DNA from: Planctomycetota bacterium
GTDB taxonomy: Bacteria; Planctomycetota; MHYJ01; JACPRB01
Direction of reading: 5' to 3'
Length of the DNA: 64,000 nt
NCBI GenBank assembly: GCA_041482015.1
Contig: JBGPCZ010000004.1
Span: forward strand, 13,027-77,026
Part shown: piece after piece, positions 1 through 64,000 of the stretch
Layout: each line of letters starts with the position of its first letter
Position numbering within the stretch: the first letter of the stretch is position 1
Translations under genes and position numbers: made by a program
Notes under the pieces: model-generated
What the model was told of the DNA's origin: nothing
The model's database searches: none
Seen by the model: only the letters and a program-made list of their open reading frames with translations

Positions 1-2798
1 ACAACACGTGGGGCTGCGGCCTGAGCGAGGAGGGCCTCGTCTTCGGCTCGACCGCGAACGGCAACCCGAGCGAGTACATGCCGATCCCCAACCGCTACTA
101 CGAGTCGGTCCAGGGCTGGACCGCGGGCCGCCTGGGCGGCATCTCCGGCAACCCGGAGTTCCACCCGGTCACCGACCGTGTCCGCCAGGTGGACTTCCAC
201 GGCCGCTTCACCGCCGCCGCCGGCCACGAGCTCTACACGGCGCGGCTCTTTCCGAAAGAGTACTGGAACCGCACGGCGTTCGTATGCGAGCCGACTGGCC
301 ACCTCGCGGCGACGTTCGTCCTCGAACCCAAAGGGGCGAATTTCTCCTCGACCGTCGGCTGGAACCTCCTGGCCAGCGACGACGAGTGGACCGCCCCGAT
401 CGCCGCCGCGGTCGGCCCCGACGGCGCCGTCTGGGTGATCGACTGGTACAACTACATCGTCCAGCACAACCCGGTCCCGCGGGGCTTCAAGAACGGGAGG
501 GGCAACGCCTACGACATCGACCTCCGCGACAAGACCCACGGCCGCATCTACCGCGTCTATCCAAAGGGGGCGAAATTCCCCGCGCCGAGGCGCCTGGACA
601 CGGCATCGCCCGGGGAACTGGTCGCGACGCTCAAGGACGACAACCTTTTCTGGCGCATGCACGCGCAGCGGCTGCTCGTCGAACGCGGTCAGAAGGACGT
701 CGTTCCCGCGCTCGAGGCCCTCGCGCGCGACCGGGCCGTCGACGCGATCGGCCTCAATCCGGCCGCGATCCACGCGATCTGGACCCTGCGGGGACTGGGC
801 GCCGCCGTGCCGGTCGAGGCGCTCGATCACAAATCCGCGGGGGTCCGCCGCGCCGCGGCTCCGGCCGGCCCCGTGAAACTCCTCAGCGATCCCGACGCGC
901 AGGTCCGGATGGCCGCGCTCCTCGCGCTCGCCGACGCCCCCGCCTCGATCGAGGCCGGCCAGGCGGTCTTCGCGATGATCCAGAAGCCGGAGAACGCGGG
1001 CGACACGTGGATCCCCGACGCCGCGACCGCGGCCGCCGCGCGCCACGATGCGGGGTTCCTGAAGGCGGTGCTCGCGAGCCTGAAGCCCTCCTTCGCTGAA
1101 GCTCCGGCGGGCAAGCCCGAGGGCGACGTCGCCGCCCGACGCGATCCAGTCAACCTGCTCCCCAAGAATCCAAATGGATGGAGGAAGGTGACCTACTCGG
1201 GGACCGCCGAGCACACGGTCGACGACACCGGGAGGAAGAACAAGCGGAGCCTGAAGATCGCCTCGACCGACGGATCGGACGCGAGCTGGTCGGTGACGGT
1301 CGACGTCCGCCCGCAGACGCGCTACCGCCTCTCGGGCTGGGTGAAGACAAAGGACCTCGCGGCCGGCAGCGGCAAGGGCGCGCTCTTCAACATCCACGAA
1401 CTCCAGGCCGAAGGCCTCCCGCGCCCGGTGACGGGCACCTCGGACTGGAAGCGCCTCGAGATCGAGTTCTCGTCGGGCGCGCTCTCGCACGTCACGGTCA
1501 ACTGCCTTTACGGCGGCTGGGGACGGTCCAAGGGCGAGGCCTGGTGGGACGAGGTCGAGCTCGTCGAGGTCTCGGGCCCGAGCCTCCCCGGCCGCGTGGG
1601 CGAGATCGTCACGATCGTCACGCGGAACTACGCGCGCCGCGGCCCGTCGGAGTCGGTCGTCGCGACGCTCTCCGCGCTCAAGGGCGCCGACGCGCGCCTC
1701 GCGGGCTTTGTCCTCGACGGGCTGGCCGACGGCTGGCCGAAGGGCGTGTCGCCCGACCTCACGGCAACCCAGAAGGAGGAGCTCTCCAGCGTCATGAAGG
1801 CGCTCCCGATCGAGCTCCGCGACCGCCTGCTCGCGCTCGCCGACCAGTGGGGCCGGCGCGATCTCTTCGCCGCCGACGCCGCCGCGACGATCGACGCGCT
1901 CGCCGCGCGGGTCGCCGACGGCTCGCTCCAGGTCGAGGAGCGGGTCGCCTCCGCACGACGGCTCGTCCGCATCGCCGACCTCCCCGCGACGGCGGAGAAG
2001 ATCGTCGCGCCCGTCACGCCGCTGGCGCCGCCCGTGCTCGTAAACGGCCTCCTCGACGCGCTCTCCGAGAGCCGGCTCGCGGAGACGGGCGTGATCGTGC
2101 TGTCGAAATGGACGGCCCTGACGCCGGCCACGCGCCGGGGCGGGATCGCGCTCCTCATGAGGCAGCCCGCGTGGACGCGGGCGCTCCTCGACGCGGTCGA
2201 GAAGGACGCGATCGCGAAGACCGACCTCGCCGCCGAGCACTGGCAACAGCTCAAGCTGAACCCCGACCGGGAGATCGCGGCGCGCGCGCAGAAGATCGAG
2301 GCGACCGGCCCGGGCGCCGTCTCGCCCGACCGCGAGAAGATCTACCAGAAAATGCTCCCGCTCGCCGACCGGAAGGGCGACCTCGCCAAGGGGAAGGCGG
2401 TCTTCGCCACGCTCTGCTCGAAGTGCCACCTGCTCGCGGCCGAAGGAGGCAAGGTGGGCCCCGAACTCACCGGCATCGGCGCGCGCCCGCGGAAGGACAT
2501 CCTTCTGGAGATCGTCGATCCCAACCGCAGCGTCGAGGCGAACTACCGGATGTGGCAGGTGAAGACCGTGGACGGGCAGGTCCTGGCCGGCCGGCTCGAC
2601 ACCGAGACCGCGACTTCAATCGAGCTCTACGACGTCGAGGGGAAAAGCCACGTCGTCCAGCGGAAGGACATCGAGCTCATGAAGGCCTCGGCCCTTTCGA
2701 TCATGCCGGTGGGCCTGGTCGACCTGCTGCCGGAGGACGACATCGCGTCGCTGCTGGAGTTCCTGGCGTCGTCCCGCGAGGGAGGGAAGAAGAAGTAA
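1..2798 (+). CDS. PVC-type heme-binding CxxCH protein (membrane-bound dehydrogenase domain, HEAT repeats, CBM-like insert, C-terminal cytochrome c); 5' end cut by window edge
   Basis: The frame is open from nt 3 (NTWGCGLSEEG...), so the listed Met at 78 is internal. Paralogous to 56449..59688 (DWYN.I..H, THGRI.RV). C-terminal CSKCH heme motif and SIMPVGL...LLEFL tail. Confidence 0.85.
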   Translation, partial: NTWGCGLSEEGLVFGSTANGNPSEYMPIPNRYYESVQGWTAGRLGGISGNPEFHPVTDRVRQVDFHGRFTAAAGHELYTARLFPKEYWNRTAFVCEPTGHLAATFVLEPKGANFSSTVGWNLLASDDEWTAPIAAAVGPDGAVWVIDWYNYIVQHNPVPRGFKNGRGNAYDIDLRDKTHGRIYRVYPKGAKFPAPRRLDTASPGELVATLKDDNLFWRMHAQRLLVERGQKDVVPALEALARDRAVDAIGLNPAAIHAIWTLRGLGAAVPVEALDHKSAGVRRAAAPAGPVKLLSDPDAQVRMAALLALADAPASIEAGQAVFAMIQKPENAGDTWIPDAATAAAARHDAGFLKAVLASLKPSFAEAPAGKPEGDVAARRDPVNLLPKNPNGWRKVTYSGTAEHTVDDTGRKNKRSLKIASTDGSDASWSVTVDVRPQTRYRLSGWVKTKDLAAGSGKGALFNIHELQAEGLPRPVTGTSDWKRLEIEFSSGALSHVTVNCLYGGWGRSKGEAWWDEVELVEVSGPSLPGRVGEIVTIVTRNYARRGPSESVVATLSALKGADARLAGFVLDGLADGWPKGVSPDLTATQKEELSSVMKALPIELRDRLLALADQWGRRDLFAADAAATIDALAARVADGSLQVEERVASARRLVRIADLPATAEKIVAPVTPLAPPVLVNGLLDALSESRLAETGVIVLSKWTALTPATRRGGIALLMRQPAWTRALLDAVEKDAIAKTDLAAEHWQQLKLNPDREIAARAQKIEATGPGAVSPDREKIYQKMLPLADRKGDLAKGKAVFATLCSKCHLLAAEGGKVGPELTGIGARPRKDILLEIVDPNRSVEANYRMWQVKTVDGQVLAGRLDTETATSIELYDVEGKSHVVQRKDIELMKASALSIMPVGLVDLLPEDDIASLLEFLASSREGGKKK

Positions 2799-2886
2799 AG
2801 CTCACCACAAAGTCACAAAGGACATCCAGAAGACCCCTTCGAGAGGAAAACACCGCTCCAAGCGCGTCCACTGAATAGGGGGTCGT

Positions 2887-4950
2887 ATGTCGATAGTGGG
2901 TTTGGCCTTCGCCCTTTGGACGCAAGCCGAGGACTTCGATCGTCTCGTGGTGCAGCTGGGTAGTGACTCGATCGAGACGCGGGACGAGGCCGAGACCCGG
3001 CTTATCGAACATGGGGCCAAGGCTCAGAAGGTCGTGGAGTCGCTGCTCCGTTCTCCCGACCCCGAGCGGCGGCTTCGTGCAGCGCGCATCCTCAAGTATT
3101 ACGACTGGGGATTGACTCCTCAAACGAGGAGCGAAATCGACTCGCTCCTGGAGCGATGCCGGATCTCTCCCCTCGATGATAGGAGCCATGCGGACGACCA
3201 ACTCCTCATCGACGTCGACCTCTGGAAGCGGTGGCAGGATCTTGGCCCGAAACCGATCCGCTACCTCCTTGAGATGCACCGGGCAACGCCCCAGGGTCTC
3301 CGCCGCGGCCAGGTCCTGTACCTCGCATCCTTGGCCGGGGACCGATCGGCGCTGGACGCTGCGCTGACGGGGCTGGAGTCCCCTCACCCGGCGGTACGAG
3401 AGTACGCCGCGCGGGCCTGCCGCCGGATCGGCGATGCTGAGGCCGTCCCAAGACTGGCCTCACTTCTTTCGGAACCCCCTGTCCTTGATCCCGATCCACG
3501 ACAGCGCCGAACCTACTGTGTCGCTGAGAAGGCCGCGTGGGCGATCCAGGGGATCGTAGGCTTTCCGATCGACCCAGAACAATGGGTCGAGAGAATCTAT
3601 CCGTACCACACCGCTCATCACGGAATCTTCCCCCGCCTCGAACGGTTTCGGGCTTGGTGGGAGCGCAATCAGGATCGACATTCGGTCGACGAGTGGCGCC
3701 AGGGCGCGCGTGAGGACGCGCGTGCTCTCACGGAAGACTCACGGCCCCCGAAAGACCGGCTGAGTGGCTGCATGCTGCTCATGGCCCTCGGGGGCGACGA
3801 CGACCGTCTCTGTCGCATCGTTCTTGAGCTCTGTGGAAGGGTGCCCAAGGACAGCGAGGACTTCCACCTGAGATGGAGAGCGATCGGCTTTTTCAAGTCT
3901 CGACCTGACCCGGAGGACGGCTACCGGGGCCGCCCCTGGGAGAAGATCGAGGAGACCCTCCTGGAGACGCTCGCCGACGGCAGGCGATCCTCTCAGTGGC
4001 CCGCAGCGCTGGGGATAGCGTGGCACCTTTCCGGGGGGATGTTCACGGATCCCGTCTTCTATCCCAGCTTCTTCGGAAAGGATTTTCCTTTCGACCGACT
4101 CCGACCGACCTTGGAGTTGCGCCTGGGCGCGAAGGAGCCTGTGACGCGCTACCTGGCAGCCCTCACGCTGGGATTCAAGGGCAACCCGCGCGCCGAGGGC
4201 CCGCTGATCGAGTTCCTCGTCACAGCCTTCCAAGAAGGCGCACGAGAGCGGCTCCCATGGCTCCAGGAGGCGGCGACATGGACGGAGGCGTGGAATTGTG
4301 GCGAGCCGCTCTTCGAGCGCTGGGCTTTGGCGGCGCTCATGAGGGTCGGGTCTGACAAGTCGAGACCGATCTTGCAGAAATGGGCCAAGGGGGATCGTTC
4401 CCCCCTGGTCGCTTGCCGCGCGCTGGCCAAGCTGGGCGAAAGTTCCGTGGTCCCGCTGATTCGTCCCTATCTCGATGCGCCTGAGGAGAAGGTTCCCGAG
4501 GGGGATTTCTCGGCGTGGTGCCGCGCCTATCGATGCGAGGAGGATCGCGGGATCGCCTTCATCTGCCTCTATCACCTTCGTCACGATGAAGCGCTGGCCT
4601 GGTTGCGTAAGAAATACTCCACGGGAGTAGAACCAAAGTTCCTCAACAGTGATGCCGTAATCGAACTTATCCAGGGCAACGACTCGCTGGCCGTGGAGAT
4701 CTGGCTGACCTCGCGAGACAGGTATGCCGATCGCGTGTGGGAGAAGCTTCCGACCCTGTCGCCCGAAGTCCTGGTCCCGGCGCTTGTCGACCACGCCTCT
4801 CGCGGTTCAGCCGAAGCCCACCGGGTGCTTGCTCGCCTGGCCCCGGGAGAGGGCTTGGAATCCAAGAAGGCCGAAGAATTGCGCTCCTGGTGGGAAAGAG
4901 TGAAGACGACTTTTTCGATCGACCCCGCTGCGTTTCGCGCGGCTCGGTGA
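2887..4950 (+). CDS. HEAT-repeat protein with signal peptide and N-terminal LGSD...DPE.R module
   Basis: 687-aa ORF with non-shadow composition. Repeated helical ...A..AL..LG... units. N-terminus QLGSDSIETRDEAETRL...SPDPERRLRAARIL. Lower GC3 than its neighbours. Confidence 0.75.
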   Translation: MSIVGLAFALWTQAEDFDRLVVQLGSDSIETRDEAETRLIEHGAKAQKVVESLLRSPDPERRLRAARILKYYDWGLTPQTRSEIDSLLERCRISPLDDRSHADDQLLIDVDLWKRWQDLGPKPIRYLLEMHRATPQGLRRGQVLYLASLAGDRSALDAALTGLESPHPAVREYAARACRRIGDAEAVPRLASLLSEPPVLDPDPRQRRTYCVAEKAAWAIQGIVGFPIDPEQWVERIYPYHTAHHGIFPRLERFRAWWERNQDRHSVDEWRQGAREDARALTEDSRPPKDRLSGCMLLMALGGDDDRLCRIVLELCGRVPKDSEDFHLRWRAIGFFKSRPDPEDGYRGRPWEKIEETLLETLADGRRSSQWPAALGIAWHLSGGMFTDPVFYPSFFGKDFPFDRLRPTLELRLGAKEPVTRYLAALTLGFKGNPRAEGPLIEFLVTAFQEGARERLPWLQEAATWTEAWNCGEPLFERWALAALMRVGSDKSRPILQKWAKGDRSPLVACRALAKLGESSVVPLIRPYLDAPEEKVPEGDFSAWCRAYRCEEDRGIAFICLYHLRHDEALAWLRKKYSTGVEPKFLNSDAVIELIQGNDSLAVEIWLTSRDRYADRVWEKLPTLSPEVLVPALVDHASRGSAEAHRVLARLAPGEGLESKKAEELRSWWERVKTTFSIDPAAFRAAR

Positions 4951-4958
4951 AAGCGAAA

Positions 4959-4995
4959 GATCGGGAGGAGCGGCCCGCGCCGCCCCTCCCCGATC
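4959..4995. terminator. Candidate bidirectional hairpin between convergent genes
   Basis: GATCGGGAGG ... CCTCCCCGATC inverted repeat (10 bp, one bulge) in the 52-nt gap between the stops at 4950 (+) and 5003 (-). No clear U-tract. Confidence 0.3.
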
Positions 4996-5002
4996 GATGA
5001 GG

Positions 5003-5365
5003 CTATTTCGCCGGCCGGTGGACGCTGTGGCAGGCCTTGCAGTCGCTCGCCGTCTTGAGCTTGTCGGCCGCGCCCGCCTTCTTTTCGGCGACTTCCTTGG
5101 ACGCCGCGAGCAGGGCCTCGGTCTTGTCCTTCCAGCTCTTCTCGTCGCCCTGGGGCGCCTTGAACGTCACGAGCGCCTCGTAGAAGCTCACGAGCTTCTT
5201 GGCGTCGTCGTCGGTCCCCTTGCCGCCCTTGATCTTTTCGAGCAGGGAGTCCTTGCCCTTGTGGGCCACCATGACTTCCTTGATCGACTTGGGCGCGTCC
5301 TGCGCCGCCGCGCCCAGAAGGAACGCGACCGCCAGGGCCCCGGCAACACCTCCCGCATACCGCAT
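5003..5365 (-). CDS. Class II (cytochrome c'-like) four-helix c-type cytochrome, secreted
   Basis: Signal peptide MRYAGGVAGALAVAFLLGAAA. Single CKACH heme motif at the extreme C-terminus, as in cytochrome c'/c556. Start chosen at ATG 5365, preceded by GGAGGAGG; the listed start at 5401 has no RBS. Confidence 0.7.
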   Translation of the reverse strand: MRYAGGVAGALAVAFLLGAAAQDAPKSIKEVMVAHKGKDSLLEKIKGGKGTDDDAKKLVSFYEALVTFKAPQGDEKSWKDKTEALLAASKEVAEKKAGAADKLKTASDCKACHSVHRPAK

Positions 5366-5554
5366 GGCACCTCCTCCTAATGAATAAAAATCCCAGTCCA
5401 CTCTTTTTCTTACACCCCGACCCCGCCCCTGTTGTGGAGTATTGGACTCTAACGACGGTTGCTCCCCGGGCGTTCCCCCTCCCGGCGTTTTCCAGATTGG
5501 GGGAATCGGCGAGACTATGCTCCGACCCGCGGACTGTCCAGAGATCGCAGGACC

Positions 5555-6565
5555 CTACCAGCGGATCGTGAGCCCGGCATGGAAGCCGAGATCGGGGCTG
5601 TTCACGAAGTTGAGGATGTTCTCGATGATCCCCGCCTCGAAGAGGAGGCCGGGCTCGATCTCCCACTTGAAGCCGCCGGCGACCTCGTTCGAGGGCAGCG
5701 CGAAGTCCCGCAGACCGTCGACCGCCCCGCCCGTGATCAGGTACTGGGCGACCAGCGAAAATCCCGGGAGACAGTTCCACTCCAGCGCGGCCAGGCCCGA
5801 CCACTGCCACGTCCGGAGCCTGATCCCGAAGAAATTGTCCCGGCCGTACCACGCCCCGATCGCGCCCGCGTAGAGTCGGAACCCCGACGACAGGTCCTTC
5901 GACACGGAGAGGGAGGCCGCCAGGTCGACCGGCGTCGCCTCCTCGAGATCCCCTCCGCCGCCCAGCTTCGCCCGGAGGGTGACCGCGTACGAGACGGCGG
6001 GCAGGAGGTCGTTTCCATACGTGACCACGTGCTGGAACGAGAGCATCGCCGACTCGACGAACGGCTGCGGGTCCTCGCGGTCGACGTGCACCGGCGGCCC
6101 CACGTCCGGCGAGTGCACGTTGAACACGTAGTCGTTGCGGGGGAACCGCGTGCGGGGGCCGAGCGCGAGCCCGAAGGTGTCGTGGAACCCGATGATGAGC
6201 GCGTCAAGACCGCCGCCCGTCCGCTCGCCGCTGACGATCTCCAATTCGACCCGGACATGGTCCGAGAGGCCCCAGCTGAACGAGACGTCCGAAGCGACCA
6301 CCTCGTAGTCGATCTCCCAGTAGTTGTTGGCCGCCAGGTCCTTGCCCCACTCCGACTGGACGTGGAGCTCGAAGGTGTGCTCCGAAAACGAGGCCGGGAA
6401 GTAGGGCGATAGGTTCATGCGGAGCGAGGAGAAGGGAGAGAGCGACGTCTGGCGGAACGGCCCGTAGCCGACGTTGGGTTTCTGGAACCAGCTGCTGTCG
6501 TCGCCGGGTTCCTGGGCGGAGGCGGGGAGGGCCGCGGCGAGCAACGCGAGGAGCGCGGCCGTCAT
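5555..6565 (-). CDS. Putative outer-membrane beta-barrel protein
   Basis: Signal peptide MTAALLALLAAALPASAQE. Alternating-hydrophobic strands. Aromatic C-terminus ...GLTIRW. Start at 6565 with GGTGGAG upstream; the listed N-terminal extension is Arg/Gly-rich. Confidence 0.6.
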   Translation of the reverse strand: MTAALLALLAAALPASAQEPGDDSSWFQKPNVGYGPFRQTSLSPFSSLRMNLSPYFPASFSEHTFELHVQSEWGKDLAANNYWEIDYEVVASDVSFSWGLSDHVRVELEIVSGERTGGGLDALIIGFHDTFGLALGPRTRFPRNDYVFNVHSPDVGPPVHVDREDPQPFVESAMLSFQHVVTYGNDLLPAVSYAVTLRAKLGGGGDLEEATPVDLAASLSVSKDLSSGFRLYAGAIGAWYGRDNFFGIRLRTWQWSGLAALEWNCLPGFSLVAQYLITGGAVDGLRDFALPSNEVAGGFKWEIEPGLLFEAGIIENILNFVNSPDLGFHAGLTIRW

Positions 6566-6663
6566 CTCCACCCTCTCTTCAAGGCTTCCATCATCAGGCC
6601 GCATCCCCGGGCGTTCAAGGCATTTGTGCGCGCAGGCGGCATCGTGTTGAATAGACGCTCCCG

Positions 6664-7170
6664 ATGAAACTGAAATTCCTGATTCCCGCGGGCCTGCTTC
6701 TCGCGTCAGGTTGCCTCCACTCCGGCGGGCGCTCCGGGGAGATCCTCGCGCTCCAGGGAGACTTCGATCGCGGCCGCGACCTCGTCTTCGAATCGCCAAT
6801 GCAATGCCGCGCATGCCACCGGTTCGGATCGGGGGACGAGAAGATGGGCCCGGACCTCGAAAAGATCGGCGCGAAGTACGACCGGCGGAAGCTGCTCGAG
6901 ACCCTCCTCGACCCGTCGAGGGAGATCGAGCTGAAGTACGTGAGTTACCTCGTCGAGACGACGGGCGGCGCGATCCACGCCGGCATCGTGGTCGAAAAGA
7001 CGCCCGCGACGATCGTGCTCCGGGACGCGGAGAAGACGGTCGAGCTCGCGGCGAAGGATGTGAAGCGGATGGTCGCGCAGGAGAAATCGATCATGCCCGA
7101 CTCCCTCCTGCGGGAGTTCACGGCGCAGGACGTGGCCGACCTCCTCGAGTTTCTCTCGTCCCTGAAGTGA
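6664..7170 (+). CDS. Lipoprotein c-type cytochrome (stand-alone copy of the PVC-type C-terminal heme domain)
   Basis: Lipobox LLLASGC and CRACH heme motif. The rest aligns with the C-terminal domains of 1..2798 and 56449..59688 (GPDL..IG, SIMPD.LL, DLLEFL). Confidence 0.8.
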   Translation: MKLKFLIPAGLLLASGCLHSGGRSGEILALQGDFDRGRDLVFESPMQCRACHRFGSGDEKMGPDLEKIGAKYDRRKLLETLLDPSREIELKYVSYLVETTGGAIHAGIVVEKTPATIVLRDAEKTVELAAKDVKRMVAQEKSIMPDSLLREFTAQDVADLLEFLSSLK

Positions 7171-7171
7171 A

Positions 7172-8038
7172 CTATTTCTCCTGCCAGCGCTGCCACTCGA
7201 GGCCGGGACGGTCGACGCGGAACTGGACCAGCCGGCGCTTGTCGACCTCGGTGACGTAGACGGTCCGACCGTCCGGGCCGCCGAAGCAGACGTTGGTCGG
7301 ATGCTTGCCCAGGACGTCGACCTCGCGGAGGACCTTCCCTTCCGGCGAGACGACGGCAACCGTTCCCTTCCCGTGGCGCGTGACGTAGAGATTGCCGTCC
7401 ACGTCGCACCGCATTCCGTCGAAGCCGTGGTCGGGGAATTCCGCGAGGAGCCGCTTCCCCGTCACGCCTTCGGGCACGATCGCGAAGGCCCAGATCTTCC
7501 GCTGGACGCTCTCGTTCACGTAGAGCGTCTTCCCGTCGGGGCTCACCTCGATGCCGTTCGTCGTCCCCATCTCGCCGGCCAGGAGCGTCGTCTTCCCGTC
7601 GGTCCCGATCCGCCAAAGCTGGCCGGTCCCGTTCTTCCAACTCGGATCGCTCGCGTAGAGCGTCCCGTCGGGCGCGATCGCGAGGTCGTTGGGCTGGTTC
7701 ATCTTGGGCTCGTGCGCAAAGACCGTGATCTCGCGGGTCTTCGGGTCGATCCGGAGCACCTGGTGCTCCACGTAGTCCGCCACGTACATCAGGCCCTTCC
7801 GGTCGAAGCGGATGCCGTTCCCCGTGCTCTTCCCGGGAAGCGTGACCCAGACTTCGCCCTTTCCGTCCGGGGTGACGCGGCCGATCGTCTGCTGCTTTCC
7901 GAAGTTGACGGCGAAGATGTTCCCGTCGCGGTCGCAAGCGGGACCCTCGATGCCCTCGGTGAACAGGCCTTCGGCGGTCAGCGACGTCGCGTTCTCCTGC
8001 GCGGCCCAGAGGACCCATGCGGCCAGGATGTGTTTCAT
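7172..8038 (-). CDS. SMP-30/gluconolactonase/LRE family protein (secreted lactonase-like beta-propeller)
   Basis: 288 aa with repeated propeller blades (GPACDRDGN, NGIRFD, NDLAIAPDG, NGIEVSPDG, DGMRCDVDGNLYV, TNVCFGGPDG) typical of the family. Confidence 0.8.
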   Translation of the reverse strand: MKHILAAWVLWAAQENATSLTAEGLFTEGIEGPACDRDGNIFAVNFGKQQTIGRVTPDGKGEVWVTLPGKSTGNGIRFDRKGLMYVADYVEHQVLRIDPKTREITVFAHEPKMNQPNDLAIAPDGTLYASDPSWKNGTGQLWRIGTDGKTTLLAGEMGTTNGIEVSPDGKTLYVNESVQRKIWAFAIVPEGVTGKRLLAEFPDHGFDGMRCDVDGNLYVTRHGKGTVAVVSPEGKVLREVDVLGKHPTNVCFGGPDGRTVYVTEVDKRRLVQFRVDRPGLEWQRWQEK

Positions 8039-8097
8039 CGCGCTACCTCCCGTCGGGCGAGCATAGCCGACACGACCTTCCGCAGCAAGCGACCGCG

Positions 8098-9228
8098 TCA
8101 GCGCGACTCACGCCGGAACGCCGCGGGGGTCCGCCCGGTCGCCTTCCGGAAGAGCGAACTCAGGTAGGCCGGCTGGTGGAAGCCCAGCTGGTCGCTGATC
8201 CGGCGGACCGCGAGGTCCGTCGTCGCGAGCAGCGCCTTCGCGCGGTCGATCCGGAGCCGCTGGATCTCCGCCTTTGGCGTGCGCCCGAGATGTTTCACGA
8301 AGCGGTGCTCGAGGGCCCGGCGCGACAGCGGGACTTCGCGGAGGACCGAGCCCACGTCGATGCCCTCCAGCGCGTGGCGCCGGATGAAGTGGAGCGCCTT
8401 CGCGACGTACGGGTCGGCGATCGCGAGGATGTCCGTCGACTGCCGGGTCGAGACGCCGAGCGGCGCGACGAGCGTCGGCCCCGCGGGCGCCCGGCCGCCC
8501 CGCATCAACCGGTCCAAGAGGGCCGCCGCCTCGTAGCCCGCGCGCTCGGGGTTGAACGCCACGCTCGAGAGCGGCGGGTCGGAGAGCTCGCAGAGCTCCC
8601 GGTCGTCGTCCGCGCCGACGACCGCCACCTCCTCCGGCACCGCGAGCCCGCCCCGCCGGCACGCGTCGAGCGCGCGCAGGCCGTGGATGTCGTTCGTCGC
8701 GACGAGTCCGAGAGGCTTGGGCAGCGACGCGATCCAGCGCCGGAGCCGCTCCTGCTGCGCCTCCCACCGGCCGCCCGAGGGATGGATCGCGAGCGTCACC
8801 TTCGCGGCCCGCGCGACCTCCTCCACGCCCGAGAGCCGCTCCTCCGACCAGTGCTCCCCCCGCACCCCGTGGAAGGCGAGGTGGCGGAGCCCGCGGTCCA
8901 GCAGGTGCTGCGCCGCGATCCGCCCCACTGCGCGGTTGTCGTTCAGGATCATCGGGGTCCGCGCGCGCCGCTCCACGCGGTCGAACAGTCCCACCATCGG
9001 CAGGCCCGTCCGCGCCAGTCGCGGGTCGTCGCTCCGGGTGATGATCCCGTCCCCCTTCCAGCGGCCGATCCAGTCCGGGAGCGCCGCCCCGAGCTCGCGC
9101 TGCTCCAGGAAGATCGACCACGGCCCGCGCTCCTTCAGGTAGCGCGCGATCCCGCGTAGGACGCCGCGGCCGTACGCGATCGACGATTCGACGATCAGCG
9201 CCACGTGGGGACGGCTCCGGCGGGCCAT
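8098..9228 (-). CDS. XylR-type transcriptional regulator (LacI-like sugar-binding fold + C-terminal AraC HTH)
   Basis: N-terminal periplasmic-binding-like domain (VALIVESSIAYGRGVLRGI, GLVATNDIHG). C-terminal AraC-type HTH (ISDQLGFHQPAYLSSLFRKATGRTPAAFR). Divergent from the sugar operon. Confidence 0.8.
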   Translation of the reverse strand: MARRSRPHVALIVESSIAYGRGVLRGIARYLKERGPWSIFLEQRELGAALPDWIGRWKGDGIITRSDDPRLARTGLPMVGLFDRVERRARTPMILNDNRAVGRIAAQHLLDRGLRHLAFHGVRGEHWSEERLSGVEEVARAAKVTLAIHPSGGRWEAQQERLRRWIASLPKPLGLVATNDIHGLRALDACRRGGLAVPEEVAVVGADDDRELCELSDPPLSSVAFNPERAGYEAAALLDRLMRGGRAPAGPTLVAPLGVSTRQSTDILAIADPYVAKALHFIRRHALEGIDVGSVLREVPLSRRALEHRFVKHLGRTPKAEIQRLRIDRAKALLATTDLAVRRISDQLGFHQPAYLSSLFRKATGRTPAAFRRESR

Positions 9229-9369
9229 GTTAAAAAGTTAACCCTTTGACCTCCCTCGCGTCAAGGACTAGGGGGGAGAATGTAAAATAACGATATTCTT
9301 TTGCGCGTTCGGGGATTCCCCGGCACGGCCCGCCCGGCTATCGTGAGGGGGTTGCACGAAAGGATCTCC

Positions 9370-10980
9370 ATGGACCTCTTCCGGACCTCCTGCCGCGGGG
9401 GCGAGGCCGCCGCCCTCCCCTCGAAGACGCAGATCGCGCTCGCCCGAGCCCTCCGCGAGCTCGCGCACTGGGACCGAGCGTACCCCGCCTCCGCGATCTC
9501 CCACCAGGGCGCGTGGATCGTCGCGGGACGGACCGGCCGCGACCGGGGCCTCGCCGTGGGCTTCCCCGCCGGGAAGCGCCCGCGCTGGGCGGCCGCGCTC
9601 CGCGGATTCGAGCGCGCCGAGGGCGACGTCACGATCCTCCTCTGCGACGGAAGCCACGAGACGCTCGTCGCGCTCCGCCAGGCGCTCCCGTTCCTCCAGC
9701 CCCGCCCGACCGGGACCGGCCCATCCTTTGGATTCGGCGACCGCACCGGCCTCGCCACGCCGGGCCATCTCCTCGCGCTCGAGGGAAGCGGCTTCTTCCC
9801 CAACCTCGCCCAGCAGTCGATCCGCGAGATGGGCCGGACCCAGCGGACGCCCCAGGACGTGCTCGACGCGGCCGTCTTCGGCGCGCTCCAGTCGGGACGC
9901 CTCGACGGCTTCGGCGCCGACGCCGACCATTTGAAGACGCTCGACGACGTCGACCGCTGCGCCGAGGCGGGCTTCGTCATGTTCACGCTCGACGCCATCG
10001 AGAAGGTCCAGGACCAGGCCCCCAAGATGAGCGACGCCGTGCTCGAGACCGAGTACCGCAAGGTGATCGACGAGGTCCCGGGCGCGAAGTCGTGGGAGAA
10101 GAAGTACCTCGGGAAATCCTTCACCTTCGAGAAGGTGGTGAAGGTCACCTTCGAAGGCCGCGCGTGGCGCGAGGGCGTCGTCAAATACGGCCGCGGCATC
10201 CCCTACTGGCTCGAGATGGAGAAGCGCGCGCGCCAGAAGACGAAGGGCCGCGCCCTCGAGATCGAGATCGCCGTCGACGAGACCGGCGCCGTCACCACGG
10301 CCGCCGAGCATCTCTTCATCGTCCGCGAGCTCCAGGAGCGCGGCATGACGTTCCAGGGCCTCGCGCCCCGGTTCGTCGGCGAGTTCGAGAAGGGGGTCGA
10401 CTACAAGGGCGAGCGGAAAGTCCTCGAGGACTCGGTCGTCGAGCACGCCGTCCTCGCCCGCGCCCACGGCGGCTACAAGATCTCGGTCCACTCCGGGAGC
10501 GACAAGTTCTCCGTCTACCCGATGATCGCGAAAGCGACCGCCGGAAAGTTCCATTTGAAGACCGCCGGCACGAGCTGGATGGAGGCGGTGCGCGTCATCG
10601 TTCGCAAGGAGCCCGGCCTCTTCCGCGACATGTGCGACCACGTTCGCGGCCAGTACGAGAAGGACCGCGCGAGCTACCACATCTCGGGCGATCCCGGGAC
10701 AGTCCCGCCGCCGCGGACGCTGAAGGACTCCGACCTCGAGCGGATCTACGTCGTCGAGGACGACGGCCGGCAGATCATGCACGTGACGTACGGCTCGGCG
10801 TTCACGGCGAAGGACGCCTCGGGCCGCTGGCTCTTCCGCGACCGGATCTTCGACCTGCTCGCGCGCGAGGAGGACCTTTACACGGAGTGCCTCGCGAAGC
10901 ACCTGGGCCGGCACGTCAAGGGGCTGAAGGCGGGCCTCGCGAAGAAGAAGCGCCGCGCGACGGCCGGGGCGCGCCGATGA
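9370..10980 (+). CDS. Tagaturonate/fructuronate epimerase (UxaE)-like family protein
   Basis: SFGFGDRTGLATPGH and FGADADHLK motifs recalled from the UxaE family. Start taken at ATG 9370; the upstream part of the listed ORF is Arg/Gly-rich. Stop overlaps the next start (ATGA). Confidence 0.55.
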   Translation: MDLFRTSCRGGEAAALPSKTQIALARALRELAHWDRAYPASAISHQGAWIVAGRTGRDRGLAVGFPAGKRPRWAAALRGFERAEGDVTILLCDGSHETLVALRQALPFLQPRPTGTGPSFGFGDRTGLATPGHLLALEGSGFFPNLAQQSIREMGRTQRTPQDVLDAAVFGALQSGRLDGFGADADHLKTLDDVDRCAEAGFVMFTLDAIEKVQDQAPKMSDAVLETEYRKVIDEVPGAKSWEKKYLGKSFTFEKVVKVTFEGRAWREGVVKYGRGIPYWLEMEKRARQKTKGRALEIEIAVDETGAVTTAAEHLFIVRELQERGMTFQGLAPRFVGEFEKGVDYKGERKVLEDSVVEHAVLARAHGGYKISVHSGSDKFSVYPMIAKATAGKFHLKTAGTSWMEAVRVIVRKEPGLFRDMCDHVRGQYEKDRASYHISGDPGTVPPPRTLKDSDLERIYVVEDDGRQIMHVTYGSAFTAKDASGRWLFRDRIFDLLAREEDLYTECLAKHLGRHVKGLKAGLAKKKRRATAGARR

Positions 10981-11984
10981 AAGCGATCCGGCTCGAGAAG
11001 CCCGGCCACTACGCCCGGGTCGAGATCGAGGAGCCGAAGAAGCCCGCGGCGGGCGAGGCGCTCGTCCGCGTCCTGACTGTCGGGATCTGCGGCACCGACG
11101 TCTCCGGGTTCCTCGGAAAGATGCCCTTCTACACCTACCCGCGCATCCCGGGCCACGAGCTCGGGGTGGAAGTGCTCGAGGTCGGGCCGGGCGTGACGAA
11201 CGCGAAACCCGGCGAGCGCTGCGCGGTCGAGCCCTATTTGAACTGCGAGACCTGCCGTGCCTGCCGCGCAGGCCGCGGGAATTGCTGTGAGACTCTGAAA
11301 GTGTTGGGCGTCATGACCGACGGGGGGCTCCGCCCGCGCTTCGTCCTCCCGGCGCGTAAACTCCACCCGGCGGGGACGCTTCCCCCCGACACGCTCCCGC
11401 TCGTCGAAACGCTCGGGATCGGGTACCACGCCGTGGAGCGCGGCGCTCCCCAGAGGGGCGAGGAAATCCTGGTCGTCGGCGCCGGCCCGATCGGCCTCGC
11501 CGCCATGCAGTTCGCCAAGATCCGCGGCGCGCGGCTGACCGTCCTCGACGTCAACCCGCGCCGCCTCGAGTTCGCGAGGCAGGAGATGGCCGTCGACCAG
11601 ACGGTCGTCGCCGACGGCACCGAGAAGCAGAAGCTCGACGGCGCGTTCCCGCTCGTGATCGACGCGACGGGCCACGCCGGTTCGATGAGCCAGGCGATCC
11701 ACTTCGTCGCGCCGACCGGCCGCCTCGTCTTCGTCGGGATCACCAGCGACAACGTCAGCTTCCCCGACCCGCTCTTCCACCGGCGCGAGATCACCATCTT
11801 CGCCTCGCGGAATTCGCTCCCGCCCGACTTCGACGCGATCATCCGGCTGATCCAGGAGGGAAAGGTCAACATCAAGCCCTGGATCACGCACCGCACGACT
11901 TTCGAGCAGTACATCGCGGACTTCCCGGAGGCGACCAAGCCCGAAAGCGGCATGATCAAGCTGATGGTGGAGGTCGCCCAGTGA
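10977..11984 (+). CDS. Zinc-dependent alcohol/polyol dehydrogenase (MDR family)
   Basis: GICGTD, GHE, structural-zinc Cys cluster CETCRACRAGRGNCC, and GAGPIGL Rossmann motif. ATG at 10977 overlaps the previous stop. Confidence 0.85.
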   Translation: MKAIRLEKPGHYARVEIEEPKKPAAGEALVRVLTVGICGTDVSGFLGKMPFYTYPRIPGHELGVEVLEVGPGVTNAKPGERCAVEPYLNCETCRACRAGRGNCCETLKVLGVMTDGGLRPRFVLPARKLHPAGTLPPDTLPLVETLGIGYHAVERGAPQRGEEILVVGAGPIGLAAMQFAKIRGARLTVLDVNPRRLEFARQEMAVDQTVVADGTEKQKLDGAFPLVIDATGHAGSMSQAIHFVAPTGRLVFVGITSDNVSFPDPLFHRREITIFASRNSLPPDFDAIIRLIQEGKVNIKPWITHRTTFEQYIADFPEATKPESGMIKLMVEVAQ

Positions 11985-12796
11985 ACCCGACCGCCCTGAC
12001 CGTGAGCCTCGTGCCCCAGGCCAGGGGTGGACCGTTCATCCTCTGGGATCCGCTGCCGGAGTCCTGCCGGAAAGCGAAGGCCCTCGGGTACGACGCGATC
12101 GAAATCTTCCCGCCGGGCGCGGACGTCGACGCGGCGCTGATCGAGAAGTGCCTGGAGGAGAGCGGCCTCAAGGTCGCCGCCATGGGGACCGGCGCGGGCT
12201 GGGTCTTGAAAAAGCTCACGCTGACCAGCCCCGACGCGGGCGTCCGTCGCGAGGCGCGCGAGTTCACGAAGGCGGTCATCGAACTCGCCGGCCGCTTTGG
12301 CGCGCCCGCGATCCTCGGCTCGATGCAGGGACGCTGGGGGGCGGACGTCGACAAGACGACCGCGGTCAACCACCTGCGATCCGCGCTCGAGGAGTTCGGC
12401 GAGCACGCGAAGAAGCAGGGCGTCACCTTCCTCCTCGAGCCGCTCAACCGCTACGAAGGCAACGTGGTCAACACGATCGAGGACGCGGTCGCGATCGTCC
12501 GCTCGCTCGCGACCCGGAACGTGACGATCCTGGCCGACCTCTTCCATATGAACATCGAAGAGACGAGCATCCCCGGGGCGCTCCGCGCGGGCGGCCCGCT
12601 CATCACCCACGTCCAGCTCGCCGATTCCAACCGCCGCCCCGCGGGCCACGGCCACACCGATTTCCGCGAGGTCGCGTCGGTCCTCCAGTCGATCGGGTAC
12701 AACGGATATCTCTCGGCCGAGGCGCTCCCGTGGCCCAATCCCGACGACGCGGCGCGCCTGGCGATGGAAGGCATCCGGAGGTTCTTCACATGCTGA
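11981..12796 (+). CDS. Sugar phosphate isomerase/epimerase (xylose isomerase-like TIM barrel)
   Basis: GYDAIEIF, LEPLNRYE and HVQLADSNR motifs. GTG start overlaps the previous stop (GTGA). Confidence 0.75.
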   Translation: MNPTALTVSLVPQARGGPFILWDPLPESCRKAKALGYDAIEIFPPGADVDAALIEKCLEESGLKVAAMGTGAGWVLKKLTLTSPDAGVRREAREFTKAVIELAGRFGAPAILGSMQGRWGADVDKTTAVNHLRSALEEFGEHAKKQGVTFLLEPLNRYEGNVVNTIEDAVAIVRSLATRNVTILADLFHMNIEETSIPGALRAGGPLITHVQLADSNRRPAGHGHTDFREVASVLQSIGYNGYLSAEALPWPNPDDAARLAMEGIRRFFTC

Positions 12797-13236
12797 AGCA
12801 CGGTCTCATCCATCCGACGATCAACGAGATCCTCGGCCGCGCGGGCCACCACGGCAAGGTCCTGATCGCGGACGGCAACTACCCGGCGTCGTCGACGCTC
12901 GGGCCGAACGCCCAGCTCGTCGCCCTCAACCTCTCGCCGGGCGTCGTGACCTGCACGCAGGTGCTGGAAGCGCTCGTCACCGCGATCCCGATCGAGGCGG
13001 CAAACACGATGATGTACGAAAAGACGGGCCCCTACGGGCTCAAGGCCGACCCGCCCGTCTGGGCGCAGTACCGGTCGGTCTTCAAGAAGGCGAAGCTCCC
13101 GCTCAAGCTCCAGCCGATCGAGAAGTGGGAGTTCTACAAGGCGGTCGCGACGCCCGACCACGTCCTGACCATCCTGACGGCGGACCAGCAACGATTCGCG
13201 AATCTGCTTCTGACGATCGGAGTGAGGATGTCATGA
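12790..13236 (+). CDS. RbsD/FucU family mutarotase (L-fucose mutarotase / D-ribose pyranase)
   Basis: MLKHGLIHPTINEILGRAGHHGKVLIADGNYP is the family N-terminal signature. Start overlaps the upstream gene by 7 nt. Confidence 0.8.
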   Translation: MLKHGLIHPTINEILGRAGHHGKVLIADGNYPASSTLGPNAQLVALNLSPGVVTCTQVLEALVTAIPIEAANTMMYEKTGPYGLKADPPVWAQYRSVFKKAKLPLKLQPIEKWEFYKAVATPDHVLTILTADQQRFANLLLTIGVRMS

Positions 13237-14207
13237 AGACTCGTACGCTGGGAAAGACGGGGCTTCAGCTGCCGATCCTGTCGTTCGGCGCCTCCTCGCT
13301 CGGCGCAGAGTTCCGCGGGATCGACATCCAGGAGGCGATGAAGGCGGTCCGCGTCGCGCTCGACTGCGGGATGAACTTCATCGACACGTCGCCCTTCTAC
13401 GGGCGCGGCATGTCGGAGGTGCTGCTCGGCGTCGCGCTCCAGGACGTCCCGCGCGAGAAGTACCTCCTGTGCTCCAAGCTCGGGCGCTACGACGCCGCCC
13501 ACTTCGACTTCTCCGCGAAGCGGGTCGTCGAGAGCGTCGACGTCTCGCTCAAAAGGATGCGCGTCGATCACCTGGACATCTGCCTCTGCCACGACCTCGA
13601 GTTCGTCGACATGAGCCAGATCGTGGAGGAGACGCTCCCCGCGCTCCGGAAGATCCAGCAGCAGGGGAAGGTCCGGTTCGTCGGCGTCTCGGGCTACCCC
13701 ATGAAGATGTTCCGCTACGTCCTCGAGCGCGCGCCGATCGACGTCCTCCTCTCGTACAACCACTACACGCTCCAGAACACGATGCTCGAGGGGCTGATCC
13801 CGCTCGCGAAGTCCAAGGGGACGGGCGTGATGAACGCGGCCCCCTTCTCGGCGCGGCTGCTGTCGAACGCGCCGCTCCCCGCGTGGCACAAGGCGACCCC
13901 CGAGGTTCGCGAGACGGCGCGGATGGCGGCCGGGCACGCGGCGAAGCGAGGGAGCGACCTCGCCAAGCTCGCTGTCCAGTTCTCGATCCGGAACCCCGAG
14001 ATCGCGACCTGCATTGCGGGTTCGGCCAGCCCCGAGCGCGTCGCGCAGTGGGCGAGGTGGGTCGAGGAGCCGGTCGACGAACCTCTGATGAAGGAAGTCC
14101 AGGCGATCCTCGCGCCGATCCACAACTGGTTCTATGTCGAGGGGCGGCCGGAGAATAATGACGACCCCAACGATCGACGCTCACCAGCACTTCTGGCAGC
14201 GCGGTAG
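13233..14207 (+). CDS. Aldo/keto reductase (aldose 1-dehydrogenase-like, candidate L-fucose dehydrogenase)
   Basis: LGKTGLQLPILSFGASSLG, FIDTSPFYGRG and HDLEF AKR motifs. ATGA overlap with the upstream gene. Confidence 0.8.
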   Translation: MKTRTLGKTGLQLPILSFGASSLGAEFRGIDIQEAMKAVRVALDCGMNFIDTSPFYGRGMSEVLLGVALQDVPREKYLLCSKLGRYDAAHFDFSAKRVVESVDVSLKRMRVDHLDICLCHDLEFVDMSQIVEETLPALRKIQQQGKVRFVGVSGYPMKMFRYVLERAPIDVLLSYNHYTLQNTMLEGLIPLAKSKGTGVMNAAPFSARLLSNAPLPAWHKATPEVRETARMAAGHAAKRGSDLAKLAVQFSIRNPEIATCIAGSASPERVAQWARWVEEPVDEPLMKEVQAILAPIHNWFYVEGRPENNDDPNDRRSPALLAAR

Positions 14208-15003
14208 GTTCAAGGACGGCTGGCTCGACCGGCCGGAACATCGGCCGATCTCCGGCAGCTTCCTGCCCGCGGACCTCGCGCCGCTCCTCCGGAAGACCGG
14301 AGTCCAGAAGACCGTGTTCGTCCAGACCCAGCACGACGTCGAGGAAAACCGCTGGGTGCTCGGGCTGGCGAAGCAGCACGATTGGATCGCGGGCGTCGTC
14401 GGCTGGGTTGACCTGGCCAGCCCGCGCTGCGAGGAGCAGCTCCTCGAGTTCAAAGGGCAGCCGAAGTTCGTCGGCGTCCGCCACATCACGCAGGACGAGC
14501 CCGACGACGACTTCACCGTCCGGCCGGCGGTGCTCGCGGGGCTCAGGGTCCTCGAGAAGCGCGGCGTCCCCTTTGACCTGCTGTTCTACGTCAGGCACCT
14601 GAAGCACGCGGCGACGCTGGCCGCGAAGTTCCCGAACCTGAAGATGGTGATCGATCACCTCGCGAAGCCGCGGATCAAGGATCACTCGATGGACGTCTGG
14701 AAGGATGCGTTTGTCGCGGCGTCGAAATTCCCGAACGTCTTCTGCAAGCTCTCCGGCATGGTGACCGAGGCCGACTGGAAGGCGTGGACCGTCGCGGACC
14801 TCAAGCCCTACGTCCAGCTCGCGCTCGAACGTTTCGGCCCCGACCGCCTGATGTTCGGCAGCGACTGGCCGGTCTGCGTGCTCGCGGCCCCTTATGAGCA
14901 CGTCTTCGCGGCGCTCCACGAGGCCCTCGGCCCGGTCAGCGACACCGAACGCGAGAAAATCTTCGGCGGGACAGCATCGCGGTTCTACGGCCTTCAAATG
15001 TGA
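14158..15003 (+). CDS. Amidohydrolase_2 family lactonase (L-fucono-1,5-lactonase-like)
   Basis: IDAHQHFW N-terminal metal motif, DHLAKP, and FGSDWPV near the C-terminus. Start at ATG 14158 after GGAG. Overlaps the AKR 3' end by 50 nt. Confidence 0.75.
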   Translation: MTTPTIDAHQHFWQRGRFKDGWLDRPEHRPISGSFLPADLAPLLRKTGVQKTVFVQTQHDVEENRWVLGLAKQHDWIAGVVGWVDLASPRCEEQLLEFKGQPKFVGVRHITQDEPDDDFTVRPAVLAGLRVLEKRGVPFDLLFYVRHLKHAATLAAKFPNLKMVIDHLAKPRIKDHSMDVWKDAFVAASKFPNVFCKLSGMVTEADWKAWTVADLKPYVQLALERFGPDRLMFGSDWPVCVLAAPYEHVFAALHEALGPVSDTEREKIFGGTASRFYGLQM

Positions 15004-15046
15004 ACCAAGTGTTAAGTGACGAATCCGATCTGTAACTTAACAGTTG
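15004..15046. repeat. AT-rich palindromic element, copy 1
   Basis: CCAAGTGTTAAGTGAC-GAATCCGATCT-GTAACTTAACAGTTG directly after the TGA at 15001. 38 of 45 nt identical, in the same register, to 23201..23245. Confidence 0.7.
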
Positions 15047-15064
15047 AGGTAGAATCCGGGGACT

Positions 15065-16126
15065 ATGAAGCCATTTAGAGTCGTCGTCGCGGGGCTGGTC
15101 CATGACCACGCGTGGGGGCTCCTTCCCCAGTTCGCCAAGGTCCCCGGGGTCGAGATCGTGGGCGGCGCGGATCCGAACCCGCCCCTGCTCGAGAAGCTCA
15201 AGAAGGAGTTGGGCGTCACCGCCCTCTTTGAGCGGCCCCGCGACCTCTTCGCGCGCGTGAAAGCCGACGCCGTCCTCGTCTGCGCTTCGAACTCGGGAAG
15301 CGTCCCGATCGCCGAAGCCGCCGCCGCGCGCGGGCTTCACGTGCTGGTGGAGAAGCCGATGGCCGCGACCGCGGAGGGCGCACGGCGAATGCTCCGAGCC
15401 TCAAAGAAGCACGGCACGCGCCTCATGGTCAACTGGCCGATCGCGTGGAACCCCGCGATCGTCCGCGCGATGGAGCTCGTCGAGAGCGGCGACATCGGCC
15501 AGGTCTTCCACGCGCGAATCCACATGGCGCACCAGGGGCCGAAGGAGGCCGGCTGCTCCCCCTACTTCTGGAAGTGGCTCTACGATCCGAAACAGAACGG
15601 GGCGGGCGCGATCGTCGACTACGCCTGCTACGGCGCGGCCGTCATGGCCGCCCTCTGGGGACGGCCCCGCGAGGTCGTCGGCGTCGCGCGCACGCTCGTC
15701 AAGCCGCGCTTCCCGGTCGACGACAACGCGATGATCGTCGCCCTTTGGCCGGAACGAACGGTGCTGTCGCAGGCGTCGTGGACCCAGAACCCCGACTTCC
15801 ACGAGGCGCTCTTCCTCGGCGTGAAGGGCACGCTCGAGACCGCCCGCGGAAAGCTGATCCGCACCCACACGCGCGCCGAGGACTTCTCCCATTGGGGCGC
15901 GAACCGGATGAATCCAGAGGACGTCCCGCTCCCCGCGCTCCCCGCCGGGCGGCGGAATGGACCCGAGCATTTCGTCCACTCGATCCGCTCGGGCCGCCCG
16001 TTCACGAAGCTCTGCCGCGCCGAGACCGGGCTCCTCGCGCAAGAGATCCTCTCCGCCGGGATCCGGTCGGAGCGCTCGGGGCGGCGGATCACTCTCGGGA
16101 GCGGCCGGAGTCCCGGCACTTCTTGA
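15065..16126 (+). CDS. Gfo/Idh/MocA family oxidoreductase
   Basis: N-terminal Rossmann VVVAGLVHDHAW and the EKPMA motif (HVLVEKPMAAT). 3' end overlaps the convergent sulfatase by 38 nt. Confidence 0.8.
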   Translation: MKPFRVVVAGLVHDHAWGLLPQFAKVPGVEIVGGADPNPPLLEKLKKELGVTALFERPRDLFARVKADAVLVCASNSGSVPIAEAAAARGLHVLVEKPMAATAEGARRMLRASKKHGTRLMVNWPIAWNPAIVRAMELVESGDIGQVFHARIHMAHQGPKEAGCSPYFWKWLYDPKQNGAGAIVDYACYGAAVMAALWGRPREVVGVARTLVKPRFPVDDNAMIVALWPERTVLSQASWTQNPDFHEALFLGVKGTLETARGKLIRTHTRAEDFSHWGANRMNPEDVPLPALPAGRRNGPEHFVHSIRSGRPFTKLCRAETGLLAQEILSAGIRSERSGRRITLGSGRSPGTS

Positions 16127-17516
16127 GAAGCGCCGCGAGGCGCTGGACGACGTCGGGCTTCTCGGCGTAGAGATTCTTCGTCTCGCCCGGGTCGTCCACA
16201 AGATTGTAGAGCTGGCCCGCGGGATCGCCCGGCGCGACCTTCACGTTCGTGAACCCGCCGCTCCCCTGCCCCTCGACCAGCTTCCACGGACCCTCGCGGA
16301 TGGCGAACATCCCCGCCGAGGAATGGTGGATCGTGTACGGCCGCGCAAACATCCTTTCTCCTTTGAAGAGAGGTCCGAGATCGAAGCTGTCCTCGCCCGA
16401 GTCGGCCGGCATCTTCGCTCCCGCCGCCGACGCGCACGTCGCGAAGAGATCGGCGAGGCACGCCGTCGCGTCGCACGTCGAGCCCGGCGCCACGCGGCCC
16501 GGCCAGCGGACGGCGAACGGGACGCGGTGACCGCCCTCGTGGATATCCGCCTTCTGGCCGCGCCACGGTCCGTTCGACCGGTGGCCCCACTTCTCGATGT
16601 CGGAGACCGGCCAGTGCGAGCCGTTGTCGCTCGTCAGGACGACCAGCGTCTCCTTCGCAAGCCCCGCGCGCTCCAGGGCCCCGAGCACGCGGCCGACCAG
16701 GACGTCGACCTGCACGACGAAGTCCCCGTACGCGCCCGCCTTTGATTTCCCGCCGTGCTCGTCGACCGGCAGCCACGGCGTATGCGGCCCCGTCAGCGCG
16801 AGGTAGAGAAAGAACGGAGCCGCGCGATCCTTTCCCTGGCGCTCGAGGTACGCGACGGCTTCGCGCTCGATCCGCGGGAGGACGTCGAGGTGCTTGAAGC
16901 CCGGGGCGATCGGCCCCGCGCGCCAGAAGCCGCTCCCGCCTTCGCGCTGGTGCTTCCCCGCCTCGACGCGATCCGTCGGCTGGACCTCGACCGCGCGGTC
17001 CTTCACCCAGACGTAGGGCTCCATGTCGAGCGAGGCCGGGATGCCGGAGAATTCGTCGAAGCCCGCGGAGATCGGCCCGGGGTCGAGCGGCTTTGCGTAG
17101 TCCGTCTTCGCCGCGCTCCCCAGTCCCAGGTGCCACTTCCCGATCCCGGCCGTGCGGTAGCCGCGCTGCTTGAGGACCGACGGGATCGTCGGCCGGCCGT
17201 CCTCGAAGAGGTACGGGCTGTAGCCCTGGAGGACGCCCTTCTTTAGCTTCCCGCGCCACGCGTAGCGGCCCGCGAGGAGCGCGTAGCGCGTGGGCGTGCA
17301 GACCGACGAGGGCGTGTGGACGTCGGCGAACCGCATGCCCTCCGCCGCGAAGGCGTCCATCGCGGGCGTGGGGATCTTCGAGTCGCGGTTGTAGGCGCCG
17401 GGATCGCCGATGCCCAGATCGTCGGCCAGGATGACGAGGATGTTGGGAAGGTCGCGGCGCGGCCCCGGCGCGCCCCCCAGGAGCACCGCCGCGACGATCG
17501 CCAGGGTTGCCCTCAT
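16089..17516 (-). CDS. Arylsulfatase (formylglycine-dependent sulfatase family), secreted
   Basis: NILVILADDLG and the C-x-P-x-R sulfatase signature SSVCTPTRYALLAGR. Signal peptide MRATLAIVAAVLLGG. Start at 17516 preceded by GGGAGGA. Confidence 0.85.
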   Translation of the reverse strand: MRATLAIVAAVLLGGAPGPRRDLPNILVILADDLGIGDPGAYNRDSKIPTPAMDAFAAEGMRFADVHTPSSVCTPTRYALLAGRYAWRGKLKKGVLQGYSPYLFEDGRPTIPSVLKQRGYRTAGIGKWHLGLGSAAKTDYAKPLDPGPISAGFDEFSGIPASLDMEPYVWVKDRAVEVQPTDRVEAGKHQREGGSGFWRAGPIAPGFKHLDVLPRIEREAVAYLERQGKDRAAPFFLYLALTGPHTPWLPVDEHGGKSKAGAYGDFVVQVDVLVGRVLGALERAGLAKETLVVLTSDNGSHWPVSDIEKWGHRSNGPWRGQKADIHEGGHRVPFAVRWPGRVAPGSTCDATACLADLFATCASAAGAKMPADSGEDSFDLGPLFKGERMFARPYTIHHSSAGMFAIREGPWKLVEGQGSGGFTNVKVAPGDPAGQLYNLVDDPGETKNLYAEKPDVVQRLAALLKKCRDSGRSRE

Positions 17517-17647
17517 GATCGTTCCTCCCATCCTTGAACGGGCCGCCGGCCGGGGAGGTTTCGGTCCGCAATTTGACACTCCGGGCCGCGTTGGATTGTT
17601 GAATTCCTGTAGGAATTGGGTTGGGGGTTTTCTTGCTGGAGGATGGA

Positions 17648-18025
17648 ATGAAGAAGGCATGGATTGCGCTCGTGTCGGTGATCGTGGTGGGCTCGATCGG
17701 CCTGGCGGCGGTGACCGCCCGGAGGGTCGACGCGCTCAATGACAAGTGCCCGGTCAGCGGCAAGGCCATCGACAAGTCGAAGACCAGCGAGGTCAAGGTC
17801 GCCTTCTGCTGCAACAACTGCAAGGGCAAGTTCGACAAGGATCCGTCGGCGTGCCTGGGCAAGGTCGACAAGCTGCCGAACGAGAAGTGCCCGGTGAGCG
17901 GCAAGGCCCTGGGCGACGCCTCCTCGACGGTGACCGTGGCGTTCTGCTGCGGCGACTGCAAGGAGAAGTTCGACAAGAAGCCGACCGAGTACCTCGGCAA
18001 GGTGAAGGCGGCGGAGAAGAAGTAA
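17648..18025 (+). CDS. Membrane-anchored protein with two tandem YHS/TRASH-like metal-binding repeats
   Basis: Internal repeat N[DE]KCPVSGKA...V[AT]FCC..CK.KFDK.P...LGKV occurs twice, resembling the YHS domain (DPVCGM...YFCS..C...F). N-terminal TM helix. GGAGGA before ATG 17648. Confidence 0.6.
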   Translation: MKKAWIALVSVIVVGSIGLAAVTARRVDALNDKCPVSGKAIDKSKTSEVKVAFCCNNCKGKFDKDPSACLGKVDKLPNEKCPVSGKALGDASSTVTVAFCCGDCKEKFDKKPTEYLGKVKAAEKK

Positions 18026-18045
18026 CCCCCTGGATTCGAACGAAA

Positions 18046-18080
18046 GCCCCCTCCGGTTCCCCGGAGGGGGCTTTTCTTTT
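18046..18080 (+). terminator. Rho-independent terminator
   Basis: Perfect 11-bp GC stem GCCCCCTCCGG-TTCC-CCGGAGGGGGC followed by TTTTCTTTT, 20 nt after the stop at 18025. Confidence 0.85.
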
Positions 18081-18092
18081 CAACTCTTCTCA

Positions 18093-19136
18093 ATGATGAC
18101 AAGCCTGCTGCTCGCGATCGCGATTCTCGGCGCCGCCCAGGAGAAGGCGGATCCGCTCCCCGTTCGCGGGTTGCACGTGGGCGCCCCGGCGAAGAAGGAC
18201 GTCGACGCCTTTGCCGCGTTCGTCCGCGACGCGCTGGCGAAGGAGGGCGTGAACACGCTCATCGTGGAATTCGATTTCTCCTTCAACTTCACCTCACGCC
18301 CCGAGTTCGCGAACCCGGGCGCGCCGGGAAGGGACGACGTGGCGAAGCTCGCAAAGGCGTGCCGCGAGTCGGGGATCGCGCTCATCCCACAGATCAACTG
18401 CCTCGGACACCAATCGTGGGCAAAGCGGAATGGCGCATTCCTCTCGAAGCACCCGGAGTTCGACGAGACTCCCGGGAAGTTCCCGGAAAACAAGGACATC
18501 TATTGCCGCAGTTACTGCCCGCTCCATCCGCAAATACACGAGGTTCTCTTCCCGCTCGTCGACGAGCTTGCCGCGGCCTGCGAGGCAAAGGCGTTTCACG
18601 TCGGGATGGACGAGGTCTTCATCGTCGCCGACAAGGACTGTCCGCGCTGCGGCGGGAAGGACGCGGCGGAGGTCTTCGCGGGCGAGGTGACGTTCCTTCG
18701 CGATCATTTGAAACAAACGGGCCTCCGGATGTGGATGTGGGGCGACCGCCTCATCGACGGGAAGGCGACGGGGATCGGGAAGTGGGAGGCGAGCGAGAAC
18801 GGGACGGCGGCGGCGGTCGACAAGGTGCCGAAGGACATCGTGATCTGCGACTGGCACTACGAGAAGGCGCACGAGACGCCGCGCTTCTTCGCGGAGAAGG
18901 GCTTCGACGTCGTGGCGTGCCCGTGGCGGAAGGAGCCGGTGGCGCTCGGCCAGCTCGCGCACATGCGGTCGCTCAAGGGGACGGGCCACGCGCTCGGCGT
19001 CGTCCAGACCACGTGGTCCGGATTTGCGCCGTTCCGCGACGACTATGCCGCGGACGACCCGAAAGCGACGGGGAACCCGGCCGAGGCCACGCGTTGTTTC
19101 CGGGCGCTCTTCAAGGCGCTGCGCGAGGGGAGGTGA
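18093..19136 (+). CDS. Glycoside hydrolase family 20-like (beta-N-acetylhexosaminidase-type TIM barrel), secreted
   Basis: Signal peptide, GLHVG, NCLGHQ, and the catalytic-type motif HVGMDEV (H-x-G-x-D-E). Confidence 0.55.
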   Translation: MMTSLLLAIAILGAAQEKADPLPVRGLHVGAPAKKDVDAFAAFVRDALAKEGVNTLIVEFDFSFNFTSRPEFANPGAPGRDDVAKLAKACRESGIALIPQINCLGHQSWAKRNGAFLSKHPEFDETPGKFPENKDIYCRSYCPLHPQIHEVLFPLVDELAAACEAKAFHVGMDEVFIVADKDCPRCGGKDAAEVFAGEVTFLRDHLKQTGLRMWMWGDRLIDGKATGIGKWEASENGTAAAVDKVPKDIVICDWHYEKAHETPRFFAEKGFDVVACPWRKEPVALGQLAHMRSLKGTGHALGVVQTTWSGFAPFRDDYAADDPKATGNPAEATRCFRALFKALREGR

Positions 19137-19383
19137 CAGTCAACGCCGGACGGGCCGGAAGGGGGGCGTCGCGGGGAACGCGGCACCGGCGCGCGCGTGG
19201 AGCCAGCGGAGGGCCCACATCCGGTGGCTGCACGGGAGCGCGACCTTCACGGTCTTCGCCGGATGGTCCGGGGCGCGACGCCAGTCTTTCTTCATGGGGA
19301 TCGGAGAATCATGGGACCCGCGGGGTTACGCGGATAGCCCTGGCTCCAACCCTTCAACGCGTCGGGGCGGGCGTGGATTCCCT

Positions 19384-19995
19384 TCAATCCGCCGCGACGT
19401 AGTCCTTCCAGAGGGTGTCGAGGTCCTTCCCCGTCCACTCCTTGAAGAGGTCGTCCGCGTACTTCCCGCCGCGCATCGCGGCGTTCAGCTTCTTCACGAT
19501 CTCCTTGTCGTGCTTCTCGACGAGCCACGCGAAGAACGACGCCGTCGTCCGGTAGCTGTCCTTGTAGCTCCCCTTCCGCTTCTCCTTCGGGGTAATCGCC
19601 TTCTTCTCGTATTGGAAGTAGCGGATGTAGTCGGCGATCCCGTCGGTCACCCAGCCGGGGCCGCCGTTCTTGTAGCCCTGCACCACGTGGACGAGCTCGT
19701 GGATCACCATCCCCGTGTCCTCGGGATGCTTCTTCACCCAGTCGGCCGCGATGCGGATCTTCGCGCCCGACGTCGCCGCCACGCCCTTCTTGTCCTTCTC
19801 GAAGATGAGCGAGGCCTCGCGGGGCGGCGTGAAGCCGGGCGTCGCGAGGTACTCCGACATCTTCGGATACCACTCCTCGCAGAGCGCCTTCGCCTTGTCG
19901 GCCCATTCCTGGAGCTCCGGCACCTGCGAGACGTCGACCTCGATCTTCACCTTGTCCTGCGGGACGAGGAGGAACGCCAGCAGCAACGGCTTCAT
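19384..19995 (-). CDS. Basic secretory protein-like zinc peptidase (peptidase of plants and bacteria family)
   Basis: HExxH motif (VIHELVHVVQ) followed by WVTDGIADYIRY. Start overlaps the tdh stop. Confidence 0.65.
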   Translation of the reverse strand: MKPLLLAFLLVPQDKVKIEVDVSQVPELQEWADKAKALCEEWYPKMSEYLATPGFTPPREASLIFEKDKKGVAATSGAKIRIAADWVKKHPEDTGMVIHELVHVVQGYKNGGPGWVTDGIADYIRYFQYEKKAITPKEKRKGSYKDSYRTTASFFAWLVEKHDKEIVKKLNAAMRGGKYADDLFKEWTGKDLDTLWKDYVAAD

Positions 19996-21041
19996 GAGAG
20001 CGACTCCGAAGGGAACATCACGATCTTACCGCAGACGTGGTCCGGGGACGTCAGCGTTTCGAACGCCTCCTCGAAGCGCGAAAGCCCGTACCGGTGCGTG
20101 ACGACGCGCGCGGGGTCGAGCCGGCCGCTTTCGAGCAGCCGCTCCATCGTGCGCCACGTCTCGAACATGTGGCGGCCGACGATCCCCAGGATCCGCCGGC
20201 CCTTCATGATGATCTCGTTCGCGAGGTCGATCTCGGCCGGCTGCTTCGGGAGGCCGAACGCGACGAACGTGCCGCCCTTCCGGAGCGAGCGGATCGCGTG
20301 GGTGATCGCCGCCGGGCTGCCCGACATGTCGAACGCGACGTCGAGCCCGTGGCCGCCCGCCGCCACCGCCAGCCGCGCCGCGACGTCCGGGTCCGCCCCT
20401 TCGAAGAGCTCGTCCGCGCCGAGCCGGCCGGCCATCGCAAGTCGCGTCCGGTTGACGTCGACCGCGTAGACACTCGACGCGCCCATCGCCTTCGCGGCCG
20501 CGACGGTGAAGAGCCCCGTCGGCCCGCAGCCGAAGACCGCCACGGCCTTGTTCTCCACGCCCGCCTCGCTCACCGCGTGGACGGCGTTCCCCATCGGCTC
20601 GAGGACCGTCGCCACCTCGGCCGTCGTCCCCGGCAGGTTCTTCCACGCGCAGATCGCGGGGATCGCGACGTACTCCGCGAACGCCCCCGGCCGGTGGACG
20701 CCCAGGATCTCGAGGTTGTCGCAGATGTGCATGAGGTCGTGCTCGCACTGGTAGCAACGGCCGCACGGGACGTGGCTCTCGACCGAGACGCCGTCGCCGG
20801 CGCGGAACCCTCGGACGTTCCGCCCGGCCTCCACGACCTCGCCCGCGAGCTCGTGGCCGAAGACGAGCGGCGGCCGGACCGTCCGCTCCGCCCACGCGTT
20901 CCACGAGTAGATGTGGAGGTCGGTGCCGCAGATGGACGCGGCCCGCACCTTGAGGAGCAGGTCGTCCGGCCCGCAGCGGGGCAGGTCCACGTCCCGGAGC
21001 GCGGCGCCGCGCGCCGCCGAGGTCTTCATGAGCGCTCTCAT
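19992..21041 (-). CDS. tdh: L-threonine 3-dehydrogenase
   Basis: Collinear with E. coli Tdh as recalled: ICGTDLHIY.WN.W, GHE, CG.C..C, FGCGPTG, GR.MFETW. Confidence 0.8.
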   Translation of the reverse strand: MRALMKTSAARGAALRDVDLPRCGPDDLLLKVRAASICGTDLHIYSWNAWAERTVRPPLVFGHELAGEVVEAGRNVRGFRAGDGVSVESHVPCGRCYQCEHDLMHICDNLEILGVHRPGAFAEYVAIPAICAWKNLPGTTAEVATVLEPMGNAVHAVSEAGVENKAVAVFGCGPTGLFTVAAAKAMGASSVYAVDVNRTRLAMAGRLGADELFEGADPDVAARLAVAAGGHGLDVAFDMSGSPAAITHAIRSLRKGGTFVAFGLPKQPAEIDLANEIIMKGRRILGIVGRHMFETWRTMERLLESGRLDPARVVTHRYGLSRFEEAFETLTSPDHVCGKIVMFPSESLS

Positions 21042-21044
21042 CCG

Positions 21045-22526
21045 TCAGTTCCCCTTGAAGGCCGCCCTTACCCGCTCCGCGTCCGCGCCGGGGAGCCGCC
21101 GCAGGAGCTCCTCGCCCGCCGGCTCCTCCCCGCACGCCAGGTGGTAGAAGGCCGCAAGCGCCATGGCGCCCGGGTCCTCTTTTTTCGCCAGGGCGGCGGC
21201 GAGGTCGCGCCGGTCCCCGAGCTTGAAGTTCGCCCAGAGATAGTCGATCGTGCTTCCGTTGGACTCCAGCTTCATTGCGCCCGCCTCGTCGAGCGACGCG
21301 ATCGCCGCAAGCTGATCGATCAGCTTGAAGTGGAACCGCGCGGGATGTCCCTCGTGGATCTCCTTCCGGACGCGCTCCGCGAGAAGCTCGTCCCACGCGG
21401 CGAGCGCCTTCGGGTCGGCCGCCTTCGCGCGGGGTTTCTCGCCGGTCGCCAGCGCCGGCGCGGCGGGCTTCGGCTCCTCCGCCGGGACGGCCTTCTTCCT
21501 GGGCGGCGGGCGGAACGCGCCGGGCTTCTGCATCATGATGATGCAGGCGAAGACGGCGGTCGAGGCAACGTCGTCCTCGCCGCGGAGCGGCACGACGCCC
21601 TCGGCGGTCTGCGTCTTGATGAGGCGGTCGAGGTGCTCGGCCGTGAACTTCGCATAGACGTCGGGCCCCAGGCGGTGCATCGCCGCGGCCACGCTGAAGT
21701 AGTGGAGCGGCGCGAAGCCGTGGACACCGTCCTCGATCTTCTTGTACCGCTGCTCGATCCCCTTTTCGTACTTCGGAAAGAGCGGATGGCTGGTCTGGCC
21801 GGTCGCGAGGAGCGCCATGAGGACCCACGACGCGCGGGCCATCGCGGCATCGCCCACGCCGTTGTCGGTGCCGTAGCGGACGCCCATGCCGTCGGAGAGC
21901 GTCTCGAGGTTCTTCTGGGCCTTCTCCATCATGGGCCCGATCCTGATCCCGAGGGACTTGAGCTCAAGGAAGGCGCCGTAGATCATCGTGGTGACCATCC
22001 CGAGGTCCTGGCCGCCGCCCTTCTTGTTGTAGTTGTCCTCCTTCCACATCCGGAGGTGGTGGCACCAGCCGCCCGTCTCCTCCTGCTGCTTCTCGGCCAT
22101 CTTGAGCCCTTCCGCGAGCGCCTTTTCGACCTCGGGGGTCAGGCCGTACTTCGTCGCGTATTCCGCGAGGAAGATCATGGACATCGAGAGGTACCAGTTG
22201 CGGTTGAAGCCCTCGTCCTTGATCGCCTGGCAGCAGTACTTGACGCACTCCTCGAGCTCCTTCGGGCTCTCGCCGTCCATCATGAAGGCGAAGCCGCCCA
22301 TCATGTAGCCGCCCATCTTGGAGCCGATGACCCGCTTGGCCTTGTCGCTCCGAAGGTTGGCCTTCAGGTAGGCCATCGCCTTGGCGAGGGCCGGGGCGCA
22401 GATCTTGCACTTGCGCCAATCCGGATTGTGGGCTTCCTGCGCCGCCCGGGATTCCCGGGGGATACTGCCGACCGTCACCGTCGCGGCGAGAACCGCCGCG
22501 CACGCCATCCCGCTCCACCTGGACAC
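21045..22526 (-). CDS. Secreted hypothetical protein, possibly prenyltransferase/squalene-oxidase-like alpha/alpha toroid plus a C-terminal helical domain
   Basis: 493-aa ORF with normal composition. GTG start at 22526 preceded by AGGAGG. Signal peptide. GGW.HH-type repeats. The product name is tentative. Confidence 0.6.
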   Translation of the reverse strand: MSRWSGMACAAVLAATVTVGSIPRESRAAQEAHNPDWRKCKICAPALAKAMAYLKANLRSDKAKRVIGSKMGGYMMGGFAFMMDGESPKELEECVKYCCQAIKDEGFNRNWYLSMSMIFLAEYATKYGLTPEVEKALAEGLKMAEKQQEETGGWCHHLRMWKEDNYNKKGGGQDLGMVTTMIYGAFLELKSLGIRIGPMMEKAQKNLETLSDGMGVRYGTDNGVGDAAMARASWVLMALLATGQTSHPLFPKYEKGIEQRYKKIEDGVHGFAPLHYFSVAAAMHRLGPDVYAKFTAEHLDRLIKTQTAEGVVPLRGEDDVASTAVFACIIMMQKPGAFRPPPRKKAVPAEEPKPAAPALATGEKPRAKAADPKALAAWDELLAERVRKEIHEGHPARFHFKLIDQLAAIASLDEAGAMKLESNGSTIDYLWANFKLGDRRDLAAALAKKEDPGAMALAAFYHLACGEEPAGEELLRRLPGADAERVRAAFKGN

Positions 22527-22588
22527 GCGATCCTCCTTTCACAGGGACGCCCGCGTCGTATCCTGTACGAGGCGGACGGTCCGCTGTT

Positions 22589-22597
22589 TGATATAAT
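22589..22597 (+). promoter_or_regulatory. Extended -10 promoter element for the XRE/cupin gene
   Basis: TGATATAAT (TG-n-TATAAT) 28 nt upstream of ATG 22625, in an AT-rich patch of the divergent spacer. Confidence 0.4.
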
Positions 22598-22624
22598 GGA
22601 CGTCATCCAGTATAGAGGACACCG

Positions 22625-23203
22625 ATGAAGCGCCGGAACGTACAGTCGAAGGCCAACCCGTTCTGCGAGCAGGTGCGGAAGCTGCGGGCGCAGAAGGGCT
22701 GGTCGCTCGAGCAGCTGGCCGCCGCCTCGGGGGTGAGCCGCTCGATGCTCTCGCAGATCGAGCGGGACCGGGTGAACCCGACGGTCGCGGTGGCGCAGCG
22801 GATCGCGGCGGCGTTCGAGGTCTCGCTCGGGAGCCTGGTAGACGGCCCGAACTACGCGCCGGCGATCGACGTGATCCGCGCGTCCGACCGCGCCACCCAC
22901 TTCCGGTCGCAGAGCGACTGCGAGATCCGGACGCTCTCGCCGCTCCACCTCGAGAAGGAGGTGGAGTTCTACGAGCTCCGGTTCCGCCCGGGCGTGTCTC
23001 TCCGGAGCGCCCCCCACTTCGCCGGGACGCGGGAGATCCTGACGGTGGTCCAGGGCTCGCTGCGCGTGACGTCGGGGAAGGACGTGAGCGACCTCGGCCC
23101 GGGCGACTCGGCCCACTACCGGGCCGACGTCCCGCACGCGATCGAGAACAGGGGCCGCGGCGTGGCGATCGCGTTCCTCGTCGACCTCTACGGCGGGCGG
23201 TGA
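22625..23203 (+). CDS. XRE-family HTH transcriptional regulator with C-terminal cupin domain
   Basis: HTH_3 motif LRAQKGWSLEQLAAASGVSRSMLSQIERDRVNPT. Cupin beta-barrel with the GDSAHY..DVPH motif. Confidence 0.85.
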   Translation: MKRRNVQSKANPFCEQVRKLRAQKGWSLEQLAAASGVSRSMLSQIERDRVNPTVAVAQRIAAAFEVSLGSLVDGPNYAPAIDVIRASDRATHFRSQSDCEIRTLSPLHLEKEVEFYELRFRPGVSLRSAPHFAGTREILTVVQGSLRVTSGKDVSDLGPGDSAHYRADVPHAIENRGRGVAIAFLVDLYGGR

Positions 23204-23248
23204 CCCAACTGTTAAGTGAGACATCCGATCTCTCACTTAACAGTTTGG
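23204..23248. repeat. AT-rich palindromic element, copy 2
   Basis: CCCAACTGTTAAGTGAGA-CATCCGATC-TCTCACTTAACAGTTTGG directly after the TGA at 23201. 15-bp perfect stem. The loop ATCCGATCT is shared with copy 1. Confidence 0.75.
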
Positions 23249-23306
23249 ACGGTTATGGGTGCGCGAGCACTAGGACGCCAGCCCCCACGGCACCGTCCAA
23301 TAACCT

Positions 23307-23777
23307 ATGGACTGGCTACCACGCGCGTTCGCCCTGCTCCTCGTCGTCACCTTGGGCATCCTTGCCGTCGATGTATTTTGGACCACCATCACCTTCGAGA
23401 AGGAGTGCTTACGATGCACTTGGAAAGAGGCTCACCCCGGCAAATCCTTTCCAGGTTGCGGAGGCAGGGGATTCAGCTTCAATCGCCTTTGTCCCACTTG
23501 CGGGGAAAAATGGGGAGATAAGGAGCTGAGCTGGAGCTGGTTGCCGTGGGACGACACCCGGCGCCTCCTGCGAATCTTCCTCCTGGCGGCCGCGCCCGCG
23601 TTTCTGAGCGCCGCCCGCATTGCCCGTTGCCCGAACTGCAGCGGTCAGCCCTACCTGCGACCCCTGAGGGAGGCCCTTCCATCGGCTCCCTGCCGCCGGT
23701 GCGGGGGCCGCGGTCGCGTCACCCTCCTGAACCAGTGGTTCGTCCTGCGCCGCTCCAAGGCGACGGCCCGATCCTGA
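23307..23777 (+). CDS. Hypothetical membrane protein with several CxxC zinc-ribbon-like motifs
   Basis: N-terminal TM helix. CLRC, CPTC, CPNC and CRRCGGRG (DnaJ-type CxxCxGxG). Codon usage clearly less GC3-biased than the flanking genes. Confidence 0.5.
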   Translation: MDWLPRAFALLLVVTLGILAVDVFWTTITFEKECLRCTWKEAHPGKSFPGCGGRGFSFNRLCPTCGEKWGDKELSWSWLPWDDTRRLLRIFLLAAAPAFLSAARIARCPNCSGQPYLRPLREALPSAPCRRCGGRGRVTLLNQWFVLRRSKATARS

Positions 23778-23837
23778 ACGTCGCGGTCTCTTCCATTATG
23801 GTCGTAGCATTGCGGCCGGCCTGATGTATTAGAAGGC

Positions 23838-26317
23838 ATGCGGGCCTTGCTTCTCTTCCTATCCCTCGCGGGCGCCGCGCCGACGCAGGAGCAGCCGGCG
23901 AAGATAGACTTCGACCGCCAGGTCCGCCCCATCCTCTCGGACAACTGCTATCACTGCCACGGGCCCGACGGGAAGCAGCGCAAAGCCGACCTGCGGCTTG
24001 ACACGAAAGAGGGCGCGTTCGGCAAACTGGGCGACGTCTTCCCCTTCGTCCCCGGCAAGCCCGGCGAGAGCGAGGCGATCAGGCGCATCACGTCCAAAGA
24101 CCACGACGAGATGATGCCGCCGCCGAAGTCGAACCGGAAACTCACGCCGCTGCAGATCGCAACCCTCAAACGGTGGGTCGAGGAGGGCGCCCCATGGAAA
24201 GGCCACTGGGCGTTCACCGCTCCCGAGCGGCCCGTGCTTCCGAAGATCAGGAACGCGAGGAATCCGGTCGACGCCTTCATCCTCGCACGACTGGAACAGG
24301 AAGGCCTCGCGCCCTCCCCCGGGGCCGACAAGGTCACGCTCCTCCGGCGCGTCTCGCTCGACCTGACCGGCCTGCCGCCCACGCCCGCCGAGGTCGACGC
24401 GTTCCTCGCCGACGCCGCGCCCGACGCCTACGAAAAGCAGGTCGACCGCCTTTTGAATTCGCCCCGCTACGGCGAGCACCTCGCCTGGCCGTGGCTCTCG
24501 GCCGCGCGCTACTCCGACACGAACGGCTACCAGGGGGACGGGACGCGGACGATGTGGCCGTGGCGCGACTGGGTGATCGACGCATTCAATCGCAACATGC
24601 CCTTCGACCAGTTCACCCTCGAGCAGCTCGCGGGCGACCTCCTCCCGAACCCCACGGTGCCGCAGAGGGTCGCCACCGGCTTCAACCGGAACCACATGCT
24701 CAACGGCGAGGGCGGCCGGATCGCCGAGGAGTCGCGCGTCGACTACGTGGCCGATCGCGTGGAGACGACCGGCACCGTCTGGCTCGGGCTCACGATCGGC
24801 TGCGCCCGCTGCCACGACCACAAGTACGACCCGTTCACCCAGAAGGAGTTCTACCAGCTCTTCGCGTTCTACAACAACCTGCCCGAATCGGGCGGCGTCG
24901 ACAAGCGGTCGAGCGCGAACCCCGTGATGGAATTGCCCACGGCCGACCAGGCGGAAAAGATCGCGGCGCAGAAGCAGAAGCTCGCCGAGGTCGAGGCCCG
25001 GTCGAAAGATCACGAGCAGAAGCTGCGGGCCGAGCAGCCGAAGTGGGAGGAGGAGGCGGCGAAGACCGCCGACAAGCTCCCCAAGAACATCGCCGAGATC
25101 CTCAAGACCGCCGAGACCCAGCGCGACGAGAAGAAGGCGCGGGAGCTGACCGACTACTACCTCGGCCTCGACGCCGGGCGGAAGAAGCTCATCGACGAGC
25201 AGGACAAGGCGAAGAAGGCGGTCAAGGCGGCCGAGGACGCGGTCACGCTCGTCATGGTGATGGAGGAGCGGCCCAAGCCGCGCGAGACGTTCCTCCTCGT
25301 CCGCGGCGCGTATGACAAGTTCGGCGACAAGGTCACGGCGAACGTCCCGGCGAGCCTCCCCCCGCTCCCCAAGGACGCGCCCCCCAACCGGCTGGCGCTC
25401 GCCCGCTGGATCGTCGATCCCGCGAACCCGCTCACCGCGCGCGTGACGGTCAACCGCTTCTGGCAGCAGTTCTTCGGCGCGGGGATCGTCCGGACGATCG
25501 AGGACTTCGGCACGCAGGGCCAGCGGCCGACCCACCCCGAGCTTCTCGACTGGCTGGCCACCGAGTTCATCCGCACGGGCTGGGACGTGAAGGCCCTGGT
25601 GAAGCTGCTGGTGACGAGCGCGACGTATCGCCAAACCTCGAAGGTCACGCCCGGGCTCCTCGAGAAGGATCCCGAAAACCGGCTCCTCGCTCGCGCCCCG
25701 CGGTACCGCCTCTCGTCGGCCGCGATCCGCGACCAGGCGCTCTCCGCGGCGGGCCTGCTCGTCGAGAAGGTCGGCGGCCCGGGCGTGAAGACCTACCAGC
25801 CCGCCGGGATCTGGGAGGAGATGACGTTCAACATCATCCGGTTCCAGCAGGACAAGGGCGAGGCGCTCTGGCGGCGCAGCCTCTACGTCTTCTGGCGCCG
25901 CACGGTCGGCCCGGCCAACCTGTTCGACTCGATGCCGCGCCAGGTCTGCACGGTCCGTGCGTCGCGCACCAACACGCCGCTCCACGCGCTCACGCTGCTG
26001 AACGACGTGACCTACGTCGAGGCGGCCCGCGCGCTCGGCCAGCGGATGATGAAGGAGGGCGGCGGGACCCCGAAGGAGCGGATCACCCTCGCCTTCCGTC
26101 TCGCGGCCGCGCGGACGCCGACGGACCGGGAGCTCGAGATCCTCGCGCGGCGCTACGACGCGCTCCTCGAGCGGTATTCAAAGGACAAGGAGGCGGCGCT
26201 CAAACTGCTCAAGGCGGGCGAGTCGAAACGCGACGAGTCGCTCGATCCCGTCCAGCACGCGGCCTGCGCGGCGATCGCGAGCGTCATCCTTAACCTCGAC
26301 GAAGTGATCACCAAGGA

Positions 26318-26321
<4 letters not shown>
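23838..26321 (+). CDS. PSCyt1/PSCyt2/PSD1 protein (DUF1549/DUF1553, planctomycete cytochrome C domain)
   Basis: [20 protein letters not shown]-terminal heme-like motif. [30 protein letters not shown] is the DUF1553 hallmark. Confidence 0.9.
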
Positions 26322-27772
<1,451 letters not shown>

Positions 27773-27782
27773 TCCCCCGCGA

Positions 27783-28331
27783 TCACCGGGAGAAGGTGAT
27801 CGTTGTCCGGGGCAGCAGGCTCACCAGCTCCGCCGCCTTCTCCCGCGATTCCTCCCGAAGCTGCTCGAAGCTGAGCTTCTCGAGCTTGTTCAGCTCCTTC
27901 AGCTGCGCGACACACTCCGACGTGATCGGGATGCGGCAGAGGCAGAGGTCGCGCAGGAGCGGCATTTTCTTCAAGAGGGCGAGGCCGTCGGCCGTGACTT
28001 TCGTGCGGAACAGCACGAGGTTCCGGAGCGTGGGGATCGCCACCACGTGCTCCAGCCCCTTGTCCGTGATCACGGACGAATTCAGATGGAGGGTCTCCAG
28101 CTTGGGAAGCGCCTTGAGATGCTCGAGGCCGGCGTCGGTGATCTTGTCGCTGAGGAGGTCGAGCGTCTTGAGCTCGGGGTAGATCTTCAACGCCGCCAGG
28201 TCCGCATCAGTGGCGTTCGAGTGGCAGCCGAAACGGACCTCGGTGACCGGTTTCTCCTTCGGGGAGTCCTGCGCCGGGGATGCGGATGCGGAGACGAGCA
28301 GGGTGAGCAGGGTTAGGCGGGTCGTACACAT
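27783..28331 (-). CDS. Leucine-rich repeat protein, secreted
   Basis: Repeats of ..L..L..L.L....ITD.GL..L (KTLDLLSDKITDAGLEHLKALPKLETLHLNSSVITDKGLEHV). Confidence 0.8.
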   Translation of the reverse strand: MCTTRLTLLTLLVSASASPAQDSPKEKPVTEVRFGCHSNATDADLAALKIYPELKTLDLLSDKITDAGLEHLKALPKLETLHLNSSVITDKGLEHVVAIPTLRNLVLFRTKVTADGLALLKKMPLLRDLCLCRIPITSECVAQLKELNKLEKLSFEQLREESREKAAELVSLLPRTTITFSR

Positions 28332-28401
28332 CGGGGTCCTCCTTCAGCCTACCCACTCCTTACCCGGAGGCCGAGATCCGGGTAGCATAATTAATGCGGC
28401 C

Positions 28402-30744
28402 CTACTCGGATCGGGCGGCGATCTTCCGGTAGACTTCGCGCGCGGCCTCGAGCTGCGAGGCGACGTGCTTCCGGACCTCGTCGTTCGGGGCCCGGTCGCG
28501 CCTTTTGAACTGCTCCTCGAGGCGGTCGATCCACGCCAGGAACGCCCCGGCCTCAACCATCGAGCCCGCAGGCTTCCCGCCGACCTCGACGTAGATCGGA
28601 CTCGCGTGGGCCTGGAGGCGTCCCGCGAACGCGCGCACCGAGAGCCAGCCGCTCCTTTTGAGTTCGATCTTCTCGTCGATCGTCCCGCTCAGCTTGTCCG
28701 CCGCAAGCTTCCCCGTCGCGACGACCTCGCCGTTCTGGACGAGCTCGAAGCGATCGATCGGCTCGGGCGACTGCACCGACGCCTTGATGACCTCCGCGCC
28801 GGGGGCCTCGAGCCGGATACTCCTCCCCGACTCGAACTCGAGGATCGGGCCGTTCGTCACGAACGACCGCCCCCACTTGAGCCCGCGGACCCACGCGTCG
28901 TACGAAAACCCGCCCTCGCACTTCACGTAGGCACGGTCCGCGCCCGGCAGTCGGCTCCGGATGCGGTTGAGGAAGCAGTCGGTCCCGGCCGACGCGGGGA
29001 GATGGAACCCGCAGTTCAGCAGCCGGTACCAGAGCGGGACCGTCGCCTCAAAGCTCCCGTTGATGTCGATCGAGTCGATCTTTCCGAGCGCGACGTCGAC
29101 GGGAACCGACTTCGCGGAGTACGCGCTCAGGTACGGGTCCTTCACGTTCTGCGCCGCGTGCGTGTAGTTGACGTGCCCCTTCTGGAGATGGGCCTGGTCG
29201 GCGATGTCGGAGTTCGTCGGCACGTCCCACGGGTTCGTCGTCTCCTTGAACCCGGTCATGATCGGCTCGACCAGCTGTTTGAGGTCGATGAGCGTCATGT
29301 GGCCCCAAAGGGTCGCGCGGAACTCCTCGTTCCAGTAGAGGACGGTCTCCGGCGTCGAGAGCGGGTCGGGGCGGCCGCGGAAGTACTCGCGATCGAAGAT
29401 CCCGTCGGTGTCGGAATTGGCGACCACGAAGTTCGCGACCTCGAGCCCCTCGCCCTCGATCATGAGCCGCATGTCGGCCGGCGAGTTGTACCAGTGGCCG
29501 TAGCCGTAGTTCGCGTGGATGTGGTTCTCGCCGCTGTGCCAGCCGTTCGCCTGCGGATGGGCCCACCGTTTGAATTCGACCTTGAGCGTCACCCGCTCGC
29601 CCGCCGCGACCTCGAACGCCTCGCGCGACACCCGGTACTCGGGGCCGTGCCACGCGCGGAGGGCGTACTTCCCGGCGGGGAGCACGAACTCCGCAGCCCG
29701 GTCCGCATAGAAGTCCATCGCCTCGTGGATCCGGTAGAGCGAGCCCGGAGGTGCGAGGGTCTTCCCGTTCTCCTCCTGGATCGAGACGCGCGCGACGACC
29801 GGCTTCCCGGTCTCCGCGTCCGTGAACTCGACGGCAACGACGCCGGCCGGCCGCCCGAAGTCGAGACCCGTGACGACGATCGTCCTCTCGTCGCCCGTCC
29901 GGAGGTCGCGATCGACAAGCGCAGTCGCCCCTTCGCGGTTGTCCGTGTAGACCAGGCGGGAGTTCACGATCGTGGGCGCATCCTCGTCGCCCTGCCCGAA
30001 CGTGAGCTTGAGCGGGTGGTCCGGGTCCTTGAGGGAAACCGCCCAAAGGGCGTTGTGCGCGCCGCCCAGGTCGCTGACGACGACCAGCCCGTCGCCGCTC
30101 CAGGCGAGATCGAACACGCGCGATGGAAACCGCGCGAGCTTTCTCGGCTCGCCGCCGGTCGCCGCAACGGTCCAGAGATCGGCCTGCGGACCGTCGTTCC
30201 CACCCTGCTCGCCCGGGACGTCGAGGTTCGTCGCGAAGGCGACCGTCGTGCCGTCCGCGGAAAGCGCGTGGACCGGGAGCGACCGCGGCGGATCCAGAAG
30301 GGGCACGGCCTTGCCCGACTCGAGATCAAGCCACGCGAGCGCCGTCGCGGTTCCCGCCCTGAAACTTCCGAGGATCCTCTTTCCCGCCGGGTCGAACTCG
30401 ATCTTCCCCTGCACCGCGGGGTGGGCGGCGGCCGCAACGCCGCTCTCCGCGTCGATCAGCCGGAGCTCGCCGTTCGAGAGGTACGCGATACGCTTCCCGT
30501 CGGGCGACCACGCGGGGTCGGAATCCCAGCGGGCGTCGGACGTCAGCCGCTTCATGACGCCGCCGTCGCGCGGGAGGCGCCAGATCGCCCCCTGGTACGA
30601 GACCGCGACCGTCGAGCCGTCGGGCGAGAGGCGCGGCTGGATCGCCCCGGTCGCTCGCCACGACGCGCCCCGGGGGATGGCGGAGAGGCCGCAGATAGCG
30701 AGGGCAGCGGCAAGGATCGCGATACTGCGCCGGCGGGAAGACAT
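28402..30744 (-). CDS. TolB-like beta-propeller fused to a CehA/McbA-type (PHP-like) metallohydrolase domain
   Basis: PD40-type repeats (SPDGSTVA, SPDGKRIAY, SADGTTVAF), then GENHIHANYGYGHWYN and a His/Asp-rich C-terminal half. Start at 30744 after GGAGG. Confidence 0.6.
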   Translation of the reverse strand: MSSRRRSIAILAAALAICGLSAIPRGASWRATGAIQPRLSPDGSTVAVSYQGAIWRLPRDGGVMKRLTSDARWDSDPAWSPDGKRIAYLSNGELRLIDAESGVAAAAHPAVQGKIEFDPAGKRILGSFRAGTATALAWLDLESGKAVPLLDPPRSLPVHALSADGTTVAFATNLDVPGEQGGNDGPQADLWTVAATGGEPRKLARFPSRVFDLAWSGDGLVVVSDLGGAHNALWAVSLKDPDHPLKLTFGQGDEDAPTIVNSRLVYTDNREGATALVDRDLRTGDERTIVVTGLDFGRPAGVVAVEFTDAETGKPVVARVSIQEENGKTLAPPGSLYRIHEAMDFYADRAAEFVLPAGKYALRAWHGPEYRVSREAFEVAAGERVTLKVEFKRWAHPQANGWHSGENHIHANYGYGHWYNSPADMRLMIEGEGLEVANFVVANSDTDGIFDREYFRGRPDPLSTPETVLYWNEEFRATLWGHMTLIDLKQLVEPIMTGFKETTNPWDVPTNSDIADQAHLQKGHVNYTHAAQNVKDPYLSAYSAKSVPVDVALGKIDSIDINGSFEATVPLWYRLLNCGFHLPASAGTDCFLNRIRSRLPGADRAYVKCEGGFSYDAWVRGLKWGRSFVTNGPILEFESGRSIRLEAPGAEVIKASVQSPEPIDRFELVQNGEVVATGKLAADKLSGTIDEKIELKRSGWLSVRAFAGRLQAHASPIYVEVGGKPAGSMVEAGAFLAWIDRLEEQFKRRDRAPNDEVRKHVASQLEAAREVYRKIAARSE

Positions 30745-30791
30745 GCGCCCCTCCTTCGTACAGTGATATAACAAAGCCGGAGGAACCCCCG

Positions 30792-31865
30792 ATGATGCCG
30801 ATCACGCGCCGCGAGTTCATCGCCGCCACGGGGAGCGCCGCGCTCCTCGCCCGCCCGCCCCAGGACACGCCGCCGCTCCGGCTCGGGATGCTCGGGATGT
30901 GGCACTCCCACGCCGACGGGATCGTCAAGCGGGTCGCCGAGAATCCAAAAGAGTTCGCGCTCGCCGGGTTCCACGACCCCGACGCCGAGGTCGTGGCGCG
31001 CCGCCGCAAGACATGGGAGCCCCTGGTCCCCGGCTTCAAGGTCTTCGAGACGCCCGGGCAGCTTCTCGAACAGAAACTCGACGGCGTCGTCGTCGACGGC
31101 CGCGTCACCGAAAACCTGAAGCACGCGCGGATGGCGCTCGAGAGTGGGCGGCCGGTCATGCTCGAAAAGCCCGCCGGCGACAATCTCGAGGAGCACCGGA
31201 AGCTCGTGGACCTCGCGCGCTCGAAGAAGCTCCACCTCCAGATGGTCTACCTCTTCCGCTACATGTCGGCGGTGCAGGAGATGCTGGCGCGCGCGAAGAA
31301 GGGCGACTTCGGCCGTGTCTACGAGTTCCGGGCGCGGCTTTCAAAGGACTTCCCGTCCTACGCGCGCAACGTCGAGGAGTGCGGCCGCTACAAGGGCGGG
31401 ATCTTTTTCGAGATGGCCGGCCACGCGATCGACATGATGGTGGCGATCCTGGGGAGGCCGAGATCGATCTCACCGTCGCTCGCCCACCACCACACGGGCG
31501 AGCCCGCCGGTTTCATCGACAACGGGGTCACCGTCTTCGGGTTCGAGCGCGGCTGGGGGATCGTCGAGGTGCCGGCCCTGGAGGTCGTGCCGTTCCAGCG
31601 CCGGTTCGAGGTCTACGGGACCGGCGGCGCCTGCATCATCCCGCACCTCGGGAGCGGCCACCTGGCGAACAAGAACATCCAGCCGATCGACGTCTGCGCG
31701 GCGGGCGGCGAGTGGAAGAGAATCGAGCTCCCCGCCGCGACGCTCCAGATTGCCGACCTCAGGGAATTTGCCGCTGTCGTCGCGGGCCGGAAGGCGCCGG
31801 ACTTCGACCTCGACCACGACCTCGCGGTACAGGAGGCGCTGCTCCGGGCCTGCGGGATGGCGTGA
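30792..31865 (+). CDS. Gfo/Idh/MocA family oxidoreductase with TAT signal
   Basis: MMPITRREFIAATGSAALLA twin-arginine signal. PVMLEKPAG motif. Confidence 0.85.
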   Translation: MMPITRREFIAATGSAALLARPPQDTPPLRLGMLGMWHSHADGIVKRVAENPKEFALAGFHDPDAEVVARRRKTWEPLVPGFKVFETPGQLLEQKLDGVVVDGRVTENLKHARMALESGRPVMLEKPAGDNLEEHRKLVDLARSKKLHLQMVYLFRYMSAVQEMLARAKKGDFGRVYEFRARLSKDFPSYARNVEECGRYKGGIFFEMAGHAIDMMVAILGRPRSISPSLAHHHTGEPAGFIDNGVTVFGFERGWGIVEVPALEVVPFQRRFEVYGTGGACIIPHLGSGHLANKNIQPIDVCAAGGEWKRIELPAATLQIADLREFAAVVAGRKAPDFDLDHDLAVQEALLRACGMA

Positions 31866-31942
31866 GATTTCGCGCGCATCGACGTGTAACATAGGGGCGC
31901 CGGCCGGATATACCGGCGCGTCCCCCAACGAAAGGATGACCG

Positions 31943-32836
31943 ATGATCCGCACCGCCCTCGCGTTCGTCCTCGCCGCGGCCGTCGCCGTGGCGTCCCCCG
32001 TCCAGGAGAAGAAGAAGATCGTCTTCGTGGCCGGCGGGCCGAGCCACGGGTACGGCGAGCACGAGCATCTCGGCGGCTGCATGCTGCTGGCAAAGCTCCT
32101 GAACGAGAGCGGCCTGCCCGTCGAGTGCGTCGTCACGAAGGACAACGGATGGCCCAAGGACGCCAAGGTCTTCGACGGCGCGTCCGCCATCGTGATGTAC
32201 TCCGACGGCGGCGGCGGCCACATGGCGAACAAGCACCTGGCCGAGGTCGACCCGCTCGCCAAGAAGGGCTGCGGGATCGGCGCGATCCACTACGCGGTCG
32301 AGACGATCGCGGGCGAACCCGGGACCAAGTTCCTCGACTGGATGGGCGGCTACTTCGAGATCAACTGGTCGGTCAACCCCCACTGGACGGCGAAGTTCGA
32401 GAAGTTCCCCGACCACCCGGTCTGCAAGGGCGTGAAGCCCTTCGAAACGAACGACGAATGGTACTACCACATGCGGTTCCGCGAGGGGATGAAGGGCGTG
32501 ACCCCGGTCCTGACGGCCGTCCCGCCCGACTCGACCCGGAACCGGAAGGACGATTCCCACGGCGGCAACCCCGCCGTCCGCGCCGAGATTGGGAAGAACA
32601 CGGCCGAGCACGTCATGTGGGTGAGCGAGAACGAGGGCGGCGGCCGCGGCTTCGGCTTCACGGGCGGCCACGCCCACTGGAACTGGAAGAACGACGACCA
32701 GCGGAAGCTGATGCTCAACGCGATCGCCTGGATCGCGAAGATCGACGTGCCGGCCGACGGCGTCGCCTCGAAGACCCCGACGCAGGAGGAGCTCGAGGCG
32801 AACCTGAAACCCAAGCCGGTGAAGAAGGACAAGTAA
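31943..32836 (+). CDS. ThuA domain-containing protein, secreted
   Basis: KKIVFVAGGPSHGYGEHEH, DEWYYH and GGHAHWNW motifs typical of ThuA-like class-I glutamine amidotransferase-like proteins. Confidence 0.8.
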   Translation: MIRTALAFVLAAAVAVASPVQEKKKIVFVAGGPSHGYGEHEHLGGCMLLAKLLNESGLPVECVVTKDNGWPKDAKVFDGASAIVMYSDGGGGHMANKHLAEVDPLAKKGCGIGAIHYAVETIAGEPGTKFLDWMGGYFEINWSVNPHWTAKFEKFPDHPVCKGVKPFETNDEWYYHMRFREGMKGVTPVLTAVPPDSTRNRKDDSHGGNPAVRAEIGKNTAEHVMWVSENEGGGRGFGFTGGHAHWNWKNDDQRKLMLNAIAWIAKIDVPADGVASKTPTQEELEANLKPKPVKKDK

Positions 32837-32865
32837 GGCGAATCACGGGAACGGCCGCAACCGGT

Positions 32866-34248
32866 TTACTTGTTCGTGCTGACACCGCCGGTGAAGTCGG
32901 CGAGCATCTTGAGCGACTTGGCCTCGCTCGAGAGGGTGACCGTGTGGATCGCCGGGCGGAGCCAGTGGGAGCGGCGCGCGATCACCCGCGCCACGAGCTC
33001 GTCGTCCACCAGCCGCCCCACCGTCGCCTGGCCGTCGGAGAGAACGATGATCGTGTCGGGCCCGTCCTCGCGCAGGCGGCCGGTCTCGGGCGAGCCCACG
33101 AACGAGATCGCCTTCTCGAGCGCCGCGTAGAGGTCCGTCCCCGCCTCGAAGTTCTGGTGGTCCACGAACGCGAGCGCCTCCTTGCGCGACGCCCGGTCGA
33201 GGACCCGCGTGGGGGTCACCGAGAAGCACGACTGCGTCGCGCCGAAGAAGACCATGTTGATCCGCGCCCCGTCGGGAAGCTCCTCGATCAGCTTCTTGAG
33301 CTCGCGACAGGCGACGTCGTACCGGCCCTGCTGCTTCATGCTCCCCGAGCGGTCGATCACGACGCAGACGCGGCTCGAGACGACCGGGACGCCGTAGAAG
33401 GTCGTGCGGCCCGGCCCCTTGACGTCCTTCCGCTCCTGCGGGCTGTAGCGGCCCGCCGCGAAGTCCTCGCCGTTCGCCTTCCACCAGTCCTTCCAGACCG
33501 CGGGGTCGGACGGCAGCTCCGTCTTCGTCAGCGACCCGAGGTGGCCCACCGCGGTGTTCCGGAGGCGGAGGTCCATGTCGGACAATCCCTGCACGAGCGG
33601 GCCCACCGCCTCGCGCGACTCGCGGAGCGAGTGGACCGCCGCCAGCCGCACCTGCCATTGCGGGTGCGAAAGATACGCGACCCCCTTTTCGCTCGCGATG
33701 GCGCCGAGCCCCGCGGCGATCACCGCGGGCTCCTTCTCCCGGTCGAGCGAGACCAGCACGTCCGCCTTCGCGCCCATCGCCCCGAGCGCCTCGAGGAGCT
33801 CGCACCGCGAGAGCCAGCTCGCCGTCCGCAGCGCCTCGCCCGCGAACACCGGGACGGCCTCGGGCCGGAGCGACGCCATCGTCCGGAGGATCGCGGAGTA
33901 GATCTTCTCGCCGTCGAGCGCCGTCTTGCATGCGTTCTGGATCCGCTCCTTCGCGGTGGTGAGCGCCTTCAGCTTGAGCTTCTCCTCCTCGAGGTTGAAG
34001 GCGAAGGAGGTGTCGATGTTGTCGTAGGCGAGGCGCGACTGGACCGTGGCGAGGAGGAGCTGCGCCTGCCGCTCGCGCAGGCGCGGCAGGTTGACGAGGA
34101 GCGCGCGAGCGGCCCGGGCCCCGTCGCCCGCCTGGAGCTGGGCGAGGGCGATCTCCGCTTCCTGGAGCTTCGTCTCGCGGACCGCCTGCTCGAGCCGGTC
34201 CCTCGGATCCTGCAGTGCCATCAGCGCCGAGAGGAGGAGCGCGCTCAC
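32866..34248 (-). CDS. VWA domain protein with N-terminal HEAT-like region
   Basis: MIDAS motif VVIDRSGSM, then IIVLSDGQ. Confidence 0.75.
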   Translation of the reverse strand: MSALLLSALMALQDPRDRLEQAVRETKLQEAEIALAQLQAGDGARAARALLVNLPRLRERQAQLLLATVQSRLAYDNIDTSFAFNLEEEKLKLKALTTAKERIQNACKTALDGEKIYSAILRTMASLRPEAVPVFAGEALRTASWLSRCELLEALGAMGAKADVLVSLDREKEPAVIAAGLGAIASEKGVAYLSHPQWQVRLAAVHSLRESREAVGPLVQGLSDMDLRLRNTAVGHLGSLTKTELPSDPAVWKDWWKANGEDFAAGRYSPQERKDVKGPGRTTFYGVPVVSSRVCVVIDRSGSMKQQGRYDVACRELKKLIEELPDGARINMVFFGATQSCFSVTPTRVLDRASRKEALAFVDHQNFEAGTDLYAALEKAISFVGSPETGRLREDGPDTIIVLSDGQATVGRLVDDELVARVIARRSHWLRPAIHTVTLSSEAKSLKMLADFTGGVSTNK

Positions 34249-34293
34249 GATGATTTGACGCCCCCCGTGTAGGAAGGTATAGGAGATTCAACC

Positions 34294-35370
34294 ATGATCG
34301 TCGCGAGGTGGATCCTTATGGCGCTCGCCGCCCTGCCGCAGAACGAACCCGAGCGGCGCGCGTTTCCGGAGGTCAAGGCGCCGGCCTTCCCGCTCCCGAC
34401 GTCGTTGGAGGAGTGGACGAAGCGGCGCGAGGCGACGCGGAAAACCCTCTGGACGCTGCTGGGCGACCTGCCCGCGCGTCCCGCCAAGCCGGAGATCACC
34501 ACACTAGATAAACAGGACAAGGGCGACTACCGTCTCGAAAAGCTTGCGATCGACAACGGCGCGGGCGGCAAGATCACGTCGACCGTCCTGATCCCCAAGG
34601 GCCCGGGCCCCTTCCCCGCGATCCTCTACCTCCACTGGCACGCGGGCCAGTACAACCTCGGCAAAGAGGAGCTCTGGCAGGACGTCCCGGGCGGCGGCGG
34701 CGCGAAGCGCGGCGAAGACCTCGTCAAGCGCGGCTACGTCGTCCTCGCGCCCGACGCCTACGCGTTCGGCGAGCGCTCCGGACTCGGCCCCGACGGACCG
34801 AAACAGAAGGGTGGCCAGGAGGAATTGACGCTGTCCAAGACGTTCCTCTGGATGGGCCGCTCCCTGTGGGGGATGATCGTGCGCGACGACCAGATCGCGC
34901 TCGACGTGCTGGCCGCGCGGCCCGAGGTCGACGCGAAGCGGCTCGGCGCGACGGGGATCAGCATGGGATCGACGCGGACGTGGTGGCTGGCCGCGCTCGA
35001 CGACCGCGTGACCGCGTCGGCGGGCATCTGCTGCCTGACGCGCTACCAGGACCTGATCGCCGAAGGAGGGCTCCACGAGCACGGCATCTACTATTTCGTG
35101 CCCGGGATGCTCAAACACTTCGACACGGAGGCGGTGACGAGCCTCATCGCGCCACGGCCGTTCCTGACGCTTTCCGGGGCGGACGACAAGGGCTCGCCCG
35201 CAAAGGGGGTCGAGACGATCAACGCCTTCTGCGCCGGCGTCGCGAAGCTCCACGGGAAGCCGGAGAATTTCCGTGGCGTCCTCTACCCGGGCGTGGCGCA
35301 CGTGTACACGCCCGAGATGTGGCGGGAGATGACGGGCTGGTTCGCGAAGCACCTCGGGGGCAAAGAATAA
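34294..35370 (+). CDS. Alpha/beta hydrolase (acetyl-xylan-esterase / dienelactone-hydrolase-like)
   Basis: Nucleophile elbow GISMGS and a late His (GVAHVY). AGGAG upstream of the ATG. Confidence 0.7.
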   Translation: MIVARWILMALAALPQNEPERRAFPEVKAPAFPLPTSLEEWTKRREATRKTLWTLLGDLPARPAKPEITTLDKQDKGDYRLEKLAIDNGAGGKITSTVLIPKGPGPFPAILYLHWHAGQYNLGKEELWQDVPGGGGAKRGEDLVKRGYVVLAPDAYAFGERSGLGPDGPKQKGGQEELTLSKTFLWMGRSLWGMIVRDDQIALDVLAARPEVDAKRLGATGISMGSTRTWWLAALDDRVTASAGICCLTRYQDLIAEGGLHEHGIYYFVPGMLKHFDTEAVTSLIAPRPFLTLSGADDKGSPAKGVETINAFCAGVAKLHGKPENFRGVLYPGVAHVYTPEMWREMTGWFAKHLGGKE

Positions 35371-35433
35371 AGTCCTTGTTTCCGGCGTTGGGATCGGTAG
35401 AGTGATTGCAACGAACCCACGCTTGGAGGAATC

Positions 35434-35760
35434 GTGAGCAACGTGGCGCAGGTGTCGGAGCAGGCGTTCGACGCGGAAGTCCTGAAGTCGAAGACCCCGG
35501 TGCTGGTGGACTTTTTCACCACGTGGTGCGGGCCGTGCAAGGCGCTCGCCCCGGTGGTGGACGAGATCGCCAAGGACCTGACCGGCAAGCTGAAGGTCGT
35601 GAAGGTCGATCTCGACGAGGCGAACGACCTCGCCGCCACGCTCGGAATCACGTCGGTGCCCACGCTCGTCCTTTTCCAGGACGGCAAGGAGGCGACCCGG
35701 CGGACGGGCTCCGGCCCGAAGCGGGACATCCTCGCTTTCGTCCAGACGGTCGTAAAGTAG
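35434..35760 (+). CDS. trxA: Thioredoxin
   Basis: 108 aa with the WCGPC active site, and VPTLVLFQDG. GTG start preceded by GGAGGA. Confidence 0.9.
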   Translation: MSNVAQVSEQAFDAEVLKSKTPVLVDFFTTWCGPCKALAPVVDEIAKDLTGKLKVVKVDLDEANDLAATLGITSVPTLVLFQDGKEATRRTGSGPKRDILAFVQTVVK

Positions 35761-35852
35761 GAATGGAAGTGGGAATAAACGCCGGGCACCGGCCCGTTTG
35801 AGTCATTGGCTGTTGCGGATGGAATGGATGGAATGAACGAGTGGAGGCGATG

Positions 35853-36497
35853 ATGAGGAAATTCGCGGTGGCGGCGGTGGTCCTGGCGTTCGCCAGTCTC
35901 GCGCTGGCGAGGACCGAGGAGGAGACCGTCGCGGTCAAGGTCACGGTCAAGGGCATGAGCTGCCCCACGGGCTGCGGCGCCAAGGTGGCGAAGAGCCTGC
36001 AGGGGATCGAGGGCGCGAAAGAGGTGAAGCTGGCCGACTTCGAGAAAGGCCTCTTCACCGTCTCGTTCGACGCGAAGACGTCGGTCAAGCCTTCGGTGAT
36101 CGAGAAGGCGATCGGCACGGGCTTCGAAGTGACGAAGGTCGAGGCGACGCTCACGGGGACCGTGGCGCGCGTCGAGAAGGCGCTCGTCCTGACGACCGCG
36201 TCGGGCGCGAAGTACACGCTCGCGAACGCCGGCGACGACAAGTGCTGCGACGAGAAGGCCGACGCCGCGAAGGCCGCGAAGCCGGTCGAGGAGCCCAAGA
36301 AGGCGGAGACGGCCAAGAAGGAAGACGACTGCGAGTGCTGCAACGCGAAGAACGTGGTCGCAAAGATCGAGGGGCTGCTGAAGGAAGGCAAGACCTCGAT
36401 CAAGGCGGCCGGCGTGCTGAGCGAGTGCTGCCAGGGGTCGCTGACCCTGGGCCTCACCTCGGCCGTGGCGGTCGAGGCGAAGAAGGCGACGAACTAA
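35853..36497 (+). CDS. Secreted HMA-like (heavy-metal-associated) protein with CxxxC site and Cys-Cys-rich C-terminal domain
   Basis: Signal peptide. VKVTVKGMSCPTGCGAKV is an HMA fold with C-PTG-C in place of CxxC. C-terminal half carries CC, CECC and CC pairs. The start could be 35850 or 35853. Confidence 0.7.
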   Translation: MRKFAVAAVVLAFASLALARTEEETVAVKVTVKGMSCPTGCGAKVAKSLQGIEGAKEVKLADFEKGLFTVSFDAKTSVKPSVIEKAIGTGFEVTKVEATLTGTVARVEKALVLTTASGAKYTLANAGDDKCCDEKADAAKAAKPVEEPKKAETAKKEDDCECCNAKNVVAKIEGLLKEGKTSIKAAGVLSECCQGSLTLGLTSAVAVEAKKATN

Positions 36498-36515
36498 CTC
36501 GAGAAGGATCTCACA

Positions 36516-36554
36516 ACGGCCCCGGAGGGTGACCTCCGGGGCCGTTTTCTTTTT
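36516..36554 (+). terminator. Rho-independent terminator
   Basis: 13-bp stem ACGGCCCCGGAGG-GTGA-CCTCCGGGGCCGT followed by TTTCTTTTT. Confidence 0.85.
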
Positions 36555-36650
36555 GGAGATCTGTAGAAGCACGTAACGAGCATCTCCGGACTACCATGCG
36601 AAAGCCGCGCGCAAGGCCACAGGAGATGTGGGGACAAGACACGAGACGGG

Positions 36651-37226
36651 TCAGACGTCTCCCGGGGTCGCGGGGAGAGAGGAATCGAAAAGGCGGCGCG
36701 CCCGGGCATGCCAGGCCGCGATCGCCTGGAGGCCGGTGGGAACCGGCGACCCCCACTCGACACGGACGGGCTTGGAACGGATCGGAAAGCCTTCGATGCC
36801 GAATTCGGTCAGCATCGCGCAGCGGTAGGGAGAGTTGAGATGTCGCAGCGCCAGGCCAAGCCCCGATGCCGCCCGCAAGAGGTCGGTCACGTCCTCGTTC
36901 GCAGCGTCCGCCTCCGCGTGAACGAGGGTCGGCTCCAACGAAGGGCGTCGTCGGAGCGTCTCGGCGAGCCGGATCCGCTCCGTGACGGAATCCCATCGGA
37001 TCTTCCGGACCCGCGCGGCACCGTTCCGAAAGTCGACCCCGGGTGGAACGAACAAGGTCCATGTCGACCAGGGGCCGACGGGGGGATAGTACCAGAGACG
37101 GAAGCTGGGAACGAGGCCGGACGGGACGGGCTCGCAGGAGCGTTCCAGCGCCGTGACCGCCCGGCGTTCGACGAGCGCGAACCGCGATTCCACGTCATCC
37201 GGCTCCCGGAAGGGCAGGATTCCCAT
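36651..37226 (-). CDS. Hypothetical protein
   Basis: Balanced amino-acid composition, unlike the overlapping frames. Start placed at Met52 of the listed ORF. No recognisable motif and a weak RBS. Confidence 0.4.
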   Translation of the reverse strand: MGILPFREPDDVESRFALVERRAVTALERSCEPVPSGLVPSFRLWYYPPVGPWSTWTLFVPPGVDFRNGAARVRKIRWDSVTERIRLAETLRRRPSLEPTLVHAEADAANEDVTDLLRAASGLGLALRHLNSPYRCAMLTEFGIEGFPIRSKPVRVEWGSPVPTGLQAIAAWHARARRLFDSSLPATPGDV

Positions 37227-37344
37227 CCGGATGATTTTATCAGGCAACGTCGCCCCTTGCCTGCCTCCGGGAGCGAGTGGATGGAGCGGATGGAATGGAA
37301 GACTACGTGACTCACGGTATACTGGGTGGGCCGAGCGGCCTGGA

Positions 37345-37734
37345 ATGTCGACACCATCCGGCGATCGTCTGGAGATCATCGAAAGGGAGGGCTACCTCGA
37401 GGCCCGCCATCTGGGGACTTACGAGGCCAGCTCCTACAAAGTCCTGATGGAGCGATCGGTGCAGGCGTGCAAGGAACGCACCATTCCACTACTCCTGGTC
37501 GATCTCACGGACCTCGCCGGGTTCTTCCCCTCCACCGTGGATCGCTATGAAATGGGAGCGCTGGGCGCACGCCTGGCCGCCGACCTCGCCAAGGTCGCCA
37601 TCGTCGGGACCCGGGAGCAGATCGAGCGCAAATTCTCAACGCTGGTCGCGCGGAACCGGGGATTGAACATCGACGCCTTCACCGACCGGGAGGAGGCGGT
37701 GCGGTGGCTGCTGGACCCGAAACAGCGCGCGTAG
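37345..37734 (+). CDS. STAS/SpoIIAA-like domain protein
   Basis: 129 aa. The pattern LEIIEREGYLEARHLG...LLLVDLTDL...KVAIVG resembles stand-alone STAS-like domains. The upstream part of the listed ORF was rejected. Confidence 0.5.
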   Translation: MSTPSGDRLEIIEREGYLEARHLGTYEASSYKVLMERSVQACKERTIPLLLVDLTDLAGFFPSTVDRYEMGALGARLAADLAKVAIVGTREQIERKFSTLVARNRGLNIDAFTDREEAVRWLLDPKQRA

Positions 37735-37737
37735 CCC

Positions 37738-38295
37738 TCACGCTCTCCACTTGATGTTGCAGCCGGCGCTCGGCTTCTGGTAGGCGGGGACGGGCTTGTC
37801 GGCCAGCACGAGGTCGATCGCGGCGCGGAGGTCCTGGCCGGTCACCGGGATGCCGTTGCCGGGGCGGCTGGAGTCGAACTGGCCGCGGTAGACGAGCGTG
37901 CGCGCCGCATCATAGAGAAAGAAGTCGGGCGTGCAGGCCGCCTGGTAGGCGCGCGCGACCGCCTGCGTCTCGTCGTGGAGATACGGGAACCGGTAGTCCT
38001 TCCCTTTCGCCTCGACCGCCATCTTCTCGGGCGAGTCGTCGGGGTAGCCGACGGCGTCGTTGGCGTTGATCGCGACGATCGCGAGGTCCCTCTTCTCGTA
38101 GTCCTTCCCGAGCTGCACCAGGCCGTCCTGCACGTGCTTGACGTACGGGCAGTGGTTGCAGATGAACATCACGAGGAGCCCCTTCTTCGCCTTGACGTCG
38201 GAGAGCGCGACGCGCCGGCCGCTCACCGAATCGGTCAGCGAGAAGTCGGGCGCGGGGGTGCCAAGGGGGTTCATCGCGGACGGGGTGAGTCCCAT
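37738..38295 (-). CDS. Thioredoxin-fold redoxin (AhpC/TSA-like thiol-disulfide oxidoreductase, CNHC motif)
   Basis: APDFSL.D..G..V.L, then LLVMFICNHCPYV. No signal peptide. Confidence 0.75.
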   Translation of the reverse strand: MGLTPSAMNPLGTPAPDFSLTDSVSGRRVALSDVKAKKGLLVMFICNHCPYVKHVQDGLVQLGKDYEKRDLAIVAINANDAVGYPDDSPEKMAVEAKGKDYRFPYLHDETQAVARAYQAACTPDFFLYDAARTLVYRGQFDSSRPGNGIPVTGQDLRAAIDLVLADKPVPAYQKPSAGCNIKWRA

Positions 38296-38326
38296 GGTTC
38301 TTCCCTCGAAATCATGGATGGACTGA

Positions 38327-38500
38327 TTACCGCGTGGATCCCGTCGGAGTCGGTGATTCCGAGGGCGTCACAGCGGCCGCCGCAGCCTTGCGCTGGGCCT
38401 CGAGCCTGGATTCGCGGCGCATGGTGCGGACGATGTAGAAGGTGATCGAGCCCATCAGGGTGTAGATGAAGGCGAGAAGGATGTAGATGGAGTATCTCAT
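38327..38500 (-). CDS. Small single-pass membrane protein (57 aa), not in the ORF track
   Basis: My translation: MRYSIYILLAFIYTLMGSITFYIVRTMRRESRLEAQRKAAAAAVTPSESPTPTGSTR. One TM helix followed by a basic stretch. Lies 31 nt upstream of the redoxin on the same strand. Weak RBS. Confidence 0.35.
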   Translation of the reverse strand: MRYSIYILLAFIYTLMGSITFYIVRTMRRESRLEAQRKAAAAAVTPSESPTPTGSTR

Positions 38501-38630
38501 CCCGGCCGCTTCGGACTCACCGAGCCCGTATTTGCAGCTGTCTCAGGCCATCAACGCGACAGTGATGCTGGCGGCGAAAAAGTTCATCCGTTCTTCTTAT
38601 ATCTGGACCCGAACCGGGGGGCAACCGAAA

Positions 38631-39302
38631 TCACTTGAGCTGGTCGCCGAAGACCTTCTTGAACTTCTCGACCTTCGGGGCGATGACGAGCTGGCAGTAG
38701 CGCTCGTCGGGGTTGAGCTTGAAGTAGTTCTGGTGGTAGTCCTCCGCCTTGAAGAACTTCGTGAACGGGCTGATCTCGGTGACGATCGGCCCGTTGAAAG
38801 CGCCGGCGGCGTCCAGCTCCTTCTTGTACTTCTCCGCGAGCGCCTTCTGCCCGTCGCCGTGATAGAAGACCACCGACCGGTACTGCGTCCCCGAGTCGTG
38901 GCCCTGGCGGTTGAGCGTGGTCGGGTCGTGCGTCTTCCAGAAGACCTCGAGCAGCTTCGCGAAGGAGATCTTGGACGGGTCGTACGTGATATGGCAGACC
39001 TCGGCGTGGCCGGTCTCGCCGCTGCAAACCATCCGGTAGGTCGGGTTCTCCACCTTCCCGCCCGAGTAGCCCGACTCGACCGAGACGACGCCCTTCAGAT
39101 CCTGGAAGACCGCCTCCACGCACCAGAAGCAGCCCTCGCCGAACGTGGCGCGCTCGAGGCCGGAGGGCGCGGGCGCCGGCGGGACGGGTGGCGGGAGCGG
39201 AGGCGGCGCTTTCAGATTCATGGAGGGACCCGGCGGCTCCTGTTTCTTTTCCGCGCACGCGGCCAGGGCGAGAAGGCCGGCGACGATCAGCAGGCGTCTC
39301 AT
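38631..39302 (-). CDS. msrA: Peptide-methionine (S)-S-oxide reductase MsrA, lipoprotein form
   Basis: GCFWC active site, GYSGG and HAEV motifs. Lipobox LLALAAC after start Met19 of the listed ORF. Confidence 0.85.
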   Translation of the reverse strand: MRRLLIVAGLLALAACAEKKQEPPGPSMNLKAPPPLPPPVPPAPAPSGLERATFGEGCFWCVEAVFQDLKGVVSVESGYSGGKVENPTYRMVCSGETGHAEVCHITYDPSKISFAKLLEVFWKTHDPTTLNRQGHDSGTQYRSVVFYHGDGQKALAEKYKKELDAAGAFNGPIVTEISPFTKFFKAEDYHQNYFKLNPDERYCQLVIAPKVEKFKKVFGDQLK

Positions 39303-39388
39303 TCCAGTTCTTATAACACCGGCAGGCCCGCGCCCATTCGAATAAATCGTTTCCATCCCGCGTTCAGAAGCGTAGAGTACCCCTCGCC

Positions 39389-40435
39389 ATGACCTCCTGC
39401 GACATCTGGAGCCAGGCCAAGAGCGGCGGCTGAGCCGCCAAGCTGAGCCCGCAGGTCCTGCGGGAGCTCGTCCAATCGATCTCGCCGAAGGGTCACCCCG
39501 ACCTCCTGGTCGGCCTGAACCCGTCGGACGACGCGGCGGTCTACCGCGTGACCGACGAGATCGCGATGGTCCAGACGGTCGACTTCATCACCCCCATCTA
39601 CCACGACCCTTACCTGTACGGACAGATCGCGGCGGCGAACTCGCTCTCGGACGTCTGGGCGATGGGCGGCCGGCCCGTCACCGCGATGAACATCTGCTGC
39701 TTCCCCGCCAAGGGAGTGGACACGGAGACGCTCGCGAAGATCCTCCAGGGCGGCCTTTCCAAGATCGAGGAAGGGGGCGCGGTGCTCGTCGGCGGCCACT
39801 CCGTCCGCGACGACGAGCTCAAGTACGGCTGCTCGGTCACCGGCTTCATCCACCCGAAGAAGATCGCCCTGAAGGGCGGCGCGAAGGCGGGCGACCGGCT
39901 GATCCTCACCAAGCCCCTCGGGAGCGGCGTCCACGTCACGGGAGCCAAGCGCGGCCTCCTCCCCGACGAGAAACTGCGTCGCGTCATGGAGACGCTCGCC
40001 CAGCTCAACAAGACGGCCGGCGAGACGATGATGGAATTCGAGGTCCGCGGGGCGACCGACATCACGGGCTTCGGCCTGGGCGGCCACGGCCTCGAGATGG
40101 CCCGCATCGCCCGGCTCGGTTTCCGAATCCACGCGGACTCGCTGCCCCTCTTCCCCGACACGATCCCGCTCCTCGAACAGGGCCTGACGACGGGCGCCAC
40201 CCCGGGCAACCTCGCGCTCATCCGGGACGGGATGAAGTACGACGCGGCCGTCACGGTGGCCGAGCAGGGCCTTTTCAGTGATCCGCAGACGTCGGGCGGG
40301 CTCCTGATCGCGATCCGCGCGAAGGATGCGGAGGCCCTTCTCAAGACGCTCCACGAGCGCGGGGTGAAGGACGCGAGGATCATCGGCGAGGCATTCGCCG
40401 CCGACACGCCCCACCTCCACGTGGTGAAAGGATAG
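39389..40435 (+). CDS. selD: Selenide, water dikinase (selenophosphate synthetase), selenocysteine-containing (UGA 39431..39433)
   Basis: One TGA interrupts an otherwise open frame. The read-through N-terminus SGG-U-AAKLSPQVL...DDAAVY matches the SelD glycine-rich loop. The rest is typical SelD (DFITPI..DPY..G.IAAANSLSDVWAMGG, PQTSGGLL). Confidence 0.8.
39445..39469 (+). other. Candidate bacterial SECIS hairpin for selD
   Basis: GAGCCCGCAG-GUC-CUGCGG(GA)GCUC starts 11 nt after the UGA. Its apex GCAGGUCCUGC resembles the E. coli fdhF SECIS apex GCAGGUCUGC. Confidence 0.55.
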
Positions 40436-40440
40436 GACCC

Positions 40441-40923
40441 ATGACGCAAGAATCCTTCTACGCGCTTAAGACGAAGAGCCTGGACGGCAGGGCTTCCGAC
40501 CTCAAGGACTATGCCGGCAAGGTCACGCTCGTCGTCAACGTCGCGAGCGAGTGTGGGTTCACGCCGCAGTACAAGGGCCTCGAGAAGCTCCACGGCGAGC
40601 TCAAGGACCGGGGCTTCGCGGTCCTGGGGTTCCCGAGCAACGACTTCGGCGGGCAGGAACCCGGCACGGCCGAGGAGATCCAGTCCTTCTGCTCCACGAA
40701 GTACCAGGTCACTTTCCCGATGTTCGAGAAGGGGGTGACCAAGGCAGGCGGCGGCCAGTCCGCGGTCTTCGCGAATCTCCAGGCGCAGTCGAAGGAGCTC
40801 CCCGACTGGAACTTCTGCAAGTACCTGGTCGGGAAGGACGGCCAGGTGGTGAAGTTCTTCAGGAGCAAGGTCAAGCCCGACGACCCGGGCCTGCGCAAGG
40901 AAATCGAGGCCGCCCTCGGGTAG
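40441..40923 (+). CDS. Glutathione peroxidase family protein (Cys type)
   Basis: NVASECGFT, LGFPSNDFGGQEPG and WNFCKYLV motifs. Starts 5 nt after the selD stop. Confidence 0.9.
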   Translation: MTQESFYALKTKSLDGRASDLKDYAGKVTLVVNVASECGFTPQYKGLEKLHGELKDRGFAVLGFPSNDFGGQEPGTAEEIQSFCSTKYQVTFPMFEKGVTKAGGGQSAVFANLQAQSKELPDWNFCKYLVGKDGQVVKFFRSKVKPDDPGLRKEIEAALG

Positions 40924-40965
40924 CCGGCGTATACCAGTGATCAGGACACGAAAGGAAGAACCCTT

Positions 40966-41517
40966 ATGAGGACCGCTCTCGCGCTCTGCCTGCTGGCCGC
41001 GACGCAGGCCGTCGACCTCAAGGTGGGCGACGCCGCGCCGAAGTTCGAGTCGACCGACGACGCCGGCAAGGCGTGGAAGTCCGACGAGCACGTCGGGAAG
41101 AAGATCCTGGTCGTCTACTTCTTCCCAGCCGCCTTCACCGGCGGCTGAACCAAGCAGGCCTGCGGGTACCGCGACGACATGAAGTCGTTCGCGGACAAGG
41201 ACGTCGACGTGATCGGCGTCTCGGGCGACACGGTCAAGACGCAGGAGGCGTTCAAGAAATTCCACAAGCTGACCTTCACGCTCCTCGCCGACGAGAAGGG
41301 CGAGGTCGGCAAGGCGTTCGGTGTGCCGGTCAGCAAGGGCGGCACGGCGAAGGCGAAGGTCGACGACAATGACGAGGAGTTCATCCGCGGCGTGACGCTC
41401 AAGCGGTGGACATTCGTCCTGGGCAAGGACGGCAAGGTCGCCTACAAGAACACCGAGATCAAGACGCCGGCCGAGGACAGCAAGGCCGTGCTCGAGGTCA
41501 TCGCGAAGCTCAAATGA
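40966..41517 (+). CDS. bcp: Bcp/PrxQ-type peroxiredoxin with signal peptide, selenocysteine at the peroxidatic position (UGA 41146..41148)
   Basis: Listed ORFs 40966..41148 and 41179..41517 are in the same frame, separated only by a TGA. The joined sequence VVYFFPAAFTGG-U-TKQACGYRDDM aligns with E. coli Bcp VYFYPKAMTPGCTVQACGLRDNM. Confidence 0.8.
41161..41193 (+). other. Candidate SECIS region for the Sec-peroxiredoxin
   Basis: Two overlapping hairpins. UGCGG-GUA-CCGCG has its loop starting 18 nt after the UGA. CGCGACGAC-AUGAA-GUCGU(U)CGCG is a 9-bp stem. The functional one is unresolved. Confidence 0.35.
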
Positions 41518-42566
41518 AGCCGGCGTTGCTCCCACTCCTGGCCCTGGCGCTGGCGTCCTGCGACGGCTCCAGGCCGCCGACGGCGAAGGGCGGCGTTCCG
41601 GCCGAGCTGTGCCCGTGCGGCGCGGACCCCAATCGCGCCCAGATCGTTTCGAAAGAGTTCCTGAAGCCCGGCGACAGCCGCACGTTCTCGATCGAGTACG
41701 TCGGCCGCGTGGCAGAGATCCCCGCGGGAACGAAGAAGGTCCGACTGTGGTTCCCCGTCCCGCAGGACACGAATGTCCAGTCGATCAAGAACTTCACCTT
41801 CTCGAAGCCGCCGAAGCTCGGGAACGAGGCGAAGTACGGGAACAGGATCGCCTATTGGGAGATCGAGAACCCCGCGGGACCGGTCGAGATCACGATGAAG
41901 TTCGACGTCACGCGGATCGAGATCAAGACCGACCTGGCGGCGCTGAAGGACGAGGGACGCGACGAGGTGGGCTCGTTCGACGTCTTCCGCCGGGCCGACC
42001 GCCTCGTCCTCGTGGACAGCGGGACGGGGAAGCTCTCCGATGGCGTCTGCCAGGGGAAGACCTCGACGCTCGACAAGGCGCGGGCGATCTATGACCACGT
42101 GGTCTCGAAGATGACCTACGACAAGAACCACGAGGGCTGGGGGCGGGGCTCGACGAAGCACGCGTGCGAGGTGGGAAAGGGCAACTGCACCGACTTCCAC
42201 GCCCTTTTCAACTCGCTCTGCCGCTCCCAGGCGATCGCGAGCGGATTCGAGATCGGGCTCTACCTCCCTTATGAGCGGAAGTCCGACGAGAAGCCCGGGA
42301 GCTACCACTGCTGGGCGCTCTTCCGCCTGCCCGGGAAGACGTGGGTGCCGGTCGACTGCTCGGAGGCGAGCCGCGCCCCCGCGCGGCGCGACTATTTCTT
42401 CGGGAGCCTGACGTCCAACCGCGTGACGCTCTCCACGGGCCGCGACCTCACGCTGGCGCCCGAGCAGGAGGGTGCGCCCCTCAACTTCTTCCTCGAGCCC
42501 TACGCCGAGGCGGACGGCAGGCCGGTAGTGGCCGCGAAGACCTGGTCGTTCAAGGACCTGGATTGA
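41514..42566 (+). CDS. Transglutaminase-like (Cys-protease fold) lipoprotein
   Basis: Lipobox LALASC. Core GKGNCTDFHALF, then SYHCWA and VPVD (Cys-His-Asp arrangement). ATGA overlap with the peroxiredoxin stop. Confidence 0.7.
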   Translation: MKPALLPLLALALASCDGSRPPTAKGGVPAELCPCGADPNRAQIVSKEFLKPGDSRTFSIEYVGRVAEIPAGTKKVRLWFPVPQDTNVQSIKNFTFSKPPKLGNEAKYGNRIAYWEIENPAGPVEITMKFDVTRIEIKTDLAALKDEGRDEVGSFDVFRRADRLVLVDSGTGKLSDGVCQGKTSTLDKARAIYDHVVSKMTYDKNHEGWGRGSTKHACEVGKGNCTDFHALFNSLCRSQAIASGFEIGLYLPYERKSDEKPGSYHCWALFRLPGKTWVPVDCSEASRAPARRDYFFGSLTSNRVTLSTGRDLTLAPEQEGAPLNFFLEPYAEADGRPVVAAKTWSFKDLD

Positions 42567-42575
42567 CGGGCGCGA

Positions 42576-43736
42576 TCAGACCGCGGTGACCGGCACGCGG
42601 TGCCAGCCGTTGTAGAGGTACCCTTTGAAGTTCCACGGCGCCGCCTCGGGCTGCGTGACGCCGCGCGAATCCGTGGCGCGCACCGCGAGGGTCCGCGCGC
42701 CCTTCGCCACCCCGACCTCCGCCTCCCAGAGACGCCACGTCCAGGGCGCGTCCTTCCCCTCGAGCGACGCGTCCGTCCATGTCGCGCCGCCGTCCGCCGT
42801 GACCTGCACCTTCGAGAGCGGGGCGGGGGAAAGCGCGTAGCCGCGGACCTTCACCTTCCCCTCCGCGACCTCCGCGCCCGCGCGCGGGCTGCAGATGGCC
42901 GAGCTGATCGCGTACTCGAGGATCGGCTCCTTCTCCTCCCATTTCACGGTCTCCGCCGTGACCTCCGGCGGGAAGAGCTTGTAGTCGCGCGCCGAGTAGG
43001 GGTTGTCGCTCGTCCGGTCGCTCACGACGATCCGGCCCAGCCACTTCACGCTCCGCGCGCCGACGTAGCCGGGCACGATCGTCCGGGCCGGCGCGCCGTG
43101 CTCCGCCGCGAGCGGCCGGCCGTTCATCTCCACCGCGACCAGCGTCTCCGCCCGCATCGCCTTCTCGAGGGGGATCGCCGCGCCGAACCGGGACTTCTTC
43201 CCCGCGAACATCGGCTCGTCGAGGCCCTCGAACCAGGCGAAGCGCGCGCCGTTCTTCACGCCGGCGCGGAAGAGGAGCTCCGCGAGGCGCGGGCCGCGCC
43301 ACTCCGCGTTCCCGATCGCGCCCGCGTCCCACTGGACCCCCGCGATCGGCTTCGTCTTCGCGTGCTCGATCCGGCGGTTCCCCGCGCACTGGAGCGTCGC
43401 CGCGACGGTCGAGCTCCCGAACTCGCCCTTCAGCCGATCGAGCGGGATCGAAAGCGGCCGCTCGACCATCCCTTCCACCGAGAGGCTCCAGTGGGCCGGG
43501 TCGACGACCGGGACCGGCCCGTGCGAGCGGACGTAGAAGTGCGGAAGCGGCGTGATCCAGGAGGTCGACAAGTGCTCGAGGGCGGGCTCCGCGTTGAACG
43601 GAGTCTCCATCCGGGTCAGGAGCTCCTTCGCGCCGTCCGCCTCCCGCGCCGGGATCGAACAGCCGGGGAATCCCAGCAGCGCCAGCACGCCGCCCGCACC
43701 GGCCGCCTTGAGGATCTCCCGCCGGGTCGGTCTCAT
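42576..43736 (-). CDS. Sulfite-oxidase-family molybdopterin oxidoreductase, TAT-exported
   Basis: MRPTRREILKAAGAGG signal. FYVRSHG. LQCAGNRR with the Mo-ligand Cys. SUOX dimerisation-type C-terminal domain. Confidence 0.8.
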   Translation of the reverse strand: MRPTRREILKAAGAGGVLALLGFPGCSIPAREADGAKELLTRMETPFNAEPALEHLSTSWITPLPHFYVRSHGPVPVVDPAHWSLSVEGMVERPLSIPLDRLKGEFGSSTVAATLQCAGNRRIEHAKTKPIAGVQWDAGAIGNAEWRGPRLAELLFRAGVKNGARFAWFEGLDEPMFAGKKSRFGAAIPLEKAMRAETLVAVEMNGRPLAAEHGAPARTIVPGYVGARSVKWLGRIVVSDRTSDNPYSARDYKLFPPEVTAETVKWEEKEPILEYAISSAICSPRAGAEVAEGKVKVRGYALSPAPLSKVQVTADGGATWTDASLEGKDAPWTWRLWEAEVGVAKGARTLAVRATDSRGVTQPEAAPWNFKGYLYNGWHRVPVTAV

Positions 43737-43742
43737 GGAGTT

Positions 43743-44483
43743 CTACTGCTGTTTGTCCTGGTAGACGAACTCGACCTTCTTCGACTCGCCGGCCGCAACC
43801 TTGACCGTCATCGTCGCCGTGTCCGCCGCGAACCGCGGGGACTCGTGCTTCACCGAAAGCTCGTACTCGCCGGGCGGAAGGCCCTTGATGGTGAACGACC
43901 CGTCCTCCCGGGTGACCGCGAAGTAGGGATGATCCAGGACGTGGACGTAACCCAGCATCCACGGATGGAGGACGCACCGGAGATCGACCTTGAACTCGGG
44001 CTTCTCGAAGACCTTCTCGAGCTTGCCGCCCTTGACCGACATGCCCTCGTTGAACGGCTTGTTCTTGAACGGATTGCAGAGCACATTGTGGAGGGTCGCG
44101 TCGCTGTTGCGGATCTCCAGCGTCTGCCCGACCATCAGCGCGACCACGTGGGGGGTGTAGGTGCAGCCGACCTGGTCGATGACGACGGGCGTCTTGGGCG
44201 CCTCGAACGTCATTCCCTCGAGCCCCTTGGAGACGTAGACCAGCACGTTGGTGAACGTGTCATCGTCGCCGTTCTTCCCGAAGACCCATTTCTCCTCGAG
44301 CGGCGCCTTGCCCGCGCACGCCTCCTTGCAGAAGGCCTGGGCGAGCATGCCCTCGTTGGGCTTGCGCTCGGGCTTCGGCCCCTTGAATTTCACGACCCCG
44401 GTGACCGTGCCGGTTTCCTTGCTCTCCTGGGCGGAGGCCGGAAGCACCACCAGCAAGGTCGCCAGGATCCGGAAGGACTTCAT
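43743..44483 (-). CDS. Secreted cupredoxin-like (type-1 copper site) protein with C-terminal carboxypeptidase-regulatory-like Ig domain
   Basis: Candidate ligands H (TLHNV) and C-x2-H-x2-M (CVLHPWM). C-terminal DGSFTIKGLPPGEYEL. Start at 44483 after GGTGGAG. Confidence 0.65.
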   Translation of the reverse strand: MKSFRILATLLVVLPASAQESKETGTVTGVVKFKGPKPERKPNEGMLAQAFCKEACAGKAPLEEKWVFGKNGDDDTFTNVLVYVSKGLEGMTFEAPKTPVVIDQVGCTYTPHVVALMVGQTLEIRNSDATLHNVLCNPFKNKPFNEGMSVKGGKLEKVFEKPEFKVDLRCVLHPWMLGYVHVLDHPYFAVTREDGSFTIKGLPPGEYELSVKHESPRFAADTATMTVKVAAGESKKVEFVYQDKQQ

Positions 44484-44573
44484 CACTCTATCTCCACCGA
44501 TCACCCGGTCTCCCATGGAACGACGGCGGGCCGGAGAGGTTCTCCGGCCCGCCGTCCTAGAAGGCGAGTCGAC

Positions 44574-45974
44574 CTACTTGCCCGGGGGCGGGGTCTTCGC
44601 CCCGGCCGGCACCTTGTCCGCCGAGACGATCTTCCAGACCGAGCCCGGCTTGATGTCGGGGATGAACGGGCCGTACTGGCTGGTCATGCTGGTGGCGTAG
44701 ACGTTGCCCTGCTCGTCCTCGCCGCCGGAGGAGAAGTGGAGCCCCGTGTGGAGGAGCGTCTCCATCTGCCACTTGCCGGCGCCGTCGCGCTTCAGGCCCC
44801 AGAAGCGGCCGCTGCCCCAGTCGCCCACGAAGTAGGTGCCGTCGAGGGACGGGCACTCGCTCCCGCGGTAGACGCCCATGCCGATGACGCAGATGCCATC
44901 CTTCTCGTGGTTGTACTCCGCGACCGGCAGGACGCCGATGACGGGCCACTTCTCGCCCGAGGTCTCCTTCTCGATCGGGAACGGGTGGACGCCGCACATC
45001 CAGTTCCAGCCGTAGTTCTCGCCGCCCTTCGAGGAAGCGGGCTGGAAGTTGATCTCCTCCCAGATGTTCTGGCCGATGTCGGCGATGTAGAGATCGCCCG
45101 TCTTCCGGTCGAACGAGAAGGTCCAGGGGTTCCGGATGCCGTACGCCCAGATCTCAGGCTTGGAGCGCTGCTTGATCTTCGAGAAATCCAGCTCGCTCTT
45201 GCCGAACAGCACCATGAGCTTGGGATCGGCGTAGCCGACGAACGGGTTGGTCGCGGGCACCTTGTAGGGGACGCTCTTGTCGCTCACGTCGATCCGGAGC
45301 ATCTTGCCCATCCAGGTCGAGAGGTCGGGGCCGACGTCGAGGACGTCGCCCTCCCACCCGCCGTCGCCAACGCCGACGTAGAGATAGCCGTCGGGCCCGA
45401 ACTTCACCTTGCCGCCGTGGTGGTTGCAGTACGGAAAGTCGATCCGCATGACCGGGCGCGCGGAGGCCATGTCGACCTTGTTGGGGTCGCCCGCCGCGAC
45501 CTTGTACTCGACGATCATCGTCGAGCCGTTGAACCACATGTCCGCGTAGCTGATGTACAGGAGCCCGTTCGACTTGAAGTTCGGGTGGAACTCCACGCAA
45601 TAAAGCCCGCACTCCAGGAACTGCCAGCCGACGTTCGAGCGGTTGTCGTAGAACGGCTCGTCCAGGACCTTGCCGTTCTTGATGATCCGGATGACGCCGG
45701 GCCGCTCGCACACGAAGAGCCGGCCCGTGCCGTCCTTCGGACTCGCGATGTCGATCGGGTCGATGAAGCCGCCTGCGACCTCGACCAGCTGGACCTTCAG
45801 GTCGCCCGGCAGCTTGCCGCCCGGCCGCGCAACCTCGAGCTTCTGGGGATCGATCGCGGACATCATCCTCGGCGCGTCCTTGGGATTGGCCGGCGCCGGC
45901 TTCTCGGGCGCGACGGTGCATCCGAGCGCCGCCGCGAAGGCGAGCGAGGCGAGAAGGCTGCGAGCGTGACTCAT
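44574..45974 (-). CDS. PQQ-dependent sugar (glucose/sorbosone) dehydrogenase, lipoprotein
   Basis: Lipobox AAALGC. HHGG. AYGIRNPWTFSFDRKTGDLYIADIGQNIWEEIN is typical of soluble GSDH beta-propellers. Confidence 0.8.
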   Translation of the reverse strand: MSHARSLLASLAFAAALGCTVAPEKPAPANPKDAPRMMSAIDPQKLEVARPGGKLPGDLKVQLVEVAGGFIDPIDIASPKDGTGRLFVCERPGVIRIIKNGKVLDEPFYDNRSNVGWQFLECGLYCVEFHPNFKSNGLLYISYADMWFNGSTMIVEYKVAAGDPNKVDMASARPVMRIDFPYCNHHGGKVKFGPDGYLYVGVGDGGWEGDVLDVGPDLSTWMGKMLRIDVSDKSVPYKVPATNPFVGYADPKLMVLFGKSELDFSKIKQRSKPEIWAYGIRNPWTFSFDRKTGDLYIADIGQNIWEEINFQPASSKGGENYGWNWMCGVHPFPIEKETSGEKWPVIGVLPVAEYNHEKDGICVIGMGVYRGSECPSLDGTYFVGDWGSGRFWGLKRDGAGKWQMETLLHTGLHFSSGGEDEQGNVYATSMTSQYGPFIPDIKPGSVWKIVSADKVPAGAKTPPPGK

Positions 45975-46138
45975 GACCAGTTCCTCCCTACGGTTACGTG
46001 GAGATCCGCTCTCAAGAGTGGACCCGGAGGGTATCAGTCCCCGGTCCCGGGTGTCAAGAAAAGCGGCCCACCCCCGAATTGTTAAGAGGGGTCCTTTTCA
46101 CTTACCCCCGTCTTCGCTTTCGGGTAAGGTTATTGTCC

Positions 46139-49100
46139 ATGGGCGTCAGCCGCCGGGATTTCCTTAAGCTCTCCGCGGCGGGCGCGTTCGTCACGCCCTT
46201 CGGGTTCGATCTCACCCCCGCCCTCGCCGAGGCGAAGAAGTTCAAGATCGCCCGCACCACCGAGACCCGCTCGATCTGCCCCTACTGCTCCGTCTCGTGC
46301 GGCGTCATCGTCCACACGCGGGGCGAGGGAAAGAACACCCAGCGGCAGATCGTCCACATCGAGGGCGACCCGGATCACCCCGTCAACCTGGGCACGCTCT
46401 GCCCCAAGGGCGCCACGCTCAAGCACTACGTCGACAACGACCGGCGCCTCGACCGCGTGCGCCACCGCGCCCCCGGCGCGAGCGACTGGACCTTCATCTC
46501 GTGGGACAAGGCGATCGACATGATCGCCCAGCGGATCAAGAAGACCCGCGACGCGGACTTCATCGCGAAAGACAGGGACGGCCGCACCGTCAACCGCCTC
46601 GACTCGATCGCCGCCATCGGCGGCTGCACCGACACGAACGAGTTCAACTGGCTCTTCCAGAAAGTCGCGCGGGCCTGGAGCATCGCCCACCTGGAGCAGC
46701 AGTCGCGGATATGACACGGTCCCACGGTGGCCAGTCTGGCCCCCACCTTCGGACGCGGCTCGATGACGAACGGATGGACCGACATCCGGAACACCGATGT
46801 CGTCCTCTGCATGGGCGGCAACCCCGCCGAGAATCACCCGTGCGGGTTCAAATGGGCGATCGAGGCCAAGAAGAAGCGGGGCGCGAAGATCGTCTGCATC
46901 GACCCGCGCTACAACCGCACGGCCGCCGTCTCGGACTGCTTCGTCCAGATCCGCTCGGGGAGCGACATCGCGTTCCTGGGCGGACTCATCCGCCAGGCGA
47001 TCGAGGACAAGCTCTTTCACGAGGAGTACGTCAAGCTCCACACGAACGCTCTCTTCCTCCTGGAGCCCGGGTCGGAGCTCGGGACCGACGGGCTCTTCGG
47101 TGGATTCGATTCCGAGGCGAAGAAGTACGACAAGTCGAAATGGAAATACCAGCTCGATGAAAAGGGGCTCGCGAAGCGGACGGCCTCGCTCGACGATCCC
47201 GCCTGCGTCTTCCAGCACCTGAAGCGCCACTACTCCCGCTACACGCCGGAGGTCGTCGCCGATATCGCCGGCTGCACGAAGGAGGATTTCCTCAAGGCCG
47301 CGGCGATCATCAACTCGACCGGCACGGCCAGCCGAGCGGGGACGATCATGTACGCGCTCGGCTGGACGCAGCACTCCACGAGCGTCCAGATCATCCGCGC
47401 CGCGGCGATCCTCCAGCTCCTCCTCGGCAACATCGGCCGCGCGGGCGGCGGCGTGAACGCGCTCCGCGGCCACGCGAACATCCAGGGGGGCACCGACCAC
47501 GGGGTCGCGTACCACGCGCTCCCGGGCTACATGGCGATCCCGCGGGCCACCGACCTGGACGTCGCGACGTACCTCAAGCGGATCACGCCGGAGTCGCTCT
47601 CGGCCACGTCGATGAATTACTGGGCCAACGCGCCGAAGTTCTTCGTCTCGCTCATGAAGTCGATGTACGGCGGCGCCGCCACCGAGAAGAACGAGTGGGG
47701 CTTCCACTGGCTCCCCAAGATCGATCCCGCCGTGAACTACTCGTGGGTCTACATCTTCGACAAGATGTACAAGGGCGAGATCAAGGGGTTCATCGACTTC
47801 GGCATGAACCCCGTCGCGAACGGCCCCAACACCGAGAAGATCATCGCCGCGCTTTCGAAGCTCGACTGGATGGTGATCGCGGAGGCGTTCGAGACGGAGA
47901 CCGCCTCCTTCTGGACCGTCGCCAAGGAGTCCCCGAAGACGGAAGTCTTCATGCTCCCGGCCGCGATCTTCGCCGAGAAGGACGGCTCGTTCACCAACTC
48001 GTCGCGCTGGGCGCAGTGGAAGCACAAGGCGACGGAGCCCCCCGGCGAGGCGAGGACCGACCAGGAGATCCTCGCGCGGATCTTCGTCCGGGTCCGCGAG
48101 CTCTACGAGAAGGAGAGCGGGGCGTTCCCCGACGCGATCCGCGCGCTCGACTGGTCGTACAAGAACCCCTACGCCCCGTCGCTCGAGGAGATCGCGAAGG
48201 AGATCAACGGCCGGGATCTCGCGACCGGGAAGCAGCTCAACGCGTTCAGCGAACTCAAGGCCGACGGCACGACCGCGAGCGGCAACTGGCTCTACTGCGG
48301 GAGCTTCACCGAGGCCGGCAACATGATGGCCCGGCGCGACCCGCGCGACCCGTCGGGCCTCGGACGGCACGAGAACTGGGCATGGAACTGGCCGATGAAC
48401 CGTCGCGTCCTCTACAACCGGGCGGGCGCGGACGCCCAGGGAAAACCCTGGGACCCGACGCGATCGGGCATCACGTGGGACGGGTCGAAGTGGATCGGCG
48501 ACGTGCCCGACCTCAAGGCGGACAGCAAGCCCGAGGACGGGCTCGGCGCGTTCATCATGCTTCCCGAGGGCGTGGCCAAGCTATGGGCCCCGGACTTTGC
48601 CGACGGCCCCTTCCCCGAGCACTACGAGCCGATGGAGCACCCGACCGAGGAGAACCCACTCCACAAGCAGACGACGAGCCCCGTCGCGCCCGTCTTCAAG
48701 AGCGACATGGACCGGCTCGGAACCCCCAAGGAGGGCTACGACATCGTCGCGACGACCTTCCGGCTCACCGAGCACTTCCACTACTGGACGAAGCACGTGG
48801 CGCCGGCCGCGATGCTGCAGTCGGAGTTCTTCGTGGAGATCCCCGAGGGCCTGGCCCTGGAGAGAGGGATCCAGAACGAGAACCGCGTGCGCCTCTCGAC
48901 GCCGCGGGGGTCCATCGAAGGGCGCGCGCTCGTGACGAAGCGCATCCACGGAATGAAGGTCGCCGGGAAGACCGTGTGGCAGGTCGCGATCCCGATCCAC
49001 TGGGGCTTCCAGGGGCGGACCGAGAAGGGGAACGCCGCGGTCAAGGGCGGCCGCGGCCCCATGGCAAACCTGCTGACGGCGAGCGTCGTCGACCCGAACT

Positions 49101-49156
49101 CGTTCACGCCCGAGTACAAGACCTTCCTCGTGAAACTGGAGAAGGTCTCGTCATGA
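46139..49156 (+). CDS. fdnG: Formate dehydrogenase-N/O type alpha subunit, TAT-exported, selenocysteine-containing (UGA 46712..46714)
   Basis: RRDFLK signal and CPYCSVSCG Fe-S motif. ...QSRI-U-HGPTVASLAPTFGRG matches E. coli FdnG ...ARV-U-HGPTVASLAPTFGRG. Listed ORFs 45998..46714 and 46727..49156 share the frame. Confidence 0.9.
46726..46747 (+). other. Candidate SECIS hairpin for fdnG
   Basis: GGUGGCCA-GUC-UGGCC(CCC)ACC starts 11 nt after the UGA. UGACACGG... and the GUC-containing apex parallel the E. coli fdhF element. Confidence 0.6.
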
Positions 49157-50730
49157 GCGGGGCCCTGGAGATCAAGAACACGAGCGCGACGGGCGCGCAC
49201 ACCACCGTGCGCGAGGACGACCAGCTCTGCATGCTGATCGACACGACCACGTGCATCGGCTGCAAGGCCTGCGAGGTGGCGTGCGTGGAGTGGAACGACC
49301 TCCACATCGAGCCCGAATACGGCCAGCGGCTGCTCCACTCCTACCAGACGATGGCGGACATGACGCCCTCGTACTGGAACCTGATCAAGTTCGACGAGAT
49401 CGTGGTGGACTCCCAGCGCCAGCCGCCTCCCGTCGCGGCCGGCGGGGGATTCCTCCCTTCCGCGTTCGCGACCGGGGAGGTGGCGCCCTCCGGCGAGGCC
49501 GTGATGATGCTCATGCGCAAGGACATGTGCATGCACTGCGCGGAGCCGGGCTGCATGATCGCCTGTCCCGCGGAAGGAGCCATCGTCCAGTACACCAACG
49601 GGATCGTCGACTTCCAGCAGGAGAATTGCATCGGCTGCGGCTACTGCATGACAGGCTGCCCCTTCAACATCCCGAAGTTCGACGAGAAGTCCCAGCGCGT
49701 CTTCAAGTGCACCATGTGCAGCGATCGCGTTTCCAACGGCCTTGGGCCGGCGTGCGTGAAGTCGTGCCCCACGGGCTGCCTTGAGTTCGGCACCAAGAAG
49801 GAGATGCGCCACCACGCGGAGCACCGCGCGGACCAGGTGAGGAAGGACGGCTTCCCGAAGGCGGACGTGTACGATCCGGCGGGCGTCGGCGGGACGGGCG
49901 TGATCTACGTCCTCCACCACGCGGACCGGCCCGAGCTTTACGGAAACCTGCCGCGCGAGCCGAAGATCGACCCGCAGATCCGGTTCTGGAAGGGCCCCCT
50001 CAAATGGGTGGGCGGACTCGCGTTCGGCGCGTCGCTCGTCGCGGCCGCGGTCCACTATCTCACGTCGGGGCCGCGACGGACCGAGTCCCACGCGCCGCCG
50101 GCGCCGGCGGCCCCGAAGAAGGAGATCGTCCGCTACACGCTCTTCGAGCGCCTGCTCCACTGGACGGTGGCGTTCACGTTCCTCTACCTGTCGCTCACGG
50201 GGCTGGCGATCTTCACGCCGAAGCTCGCATGGCTCATGAGCGTGTTCGGCGGCGGGCAGGTCGTGCGCGCGTGGCATCCGATCGTCGGCGCGGTGTTCGT
50301 CGGCGCGGTCCTCATCCAGTTCTTCAAATGGTTCAAGGACCTTCGAATCACGCCCGACGACCGCGTCTGGCTCAAGCGCATGCGCGATTACCTCGCGGGT
50401 CGCGACGAGAAGGTGCCGCCGACCGGCCGCTTCAACGCGGGGCAGAAGCTCCTCTTCTGGACGCAGGTGATCCTCGGCCTCGTGCTCCTCGCGAGCGGCA
50501 TCCCGGTCTGGTTCCCGAAGGAGTTCTCGCGCGATCTCCGGCTCTGGTCGATCCTCGTCCACTCCGCGTCGGCGGCGGCGGCGATCCTCTCGCTCGTCGT
50601 CCACATCCACATGGCGGTCTTCATCACCAAGGGCGCGGTCCGGGCGATGACCGAGGGGAAGGTGAGCGAGGAGTGGGCGCGCCACCACCACGGCAAGTGG
50701 GCGGACGAGAAACTCGGCCCTCCTGCATGA
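49153..50730 (+). CDS. fdnH: Fused formate dehydrogenase beta (4x[4Fe-4S], FdnH) and gamma (cytochrome b556, FdnI) subunit
   Basis: The N-terminal half has ferredoxin Cys clusters (CIGCKACEVAC, CMHCAEPGCMIACP, CIGCGYCMTGCP, CTMCSDR). The C-terminal half aligns with E. coli FdnI (HWTV, FNAGQK, HIHMA, EGKVS..WA..HH). One uninterrupted frame. Confidence 0.85.
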   Translation: MSGALEIKNTSATGAHTTVREDDQLCMLIDTTTCIGCKACEVACVEWNDLHIEPEYGQRLLHSYQTMADMTPSYWNLIKFDEIVVDSQRQPPPVAAGGGFLPSAFATGEVAPSGEAVMMLMRKDMCMHCAEPGCMIACPAEGAIVQYTNGIVDFQQENCIGCGYCMTGCPFNIPKFDEKSQRVFKCTMCSDRVSNGLGPACVKSCPTGCLEFGTKKEMRHHAEHRADQVRKDGFPKADVYDPAGVGGTGVIYVLHHADRPELYGNLPREPKIDPQIRFWKGPLKWVGGLAFGASLVAAAVHYLTSGPRRTESHAPPAPAAPKKEIVRYTLFERLLHWTVAFTFLYLSLTGLAIFTPKLAWLMSVFGGGQVVRAWHPIVGAVFVGAVLIQFFKWFKDLRITPDDRVWLKRMRDYLAGRDEKVPPTGRFNAGQKLLFWTQVILGLVLLASGIPVWFPKEFSRDLRLWSILVHSASAAAAILSLVVHIHMAVFITKGAVRAMTEGKVSEEWARHHHGKWADEKLGPPA

Positions 50731-51506
50731 CCAACGCCTGGGAGCGGCGGCTCCGTCGCGCCGTGCAGCTCGAGAAGGAATGGCCGTTCGCGGCGGACAT
50801 CCTCCGACTCTACCGGTCGCTCCTCCCCATCCAGGCCAGGATCCACGCCGAAGCAGCGGGCAAGTTCCCGCCCGATGAGACCTTCACCCCCTGGTTCATG
50901 GATCGCCTGTGCGACCTGGTCGACCGGGTTGCGGCGGAGGGGCCCGGGACGCTCGCCGAGGAAGCCGCCCGGTGGCGGGGGCACGTCGAGGATCGGTGGT
51001 GGGAGGAGCACGGCCGGCCACATCAACCGGACCCGTTGTGCGAGGATTGCCCGAGTCCCCTCTACCACTTCCTGGGGACGGTCTTCGACCAGCCTCTCAA
51101 GATGAGCGTGCGGCCGGAGAATTTCCCGGCCGCAAGCGGTGACACGGGCTGCCCGTCCTGCGGGCGGTCGCCCCTCGTCAGCGTGCTCCGGGAGGACCGG
51201 GTGGCGGAGACGGTGAGACGCTCGCTCGTGTGCTCGTTCTGCACGACCGAGTGGGAGTTCCCCCGCGTCGTCTGTCCCAAGTGCCGGGAGGAGCGGCCTG
51301 AAAAGCTGCCGCGCTTCACAGCGCTGGAGATCCCGTGGATGAGGGTCGACGCCTGTGACACCTGCCGGGGTTATCTCAAGTCGGTCGATCTGACGAAGAA
51401 CCCCGACGCGGAACCGGTGGTGGACGAACTGGGGTCGACGCCGCTCGACGTCATCGCACGAGAGCAGGGGTATTCGAAACTGGCGGCCAACCTCGCGGGA
51501 GTCTGA
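50727..51506 (+). CDS. fdhE: Formate dehydrogenase accessory protein FdhE
   Basis: Four CxxC pairs (CPSC, CSFC, CPKC, CDTC) with FdhE spacing. ATGA overlap with the upstream gene. Confidence 0.75.
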   Translation: MTNAWERRLRRAVQLEKEWPFAADILRLYRSLLPIQARIHAEAAGKFPPDETFTPWFMDRLCDLVDRVAAEGPGTLAEEAARWRGHVEDRWWEEHGRPHQPDPLCEDCPSPLYHFLGTVFDQPLKMSVRPENFPAASGDTGCPSCGRSPLVSVLREDRVAETVRRSLVCSFCTTEWEFPRVVCPKCREERPEKLPRFTALEIPWMRVDACDTCRGYLKSVDLTKNPDAEPVVDELGSTPLDVIAREQGYSKLAANLAGV

Positions 51507-52031
51507 TCAGAGCTTCGGAAGCGCCTCGGTCTTCCCCTCGTCCTTCGCGGTCGGCTTGCCGTCCTTGGGGTGATGCGCCTTCTCGGCGGACGCCTGGCGC
51601 TTGCGGGCGCGAAGGACGAGCCAGACGAACGCCGTCGCGAGCCCCACGGCGAGCGGCGCCACCGTCAGGATCATCTCCTTGATCAGCATGCCGATCCCAC
51701 TCAGGACGATCGCGAAGAACGCGATCACGCCCCCGATGACGATCGTGTTCTGCTTCGACTCGCTCTGCGAGACGAGCTTCTTCACCATCTCGGGTACGGC
51801 CGCGATCTCGACGGTCGAGCCCTTCTTGACCGGCTCCGCGGCCGCGGGTGCGGGGGCGGACGCGGAAAGTGCCACGGGCGGCGGCACTTCCCCCACCGTG
51901 AGGAGCTCGATGTTGCCGTCCTTGTGATGGCGGATCCGCGTCCGGCACTTGGGGCACTTCATCTTCCGCCCGGCGAACTCGTCGCCCACCGAGCAGATCG
52001 CCTTGCACGACGGACAGGTGAACGTGATCAA
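51507..52031 (-). CDS. Zinc-ribbon membrane protein (hypothetical)
   Basis: N-terminal CPSC...CPKC ribbon, Ala/Pro linker, and two TM helices. Confidence 0.6.
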   Translation of the reverse strand: MITFTCPSCKAICSVGDEFAGRKMKCPKCRTRIRHHKDGNIELLTVGEVPPPVALSASAPAPAAAEPVKKGSTVEIAAVPEMVKKLVSQSESKQNTIVIGGVIAFFAIVLSGIGMLIKEMILTVAPLAVGLATAFVWLVLRARKRQASAEKAHHPKDGKPTAKDEGKTEALPKL

Positions 52032-52131
52032 TGACGGCCTCCTCGACCCTCTTGTCTTGAACCTCGGGTGCCGCCGCCGGTTGCGGCGTCCTTACTATAT
52101 ACTAGTTGCGGACGTTTGAAAGAGACCTGTC

Positions 52132-52647
52132 ATGAAGCTTCTCCACTCCCTCTTCCTCTCTCTCTTTCTGGCCCTTCCCGGCCTGCCCGCCGCCGCCCAG
52201 GAATCGAAAACCGCGCGGGAGCAGCTCAAGGAATCCCTCGCAAAGGCGAAGGAGGGAAAGAAGCGCGTCCTCCTCACCTTCGGCGGGGCCGGCTGAAGCT
52301 GGTGCAAGATCTTCGAGGCCTGGAAGGCCCGGGAGGAGGTCGCCCCGATCCTCGCAAAGGACATCGTCAACCTCTACATCGACACGTCCAAGGTCGCCGG
52401 CGGGAAGGACCTTCACGCGTCCTATCCGAAGAGCCAGAAGGGCGGCATCCCCTGGTTCGTCATCCTCGACGGCGAGGGCAAGGAGCTCGGGGATTCGAAC
52501 GGCCCGAACGGAAACATCGGATGCCCCGACACCGACGAGGAGATCGCGGCGTTCATCGACCTTTTGAAGAAGGTCCGCCTCTCAATGACCGACGACGACC
52601 TTGCTGCGCTCAAAAAGTCGCTGGTGGCCCGCCGGGAGAAGAAATGA
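52132..52647 (+). CDS. Secreted thioredoxin-fold selenoprotein with U-x-x-C redox motif (UGA 52294..52296); absent from the ORF track
   Basis: ATG 52132 to TGA 52645 is open except for one TGA. Signal peptide MKLLHSLFLSLFLALPGLPAAAQ. RVLLTFGGAG-U-SWCK occupies the position of the Trx C-x-x-C (WC..CK). GIPWFVILDGEGKEL is typical of the Thioredoxin_7-like fold. GC3-rich codon usage continues across the TGA. Confidence 0.7.
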
Positions 52648-53849
52648 TCGCCTCCCTTCTCCTCGCCACAATGCTCGCGCAGACCGACGTCCGCGACCTG
52701 TTCGAGAAGATGCGCTCGGAGCGGATCGAGGAGCGCGACGACGCCTCACGCGCGCTCCTGGATCTGGACGCGCCGCCCGTGGCGGAGATCGAGAAGGCTG
52801 CGGCCTCCGAGCGGGACGCCGAGGTGCGCGGCCGTCTCAAGGGCGCTCTCGAGGAAATCGGCCGGCGGGAACGAGTGGCCGCAGTGCGTCCGCGGACCAG
52901 GCCGCTGACCCTCGAGTTCCACAATGAGCCCTTCGACGAGGCGGTACGTAAGAGCCTGGGCCCATTCGGACTCACCTCCGTCGAGTGGAGCGAGGAGGTC
53001 GGCCGGCGGCGCGTCACCCTCCATCTCAAGGGAGCCACTTTCTGGCAGGCGGTGGAGGCTCTGGGCCGCGCCGCCTCGGCGTATGGTTCGAGGGGAGCTT
53101 CGCGCTGGCACTTTCAGGACAGGGCGCCCGCGATGGACTCGGTCGGCGGGTTCGATGTCTCAGAGGCGCTGATCTTCGCCGAGCAGAATGGCCGGGAGAA
53201 GCATGGCGACGGGCCGTGGAAGAACGACATCGTCGTCCAGGTCCTCCTTCCCCCCGGTTTCTCCCCCAGCTCGGCCCAGGTTGAAGACGGATTGCTGCTC
53301 GACGACCAGGGCCATGCCATCGAAGCGGATCGCACTCCGGGAGGAACGACCAACCGAGTGCCGGGAGGCGTGGGAAAGATCCGGGCCATGGAATTCGCCG
53401 TCCTCCCGGAAAACCTGAAGGCGGCCAGATCCCTCCAGGTCAAGGGGACGCTCCTCCTCCGGTACCCGCACGACCTCGAGCGGCATGAGTTCGCGCTCCA
53501 GGGCCTCAAGACGCCCCTCTCGGTGAAGTTCCAGGGATCGTCGCTGACCATCGCAAGCATCCAGATCGACCCGGATCGTCAATGCCAATTGAACTTTGTC
53601 GGCCGGGCGGAGTCCGCGAGACTTCTGGTCTTCTCCACGCTGGAAGACGAGAGAGGGAAGTGGCTCTCGGACCTTGACCATACGAATCTGGAGTCTGGCA
53701 GCTCGGTTTCGGGGAACTGCTCGGCCTCCATCCCGCCCGGCGCCGCTCCCGCCCGGTTCGTCCTGAACCGGATCCTGGGCGAGGACGAAGTCCGCATCCC
53801 CTTTCACCTGAAGAACGTACCCCCGCCTCCGCATCCGCCGAAGGGCTGA
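52644..53849 (+). CDS. Hypothetical secreted protein with N-terminal HEAT-like module
   Basis: ATGA overlap with the Trx-like gene. Start taken at Met193 of listed ORF 52068..53849, because the upstream part is another frame of the Trx-like gene. Confidence 0.6.
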   Translation: MIASLLLATMLAQTDVRDLFEKMRSERIEERDDASRALLDLDAPPVAEIEKAAASERDAEVRGRLKGALEEIGRRERVAAVRPRTRPLTLEFHNEPFDEAVRKSLGPFGLTSVEWSEEVGRRRVTLHLKGATFWQAVEALGRAASAYGSRGASRWHFQDRAPAMDSVGGFDVSEALIFAEQNGREKHGDGPWKNDIVVQVLLPPGFSPSSAQVEDGLLLDDQGHAIEADRTPGGTTNRVPGGVGKIRAMEFAVLPENLKAARSLQVKGTLLLRYPHDLERHEFALQGLKTPLSVKFQGSSLTIASIQIDPDRQCQLNFVGRAESARLLVFSTLEDERGKWLSDLDHTNLESGSSVSGNCSASIPPGAAPARFVLNRILGEDEVRIPFHLKNVPPPPHPPKG

Positions 53850-53858
53850 CGAAGGGGC

Positions 53859-54704
53859 TCAGATCCGGTGCGCCTTCACCTCGGGCGCGTTGTGGTGCGC
53901 GTACGGCCGCAGGTCCGGCTCGCCGCGCGTGAAGAGGTGGCCCACCAACCCGCGCCCCTCGAAGGCGTAGAAGAACAGCCCGTTCTCGAACAGGTCGAAC
54001 GACTGGATCTTCACGACCTCCCGCCCCGCCGGGTCCCACGGGAGCGGCGTGAAGCCGATCCGCAGCTTGTACGCCGCCAGGCCCAGCGGCAGGTGGTGGC
54101 CGTAGCGGTTCGTGTCCATCCCGAGCGAGAGCGACTCGACGCCCAGGTCCATGCACCGCTGCATCGCCTGCATGATCAGGAAGTGCTCGAGATCGAGCTT
54201 CCGGTGCACGGGGTCGAACGCTCCGTACGCGACCGAGAGGTGGTGGCGGAGCGCGTGGACGAGCACGCCCGCGACCATCGCGCCGCCGTCGCGGAGGTAG
54301 AAGCCCACCCATCCCGGCCCGAACCCCTCCTCGTGCTCGCCCACGCGGTCGCGGCCGCGGGGGCGGCCCACGATCGTGCGCCGGTAGAGCGCCTTGAACT
54401 CCCCGATCCCGCGGCCGTCCTCCTCGACGGCGAGCCGGTACCGCTTCGGAACCTCGCGGAGCAGCTTGCGCGGCTTGTTGCGCGAGCCGGAATGGAAGCT
54501 CCCCTCGATGTACTCCTCGAGCGATCGGGGGACCCCGATCACGTAGGTCACGTAGCAGGGCTTGTGGAACCATCCGTCCGCGACGCGACGCTCGATCTCG
54601 GCGCGCGTGGGCTCCTCGACGCGCGCGAGGTGCGCGCCGGCCGGCGGCTCCTCGCCCGGCGCGAGCGTCGCGATCCGCAGGTCGAAGAATTCGTCGAGTT
54701 TCAT
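53859..54704 (-). CDS. GNAT/FemAB-like acyltransferase-fold protein (tentative)
   Basis: 281-aa ORF with normal composition and loose resemblance to the Acetyltransf_6 / CelD-like families. The product is uncertain. Confidence 0.45.
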   Translation of the reverse strand: MKLDEFFDLRIATLAPGEEPPAGAHLARVEEPTRAEIERRVADGWFHKPCYVTYVIGVPRSLEEYIEGSFHSGSRNKPRKLLREVPKRYRLAVEEDGRGIGEFKALYRRTIVGRPRGRDRVGEHEEGFGPGWVGFYLRDGGAMVAGVLVHALRHHLSVAYGAFDPVHRKLDLEHFLIMQAMQRCMDLGVESLSLGMDTNRYGHHLPLGLAAYKLRIGFTPLPWDPAGREVVKIQSFDLFENGLFFYAFEGRGLVGHLFTRGEPDLRPYAHHNAPEVKAHRI

Positions 54705-54832
54705 TCCTCAAAACATTCTACCGCGACCGGGCGTTCCTTCAACGAGCCCCTTGGAGCGGTGAGAATTGGAATTGCTTGACGGGGCTCCGGGGAGGGATGG
54801 AGAATCCGGGCAGGAGGCAAGGGAGGTAGGGG

Positions 54833-55222
54833 ATGGGCAGCACCAAGGACATGCTCCGGGTCATCGTGGCCGACGACGAAGTCCAGATCTGCAGCCTGGT
54901 CCGCGAAACGCTCCGCCAGGCCGGCCACTACGTGGAGATGTGCCACGACGGCGAGGCCGTCCTCCGCCGGCTCAAGGAGGGGGGGAAGTACGGCCTCCTC
55001 ATCCTCGACGTGCTCATGCCCCACAAGTCCGGCGTCGAGGTGATCCACGACCTCCGCGGGAGGGGCGAGGGCATCCCCATCCTGCTCATGTCGAGCTTCC
55101 TGTCGGAGGAGGTCCTCTCCTCCTGCTCGGGCCTGGACCGGATCGCGTTCCTCCAGAAGCCCTTCAGCCTCGCCGACCTGAGGGCGACCGTGGAGCGGCT
55201 CACCCGGCCCGTCCACTGCTAG
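54833..55222 (+). CDS. Single-domain response regulator (CheY-like receiver)
   Basis: VADDE acidic pocket, phospho-acceptor context LLILDVLMP, and conserved Lys in LQKPF. Confidence 0.85.
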   Translation: MGSTKDMLRVIVADDEVQICSLVRETLRQAGHYVEMCHDGEAVLRRLKEGGKYGLLILDVLMPHKSGVEVIHDLRGRGEGIPILLMSSFLSEEVLSSCSGLDRIAFLQKPFSLADLRATVERLTRPVHC

Positions 55223-55306
55223 GGGCCGTAGAAATCCGAAATCCGGAATCCCATCCGCCGTTATAATGTAGGCTAATCCGGTTAAGCTGCTGGGAGAACC
55301 TCACCC

Positions 55307-56452
55307 GTGACATTCGCCCTTCTTGCCCTCGTCGCGCTCACCCCGCAGGGCGGGTTCGAACTCAAGGACGGCGACCGCGTCGCCCTGATCGGCAACACCT
55401 ACGCCGAGCGCGACCTCCCGCACAGCGCGCTCGAGATCCGCCTCACCGCGCGGTACAAGGACCGGAACCTCCAGTTCCGCAACCTCGGCTGGAGCGGCGA
55501 CACCGTCTGGTGCGACGCGCGGGCCGGTTTCGGGAAGGCGCAGGACGGCTTCAACCACCTGGCAAAGCACGTCGCGGAACTTCGGCCGACCACGATCTTC
55601 CTCGCCTACGGCATGAACGAATCGTTCGAGGGCGAGAAGGGGCTCGCGCGGTTCCTCGAAGGCCTCGACCGCCTGCTCGACATGCTCGAGGCGTCGCGCG
55701 GACGGATCGTCATGATCTCGCCCGTCCGCCACGAGGACCTCGGCCGTCCGCTGCCCGACCCGTCGGCCCACAACAAGGACCTCCGGCTCTACATCGACGC
55801 GATGGCGAAGGTCGCCGCGAAGCGCGGCCACGCGTTCGTCGACCTTTTCGAGCTCCTTGGCCCGGGCACGAAGGAGGAGCCGCTCACCGAGAACGGCATC
55901 CACCTGAACGGCCGCGGTTACCGCAAGGCCGCCGCCGCGATCGAGAAAGCGCTCGGCCTGGCGCCCCCCGCGTGGCACGTCGAGATCGATTCGCTGGGCC
56001 AGTCGAACACCGGCGGGACGGCGCTCAGCGAGATCGCGGCCTCGACCTCCTCGATCCGCTTCACCGCGCTCGACGGGACGCTTCCCCTCGACGAGGAGCG
56101 GATCCTGAAAGTCACCAGCCTGAACGCCGGCCTCTACACGCTCAAGATCGACGGGCAGGCGGTCGTCTCCGGGACGGAGTCCCAGTGGCGGAGCGGGCTG
56201 CCGGTGACCAGGGGCCCCGCCCACGAGCAGGCCGCGAAGCTCCGCGAGACGACCGCCGCAAAGAACTTCCAGTACTTCAACCGCTGGCGCCCGCAGAACG
56301 AGACCTACATCTTCGGATTCCGAAAGAAGGAGCAGGGGCACCTCGCCCCGGAGATCCCGCAGTTCGACCCGATCATCGAGAAGATGGAGGCGGAGATCGC
56401 GAAGCTCCGCGTGCCCGTGGCCCACACGTTTGCCCTGGAGCGTGAGAAATGA
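55307..56452 (+). CDS. SGNH/GDSL-like hydrolase-fold protein with C-terminal extension
   Basis: Block III GMNE and block V NGIHLN are present. Block I reads IGNT instead of GDS. GTG start after GGGAG. ATGA overlap with the next gene. Confidence 0.65.
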   Translation: MTFALLALVALTPQGGFELKDGDRVALIGNTYAERDLPHSALEIRLTARYKDRNLQFRNLGWSGDTVWCDARAGFGKAQDGFNHLAKHVAELRPTTIFLAYGMNESFEGEKGLARFLEGLDRLLDMLEASRGRIVMISPVRHEDLGRPLPDPSAHNKDLRLYIDAMAKVAAKRGHAFVDLFELLGPGTKEEPLTENGIHLNGRGYRKAAAAIEKALGLAPPAWHVEIDSLGQSNTGGTALSEIAASTSSIRFTALDGTLPLDEERILKVTSLNAGLYTLKIDGQAVVSGTESQWRSGLPVTRGPAHEQAAKLRETTAAKNFQYFNRWRPQNETYIFGFRKKEQGHLAPEIPQFDPIIEKMEAEIAKLRVPVAHTFALEREK

Positions 56453-59400
56453 TCAGCGTACTCCTGGCCCTCCTCCTCCAGGCCCCCGCCCAGGGCAAGC
56501 AGGACGTGCCGCCCGATCCCGAGCTGGAGCGCAAGACGTTCAAGGTCGCCGACGGATTCGAGGTCACCCTCTTCGCGGCCGACCCGCTCCTCGCGAAACC
56601 CATCCAGATGAACTGGGACAACAAGGGCCGCCTCTGGGTGGCCACCTCGCAGGTCTACCCGCAGGTCCTCCCGGGCGAGGTCCCCAACGACAAGATCATC
56701 ATCCTCGAGGACTCGAAGGGCACGGGGCGGGCCGACAAGGCGACCGTCTTCGCCGACGGCCTCTTCATCCCCACGGCCGTCGAGCCCGGCGACGGCGGCG
56801 CGTACGTCTCGAACTCGACCCAGCTGCTCCACCTCAGGGACAGCAAGGGGACCGGGAAAGCCGACGAGCGCCGCGTGCTCCTTTCGGGCTTCGGCACGGA
56901 GGACACGCACCACATCCTCCACACGCTCCGCTGGGGGCCCGACGGCGATCTCTACTTCAACCAGTCGATCTACATCCACAGCCACATCGAGACCCCTTAT
57001 GGGCCGCGGCGCCTCGGCGGCGCGGGCATCTGGCGCTTCCGCCCGCACTCGCTGGAGCTCGAGGTCTTCTGCAAGGGCATGTGCAACCCGTGGGGCCACG
57101 CGTTCGACCGTTGGGGCCAGTCGTTCGGCACCGACGGCGCCGGCGGCGACGGCATCCACTTCCTGATGCCCGGCGCGACCTACCCTCACTTCCCCAGCGG
57201 CGACCGCTTCTTCCCCGGCCTCAATCCCGGGAGCCCCAAGTACTGCTCCCACGAGGTCGTGAGCGGCCGCCACTTCCCCGACGACTGGCAGGGAAACATC
57301 ATCACCAACGACTTCCGCGCCAACCGGGTCGTCCGCTACGTGATCTCCGACGACGGCGCCGGCTTCTCCTCCAAGCAACTGCCCGACCTCATCACCTCGA
57401 CCGACCGCGCGTTCCGGCCTGTCGACGTCCGCCTGGGCCCCGACGGCGCGCTCTACATCGCCGACTGGTACAACCCGATCATCAATCACGGCGAAGTCGG
57501 CTTCCGCGACGAGCGGCGGGACAAGACCCACGGGCGCATCTGGCGCGTCGCCGCCAAGGACCGGCCCCTCGTCGAGCGGCCGAGGCTCCACGGCGCGCCG
57601 GTGAAGGACCTCCTCGAGGCGCTCAAGTCACCCGAGGGCTGGACGCGCCACTTCGCCAAGCGCACGATCGCCGAGCGCGACCCGAAGGACGTGCTCCCCG
57701 CGCTCGCCGCGTGGGTCAAAGCGCTCGGGCCCGACGACGACCACGAGCGGCTCGAGGCCCTCTGGACCTATCTCACGCTCGACGTGATCGAGCCCGACCT
57801 CCTGAACGCGGTGCTCCGCGCGAAGGACCCGCACGCCCGCGCGGCGGCCACGCGCGTCGTCGCCCACCACCATCCGCGGCTGAAGGACCCGATCGGCCTC
57901 CTCAAGGTCCAGGTCGCCGACGAGCACCCGCGCGTTCGGCTCGAGGCGGTCCGGGCGCTCAAGGAGATCCCCTCGGAGTACTCGATCGGCATCGCGCTCC
58001 GCGCGCTCGACCAGCCCGTCGACCGCTTCCTCGAATACTCGATCTGGCTCACGACCACCGAGCTCCAGCCCGTCTGGATGCCCGCGCTCGAAGCGGGCCG
58101 CCTCCAGTTCGCCGACCCGAAGCACGCGGAATTCGCGCTCCAGTCGGCGCGCTCGCCGGCCGTGCTCAAGACCCAGATGGAGAAATTCAAGGGCCGCCAC
58201 CTCGGCCCCGAGACGCGCGAGATCGCTCTCAACTCGATCGCCTCGATCGGCGGTCCCGCCGAGCTCAAAGAGGTCCTCAACGGCGCCAACGAGATCCCCT
58301 TTCAACCGAAGATCTTCGCCGCGCTCCTCCGCGCCGCGCGCGAGCGGAACCTGAAGCCCGACGGCGATCTTTCTCGCATCAAGACGTACTTCGACCGGTC
58401 CGACGACGCGATCCGCCTCGCCGGCGCGTGGAAGCTCGAGGCGCTCCGCCCCGAGCTCGCGCAGCGCGCCGGGGCCGGCAGCCGCGCCGCCGTGGACGGA
58501 CTCGTCCTGCTCGGCGGGCCCGTGACGATCGATTACTTCAAGTCGCTCCTCGCGGCCGACCGCGCCCCCAAGACCCGCCTTGCCGGCGTCCTCGGGCTGG
58601 CGGCGCTGGACGTGAAAGCCGCGGCGCCCGAGGCGGCCGGGGTTCTCGCGGCCGACCCTGTCGAGATCGTCACCGCATTTCTCCAGCGCAAGGGCGGCGC
58701 CGAGGCGCTGGCCGCGGCGCTGGAATCGACAAAGATTCCCGCGGACGCGGCGCGGCTCGGTCTCCGCGCGATGTACGCCGCGGGACGCCAGGAGCCCGCG
58801 CTCTACGCGGTCCTCAACAAGGCCGGCGGGCTGGCGACGCGCCACCGCGAGATGAGCGACGCCGAGCTCAAGCAGGCCGCGGTCGAGGCGGTCGCGAAGG
58901 GCGACGCCGCGCGGGGCGAGGCCGTCTTCCACCGCCGCGAGGTGAGCTGCTTCCAGTGCCACGCGATCGGCGGCGCGGGCGGAAACGTCGGCCCCGACCT
59001 CCTGAGCCTCGGCGCGAGCGCGCCCGTCGACTACCTGGTCGAGTCGGTCCTCCTCCCCGAGAAGAAGACCAAGGAGGGCTTCGTCTCGATGGCGGTGATG
59101 ACGAAGTCGGGGGACGTCCTCAGCGGAATCCGCGTGCGCGAGAGCGACCAGGAGCTCGTGCTGCGCGACGCGATCCGCGACGAGATCGCGATCCCGAAGA
59201 AGTCCATCGAGCAGTCGAAGATCATCGGCTCGGTGATGCCCGCGGGCCTCGCCGACCTCCTGACGGACCAGGAGCTCCACGACCTCGTCCGGTTCCTCTC
59301 GGAGCTCGGCAAGCCCGGGCCGTACGCCGTCAGCCCCGCCCCGGTCATCCGCCGCTGGCGCGTCCCCGAGGGCGGCGCCTGGGTCCCGGCCTACAGCCTC

Positions 59401-59688
59401 GTCACCGGCCTCCTGCCGCTCGGAAAGACGGCGTCGGTCCGCGGCGAGATCGACGTCACCACCGCGGGGAAGATCCGCGTGCGGGTCAACTCGGCGAAAG
59501 GTCTCGCGCTCAAGGTGGACGAGGCGGCCGTCGAGCTCAAGGGGGAGGTCGACCTCGAGCTCGCGGCGGGCATCCACGCGCTGATGTTCGAGGTCGACGC
59601 CGCGGCACGCGGTGGCGAGGGCCTGCGGGTGGAGGTCGAGGAAGCGCCGGGGTCCCCCGGACGCGTGCGTCCGGTCGGCGGAAAATAG
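56449..59688 (+). CDS. PVC-type heme-binding CxxCH protein (membrane-bound dehydrogenase domain, HEAT repeats, cytochrome c)
   Basis: FKVADGFEV.LFA..P signature N-terminus, DWYNPIINHGEVGFRD, THGRIWRV, and the CFQCH heme motif. Confidence 0.9.
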   Translation: MISVLLALLLQAPAQGKQDVPPDPELERKTFKVADGFEVTLFAADPLLAKPIQMNWDNKGRLWVATSQVYPQVLPGEVPNDKIIILEDSKGTGRADKATVFADGLFIPTAVEPGDGGAYVSNSTQLLHLRDSKGTGKADERRVLLSGFGTEDTHHILHTLRWGPDGDLYFNQSIYIHSHIETPYGPRRLGGAGIWRFRPHSLELEVFCKGMCNPWGHAFDRWGQSFGTDGAGGDGIHFLMPGATYPHFPSGDRFFPGLNPGSPKYCSHEVVSGRHFPDDWQGNIITNDFRANRVVRYVISDDGAGFSSKQLPDLITSTDRAFRPVDVRLGPDGALYIADWYNPIINHGEVGFRDERRDKTHGRIWRVAAKDRPLVERPRLHGAPVKDLLEALKSPEGWTRHFAKRTIAERDPKDVLPALAAWVKALGPDDDHERLEALWTYLTLDVIEPDLLNAVLRAKDPHARAAATRVVAHHHPRLKDPIGLLKVQVADEHPRVRLEAVRALKEIPSEYSIGIALRALDQPVDRFLEYSIWLTTTELQPVWMPALEAGRLQFADPKHAEFALQSARSPAVLKTQMEKFKGRHLGPETREIALNSIASIGGPAELKEVLNGANEIPFQPKIFAALLRAARERNLKPDGDLSRIKTYFDRSDDAIRLAGAWKLEALRPELAQRAGAGSRAAVDGLVLLGGPVTIDYFKSLLAADRAPKTRLAGVLGLAALDVKAAAPEAAGVLAADPVEIVTAFLQRKGGAEALAAALESTKIPADAARLGLRAMYAAGRQEPALYAVLNKAGGLATRHREMSDAELKQAAVEAVAKGDAARGEAVFHRREVSCFQCHAIGGAGGNVGPDLLSLGASAPVDYLVESVLLPEKKTKEGFVSMAVMTKSGDVLSGIRVRESDQELVLRDAIRDEIAIPKKSIEQSKIIGSVMPAGLADLLTDQELHDLVRFLSELGKPGPYAVSPAPVIRRWRVPEGGAWVPAYSLVTGLLPLGKTASVRGEIDVTTAGKIRVRVNSAKGLALKVDEAAVELKGEVDLELAAGIHALMFEVDAAARGGEGLRVEVEEAPGSPGRVRPVGGK

Positions 59689-59744
59689 TCCCGAACTTTC
59701 CGCCTCGATCCGCTACCAATGGGGCGGATTCTGAAAGGACCGCC

Positions 59745-60635
59745 ATGCACTGGATCACGACGCTTCTCCTGTCGTTCGCCCCCTTCGCCCAGGACAACCA
59801 GGACGAGCAGGCGAAAAGGATCGACGACCTCATCAAGCAGCTCGGCTCCGACGAATTCTCCGCCCGCGAGAAGGCGAGCGGGGAGCTCAAGAAGATCGGG
59901 AAGCCCGCCGAGGAGCCGCTCCGGAGGGCCGCCGGGAAGAGCGACGACCCCGAGGTTCGCGACCGGGCCCGCGCCCTCCTCGAGGCGATGATCCCGAGGC
60001 CGAAGGCGCAGGCGCCCGGCCTTCGCGGCTTCAACGGAAGCTCGGTCACCGTGCGATCGATCAACGGCGATTCGACCTACACGATCGCGCCCGGCGACGG
60101 GAGCCCCGCGATCGCGTTCCACAAGGACAAGGCGGGCGCCGTGAAGCTGGACTACACGGACGAGAAGGGCGAGTCGACGAGCGTCGCGGCAGACTCGCTC
60201 GAGAAGTTCGTGAAGGACAACAAGGATCTCGCCGGGAAGTTCGGGATCACCGAGGAGGGCATCGACCACGGCGGGGCGCGGGTGAGCTTCAAGGGCGGCC
60301 TGCAGGCGGTGCCCTTCCCCCGCGCGTTCCGCGCCCCGAAGCCGCCTCTCGACGAGGACGACGATCGCGGCGCGGGCGCAACCTTCGCGAAACCTTCCGA
60401 ACCGCTGCGCGCGCAGCTGGACATTCCCGACGGGCAGGGTCTCGTGGTCACGAGCGTCGACAAGGACGGCGCCGCCGAGACCGCGGGCCTCAGGAAGAAC
60501 GACGTCCTCCTCGAGATCGACGGGAACAAGGTCACGTCGATCCGCGCCGTGCGCGATCATTTCACCCGCACGAGCTCCCTCGAGCTGCTGCGCAAGGGCA
60601 AGCGCGAGTCGCTGACCCCCAGGAAGGACTTTTGA
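59745..60635 (+). CDS. Secreted PDZ-domain protein with N-terminal LGSD...DPE.R module
   Basis: Only the C-terminal 296 codons of listed ORF 56430..60635 look real. QLGSDEFSAREKASGEL...SDDPEVRDRARALL. PDZ motif GLVVTSVDKDGAAETAGLRKNDVLLEIDG. Confidence 0.75.
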   Translation: MHWITTLLLSFAPFAQDNQDEQAKRIDDLIKQLGSDEFSAREKASGELKKIGKPAEEPLRRAAGKSDDPEVRDRARALLEAMIPRPKAQAPGLRGFNGSSVTVRSINGDSTYTIAPGDGSPAIAFHKDKAGAVKLDYTDEKGESTSVAADSLEKFVKDNKDLAGKFGITEEGIDHGGARVSFKGGLQAVPFPRAFRAPKPPLDEDDDRGAGATFAKPSEPLRAQLDIPDGQGLVVTSVDKDGAAETAGLRKNDVLLEIDGNKVTSIRAVRDHFTRTSSLELLRKGKRESLTPRKDF

Positions 60636-60779
60636 CTCTCGATCCACCTCCCTCCGCATCTCCGTCATCCCCCGATCTCCTGAAAAATATTACTTTACGG
60701 ATTCACGATGTCCGCATAACGCGGACTTTTATCCCGGGAAACCCCGGTAAAAATTTTCTCGGGAAACCGGCGCGCCTCC

Positions 60780-60809
60780 TTGACAATCCCCTAGGGCTGG
60801 GGGTATAGT
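60780..60809 (+). promoter_or_regulatory. Sigma-70-type promoter upstream of nrdJ
   Basis: TTGACA, 18-nt spacer, TATAGT. An AT-rich TAAAAATTTT patch about 22 nt upstream of the -35 could act as an UP element. It predicts a leader of about 210 nt. Confidence 0.55.
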
Positions 60810-60963
60810 CCCACCGTACGTGGTACAGGTAGTGGAGAGGGGCCTTGGGGCGATCCCCCCGATCCGTACCCAACTTAGCCGCCTGACGCACTAGATAGGG
60901 AGAGGAGTCCTCGGGCCGTAGCCTGGAGAGAGGTGGTCGGTCCTGCCGGAGTCGCCGGGGGTT

Positions 60964-60996
60964 GGTTCAAAAGAGAATCTAAAGGTTCAAAAGAGA
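60964..60996 (+). repeat. Tandem direct repeat GGTTCAAAAGAGA (2 copies, 20-nt period) in the nrdJ leader
   Basis: Exact 13-mers at 60964..60976 and 60984..60996, followed by the near-palindrome AGAGATATTATCTGT, about 20-60 nt upstream of ATG 61028. Confidence 0.6.
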
Positions 60997-61027
60997 TATT
61001 ATCTGTCATTGGGGTGAGAGGAGGAGA

Positions 61028-64000
61028 CATGGAAGGGCTGTTCGCCAAGAGTGCCGCCGCGCCGGCCGTCGAAAGCGGTTCATCAACTGTGGAACCCCGG
61101 GGCAAGAAGACCCGGCGGCTCACCACGTCGCGCGCCAAGGGGCTCAAGTTCAAAAGGGTCTACACGACCCCCGGCGTCGACCCCTTCGACATGATCGAAT
61201 GGGACCGGCGGACCTCGAAGATCACCAACCCCGACGGGTCGACCGTCTTCGAGCTGAAGAACCTGGAGGTCCCCAAGTCCTGGTCCCAGCTCGCCACCGA
61301 CATCGTCGCCTCCAAGTACTTCCGCAAGGCCGGCGTCCCGGGAACCGGCCATGAAGTGAGCGCGAGGCAGACCGTCACCCGCGTCGCCCGCTCCATCCGA
61401 AAGGCGGGAGAGGAGCTCGGCGGCTACTTCGCCGGCGTCGAGGATGCCGACACGTTCGAGTCCGAGCTCACGTACATGCTCATCAACCAGTTCGGGGCGT
61501 TCAACTCCCCCGTCTGGTTCAACTGCGGCCTCGCGCAGGAGTACGGCATCACCGGCCGCCCCGTCGGCAACTGGCAGTGGAACAGGACGACCGACGCGAT
61601 CGAGGAGTCGGCCGACTCCTACTCGCGCCCCCAGCTCTCCGCCTGCTTCATCCAGTCCGTGAGCGACGACCTCATGGACATGGCCGACCTCGTCAAGCGC
61701 GAGATGCGGATCTTCAAGTTCGGCTCGGGCACCGGGACGAACTTCTCGAAGATCCGTTCCGAGGGCGAGAAGCTCTCGAGCGGCGGCACCTCGAGCGGCC
61801 TCATGAGCTTCCTCGAGATCTACGACAAGTCGGCCGGCGCCATCAAGTCGGGCGGCACCACGCGGCGCGCCGCCAAGATGGTCTGCCTCGACATGGACCA
61901 CCCCGACATTGAGCGCTTCATCGACTGGAAGATGAACGAGGAGCACAAGGCCCAGGTCCTCATCGAGCACGGCGGCTTCCCCTCCGACTTCAACGGCGAG
62001 GCCTACCACACCGTCAGCGGCCAGAACTCCAACAACTCCGTCCGCGTCACCGACGAGTTCATGAAGGCCGTCGAGACGGACGGCTCGTTCGAGACGAAGT
62101 GGCGCACGAAGGGGACGACCGCGAAGACCTACAAGGCGCGCGACCTCTGGGACAAGATCTCCCTCGCCGCCTGGAAGTGCGCCGACCCCGGCCTCCAGTA
62201 CGACTCCACGATCAACAAGTGGCACACCTGCCCGAACACCGACAAGATCCACGCGTCCAACCCGTGCAGCGAGTACATGTTCCTCGACGACTCGGCCTGC
62301 AACCTCGCGTCGCTCAACCTGACGCGGTTCCTGTCGCCCGAGGGGATGTTCGACATCGAGCGGTACCGCCACGCCTGCGAGGTCTTCACCACCGCGCAGG
62401 AGATCATCGTCGACTTCGCGAGCTACCCCAACCGGGACATCGCGAAGAACTCCCACGACTATCGCCCGCTCGGCCTGGGGTATGCGAACCTGGGGACGCT
62501 GCTCATGCTCCTGGGGATCCCGTACGACAGCGACCGCGGCCGCGGGATCGCGTCGGCGCTCACCGCCATCATGTGCGGCCGCGCGTACCGCCAGTCGGCC
62601 GAGATCGCGCGCACCAAGGGCGCCTTCCCCGGCTTCGAGAAGAACCGGGAGCCCTTCCTCAACGTCATGAAGATGCACCGGGACGCCTCCCACGCGATCC
62701 GGCCGGAGGACTGCCCGCAGAACCTCCTCAAGGCGGCGCGCGAGGACTGGGAGGACGCCGTCGCGCTCGGCGAGGTCTACGGCTACCGGAACGCGCAGGT
62801 CACCGTGCTCGCGCCGACCGGGACGATCGGCCTCCTCATGGATTGCGACACGACGGGCGTCGAGCCCGACTTCGCGCTCGTCAAGTTCAAGAAGCTGGCC
62901 GGCGGCGGGTACTTCAAGATCGTCAACGAGTCGGTCCCCGAGGCGCTCCGGCGCCTGGGCTACACGAAGGAGCAGTCGCGCGAGATCGTCGAGTTCGTCG
63001 TGGGGACGAACACCCTCAAGTGCGCCGCGCCGATCTGCGACCGGGCCCTGGCAGAGAGGGGGCTCACGGCGGAGGAGATCGCGCGCGTCGAGGCGCAGCT
63101 CCCCAAGGTGTTCGAGCTCGGCCACGCATTCAACGCGTTCACGCTGGGCGAGGAGGCCGTCAAGCGGCTCGGGCTCAAGCCCGAAGAGGACGTCCTGGGC
63201 CGGCTCGGCTTCACCGAGGCGGAGGTCGACCAGTCCAACGACGTCCTCTGCGGCCGGATGACGGTCGAGGGCGCCCCGCACCTCAAGGAGGAGCACCTCG
63301 CGATCTTCGACTGCGCCAACAAGTGCGGCAAGACCGGCAAGCGGTTCATCCACTGGATGGGCCACATCAAGATGATGGGCGCGACGCAGCCCTTCATCTC
63401 GGGCGCGATCTCCAAGACGATCAACATGCCCGGCGAGGCGACGGTCGACGACATCAAGGAGGCGTACCTCCAGTCGTGGAAGCTCGGCGTCAAGGCGGTC
63501 GCGCTCTACCGCGACGGCTGCAAGGCCTCGCAGCCGCTCTCGTCCAAGTCCGCCGACAAGAAGAAAAAGGAGGGGGAGCCCAAGGCGGAGCTGATGCAGG
63601 GGCAGCTCCTTCCGACGACGGTGGCGAACCCGGTCAGCCCCTCGGCGGCGAGCCAGAGCCTCAAGCGCTTCCGGCTCCCGAAGAAGCGGGTGGGCTTCAC
63701 CCAGGAGGCGCGGATCGCGGGCCAGAAGGTGTACCTGCGGACGGGCGAGTACGCGGACGGGACGCTGGGCGAGATCTTCGTCGACCTGGCCAAGGAGGGC
63801 GCGGCCTTCCGGTCGATGATGAACTGCTTCGCGATCTCGGTGTCGCTGGGCCTCCAGTACGGCGTGCCGCTCAAGGAGTTCGTCGACGTCTTCACGTTCT
63901 CGCGGTTCGAGCCGCAGGGCGCGGTGGACCACCCGAACATCAAGATGTGCACGTCGATCGTGGACTATCTCTTCCGGGTGCTCGCCCTCGAGTACCTGGG
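61028..64000 (+). CDS. nrdJ: Adenosylcobalamin-dependent (class II) ribonucleotide reductase; 3' end cut by window edge
   Basis: Not in the ORF track because there is no stop in the window. The frame is open from ATG 61028 (after GGAGGAG) to nt 64000. Motifs: SACFIQ, FKFGSGTG.NFS.IR, SGGTTRRAAKM, NPCSEY, VLAPTGTIG, ISKTINMP. Confidence 0.9.

Follow-up and report, generated by a model that had tools for sequence, protein, structure and literature searches.

A dispersed REP-type hairpin family and its probable Y1 transposase partner in an uncultured planctomycete

Background

In a planctomycete draft genome of high GC content, two genes of one contig are each followed, directly from the stop codon, by nearly the same AT-rich palindrome, and the question raised by this locus is what such a hairpin is and what put it there. 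The genome (G000) is a 5.78-Mb draft in 243 contigs with a GC content of 67.6%, and the window, the whole stretch of DNA that was analysed, is the 64,000 nt at positions 13027-77026 of its contig C4. A first-pass annotation, made from the letters of the window, had reported the palindrome as a 45-nt element present twice. It judged the element to be a selected hairpin rather than an ordinary intrinsic terminator, named a REP/MITE-like element first among the options (a protein-binding site and an RNA-processing signal being the others), and proposed a genome-wide scan for further copies together with a search for a partner gene resembling RAYT/TnpA or XRE proteins.

Results

Two hairpins that begin at stop codons

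The first element (15003..15049, no strand assigned; C4:28030-28075, nhmmer E 5.5e-14) has its centre, a C, at 15026 and a core palindrome at 15006-15046. It follows an amidohydrolase (PF04909) gene on the + strand (14158..15003; ORF 14134/14158-15003) whose TGA, at 15001-15003, lies 2 nt before the CAAGTG foot of the element. Because the ortholog in a sister species of the same genus (G004, a MAG labelled "uncultured Planctomycetales bacterium") ends at the same final codon (...FYGLKV* against ...FYGLQM*), this stop codon is native, with the repeat sitting just after it. A GFO/IDH/MocA oxidoreductase gene (15065..16126, + strand) starts 18 nt past the core, and is not adjacent to the amidohydrolase gene in the sister species. 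The second element (23203..23249, no strand assigned; C4:36229-36275, nhmmer E 3.1e-13; centre C at 23226, core palindrome at 23206-23246) follows a gene for an XRE-type HTH plus cupin regulator (22625..23203, + strand), whose TGA at 23201-23203 is 2 nt before a CAACTG foot.

The sequences quoted for the two elements in the first-pass annotation are exact, as is their start at the two stop codons, and a hand count of 7 differences in 45 positions agrees with the identity of 38/45 given there. The compensatory change described at 20:32, and the mismatch at 9:43 of copy 1 that becomes a pair in copy 2, are likewise real, both sets of positions being symmetric about C26. A T-run is absent from both copies, in keeping with the reported lack of a U-tract, and the striking AT-richness extends to the family described below, whose consensus has about 41% GC (hand count) against 67.6% for the genome. 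What has to be given up is the "loop core" ATCCGATCT, which is stem rather than loop in the master copies, since the consensus is palindromic down to a single central base.

No chance matches to the pattern shared by the two elements are expected (0, from 100 shuffles of the window). A scan for a consensus terminator and promoter at copy 1 gave no match. An Rfam search of window positions 14000-24500, with E up to 1, found no match at either hairpin, its sole output being a weak, unrelated sar match at 18039-18074.

The DNA between the two copies differs from that of the sister species. A contig of G004 is collinear with window positions 13083-14994 (86% identity) and 23803-25708 (81%), and between the collinear blocks (window 14995-23802) there are 8.8 kb here against 3.2 kb of unrelated DNA in G004. 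Copy 1 sits exactly at the left synteny break and copy 2 about 550 bp inside the right one, so that the repeats bracket a variable gene block. The sister species offer no clean empty site for either window copy, the flanking genes being non-adjacent there. In the roughly 590 bp past copy 2 (window 23250-23837) the sole ORF, of 156 aa (23307-23777), has no Pfam match, which may mean non-coding DNA or an orphan gene; the next confident gene, for a PSCyt1/PSCyt2/PSD1 planctomycete protein, starts at 23838.

A family of fifty near-identical palindromes

The report of a repeated hairpin stands insofar as both copies are real, and falls short in treating them as a pair. An nhmmer profile, built from 48 copies found by a loose pattern search and run over the genome, identifies 50 copies on 38 contigs (E 1.8e-16 to 1.4e-7); a backwards-read control pattern has 0 matches in G000. 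Copy numbers are to be read as lower bounds, because the MAG is 87.5% complete (with 7% contamination) and one copy lies at a contig end.

Members of this family (family 1) are near-identical palindromes of 41-47 bp with the consensus cCAACTGTTAAGTGACAGATC[C/G]GATCTGTCACTTAACAGTTGg, and agree with the description of REPs as short (20-50 bp), dispersed, imperfect palindromes. As single-stranded DNA, a master copy reaches -23.6 kcal/mol (z = -11.8), with 22 bp in its stem and 3 nt in its loop. Window copies 1 and 2, both mosaics of arm variants, are weaker, at -9.0 and -14.6 kcal/mol, with mismatched upper stems: copy 1 is a mosaic variant, with a left arm of the GACGAATC type, a right arm of the GATCTGTAAC type and 3-4 mismatches, and copy 2 keeps an intact outer stem (15 pairs) beneath a variant upper stem (GAGACATC / GATCTCTC). 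Two arm types dominate the family, ...GACAGATC and ...GACGAATC/GAGGAATC, and many copies mix both. Some stem positions are near-independent between the arms within G000 (pair 17, and the many mosaic copies), so strict pairing is not imposed on every copy.

The consensus is symmetric to both ends (cCAACTG...CAGTTGg) and has no conserved one-sided tetranucleotide; lacking a one-sided GTAG or CGTC tag, the family falls outside the GTAG and CGTC super-families of REPs. There is no orientation bias of the central base among copies just downstream of + strand genes, where it is C in about 8 and G in 12 (hand count). Most loci (38 of 44) are singlets. Five doublets, with copies 78-79 bp apart, have a common 37-nt spacer and so resemble REPINs, and a sixth pair is 47 bp apart.

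Copies concentrate on stop codons

Gene positions came from a simple codon-usage caller made for the analysis, which is crude (5072 genes, 93% coding). Relative to these calls, 49 of the 50 copies lie outside confident genes, and 32 of 42 scorable loci adjoin a gene 3' end, which is the extragenic distribution, mostly at gene 3' ends, that is expected of REPs. The 42 loci occupy 15 convergent, 17 tandem and 10 divergent gaps, against 5.1, 23.8 and 13.0 expected if insertion into non-coding DNA were uniform. The core element overlaps a stop codon, or comes within 5 nt of one, at 25 of the 42 loci; in 5000 simulations the average is 2.3 and no run exceeds 9. Within tandem gaps the element is close to the upstream stop codon rather than to the downstream start. 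The genome-wide scan thus bears out the preference of the first-pass annotation for a REP/MITE-like selected hairpin over an ordinary terminator, with 50 copies and a strong positional bias to stop codons.

A few registers account for this proximity. Eight gene ends (and one more, at the copy cut by a contig end) use a TGA inside the element at -14, and three use an in-element stop at -10. TAA or TGA is fused to the first bases of the foot at 11 gene ends, and a native stop stands 1-5 nt upstream at 12, including both window copies. For six genes whose stop lies inside the element, comparison with orthologs places the end of the conserved protein core just before the element, and the G000 proteins carry an element-encoded tail, TVK*, SVK* or NC*. 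The element therefore entered at the native stop or within a few codons of it. Overwriting of the gene end, in place of insertion, was considered: protein length is kept at one locus, but the tails differ from those of orthologs at five, and since these five tails differ in length, insertion at or near the stop codon fits better. That REPs occur near stop codons, and that REP ends can supply stops, has been described before (PMC3733652, and PMC12306157 where it cites its ref. 17).

Two observations concern single loci. The gene ending at G000:C1:77508 has a family-1 copy, its ortholog in G004 (L117) has an unrelated long palindrome, GGGCGGTCGGGATGCCGGGTTATCACGTGATAACCCGGCATCCCGACCGCCC, and its ortholog in another genome of the genus, G006 (L119), has yet another, ACACCATAAATC...GATTTATGGTGT; at both L117 and L119 the palindrome follows the stop codon immediately, so that different families of hairpins seem to make repeated use of gene ends. 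At G000:C27:28542-28582 an ORF of 811 aa contains a family-1 copy in frame, translated as ...PQLLSDRSDPSLNSS... in the one frame that is free of stops, with a dip in GC3 from about 0.95 to 0.63. Here a REP has been inserted within a gene and adds about 14 residues.

A Y1 transposase gene between two copies

A Pfam search of the genome for Y1_Tnp yields three matches, the best of them at C129:2450-2779. It falls in a gene (C129:2396-3259; GTG start, TGA stop) for a 287-aa HUH/Tyr transposase, P0002, with the motifs MPNHFHL (NHFH) and SRYIHANP (YIHANP). The gene is flanked by two family-1 copies in inverted orientation, one centred at C129:2276 (centre G), about 100 nt upstream of the GTG, and the other at C129:3282 (centre C), with its foot 2 nt past the TGA in a TGA-AC-CAACTG register as at window copy 1. 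A single-copy Y1 gene between inverted repeat copies is the arrangement of a REPtron, and it supplies the RAYT/TnpA-like partner that the first-pass annotation had proposed to look for.

P0002 matches Pfam PF01797 (Y1_Tnp) with E 4.4e-9. Its only, and hence best, NCBIfam match is REP_Tyr_transpos (NF047646) at 47.7 bits, below the 80-bit cut-off, so we regard it as a relative of canonical RAYTs and not as an equivalog. H66-F-H68 and Y125-IHANP are invariant in an alignment of 36 homologs, as expected of the HUH and Tyr motifs of a RAYT. A search of PDB chains with the P0002 sequence gave no significant match, for which reason a fold search was needed. The AlphaFold model (36 homologs; pLDDT 87.5) has 4ER8_A as its top Foldseek match in the PDB (E 1.3e-5; TM 0.67 normalised to the target; 160 columns), followed by the ISDra2, IS200 and IS608 transposases. 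4ER8 is E. coli TnpA_REP (RAYT, YafM) bound to a REP hairpin, and P0002 is accordingly predicted to have a TnpA_REP-like fold. In the model a helical C-terminal tail spans residues 198-286. Scanned against Pfam by itself, the tail matches no family; a profile of it has a weak match in the PDB to a sigma-factor region-4 HTH (E 0.018), and one P0002 homolog carries PF08299.

Related enzymes have their own hairpins

The closest ortholog of P0002 among species-representative genomes is that of G004 (59-61% identity), where the locus is syntenic on both sides. That gene too is flanked by palindromes, CAACTGTTCATCTGGGCATC[C/G]GATGTCCAGATGAACAGTTG, of which G004 has at least 34 copies; the foot and apex are those of family 1, and the stem is different yet complementary. 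A homolog in G006 (L095) is flanked by AAGTGTTAACGTTCGAATC.GATTCGGACGTTAACACTT (at least 11 copies), and a second homolog in G006 and one in G007 are each flanked by palindromes of their own.

G000 itself encodes a RAYT-like paralog (G000:C54:26498-27501; 49% identity to P0002), flanked by a second, GC-rich family, CTGATAAGCGGAGTGCG[C/G]CGCACTCCGCTTATCAG. This family 2 has at least 59 copies at 37 loci, 22 of them doublets, and its association with stop codons is closer still: the element is no more than 5 nt away from a stop at 31 of 33 loci, and at 25 of the 33 its own TGA serves as the stop codon. The feet of the families are alike (CTGTTAAG, CTGATAAG, CTGTTAAC). A third Y1_Tnp gene (G000:C37:2642-3100; L003), 36% identical to P0002, is flanked by AAAAACTGCCTCGCAGTTTTT-type hairpins, which may be a third small family or part of an IS200-like element.

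A generic pattern, AACTGTT-N9-ATCSGAT-N9-AACAGTT with up to 2 mismatches, was run across the genomes of the order. It has 47 matches in G000, 34 in G004 and 11 in G006, and none in the other 17 genomes of the order; a backwards control has zero matches. The three pattern-bearing genomes are exactly those members of the genus that encode a P0002 homolog of at least 40% identity. G001, G002 and G003 have full-length homologs of no more than 33% identity (G001 also has a short partial match at 40%), and none is present in G005. G007, which belongs to another genus, has one at 46% identity.

Across the three species the stems covary. In 57 distinct copies, 90.4% of stem cells are paired, compared with 74.4% in shuffles (none of 500 attains 90.4%) and with no more than 41% in controls with slid partners, and 11 of 18 stem pairs change on both sides. 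The foot (AA[C/G]TGTT...) and the apex (ATC[C/G]GAT) are conserved from species to species, and the mid-stem varies with its complementarity kept.

Discussion

What the enzyme and its repeats resemble

The motifs listed for TnpA_Y1 subclass 2.1 (Table 1 of Quentin et al. 2018, PMC6006769), a subclass that corresponds to Bertels Group 1, are found in P0002: NHFH, F104-Q105 and W142-S-S144 are present, and YIHANP is the one deviation, from Y[IV]HLNP. Together with the long helical tail predicted at the C-terminus they fit subclass 2.1, or TIRYT, an assignment founded on motifs and not on a tree. Previous surveys describe no REP-like sequences near subclass 2.1 genes (PMC6006769), and only about 12 occurrences of the 16-mers that flank Group 1 genes (Bertels et al. 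2017). A GGGGWSAS motif marks the inverted repeats on either side of TIRYT genes (Di Nocera et al. 2013, PMC3733652); some TIR families are self-complementary, dimeric and moderately abundant, as at S. maltophilia ORF1152, and the planctomycete R. baltica has many Y1 genes with flanking repeats (PMC3733652). We scanned 85 loci encoding relatives of P0002 and found flanking inverted repeats of at least 18 nt in 61, by eye mostly non-hairpin repeats with GGGG[AT]C[AG]-type motifs. The flanks of P0002 are full palindromes without the GGGGWSAS motif.

Comparison with known systems places the partnership among them without making it identical to any. With E. coli REP/BIME elements and TnpA_REP it shares dispersed extragenic palindromes, copies that adjoin stop codons, a single-copy HUH/Y1 gene bracketed by copies, and a predicted protein fold for which 4ER8 is the best match. 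Unlike the E. coli REP, family 1 has neither an unpaired GTAG tag nor a bulge, and its AT-rich palindrome is greater in length (41-47 bp) and nearly perfect in its symmetry; unlike E. coli TnpA_REP, P0002 has 287 aa with a helical C-terminal tail, scores below the NCBIfam RAYT cut-off and belongs to a planctomycete. The REPIN-RAYT systems of Pseudomonas (Bertels & Rainey; PMC3116915, bioRxiv 10.1101/119735) likewise combine singlets with doublets whose spacer is conserved, and have many variants around a few abundant master sequences, an enzyme gene that is syntenic between species, and several RAYT paralogs each with a family of its own. However, copy number is lower here (about 50-60 per family), family-1 doublets are a minority, and the motifs of P0002 fit Bertels Group 1, not the REPIN-associated Groups 2 and 3.

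Resemblance to TIRYTs and TIRtrons (PMC3733652; mostly subclass 2.1, PMC6006769) lies in the NH[YF]H, FQ, Y[IV]HxNP and SS motifs, in the HTH-like C-terminal tail, and in the GGGGWSAS-type inverted repeats that flank distant relatives of P0002, whereas the flanks here are complete hairpins without GGGGWSAS and belong to REP-like populations of 50-60 copies. The IS200/IS605 elements (IS608, ISDra2) have the HUH/Y1 core in common with P0002; they recognise hairpins in ssDNA, as P0002 probably would, and make no target duplication, of which none was noticed by eye here either. They differ in being autonomous insertion sequences of many copies, whose hairpins are small and subterminal and whose target is a defined tetra- or pentanucleotide; in G000 there is one copy of the gene, and dispersal is confined to the hairpins.

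On balance the system is filed as REP/RAYT-type, a known kind of system in an uncultured planctomycete host. Against that reading count the subclass 2.1 motifs, the NCBIfam score below cut-off, the missing unpaired tag, the near-perfect symmetry, the non-palindromic repeats beside most distant relatives and the looser pairing at some stem positions within G000.

Origin of the hairpins

The hairpins are very probably a species-specific REP family, generated and maintained by the RAYT-type HUH/Y1 single-strand transposase that is encoded between two of its copies (a "REPtron"). The reading most worth weighing against it, which we think unlikely, makes them host-selected RNA elements at mRNA 3' ends (Rho-independent-like terminators without a U-tract, stabilisers or processing sites) that recombination has spread, with the Y1 gene incidental. 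The extreme bias to stop codons and convergent gene ends would suit such elements, as would the unrelated hairpins found at the same gene end in other species and the effects on translation and mRNA decay that PMC12306157, at the point where it cites its ref. 17, attributes to E. coli REPs near stops. Independent selection would not, however, yield some 50 near-identical 41-bp sequences; ten loci fall in divergent gaps, on the promoter side of genes, and one copy is read in frame within a gene; and five Y1 genes, from four genomes, were examined and each has a palindrome family of its own on both sides. A role for the host is in any case compatible with a RAYT origin, and is hence no alternative to it.

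Protein binding fares worse. A perfect dyad, the XRE-HTH/cupin gene that ends at copy 2 and the presence of some copies in divergent intergenic regions could all suggest the operator of a dimeric transcription factor, for example that XRE-cupin protein, and thus a regulon. Most copies, however, are downstream of genes and not upstream, and the stems vary with compensating changes both within and between species, a poor fit to a sequence-specific operator, which would conserve sequence and not pairing. The doublets with their conserved spacer and the flanking of a transposase gene would also go without explanation. We consider an operator highly improbable, and the XRE partner envisaged in the first-pass annotation is probably a coincidence, even though the gene ending at copy 2 does encode such a protein, because 48 other copies are elsewhere and the stems covary. 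There is equally little to recommend a MITE derived from a DDE-type insertion sequence, with collapsed terminal inverted repeats mobilised in trans: the element is indeed short, palindromic, dispersed and species-specific, but no direct target-site duplications were noticed by eye beside the listed copies, and the only gene found bracketed by copies in the Pfam Y1_Tnp search is the Y1 HUH transposase.

How the family might spread

For the REP family and P0002, a course of events can be proposed by analogy with E. coli TnpA_REP and with IS608/ISDra2. The palindrome would fold as a hairpin in single-stranded DNA, for instance on the lagging-strand template, and P0002 would recognise its foot and apex and cut beside the foot, using Tyr125 and a metal site formed by His66-x-His68. 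We infer that P0002 mobilises the repeats, and it would do so by copying or moving the hairpin, or a doublet of two hairpins with the 37-nt spacer, to new sites, of which only those at gene 3' ends would persist or be targeted. An inserted hairpin would then be transcribed at the end of the upstream mRNA, where, judging from E. coli REPs that lie no more than 15 nt from a stop, it may stabilise the 3' end, serve as a terminator or slow translation termination.

A broader proposal, possible but on present evidence doubtful, is that TIRYT/subclass 2.1 (Group 1) enzymes run vertically inherited REP/REPIN populations in this planctomycete genus, in which the enzyme fixes the foot and apex and the stems drift by compensatory change, with integration aimed at stop codons. 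The idea of aimed integration arises because stop codons are where two families of one genome have most of their loci (25 of 42 in family 1, 31 of 33 in family 2), the TGA itself coming from the family-2 element in 25 cases.

Conclusions

An odd AT-rich hairpin is explained as part of a genome-wide repeat system and is tied to a probable enzyme. Such a system is of an ordinary kind, and two of its features are of modest interest, the branch of the enzyme and the strength of the association with stop codons in two families. It extends REP/RAYT-type partnerships to an uncultured lineage of Planctomycetota, and the enzyme branch involved is one not usually credited with REP populations. Anyone who annotates such MAGs should be aware of the repeats, since they mark the ends of genes, can contribute stop codons, interrupt short-read assemblies and coincide with breaks in synteny. 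Three sister species and two paralogs, each with a cognate hairpin, amount to a natural experiment on the positions that the enzyme reads, and if integration is aimed at stop codons, these families would offer a concrete way into the question of how REPs select their sites.

Follow-up and report, generated by a model that had tools for sequence, protein, structure and literature searches.

The window, by which we mean the whole stretch of 64,000 nucleotides of planctomycete DNA that was analysed, contains a group of thiol redox genes, whose family assignments were checked with Pfam and NCBIfam profiles. On the plus strand, trxA (35434-35760) encodes a cytoplasmic thioredoxin with a WCGPC motif (Pfam Thioredoxin, 1e-32), and the gene next to it (35841-36497, plus strand; Pfam HMA, 27 bits) encodes an exported, Cys-rich HMA-like protein with the motif MSCPTGC as well as CC, CECC, and ECC. 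A terminator-like plus-strand hairpin of 14 bp followed by a T-run (36515-36546) closes this trxA/HMA unit. The minus strand carries the gene of a cytoplasmic CNHC redoxin of the AhpC/TSA fold (37738-38295, found by ORF and domain search), an upstream ORF for a hydrophobic peptide of 57 amino acids (38327-38500), which is a gene call in public assemblies, and msrA. The msrA ORF covers 38631-39356 (Pfam PMSR, 3e-67; TIGR00401, 212 bits); the lipoprotein more likely starts at M19 (position 39302), which gives an msrA gene of 38631-39302. MsrA is of the Cys type, with a GCFWC active site and an LAAC lipobox, and its gene is divergent from selD.

Four plus-strand genes follow: selD (39389-40435), gpx (40441-40923), a prxQ/bcp gene for an exported peroxiredoxin (40966-41517), here called bcp, and the gene of a transglutaminase (TGase)-like lipoprotein (41514-42566; Pfam Transglut_core, 1e-20). 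SelD reaches 349.8 bits with TIGR00476, whose cut-off is 125, and has the N- and C-terminal AIRS domains (PF00586 and PF02769). GPx is a cytoplasmic, Cys-type protein (PF00255, 117.5 bits; Pfam GSHPx, 3e-34) in which the catalytic Cys, Gln, Trp, and Asn are seen in VASECGFT, GGQEP, and WNF; it scores under the NCBIfam equivalog cut-offs. We take the Cys of VASECGFT to be peroxidatic and that of EIQSFCSTKY to be a candidate resolving Cys, and judged by its motifs the enzyme is probably thioredoxin dependent. The TGase-like protein (PF01841, 74 bits) has a Cys-His-Asp triad, with Cys225, His265, and Asp281 invariant in 32 homologues. Its AF2 model (pLDDT 87) matches 3ISR best in the PDB (TM 0.59/0.70) and also matches TgpA (6G49), and the protein is a lipoprotein of the transglutaminase-like cysteine-protease superfamily. 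Further along the plus strand lie fdnG (46139-49156), encoding the Tat-exported catalytic subunit of formate dehydrogenase, and the gene of an exported Trx-like protein of the Thioredoxin_7/DsbH type with the motif U-S-W-C (52132-52647).

Based on ORFs and translations, every gene listed in an earlier note on this DNA is present at its position, and so are the four in-frame UGAs that it reported, in selD (39431-39433, codon 15), bcp (41146-41148), fdnG (46712), and the Trx-like gene (52294); together the TGAs span 12,864 nt. Several members carry export signals, as had been claimed: by inspection, a signal peptide or lipobox is present on the HMA-like protein, MsrA, Bcp, the TGase-like protein, and the Trx-like protein, and a twin-arginine signal on FdnG. 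On TrxA, the CNHC redoxin, SelD, and GPx, inspection revealed neither a signal peptide nor a lipobox. The window also lacks selA, selB, and selC, as stated earlier: a search for tRNA genes gave none, and none of the 30 window ORFs scanned with Pfam has a SelA or SelB domain. A DsbD/CcdA electron importer was not seen in the window either.

The probable selD transcription unit and its surroundings in relatives

The four genes from selD to the TGase-like gene have the organization of an operon. All are on the plus strand, with junctions of 5 nt (selD-gpx), 42 nt (gpx-bcp), and -4 nt (bcp-TGase, an ATGA overlap), and no plus-strand terminator-like site was found between them, the lone plus-strand match lying inside the TGase ORF. 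The spacing is nearly equal in the relative L033 (10, 43, and -4 nt). This suggests that the four genes are cotranscribed, and judged by the spacing it is very probable that, as the earlier note held, a selenium-donor gene shares its transcript with a selenoenzyme gene, here selD with that of a Sec-peroxiredoxin. Transcription would probably start in the 86-nt region between msrA and selD (39303-39388). Here, by inspection, TATAAC (39312-39317) precedes a small hairpin whose loop is of the GNRA type, and L069 and L070 share this sequence upstream of their selD genes. We consider this stretch a candidate promoter or leader; a promoter search upstream of selD gave no sigma-70 consensus match.

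The exact four-gene string is present only in the window species and in one close relative (about 80% protein identity), the full arrangement being found in L033 and in JGI 3300050821. What is kept across rearrangements is a looser linkage of selD with peroxidase and methionine-sulfoxide-reductase genes; the gene order of the string is not conserved beyond one close relative. We found eight distinct loci of the planctomycete SelD clade (58 to 100% identity), and their arrangements differ. L069 and L070 have the order HMA-like, Bcp / SelD, MsrA, and L075 has the same order with Bcp(U); in these three loci msrA lies directly downstream of selD, and the HMA-like homologues beside Bcp and SelD are 48 to 51% identical to the window protein. 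The order is SelD-TlpA-GPx-MsrB in L072 and AhpC / SelD-TlpA in L038, and in L071 GPx lies 2 kb from SelD. In this small, phylogenetically nonindependent sample, in which L069 and L070 were selected via a match to Bcp hits and thus carry an ascertainment bias, all eight loci have thiol-peroxidase, methionine-sulfoxide-reductase, or TlpA-like genes no more than 5 kb from selD, compared with none of 58 SelD loci elsewhere (none of 30 when at least 3 kb was available on both flanks). The neighbours of selD in the clade are mostly exported, and an HMA-like gene is often nearby. The linked SelD is a Cys form in most relatives, as is the linked peroxidase in several, indicating that pairing a selenium donor with a selenoenzyme is not the whole reason for the linkage. 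In L038, L069, L070, and L072 all linked genes are of the Cys type, and co-location therefore does not need a selenoenzyme partner.

The TGase-like gene has a different history. In five more distant relatives (TGase identity, 63 to 70%), the locus has the backbone VWA-abhydrolase...TGase...SUOX-GSDH without selD, gpx, and bcp, and three of them (L035, L037, and one JGI contig) have trx as the immediate upstream neighbour of TGase. The TGase-like gene is an ancestral resident and a neighbour of trx, not a conserved partner of selD, a point on which the reading of the earlier note needs correction. The selD-gpx-bcp block would have been placed upstream of this resident gene, making it the final gene of the unit.

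Taken together, we think it reasonably probable that the genes selD(Sec)-gpx(Cys)-prxQ/bcp(Sec)-TGase of this planctomycete redox neighbourhood make up one transcription unit, the local form of a cluster that the SelD clade has conserved. In that cluster selD would travel with genes for PrxQ, AhpC, GPx, MsrA, MsrB, TlpA-like, and HMA-like proteins, most of them exported. SelD would supply selenophosphate, with selA, selB, and selC lying elsewhere, and Sec would be inserted at hairpin-followed UGAs in SelD itself, the exported PrxQ, FdnG, and the exported Trx-like protein. The likely logic is that selenium activation is coexpressed with peroxide and methionine-sulfoxide defence in the envelope, and since SelD and PrxQ both need Sec, the output of the operon may be tied to selenium status. 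The sequences show the gene identities, UGA positions, hairpins, spacing, and conservation; we infer cotranscription and Sec insertion as well as this physiological role and the selenium dependence of the unit. The envelope direction claimed for the module fits the many exported redox neighbours but not SelD and GPx, which are cytoplasmic. A direct biochemical coupling is not obvious, as SelD and GPx are cytoplasmic whereas PrxQ, MsrA, and the TGase-like protein are exported.

Alternatively, the genes may have gathered at a variable locus by insertions specific to single lineages, sharing only a general redox theme without any functional tie to selD. The TGase backbone of the distant relatives, without selD, gpx, and bcp, would agree with this, as would the fact that every lineage differs in gene order and orientation. 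However, the same families recur beside the SelD clade in at least five arrangements, with the contrast between clade and other loci given above, and linkage that survives rearrangement is a classic signature of selection for linkage. The operon-like spacing of 5, 42, and -4 nt also argues against such accretion, which we regard as unlikely.

In-frame UGA codons and the link with selenium

Each of the four UGAs falls on the catalytic Cys/Sec column of its family (SelD, PrxQ/Bcp, FdnG, and Trx-like), the sequence is conserved on both flanks, and a hairpin is predicted downstream of each. A bacterial SECIS element is expected to start about 11 to 25 nt after the UGA and to have a G, usually GU, in the apical loop; such a position and loop were found in SelD (+17) and Bcp (+23), and FdnG is covered by an Rfam SECIS_3 match (46709-46767) of 67.2 bits, above the gathering score of 63. 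In SelD, the loop SGG-U-AAK aligns with SSG-C-AAK of Aquifex SelD (2YYE/2ZOD) and fits the pattern G-x-G-U/C-x-x-K; homologues have SGGCAAK, and SelD contains Sec in the window species and probably also in one close metagenomic relative. Its SECIS-like hairpin (CCCGCAG-GUC-CUGCGGG; 39448-39464, plus strand), a perfect 7-bp stem with loop GUC, lies 17 nt past the UGA, and Cys-type relatives have no hairpin there. The SECIS-like hairpin of bcp (41169-41194, plus strand; 10-bp stem, loop AUGAA, z = -3.3) lies 23 nt past the UGA. L033 and L075 retain it, the upper stem of L075 being a different one; across the three Sec sequences RNAalifold gave zero strictly compensatory pairs. For the Trx-like protein, alignment places U at the first Cys of CxxC in the solved homologue 3FK8, and the fold energy of the predicted hairpin is not significant. 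Together, these sequence features make Sec the best reading of the UGAs, as the earlier note had assumed, and Sec is presumably inserted at them.

In Bcp, the U of PAAFTGG-U-TKQAC corresponds to the peroxidatic Cys of 2YWN (FTQVCTKEMC) within a PxxxTxxC/U motif, and 119 of the 122 homologues have Cys in this column. The resolving Cys at +5 (U-TKQA-C), typical of an atypical 2-Cys PrxQ, is kept in all homologues listed. The protein misses the NCBIfam equivalog cut-offs (Bcp PRK09437, 102.5 against 140; PrxQ, 62.6 against 260; PrxU, 34.8 against 270), and by its motif it is a member of the superfamily and subfamily, not an equivalog of characterised enzymes. L033 and L075 also have this TGA. Overall, Bcp of three lineages carries Sec and that of two further lineages Cys, an interchange of the two residues.

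This distribution bears on the possibility that the locus is a relic or mobile selenium island, in which selD and selenoprotein genes (Prx, MsrA, GPx, Trx-like, and FdnG) were ancestral or transferred together and later mostly changed from Sec to Cys. All cluster families are known selenoprotein families (PMC2398784, PMC13188914), and there are documented cases in which selenoprotein genes and Sec-trait genes were transferred together (PMC1794560). Moreover, the four Sec genes of the window lie in two blocks that are missing from the L035 backbone, and Bcp(U) is common to lineages whose SelDs are only 58% identical. Such an origin nevertheless seems improbable to us, as the block has no mobility genes, composition shift, or selA/B/C, and as close Bcp and SelD homologues are mostly of the Cys type with the Sec forms nested among them, which on the customary reasoning favours recent changes from Cys to Sec.

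Cys-type relatives have a conserved leader ORF of seven codons (M-x-R-x-P-F/Y-G) that ends in UGA and is followed by a SECIS-like hairpin. Possibly, the SelD of the clade is the selenium-gated member of an envelope antioxidant regulon, with translation of selD and the genes downstream gated by Sec-tRNA via a UGA-SECIS, located within selD in the window and in the leader ORF in Cys-type relatives. We hold this idea only tentatively; if it is true, the UGA-ending leader ORF would be a previously undescribed Sec-sensing leader, and a regulatory ORF, UGA, and hairpin would constitute a new type of selenium-responsive translational control.

It is rather less probable that SelD receives selenide from a carrier, be it the linked peroxiredoxin or the Cys-rich HMA-like protein, in the way that PRDX6 serves SEPHS2. 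A Prx-fold gene lies beside selD repeatedly, even as a Cys type, CxxC and vicinal-Cys motifs occur in the HMA-like protein, and mammals provide a precedent for a functional tie between a peroxiredoxin and selenophosphate synthetase (PMC11327102). PRDX6 is a cytosolic 1-Cys enzyme, whereas the window protein is an exported PrxQ, and the likeness is a lead only. PrxQ and the HMA-like protein have signal peptides and SelD does not, and the changing identity of the linked family (PrxQ, AhpC, GPx, or TlpA) is more in line with a stress regulon than with one specific carrier. Finally, although public gene callers break SelD, Bcp, FdnG, and the Trx-like protein at the TGA codons, it is highly improbable that these codons are genuine stops, lesions of pseudogenes, or errors of assembly, as every TGA lies exactly in the catalytic column with both protein halves conserved and a hairpin behind it, recurs in independent assemblies and in relatives, and as a true stop would cost SelD its essential N-terminal loop.

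Relation to known selenium and redox systems

The locus is a compact natural system in which the gene of an auto-dependent SelD(Sec) is followed by that of an exported Sec-peroxiredoxin, and it could be used to test the bacterial coupling of selenium activation with oxidative-stress defence of the envelope. The relatives offer matched Cys and Sec versions of enzymes in equal gene contexts, which suits the study of Sec gain and loss. The clade-wide linkage with selD also adds peroxidase, Msr, TlpA-like, and HMA-like proteins as candidates to the short list of selenium-metabolism genes based on context.

All parts of the locus come from known (selenoprotein) families. The looser cluster of related bacteria is not found in the selD-neighbourhood literature searched, and the view that the arrangement is not a described operon agrees with our searches of the selenoproteome and SelD-neighbourhood literature; a 2015 study of SelD neighbourhoods is silent on peroxiredoxin, thioredoxin, Msr, and Planctomycetes. 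Known contexts of selD are selD-ybbB/selU, yedE/yedF/DUF3343, selD-sclA, and NADH-oxidoreductase-SelD fusions (PMC1794560, PMC5322559, PMC13188914). As in the window, selD is grouped there with genes that need or serve selenium use, but the partners in the window and the clade are peroxidases, Msr enzymes, TlpA-like, and HMA-like proteins, and Pfam annotation of all neighbours showed no selU/ybbB, yedE/yedF, yqeB/yqeC, or sclA beside selD.

Envelope repair systems include PilB/MsrAB with DsbD in Neisseria and the TlpA-type periplasmic reductases. Systems for methionine-sulfoxide and peroxide repair in the envelope likewise encode exported MsrA/MsrB, TlpA-like thioredoxins, and peroxidases together, but without selD and without Sec. 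The known Sec-peroxiredoxins (Prx TxxU, PF00578; PrxU of Eubacterium acidaminophilum; and the GOS Prx family) share with the window enzyme the AhpC/TSA fold, a T-x-x-U motif with Sec in place of the peroxidatic Cys, and a bacterial SECIS immediately after it; the window enzyme differs in being of the PrxQ/BCP type with a resolving Cys at +5, in its signal peptide, and in being encoded by the third gene of a probable selD operon. Selenoprotein operons such as grdAB, prdBC, and frhA-frhD-hdrA-glpC, and the metagenomic Prx/SelW and Prx-like/AhpD-like pairs, resemble the locus in having two Sec genes per probable unit, here with four within 13 kb. Unlike these, the window pair includes the selenium donor enzyme itself, and its members do not belong to one pathway.

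Gene content and anatomy of the selD string

The window has a G+C content of about 67% and carries the planctomycete signature genes PSCyt1/PSCyt2/PSD1 and DUF1501, and its sequence is identical to that of contig JBGPPJ010000084.1 (MAG GCA_041488475.1) and of one JGI metagenome contig. Every gene that the earlier note had placed here was recovered at the same position from ORFs and translations, with its family confirmed by Pfam and NCBIfam, and so were the four in-frame TGAs, which lie in selD (39431), bcp (41146), fdnG (46712) and the trx-like gene (52294) and span 12,864 nt. Two starts had to be corrected: MsrA probably begins at M19 (39302), leaving a spacer of 86 nt between msrA and selD, and FdnG begins at 46139. 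selA, selB and selC do lie outside the window, as it contains zero tRNAs and there was no SelA or SelB domain in the 30 ORFs scanned. When the window was scanned for additional in-frame TGAs with coding-like sequence on either side, a strict filter, which recovered only one of the four known Sec codons (that of bcp), gave no new candidate; its sole other match, at 21047, was an ordinary junction between genes. Judged by eye, the HMA-like protein (35841-36497), MsrA, Bcp, the transglutaminase-like (TGase) lipoprotein (41514-42566) and the Trx-like protein carry a signal peptide or lipobox and FdnG a Tat motif; neither a signal peptide nor a lipobox was seen by inspection in TrxA, the CNHC redoxin, SelD or GPx. 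The protein of 525 aa encoded downstream of fdnG (49153-50730, plus strand) is a fusion of the beta (4Fe-4S) and gamma (cytochrome b561) subunits of formate dehydrogenase, and fdhE comes next.

The selD, gpx, bcp and TGase genes (39389-42566) lie on one strand, separated by 5, 42 and -4 nt, the last being an ATGA overlap. Inspection revealed SD-like sequences 5' of the gpx and bcp starts, and there was no terminator-like site on the plus strand between the four genes, the single match on that strand lying inside the TGase ORF. The trxA/HMA-like unit is closed by a strong terminator-like hairpin at 36515-36546. Gaps, SD-like sites and the lack of an internal terminator together make it probable, on spacing rules, that the four genes are co-transcribed. 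The gene that faces TGase (42576-43736, minus strand) encodes a SorA/SUOX-like molybdoenzyme with a twin-arginine motif; the stop codons of the two convergent genes are only 9 nt apart, which leaves no space for separate terminators. No sigma-70 consensus promoter was found at 35-43 kb, a scan that is uninformative for Planctomycetota. The element TATAAC-RCCGSMAGGC, which combines a -10-like hexamer with a small hairpin having a GNRA-type loop, occurs upstream of selD in three lineages (window 39312-39329; L069, about 1890-1915; L070, about 5995-6015; L numbers denote comparison loci) and may be a selD promoter or leader.

Linkage of selD to redox genes and history of the string

The nearest SelD homologues (58 to 86% identity) are encoded on planctomycete-like metagenome contigs, and their neighborhoods are similar in content and variable in order. 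In L069 and L070 (SelD, 61%), the HMA-like and PrxQ genes on the minus strand are followed by selD and msrA on the plus strand; L069 adds a minus-strand TlpA-like gene between HMA-like and PrxQ. L075/L076 (58%) keep this order and have a PrxQ with the same TGA, with a large gene inserted before selD. In L072 to L074 (72%), selD is co-directional with genes for a TlpA-like lipoprotein, an exported GPx and an MsrB lipoprotein, and in L038 (68%) a minus-strand AhpC gene precedes selD and a TlpA-like lipoprotein gene. In L071 (61%), a GPx that is 70% identical to that of the window lies 2 kb from selD. The exported HMA-like protein thus recurs in the selD cluster (L069, 82-717; L070, 4748-5329; L075, 2806-3393) with 48 to 51% identity and with MSCPTGC, CC, CxCC and ECC motifs.

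At least one such redox gene lies within 5 kb of selD in all eight distinct loci of the clade, and within about 700 nt in seven. The same neighbors were found at none of 58 SelD loci from other lineages (43 to 57% identity), including none of the 30 with 3 kb or more on either side; this background came from pattern scans of GTDB representative genomes and JGI metagenomes, which returned mostly SelDs with 43 to 57% identity from other phyla. The Fisher probability of about 2e-8 would be valid only for independent loci, which these are not. Because of this, and because L069 and L070 were picked through their Bcp matches and so bias a sample of only eight clade loci, we consider 8/8 against 0/58 a strong lead and not a statistic. 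We consider functionless accretion of neighbors unlikely, since the association is kept across at least five arrangements, which argues for selection on the linkage beyond inherited synteny.

The exact string is much shallower. Conservation of the selD-gpx-bcp-TGase neighborhood, proposed as a check in the earlier note, holds for the looser linkage in the clade; the exact string with its surroundings was found only in the source species (L030 to L032) and one relative, represented by L033 and a JGI contig, whose SelD, GPx, Bcp and TGase are 78, 83, 79 and 83% identical to those of the window. The shared order is trxA, HMA-like, redoxin, small ORF and msrA, then selD, gpx, bcp(U), TGase, SUOX and, further on, fdnG(U). 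Five relatives with TGases of 63 to 70% identity have a VWA gene (minus strand), an abhydrolase gene (plus strand) and, further on, the TGase gene, with selD, gpx and bcp all missing. In three of them (L035, L037 and one JGI contig), trx lies immediately 5' of TGase, and L035 and L037 continue past it with SUOX, CarboxypepD_reg and GSDH genes, all on the minus strand. L034 and L036 are without trx and have extra TGase paralogues beside TusA/DsrE genes: two or three copies are interleaved with TusA, DsrE and Meth_synt_2-domain genes (L034, 8001-15236; L036, 8001-15215), neighbors that hint at a link between this family and sulfur relay. These loci led us to reject a functional trio of TGase, bcp and selD, and they indicate that the TGase lipoprotein is an ancestral resident beside trx and a passenger in the string. 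Its Cys225-His265-Asp281 triad is invariant, and the family has CC-x4-CC in its lipoprotein linker. A sequence search of the PDB gave no match; in a fold search with the AF2 model (pLDDT, 87), the nearest solved folds were those of TgpA and of 3ISR, an uncharacterised protease.

Only in the window lineage does the stretch from HMA-like to bcp stand between trx and TGase, and the fdnGHI-fdhE-trx-like(U) block is missing from L035. The L035 and L037 loci, syntenic in other respects, have neither of the Sec-gene blocks at 35.8-41.5 kb and 46.1-52.6 kb. In the window these blocks flank an ancestral core that consists of the TGase, SUOX-like, CarboxypepD_reg-like and GSDH genes, so that all four Sec genes lie in two lineage-specific blocks around it. 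Such a distribution would suit a decayed or mobile selenoprotein island, an explanation that we find as improbable as accretion.

The best-supported reading is that a co-expressed unit ties selenium activation by SelD to thiol and selenol peroxidases. The unit would be embedded among exported methionine-sulfoxide and peroxide repair proteins, with Sec inserted via the standard UGA and SECIS route. As SelD itself needs Sec, the operon would be self-dependent on selenium supply. TlpA-like proteins fill the PrxQ/MsrA reductant slot in relatives, and in the window the exported PrxQ and MsrA may be reduced by the Trx-like(U) protein at 52132, which is likewise exported. The Cys-rich HMA-like protein is possibly a metal or selenium chaperone, with copper, mercury and selenium as candidate ligands. 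In some relatives, selD stays linked though all its partners are of the Cys type. A PRDX6-like selenium relay seems to us a distant alternative to the co-expressed unit.

Selenocysteine codons and their cysteine counterparts

In each family, the window TGA occupies the column of the catalytic Cys or Sec, with protein-level conservation on both flanks of the UGA. SGG-U-AAK of SelD aligns with SSG-C-AAK of Aquifex SelD, the U in PAAFTGG-U-TKQAC of Bcp falls opposite the peroxidatic Cys in 2YWN, and GAG-U-SWC of the Trx-like protein aligns with the CxxC of 3FK8; in fdnG, an Rfam SECIS_3 match exceeds the gathering score. A perfect 7-bp hairpin, CCCGCAG-GUC-CUGCGGG, begins 17 nt past the selD UGA. 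It needs a Gln codon at a site that encodes Leu, Val or Gly in relatives of the Cys type, and when the DNA of four such relatives was folded, no such hairpin formed here. In bcp, a 10-bp hairpin (z = -3.3) begins 23 nt past the UGA, and both TGA and hairpin are at the same place in L033 (79% identity) and L075 (74%); the upper stem differs in L075, and RNAalifold gave zero strictly compensatory pairs. The hairpin 3' of the trx-like UGA had no statistical support. With a permissive Rfam threshold over 39300-41600, neither selD nor bcp matched a SECIS family, and since the SECIS models of Rfam are lineage-specific, this does not count against recoding. All four TGAs are best read as Sec codons, and that they are true stop codons is very hard to credit given their positions in catalytic columns.

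Cysteine (SGGCAAK) is present in every full-length SelD homologue examined (58 to 86% identity), including P0244, from the sister lineage with the same operon. Sec-type SelD is found only in the species of the window and, probably, in a fragment of 88% identity. More distant SelDs (52 to 57% identity) were mostly called about 23 residues short, like the Sec forms, as L045 confirms. In PrxQ, the catalytic column holds Cys in 119 of 122 aligned homologues and Sec in three (window, L033 and L075), which belong to a 10-leaf subclade and are interleaved with Cys forms. These proportions are unreliable, because gene callers split Sec forms and protein databases therefore under-represent them. Only the Sec-type PrxQs have F-P-A-A-F before T-G-G-U (window 41110-41148), where Cys types show Y-P-A-S-F or, more broadly, Y-P-A-[SD]-x-T-x-G-C and near variants of it, so two active-site substitutions track the Sec/Cys state.

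Upstream of Cys-type selD in L038 (3041-3110), L069 (2006-2075), L071 (8924-8990) and L075/76 (L075, 7912-7981), there is a conserved 7-codon mini-ORF, M-x-R-x-P-F/Y-G, ending in an in-frame UGA; a second L038 copy (4869-4938) precedes another gene. The UGA is followed after 17 to 22 nt by a hairpin of 6 bp whose loop contains CGU. L075 differs in both partners of three of these six pairs, and pairing is kept in every cell (100%) versus 27 to 53% in slid controls. The element looks like a UGA-SECIS leader before Cys-type selD. Searching 920 kb of sequence with a covariance model gave no additional copy, and the window, which has a UGA-SECIS within selD itself, is without the leader. A degenerate tRNA-Sec was rejected, as ARAGORN and Rfam were negative there and the pattern is codon-like.

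Comparison with known selenium systems

SelD, Prx (TxxU), Trx-like (UxxC) and FdhA are among the commonest bacterial selenoprotein families (PMC2398784, PMC13188914), and both selenoprotein operons and selD operons are already recognised. The selD partners named in reviews and in a dedicated SelD-neighborhood study are YedE, YedF, DUF3343, LysR_Se, SelU, YqeB/C and SclA. The earlier note did not know the arrangement as a described operon, and these sources indeed mention neither peroxiredoxin, Msr, TlpA-like or HMA-like partners nor Planctomycetes; an earlier description elsewhere is possible. The L073 locus has, 30 nt upstream of selD, a tRNA (1343-1439, plus strand) with the architecture of tRNA-Sec (RF01852, 57.8 bits) and a long variable arm. 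Its anticodon is GCA and its discriminator U73, as in the selC* class of tRNA-Cys (Mukai et al. 2017, PMC5389517), which it matches. That class was reported from other phyla; the selD beside the L073 tRNA belongs to the planctomycete clade, a phylum not listed there for selC*.

Follow-up and report, generated by a model that had tools for sequence, protein, structure and literature searches.

The selD locus

The window, by which we mean the whole 64-kb stretch of DNA analysed here, carries on its forward strand a reading frame that runs from an ATG at 39389 to a TAG at 40433-40435 and is interrupted only once, by a TGA at 39431-39433 that forms codon 15. Upstream of 39389, as far as the preceding stop codon, the frame offers no alternative ATG, GTG or TTG. 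Read through the TGA, it encodes a protein of 348 residues, MTSCDIWSQAKSGG-U-AAKLSPQVLRELVQSISPKGHPDLLVGLNPSDDAAVYRV..., identical to the peptide quoted in a preliminary description of this DNA, which had likewise traced the open frame back to ATG 39389. The mechanically produced ORF list holds only a 295-aa version starting at 39548. This start does correspond to codon 54, as previously described, but the residue named there, Met54, exists only as an initiator reading because the codon at 39548-39550 is GTG and encodes Val in full-length SelD. The features of the locus are as follows.

39389..40435, + strand: selD CDS (selenide, water dikinase, that is, selenophosphate synthetase), identified through TIGR00476, AIRS/AIRS_C and structure alignments
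39431..39433, + strand: UGA codon 15, predicted to be read as Sec, equivalent of the catalytic Cys17 of E. coli SelD by alignment to 3U0O and 2YYE and by the homologue column
39441..39469, + strand: putative bacterial SECIS with upper stem, GUC triloop and bulged lower stem, recognised from folds and bSECIS criteria and broken in Cys-type relatives
39548..39550, + strand: GTG codon 54, spurious start of the 295-aa entry in the ORF list, whose product is without U15, K18 and D48

Since the predicted catalytic Sec is specified by an in-frame UGA, stop-to-stop ORF calling drops the first 53 codons, which are essential. The product of the codon-54 start is devoid of the Sec/Cys-Lys loop and of the first Asp, and the short ORF is therefore an artefact of ORF calling.

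Identity of the product and conservation of the UGA codon

The read-through protein matches TIGR00476, the NCBIfam equivalog model for SelD, with 349.8 bits (cutoff 125) over profile positions 5-310 of 311, and both the AIRS (PF00586) and AIRS_C (PF02769) domains are found in it. Matches to solved structures include SelD of Aquifex aeolicus (2YYE, 1e-62) and of E. coli (3U0O, 2e-55, 191 bits). In the alignment to the Cys-type E. coli enzyme U15 falls opposite Cys17, exactly where the preliminary description had put it, and the N-terminal loop SGG-U15-AA-K18 corresponds to GAG-C17-GC-K20 with Sec or Cys followed three residues on by the essential Lys; Asp51, Asp68, Asn87 and Asp91 of the E. coli protein are likewise conserved, as D48, D65, N84 and D88. 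The full-length match to TIGR00476 also bears out the earlier expectation that read-through would restore the Gly-rich loop and the DDAAV motif, for the truncated ORF has neither U15 nor K18 nor the DDAAV Asp. Judged from these alignments, the gene at 39389-40435 is a full-length member of the Sec-containing SelD family.

A search for selD in 40 related genomes, conducted with stop codons read through, yielded in most of them a selD with exactly one in-frame TGA. Alignment to Sec-type and Cys-type SelD sequences, which the preliminary description had named as a way to judge the UGA, keeps this codon in place: in a gap-free DNA alignment of 28 class-level relatives it occupies one column, with TGA in 25 and TGC in the other three. 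We extended the comparison to 87 homologues with an intact N-terminus, taken from the related genomes, from loci in species-representative genomes and from metagenomes, and originating in Planctomycetota, Desulfobacterota-type lineages, Armatimonadota and others. About 80 of the 87 carry TGA at the codon 15 position within the motif G-U-A-x-K, and seven carry TGC within G-C-A-A-K. Sec-type SelD is thus the rule across the Planctomycetota-related class sampled. The 14 codons that precede the UGA are kept in relatives as well, in the form C-D-I-[WR]-x-x-A-[KR]-S-G-G.

One Sec-type homologue is peculiar. Locus L021 (G017:C225:19703-20737, minus strand) has an extra in-frame TAG 16 codons past the Sec codon, in the context RQI*P, at a position that reads GAG in genome G014; either a pseudogene or a mistake in this 64%-complete MAG could account for it.

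A hairpin downstream of the UGA codon

Folding places an upper stem of CCCGCAG (39448-54) and CUGCGGG (39458-64) around a GUC loop (39455-57), the G and U of which are nucleotides 25 and 26 counted from the U of the UGA. The stem can be extended downwards in two near-equivalent ways, either by pairing GAG (39445-47) with CUC (39467-69), which leaves a 2-nt 3' bulge and gives a 10-bp stem beginning 11 nt past the UGA, or by pairing AGCU (39441-44) with AGCU (39465-68), which leaves a 3-nt 5' bulge. The bulged 10-bp hairpin 11 nt downstream that had been described before is thus one of these folds, but the GGUCC apex ascribed to it requires the closing G-C pair to be open, and 9 bp then remain.

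We compared the hairpin with the bSECIS consensus model of Zhang and Gladyshev 2005, taken as summarised in PMC13188914. In that summary the loop is 3-9 nt long and starts with G[G/U], the upper stem has at least 4 bp (Fig. 2 of PMC13188914), the element lies 16-37 nt from the UGA and the energy is -7.5 kcal/mol or lower. The selD hairpin, with a 7-bp stem, a GUC loop, a spacing of 21 nt and -11.2 kcal/mol, falls within every one of these summarised limits. A sensitive Rfam scan of 39380-39540 returned no SECIS family and only noise matches on the opposite strand. The SECIS search proposed in the preliminary description therefore succeeds with the bSECIS features as summarised in that paper but not with the Rfam SECIS covariance models.

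The hairpin shares with the E. coli fdhF/fdnG-type SECIS and with the bSECIS model a small apical loop beginning G-U, a bulged stem and a position about 20 nt past the UGA. Its apex presumably resembles the GGUC loop of E. coli fdhF.

The frequency with which such a structure occurs by chance was estimated by requiring at least 7 contiguous pairs, a loop starting G[GU], a location 16-37 nt downstream and an energy no weaker than that of the selD hairpin. Hairpins this good follow 260 of 20,000 random genomic TGAs (1.3%) and occur in 13 of 326 in-gene windows. The energy by itself is not exceptional (MFE z-scores of -1.2 and +0.37 against shuffles), and an equally stable hairpin is present in 32% of 55-nt windows of the same selD gene, which is 68% GC. 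Neither the MFE/shuffle z-scores nor a scan for best-hairpin energy separated the element from the GC-rich gene background, and the feature-based test was used instead.

In the two closest Cys-type relatives described below, the columns that form the hairpin retain only 4/7 and 3/7 of the pairs, the loss being due in part to a synonymous CGG-to-CGC change. Downstream hairpins are also more stable at Sec-type than at Cys-type loci overall (-13.8 vs -9.2 kcal/mol, Mann-Whitney p = 0.011 in a comparison that ignores kinship). We regard the hairpin at 39441-39469, which meets the bSECIS criteria, as a putative bacterial SECIS.

Other UGA-containing genes and the selenocysteine machinery

At least three more genes with a predicted UGA-Sec codon lie in the window.

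46139-49156, TGA at 46712, SECIS at 46709-46767: fdhA (formate dehydrogenase alpha), with SRI-U-HGPTV and Rfam SECIS_3 at 67.2 bits (gathering 63)
40966-41517, TGA at 41146, same orientation as selD: exported PrxQ/Bcp peroxiredoxin, with Sec at the peroxidatic position in FFPAAFTGG-U-TKQ
52132-52647, TGA at 52294: signal-peptide thioredoxin-like protein, with GAGUSWC (UxxC) and Pfam Thioredoxin_7/DUF255

The peroxiredoxin gene is two genes past selD, preceded by a Cys-type glutathione peroxidase gene (40441-40923), and the thioredoxin-like gene has a GGCCU-GGA-AGGCC hairpin from about 20 nt past its UGA. The fdhA SECIS, about 7 kb downstream of selD, has a GUC triloop in common with the selD hairpin (apex GGCCA-GUC-UGGCC), its G and U being nucleotides 23 and 24 from the UGA as against 25 and 26 in selD; unlike the fdhA element, the selD element is scored by no Rfam SECIS covariance model. 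FdnH-, FdnI- and FdhE-like ORFs follow fdhA, which the ORF track breaks at its UGA. The Sec-type selD anchors a selenium-dependent redox cluster made up of the Cys-type gpx, the UGA-containing prx and, farther on, the UGA-containing fdhA and thioredoxin-like genes. We rejected a genome-wide reassignment of TGA, since no other codon terminates long open frames as often and the prx and thioredoxin-like genes nearby themselves finish with it.

The genome is a draft (MAG) of 243 contigs, 87.5% complete with an estimated contamination of 7.2%. Contig C4, from which the window comes, is similar in composition to the remainder (GC 0.678 vs 0.675, tetranucleotide r = 0.994) and therefore fits the genome. 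The preliminary description had made its reading depend upon Sec machinery elsewhere in the genome, and this was found in part. The assembly contains selA (566.6 bits) and one tRNA-Sec gene, selC (Rfam 69.3 bits; called SeC by aragorn, anticodon TCA). In profile searches of the assembly for selB, TIGR00475 detected generic GTPases only and the SelB winged-helix model PF09107 detected nothing; tblastn with SelB from the same genus matched GTPase domains only and nothing corresponding to the C-terminal half. By comparison, 17 of the 21 relatives searched have a selB that passes the cutoff. Candidates for selB at contig ends proved to be BipA/TypA and two halves of EF-Tu, which is split over the ends of C197 (8508-9236) and C224 (5657-6163). 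Placement by synteny gave no support either: in G006 selB lies beside a CysK-like gene whose counterpart here is at the end of C97, but a different, exported-protein ORF follows it there. In a draft fragmented enough to split EF-Tu, failure to find selB is a poor argument that the gene is absent.

The other UGA-Sec genes depend on a working SelD, and no second selD was detected in the assembly. Nor was selenouridine synthase (selU, TIGR03167) detectable in the assembly, and the Sec pathway is consequently the visible use of selenophosphate.

The distribution of selD paralogues among relatives is uneven. Three genomes of the same genus (G002, G003 and G006; loci L023-L025) have only a "type B" Sec-selD that is 53-55% identical to that of the window, while the window genome has only "type A", the nearest relatives of which are in another genus; this pattern suggests that paralogues were sorted, that a gene was transferred, or that the draft lacks a copy. 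Several related genomes pair a Cys-type selD with a Sec-type one, as at G010:C10:1512-2546 (L020) and G010:C165:30087-31121 (L084), at G035:C29:82615-83604 and 85250-86251, and at G037:C8:13094-14077 and 15643-16611, the two copies in G035 and G037 being less than 3 kb apart. Such a pair might let a cell escape the dependence of a Sec-type SelD on itself.

Relatives with cysteine and the origin of the UGA

The closest relatives of the window selD are both Cys-type: L020, one of the two copies in G010 (66% identity), and L085, a metagenome locus (68%). Both have TGC at codon 15, one base from the TGA of the window. A maximum-likelihood tree of 61 sequences gives (window-Sec,(L020-Cys,L085-Cys)) with support 100/98, so that the window gene branches beside the Cys pair rather than within it, and the sister clade of six sequences as well as all outer clades are Sec-type. 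With the window gene sister to the Cys pair amid Sec-type clades, one Sec-to-Cys change suffices, and the simplest reading is that Sec is ancestral. A single such change agrees with a published survey of SelD in which Sec-to-Cys conversions were found and Cys-to-Sec events were not (PMC1794560).

We think it unlikely that the ancestor of these three sequences was already Cys-type and that the window gene later regained Sec along with a fresh SECIS. The window hairpin does differ from that of the Sec-type sister clade, which has a GUU loop at +17, in that it uses different codons and lies 4 nt farther downstream, and just 2-3 substitutions separate it from the Cys relatives (Q22 CAG vs Leu CTC/CTG, R25 CGG vs CGC). 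A search of species-representative genomes, the whole taxonomic family and metagenome contigs for further Sec-type members of this sub-lineage found none and provided a single extra close relative, the Cys-type L085. If re-evolution of Sec were true it would be a Cys-to-Sec reversal, a kind of change reported by PMC1794560 as not seen in any SelD, but the place of the window gene in the tree means that a reversal, like an error, needs two changes.

It is in our view very unlikely that the gene is really a Cys-type (TGC) selD in which the TGA arose through a mistake in sequencing or assembly or through a nonsense mutation of very recent date. The single-base difference from the TGC of both nearest homologues invites this explanation, as does the origin of the sequence from a MAG with some 7% estimated contamination. 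Yet the position of the gene as sister to the Cys pair, with Sec-type clades around, speaks against it, and a hairpin of SECIS grade, expected after only about 1.3% of TGAs by chance, is present here and broken in precisely those two relatives. Moreover, besides selA and tRNA-Sec the genome keeps three or more additional UGA-Sec genes, all intact and dependent on a working SelD, and the assembly has no second selD to serve them.

Less likely again is that the Sec system is decaying after loss of selB, in which case selD and the other UGA genes would be fresh pseudogenes that end at the UGA. That selB went undetected by three methods, and that G001 and G005 of the same genus are without both selB and selD, would agree with decay. 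Against it, the frames of four UGA genes within one window remain open and each UGA is followed by a hairpin, neither selA nor tRNA-Sec is damaged, and the assembly that fails to show selB misses about 12% of the genome and is so broken up that EF-Tu is divided between C197 and C224.

Finally, true initiation at GTG 39548 with a functional 295-residue protein, for which nothing speaks beyond the existence of the mechanical ORF, is almost certainly wrong, given the lost Sec/Cys-Lys loop and first metal-binding Asp, the conservation of the 14 codons upstream of the UGA, and a search for relatives beginning at the codon-54 equivalent, an arrangement named in the preliminary description as contrary to its reading, that found none among those with a complete N-terminus, the one apparent case (G007, L026) being a locus cut off by a contig end.

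Discussion

The locus very probably holds a complete SelD gene in which the codon-15 UGA is decoded as Sec by means of the downstream hairpin and whose product makes selenophosphate, a reading based on sequence comparison and folding. By analogy with other bacteria, SelB carrying Sec-tRNA(Sec) would bind the hairpin at 39441-39469, which is capped by GUC and lies 21 nt past the UGA, and deliver Sec once that codon enters the A site. Sec15, in the Gly-rich N-terminal loop (SGG-U-AAK), would then be the catalytic, selenium-binding residue beside the essential Lys. The enzyme is expected to supply selenophosphate to SelA, and the resulting Sec would go to SelD itself, FdhA, the PrxQ/Bcp peroxiredoxin and the thioredoxin-like protein. 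The only SelD of the genome, as far as the assembly shows, would thus itself be a selenoprotein, with the familiar self-dependency that SelD is needed for SelD.

Known Sec-type SelD proteins, for example those of Haemophilus influenzae and Aquifex aeolicus, belong to the same HMM family (TIGR00476); like the protein described here they carry Sec at the catalytic position of a G-x-G-U-x-x-K loop, show the AIRS-type signature of a two-domain fold and have a SECIS inside the CDS just past the UGA. E. coli SelD differs in having Cys17 where the window has UGA/Sec, and E. coli selD needs no SECIS. The window SelD, from an uncultured lineage related to Planctomycetota, shares 40-50% identity with characterised enzymes and shows no difference of kind. 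According to PMC1794560 no bacterial selenoproteins are more widespread than FdhA and SelD, and PMC13188914 ranks SelD second in size among prokaryotic selenoprotein families and places its Sec in the selenium-binding loop at the N-terminus. Because SelD is among the top two bacterial selenoproteins in frequency, the call of a Sec-type selD is not new; it is correct, yet it is already-known biology and its value is for annotation. A 295-residue fragment without the catalytic loop could lead to the organism being scored as having no functional SelD, and annotation of the short ORF could hide its selenium use altogether. The locus is mildly unusual only in the Sec/Cys switch within a small sub-lineage and in a SECIS that differs in sequence and register from that of the sister clade.

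A second structure surrounds the UGA itself. At 39425-39439 the codons for Gly-Gly-Sec-Ala-Ala form a perfect 6-bp palindrome, GGCGGC-UGA-GCCGCC, that would hold the UGA inside a triloop in free mRNA. Since relatives do not keep it, the palindrome is probably a coincidence of codons.

Follow-up and report, generated by a model that had tools for sequence, protein, structure and literature searches.

The 64-kb stretch of DNA analysed here (the window) carries a peroxiredoxin gene, prxQ(U), that is interrupted by one TGA codon. On the plus strand, 40966..41517 is a single reading frame with the TGA at 41146-41148 as its sole interruption; translation placed the ORFs 40966..41148 (60 aa) and 41179..41517 (112 aa) in the same frame, and the gene ends with its own TGA terminator at 41515-41517. 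The joined product of 183 aa is a complete BCP/PrxQ peroxiredoxin, and its read-through sequence is ...VVYFFPAAFTGG-*-TKQACGYRDDM.... An earlier reading of this DNA, made from its letters without database searches (the sequence-only reading), had described the same two ORFs in one frame, split by the TGA at 41146 only, and its joined sequence around U was identical to that obtained here. It had also expected that standard annotation would fragment the gene, and the public collection entry indeed consists of two fragments of 60 and 112 aa, each named 'peroxiredoxin Q/BCP'. The genes and signals of the locus are as follows.

38631..39356, minus strand: MsrA, oriented divergently to selD and bearing a lipoprotein signal (LALAAC); GCFWC motif, PF01625 and synteny
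39389..40435, plus strand: selD, selenophosphate synthetase, a selenoprotein gene two genes upstream of prxQ; TIGR00476, 1.3e-104
40441..40923, plus strand: homologue of glutathione peroxidase in the Cys form, located after selD and before prxQ; GSHPx, 2.6e-34
40952..40958, plus strand: Shine-Dalgarno-like AAGGAAG, 7 nt 5' of the ATG at 40966, read from the sequence
40966..41517, plus strand: prxQ(U), 183 codons in a single frame; AhpC-TSA match spanning the TGA, Bcp/PrxQ matches in the PDB
40966..41010, plus strand: predicted signal peptide (MRTALALCLLAATQA, followed by VD), called heuristically and as an extension relative to cytoplasmic Bcp structures
41514..42566, plus strand: transglutaminase-core lipoprotein with the lipobox LALASC; Transglut_core, 1e-20, and synteny

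Family and active site of the joined protein

With U read as C, residues 20-160 of the joined protein matched the Pfam family AhpC-TSA at E=1e-30, covering profile positions 1-123 of 124; the family Redoxin matched as well (2.5e-22). Because the AhpC-TSA domain spans the TGA, each fragment carries only a part of it, in line with the earlier statement that neither half is a complete fold; the profile alignment proposed there as a check thus returned a complete domain across the TGA. All PDB sequence matches of the joined protein were Bcp/PrxQ proteins. For the structural comparison, the model of a 78%-identical, syntenic Cys orthologue (P0001, pLDDT 90.3) stood in for the window protein, and its top structural matches were again Bcp/PrxQ (TM 0.82-0.88). 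The family named by the sequence-only reading is therefore the same as that found here by three kinds of comparison. The best NCBIfam match was PRK09437 (thioredoxin-dependent thiol peroxidase, the model for E. coli Bcp; 2e-29), whose equivalog level was not reached (102.5 bits, with the cut-off at 140), and the score against the PrxU equivalog model NF040737 was 34.8 bits, below its cut-off of 270. Judged from these profile scores, the window protein is a member of the BCP/PrxQ subfamily and not an equivalog of E. coli Bcp. The residues of the active site are encoded as follows.

41125..41148, plus strand: active-site motif P54-AAF-T58-GG-U61 (PxxxTxxU); no variation at P54, T58 or C61 across 45 homologues
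41146..41148, plus strand: TGA, predicted Sec61, at the peroxidatic position; Cys in close orthologues, TGA in 113 genes and in independent assemblies
41161..41163, plus strand: TGC, resolving Cys66 (peroxidatic position +5), nearly invariant (>90% conserved)
41404..41406, plus strand: CGG, catalytic Arg147 (RWTF), invariant in the alignment of 45 homologues

Column 61 of this alignment is an invariant Cys, so that the TGA falls exactly at the peroxidatic position, where the sequence-only reading had placed Sec; the resolving Cys that it had noted five residues further on is Cys66. The active site of the window protein aligns with the ...PAAFT-x2-CTK... region of 2ywn and with its Arg-containing strand, and 3drn and 5epf also align over the active-site region.

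Signal-like N-terminus

The predicted signal peptide comprises an Arg in the n-region, a hydrophobic core of about 10 residues and small residues before the mature domain. The first 17 residues are hydrophobic and lie upstream of the start of the alignment with solved cytoplasmic Bcp structures, in which query residues 18-19 correspond to chain residues 2-5. Of 98 Cys homologues, 97 carry an equivalent hydrophobic presequence, as do the Sec-forms; in the P0001 model, residues 1-16, which correspond to it, are disordered. A signal peptide had already been proposed in the earlier reading; the conserved signal-like N-terminus, although called by a heuristic, is consistent with it and supports export of the protein.

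Recurrence of the TGA, selection and genetic code

Cys occupies the column of the TGA in 120 of the 120 best full-length homologues and in 10 of 10 close genome orthologues, which answers the earlier suggestion to look for Cys-containing orthologues. The same TGA-split fragments with the same neighbours were found in at least three independent assemblies besides the window (GCA_041488475.1, JGI 3300052990 and Logan SRR29604914), and the TGA is therefore not a sequencing error. A TGA-specific DNA pattern search retrieved 113 metagenomic PrxQ genes, most of them marine, with TGA at this codon; about 15 of them are close orthologues (56-80% identical). All 113 are open to the normal C-terminus, and neither second stops nor frameshifts were present in them. 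That 113 independent genes have TGA at one and the same codon is far beyond chance.

Downstream of the TGA, pN was 0.14-0.21 and pS 0.34-0.42, giving dN/dS of about 0.33-0.5 in close pairs; substitutions were mostly synonymous, and indels were essentially absent from this region in the close pairs. A dN/dS of 0.3-0.5 indicates purifying selection, though of moderate strength only. Frameshifted or decayed orthologues, which the sequence-only reading had named as evidence for pseudogene decay, were looked for and none was found. In the tree, the nearest relatives of the window prxQ are Cys-forms, and about six Cys/Sec switches are indicated within the PrxQ clade. Genes of the window stop most often at TGA, which ends 19 of the 30 Pfam-supported ones, prxQ included, and the code is therefore standard. 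From these comparisons, together with the RNA structure and the selenium genes described below, prxQ(U) is very probably a genuine selenoprotein gene and not a pseudogene.

RNA structure 3' of the TGA

Two hairpins were recognised in the RNA downstream of the TGA.

41161..41173, plus strand: mini-hairpin A, UGCGG-GUA-CCGCG, whose G-U-A triloop occupies +21..+23 (counting from the UGA's U)
41169..41194, plus strand: hairpin B, CCGCGACGAC-AUGAA-GUCG(U)UCGCGG, the minimum-free-energy structure; a stable stem-loop specific to Sec-forms

Hairpin A has the geometry of the hairpins 3' of the Sec codons of selD and fdhA in the window, of which that of fdhA sits within a match to Rfam SECIS_3. This triloop pattern is common to four Sec sites and accompanies only 2.6% of the window's 1311 TGAs. 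As evidence specific to Sec, hairpin A (+16..+28) was rejected, since the Cys-forms were equal to the Sec-forms in the folding energy of this zone (-4.7 versus -4.1 kcal/mol, p=0.18); it occurs in Cys-forms too because the C-G-F-R codons dictate it. Hairpin A is a possible contributor to recoding.

Hairpin B carries the loop AUGAA at +34..+38, small and with a G as is typical of bacterial SECIS elements, and the columns of its stem (24-29/44-49) are conserved in 10 Sec-forms. The folding energy of the zone +20..+56 ranged from -10.0 to -20.9 kcal/mol in 16 Sec-forms and from -3.2 to -9.5 kcal/mol in 13 Cys-forms, with no overlap between the two (Mann-Whitney p=2.8e-6), and this separation persisted against high-GC Cys-forms with nearly identical peptides. 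Synonymous-codon shuffles gave a mean z of -1.08 for Sec-forms and 0.02 for Cys-forms (p=0.006), and a mean z of -0.48 for 82 unique Sec-forms (p=1.4e-5). The two hairpins overlap and are therefore mutually exclusive. Hairpin B, which lies inside the region 41149-41200 where the sequence-only reading had proposed SECIS prediction, is the best SECIS candidate; the putative element bound by SelB would most likely be hairpin B, or possibly the overlapping hairpin A. The loop of hairpin B lies farther from the UGA than the loops of selD and fdhA (+23..+27), and the hairpin that best fits the pattern of these two genes, hairpin A, is the one that Cys-forms share. Among more distant Sec-forms, hairpin positions vary.

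A permissive Rfam scan of 39300-41600 (E<=10) placed no SECIS family 3' of the prxQ TGA and gave only chance matches (E>3). The scan missed the selD SECIS too, and Rfam is therefore insensitive here. Bacterial SECIS elements are poorly captured by family models, and the lack of a curated match is weak negative evidence. RNAalifold on 10 close Sec-forms found a conserved stem with compensatory changes at 0 of 17 consensus pairs, because the Sec-form sequences are too similar; covariation can therefore not be claimed.

Sec trait and gene neighbourhood

The selD gene contains its own Sec codon (TGA 39431-39433, in the context SGG-U-AAKL), followed by a GUC-triloop hairpin at +19..+33. The fdhA gene in the window has a Sec codon and a Rfam SECIS_3 match of 67.2 bits. 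Taken together, the Sec-type selD and this fdhA imply a Sec-decoding trait in the genome, which speaks against the absence of Sec machinery that the earlier reading had named as a refutation; selA, selB and tRNA-Sec were not found in the 64-kb window. At least four selenoprotein candidates lie within these 64 kb. Another TGA (21045-21047), which joins ORFs of 497 and 350 aa, was rejected as a gene boundary, as ADH domains begin right after it.

Among the Sec-form loci with sufficient flank, the linkage of selD and prxQ is conserved in L031, L111, L079, L020 and L108, and MsrA is part of the conserved prxQ neighbourhood. The ATG of the transglutaminase-core gene overlaps the prxQ stop (ATGA), from which co-transcription and translational coupling of the two genes are probable. 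At 52132..52647 lies a candidate for an exported Thioredoxin_7 protein with UxxC. In other loci, a TlpA-like gene lies 3' of the Cys orthologue (L136), and Thioredoxin_7-like genes lie near prxQ (L005 and L006). These genes are circumstantial evidence for reduction of the enzyme by an exported thioredoxin-like protein, which would be fed by ScsB, DsbD or CcdA.

Alternative explanations

The TGA could be a nonsense mutation (TGC/TGT to TGA) in an ordinary Cys-type prxQ, with the two fragments as remnants. Such a change takes a single base from TGC, and it would be compatible with the Cys at this column in all 120 best homologues and all 10 close orthologues, with Cys-forms as the nearest tree relatives and with the missing Rfam SECIS match. 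A decaying gene is, however, difficult to reconcile with the same TGA in at least three other assemblies, with 113 independent genes having TGA at the exact codon and no second stop or frameshift, with pN well under pS downstream, with a hairpin specific to Sec-forms, with the linkage to a Sec-type selD, and with an operon architecture left intact by the overlap of the downstream gene start with the prxQ stop. The pseudogene reading is already largely refuted by these data and is very improbable. Decoding of the UGA without Sec, by near-cognate read-through (Trp or Cys) or under a reassigned code, would give a non-selenium protein. Low-level UGA read-through occurs in bacteria, and the window showed no selA, selB or selC; but the use of TGA as a stop in 19 of 30 well-supported genes, prxQ among them, argues for the standard code, Trp at the peroxidatic position would abolish catalysis, the genome contains a Sec-type selD and an fdhA with a curated SECIS match, and a Sec-specific RNA structure is selected downstream. 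We regard decoding without Sec as scarcely credible.

It is also conceivable that the protein is a real Sec-PrxQ that does not reach the periplasm, either held by an uncleaved membrane anchor or made from an internal start and kept in the cytoplasm. T-Q-A in the c-region departs from the textbook AxA, the signal call is heuristic, and in many marine Sec-forms the hydrophobic N-terminus is longer and could act as an anchor. A hydrophobic core of about 10 residues is, on the other hand, too short for a transmembrane helix; no in-frame alternative start precedes the mature domain, the next Met being M72, and a good Shine-Dalgarno sequence stands before the ATG at 40966. Conservation of the presequence extends to 97 of 98 homologues, and the neighbouring MsrA and transglutaminase-like proteins carry export signals too. 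A location other than the periplasm therefore appears unlikely.

Discussion

We conclude that 40966..41517 very probably encodes a signal-bearing atypical 2-Cys peroxiredoxin of the BCP/PrxQ type, in which the UGA is recoded as Sec and U61 is the peroxidatic residue. The internal UGA would be recoded co-translationally by SelB and Sec-tRNA-Sec, directed by a downstream stem-loop of the mRNA, most likely that at 41169..41194 or else that at 41161..41173. The product would be exported by the Sec translocon, followed by cleavage of the signal peptide. The selenolate of U61 would reduce H2O2 or organic hydroperoxides and become a selenenic acid, which Cys66 would resolve to an intramolecular selenenylsulfide. 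This bond may then be reduced by a thioredoxin-fold reductase of the envelope (TlpA-like or Thioredoxin_7-like), itself fed by a membrane electron transporter as for PprX of Caulobacter.

The description of the Sec-Prx family reportedly goes back to Kryukov and Gladyshev in 2004. Bacterial Sec-Prx enzymes were first recognised about 20 years ago and have been catalogued since 2004-2005. Peroxiredoxins with the TxxU motif (COG1225/PF00578) are long-known and abundant bacterial selenoproteins (Zhang, Fomenko & Gladyshev 2005, PMC1088965; Zhang et al. 2006, PMC1794560; GOS 2008, PMC2398784; PMC5029168; 2026 review, PMC13188914), with 43 Sargasso and 253 GOS sequences in marine metagenomes (PMC1794560, PMC1088965, PMC2398784, PMC13188914). 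No essential difference separates this family from the window gene: both have the AhpC/TSA fold with a peroxidatic Sec in PxxxTxxU, widespread Cys homologues and a stem-loop 3' of the UGA, and Cys and Sec have interchanged repeatedly, with five Cys-to-Sec conversion events inferred for the family (PMC1794560) and about six switches in the clade of the window gene. In the accessible literature on Sec-Prx, we found no discussion of the planctomycete clade, its signal peptide or its linkage to selD.

In the same phylum, selenoprotein candidates split by a TGA and named 'peroxiredoxin' and 'AhpC/TSA' are listed for the planctomycete P1 from Porphyra (Kim et al. 2016, PMC4807772, S9 Table). Like the window gene, they form a split pair; they have a Cys homologue in other planctomycetes and are marked 'SECIS present', and they are given as IMG gene ids only, so the likeness is one of description (PMC4807772). 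A transglut_core gene is associated with Sec genes in P1 (PMC4807772) and lies 3' of prxQ in the window.

E. coli Bcp shares the fold and the spacing of peroxidatic and resolving residues (C-x4-C) with the window protein; Bcp is cytoplasmic and uses Cys, whereas the window protein has a predicted signal peptide, a predicted Sec and an extra insertion of about 12 residues that forms a beta-hairpin (alignment; P0001 model). PrxU works in the cytoplasm of an anaerobic Firmicute. It represents a different Prx subfamily, as the score of 34.8 bits against the NF040737 cut-off of 270 indicates, and peroxidatic Sec was shown experimentally for PrxU of Eubacterium acidaminophilum (Sohling et al. 2001, as covered in PMC13188914). 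The cell-envelope PrxQ of Caulobacter crescentus, PprX, has TlpA and ScsB as its reductants (Cho et al. 2012, PMC3322552). Like the window protein with its predicted signal, it is a BCP/PrxQ protein with an N-terminal signal, here of about 20 residues, and has the PxxxTxxC motif plus Arg, but its peroxidatic residue is Cys instead of Sec, and its resolving Cys is at another position (PMC3322552), in contrast to CP+5 in the window protein and E. coli Bcp. A ScsB or TlpA partner was not identified in the window. By analogy, PprX is likely the model for re-reduction of an exported PrxQ.

Sec-Prx, planctomycete selenoproteins and exported PrxQ have each been described already, and the window gene is thus not new in kind. 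Each element of the sequence-only reading that could be checked by computation was borne out. The sequence-only reading overstated the significance of the gene in this respect, given that TxxU peroxiredoxins with Sec have been known since 2004-2005, that planctomycete candidates were listed in 2016 and that an exported PrxQ has been characterised. No concept is changed by the finding.

We tentatively raise one broader proposal, itself rather doubtful: that the selD-linked cluster is a dedicated selenium-dependent module of Planctomycetota for antioxidant defence of the envelope or for selenium handling, and that toggling between Cys and Sec is eased by a 'pre-SECIS'. The module could consist of the lipoprotein MsrA, selD(U), gpx, exported prxQ(U) and the transglutaminase-core lipoprotein; if so, the transglutaminase-like protein would have a specific role tied to the selenoenzyme or to selenium supply. 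As for the 'pre-SECIS', the conserved C-G-F-R codons could force a G-U-N triloop hairpin 21-23 nt past the catalytic codon, in Cys-forms as well. A lone TGC-to-TGA change would then be partly decodable at once, and a second, stabilising hairpin would evolve later.

The main value of the finding lies in annotation. Joining the fragments recovers an antioxidant enzyme predicted to be functional and adds to the number of selenoproteins counted in this planctomycete, and at least 113 metagenomic relatives with the same internal TGA risk the same split. The locus also offers a clean example of a predicted envelope-targeted selenoperoxidase together with repeated Cys/Sec interchange in one orthologous clade, and this clade is a possible natural system for studying what benefit Sec brings to a peroxiredoxin outside the cytoplasm.

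Reading frame and family of PrxQ

The ORFs 40966..41148 and 41179..41517 are in the same frame in the window sequence, and the TGA at 41146-41148 is the sole break between them, in every detail as the sequence-only reading had stated. The peptide translated through this codon reads ...KKILVVYFFPAAFTGG-*-TKQACGYRDDMKSF... When the stop was read as Cys, the joined product of 183 aa matched Pfam AhpC-TSA over profile positions 1-123 of 124 (E=1e-30), and therefore the domain is continuous over the TGA; Redoxin was also matched (2.5e-22). The top NCBIfam match was the Bcp model PRK09437 (2e-29), with a score below the equivalog cut-off, and the PrxU selenoprotein model matched weakly. The PDB sequence matches were all Bcp/PrxQ enzymes (2ywn at 3e-20, 3drn, 5epf, 3hjp, 2cx3 and 2a4v), and the proposed Bcp/PrxQ family was thus upheld. 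The PDB alignments begin at residue 18-19, after a hydrophobic N-terminal extension of 17 residues, and the key residues in the alignment are P54, T58, U61, C66 and R147. Residues ~122-145 (window ~41329..41400) contain an insertion of ~12 residues as compared with solved Bcp structures (...KGGTAKAKVDDNDEEFIRG...), predicted as an extra beta-hairpin in the orthologue's model (strands 124-134 and 137-147). This insertion is specific to the clade of prxQ.

An intact gene with TGA at the peroxidatic codon

A protein search yielded 2522 homologues of the prxQ product. The best 120 of these are full-length (~184 aa), mostly from Planctomycetota and up to 77% identical, and all 120 have Cys at the U61 column; all of 10 genome orthologues have TGC or TGT at this codon. 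The TGA thus lies at the peroxidatic position, where the sequence-only reading had placed Sec. From the Cys homologues alone, it is plausible that a nonsense mutation broke a Cys-type prxQ. However, 113 metagenomic stretches matched the DNA pattern F-T-x-G-TGA-T-K-Q-A-C used to search for Sec-forms (TGA at the peroxidatic codon; Cys-forms have TGC or TGT), all of them PrxQ-type ORFs remaining open past the TGA to the normal C-terminus, rather than decayed, frameshifted orthologues. About 15 of them are full-length prxQ orthologues (56-80% identical). Also against a broken gene, the region downstream of the TGA is under purifying selection and not decaying, because pN (0.14-0.21) is lower than pS (0.34-0.42) between prxQ and close Sec-forms, with at most one gap (dN/dS ~0.33-0.5).

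A sequencing error was excluded, since the same 60-aa and 112-aa fragments with the same neighbours are present in GCA_041488475.1, JGI 3300052990 and Logan SRR29604914. A reassigned genetic code was ruled out, since TGA is the commonest terminator in the window, ending 19 of 30 Pfam-supported genes including prxQ itself, so that translation past the internal UGA requires recoding at that one site. We consider prxQ very probably a genuine, mis-annotated selenoprotein gene.

Other probable selenoprotein genes in the window

Three further genes contain an in-frame TGA:
39389..40435, +, selD (TIGR00476, 1.3e-104), two genes upstream of prxQ on the same strand; TGA 39431-39433, motif SGG-U-AAKL (...AKSGG-U-AAKLSPQ...)
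45977..49156, +, formate dehydrogenase alpha subunit (fdhA); TGA 46712-46714, ...EQQSRI-U-HGPTVASL...
52132..52647, +, Thioredoxin_7/DsbH-like, signal-bearing; TGA 52294-52296, U-S-W-C motif (...VLLTFGGAG-U-SWCKIFE...)

The selD product is itself a predicted selenoprotein. Gene callers begin selD 3' of the TGA, giving fragments of 289-295 aa. The third gene, matching Pfam Thioredoxin_7 over the TGA (1e-7), likely encodes the fourth selenoprotein of the window, and its product may act as an envelope reductant. Distant homologues of it are found ~2.3 kb from Cys-type prxQ in two loci (L005 and L006). Within fdhA, Rfam detected SECIS_3 at 46709..46767 with 67.2 bits, which exceeds the gathering score; nowhere else in the window did a curated SECIS model match. 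The search of the 64-kb window for selA, selB and tRNA-Sec found none of them. The gene content (PSCyt1/PSCyt2/PSD1, DUF1501, sulfatase) is of planctomycete type.

Candidate SECIS hairpins

All four Sec sites are followed by a hairpin whose stem has 5 bp or more and whose triloop begins with G, at 21-29 nt counted from the U of UGA; this feature is found at 2.6% of the window's 1311 TGAs. The triloops are GUC in selD (7-bp stem, +19..+33), GUC in fdhA, GUA in prxQ (41161..41173) and GGA in the Thioredoxin_7-like gene (5-bp stem, +24..+36 after the TGA). The prxQ mini-hairpin was rejected as a Sec-specific feature, because Cys-form orthologues carry it equally (A-zone -4.7 vs -4.1 kcal/mol, p=0.18), dictated by the conserved C-G-F-R codons.

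RNAfold gave a second, overlapping hairpin at 41169..41194, CCGCGACGAC-AUGAA-GUCG(U)UCGCGG. In the +20..+56 zone, the folding energies of 16 Sec-forms (-10.0 to -20.9 kcal/mol) and 13 Cys-forms (-3.2 to -9.5) did not overlap (p=2.8e-6), high-GC Cys-forms with nearly identical peptides included. The Cys-form loci L137 and L138 have TTC-ACC-GAC, whereas prxQ has TTC-GCG-GAC, completing the stem. With synonymous-codon shuffles, the mean z was -1.08 for Sec-forms and 0.02 for Cys-forms (p=0.006), and -0.48 for 82 unique Sec-forms (p=1.4e-5). RNAalifold on ten close Sec-forms kept the stem (columns 24-29/44-49), with no compensatory change among them. The hairpin position differs in more distant Sec-forms, and in AT-rich marine ones nothing more than a short stem capped by a GUU loop is kept. 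These results indicate a Sec-form-specific, SECIS-competent structure just 3' of the prxQ TGA, although no Rfam SECIS family matched there even at a permissive threshold. SelB may use either of the two hairpins, more likely the one at 41169..41194.

Neighbourhood and evolution

The genes around selD and prxQ include:
37738..38295, -, AhpC/TSA-Redoxin protein, cytoplasmic-looking, CNHC motif
38631..39356, -, MsrA, lipoprotein signal LALAAC, active site GCFWC
41514..42566, +, transglutaminase-core lipoprotein, lipobox LALASC; its ATG overlaps the prxQ stop (ATGA)

The prxQ-transglutaminase pair recurs in L031, a Sec-form locus, and next to P0001, the closest Cys orthologue, and the MsrA and CNHC genes are kept upstream of selD in L031, L133 and L134. 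Among Sec-form loci with enough flank, selD adjoins or is near prxQ in L031, L111, L079, L020 and L108, with the full arrangement in L031 (MsrA, selD-gpx-prxQ-transglut, sulfite-oxidase-like). The closest Cys-forms (L136-L138) also have prxQ linked to a divergent selD, and therefore the linkage is either older than the Sec state of prxQ or unconnected with it; distant Planctomycetaceae Cys-forms do not have it.

A neighbour-joining tree built from 12 Sec-forms and 97 Cys-forms shows this exported clade's Sec-forms to be polyphyletic, falling in six separate groups, and Fitch parsimony gave 6 changes from a Cys root, i.e., about six Cys/Sec switches. A Bcp homologue without signal peptide in a Dehalococcoidia MAG (JAPYRK010000016.1, L013:3106 region) has TGA at the peroxidatic column (FYPKDFTPG-U-TTEACALRD), and appears to be an independent Sec-Bcp in another phylum. 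Two longer homologues, P0002 (287 aa) and P0014 (298 aa), have extra AhpC/TSA_2 (PF13911) or DUF899 (PF05988) annotations, and might represent fused proteins or Prx domains in tandem.

Probable export and proposed mechanism

The presequence (Met, a basic residue, ~10 hydrophobic residues, a polar stretch, then LKVGDAAP) is shared by the Sec-forms and by 97 of 98 Cys homologues. In an AlphaFold prediction for the closest Cys orthologue (pLDDT 90.3 overall), disorder is confined to the corresponding residues 1-16, and the best PDB fold matches of this model are Bcp/PrxQ. Exported or anchored Sec-PrxQ appears to be common, because 64 of 83 unique metagenomic Sec-forms have a hydrophobic N-terminal extension. 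The signal-like presequence supports the claim of an exported protein, and would presumably be cleaved. The lipoprotein signals of MsrA and the transglutaminase-core protein suggest that the selD-prxQ cluster is envelope-directed.

From the family, we propose that UGA 41146 would be decoded by SelB and Sec-tRNA-Sec, directed by the downstream hairpin, and that the precursor would lose its signal peptide on export. Peroxide would then be attacked by the selenolate of U61, and C66 would form a selenenylsulfide. An exported thioredoxin-fold reductase might regenerate the enzyme, by analogy with TlpA and ScsB for Caulobacter PprX (PMC3322552).

Relation to known selenoproteins

Among known selenoprotein families in the Sargasso Sea, TxxU Sec-peroxiredoxins (COG1225/PF00578) ranked second in abundance, with 43 genes (PMC1088965), and 253 sequences were in the GOS data set (PMC2398784). 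Five Cys-to-Sec conversions were inferred (PMC1794560), 91 proteins in 78 genomes were known by 2016 (PMC5029168), and the family appears in a 2026 review (PMC13188914). For a planctomycete genome published in 2016, TGA-split 'peroxiredoxin' and 'AhpC/TSA' genes with SECIS were listed, as was a transglut_core gene inside a selB-x-selA-selD operon (PMC4807772), comparable to the transglutaminase gene overlapping the prxQ stop here. The interpretation of prxQ was right as a whole, but its kind is already known and the novelty is low.

The codons UGC GGN UUC CGN (C-G-F-R) force a 5-bp triloop hairpin 21-23 nt after the catalytic codon, as seen at 41161..41173 and in Cys-form loci L003-L006, L008, L010 and L136-L138. 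It is possible that this hairpin is a pre-adaptation ('pre-SECIS') easing Cys-to-Sec conversion in the PrxQ family. Together with the exported location of a Sec enzyme and the selD/MsrA/transglutaminase linkage, this possible 'pre-SECIS' is what is mildly new here.
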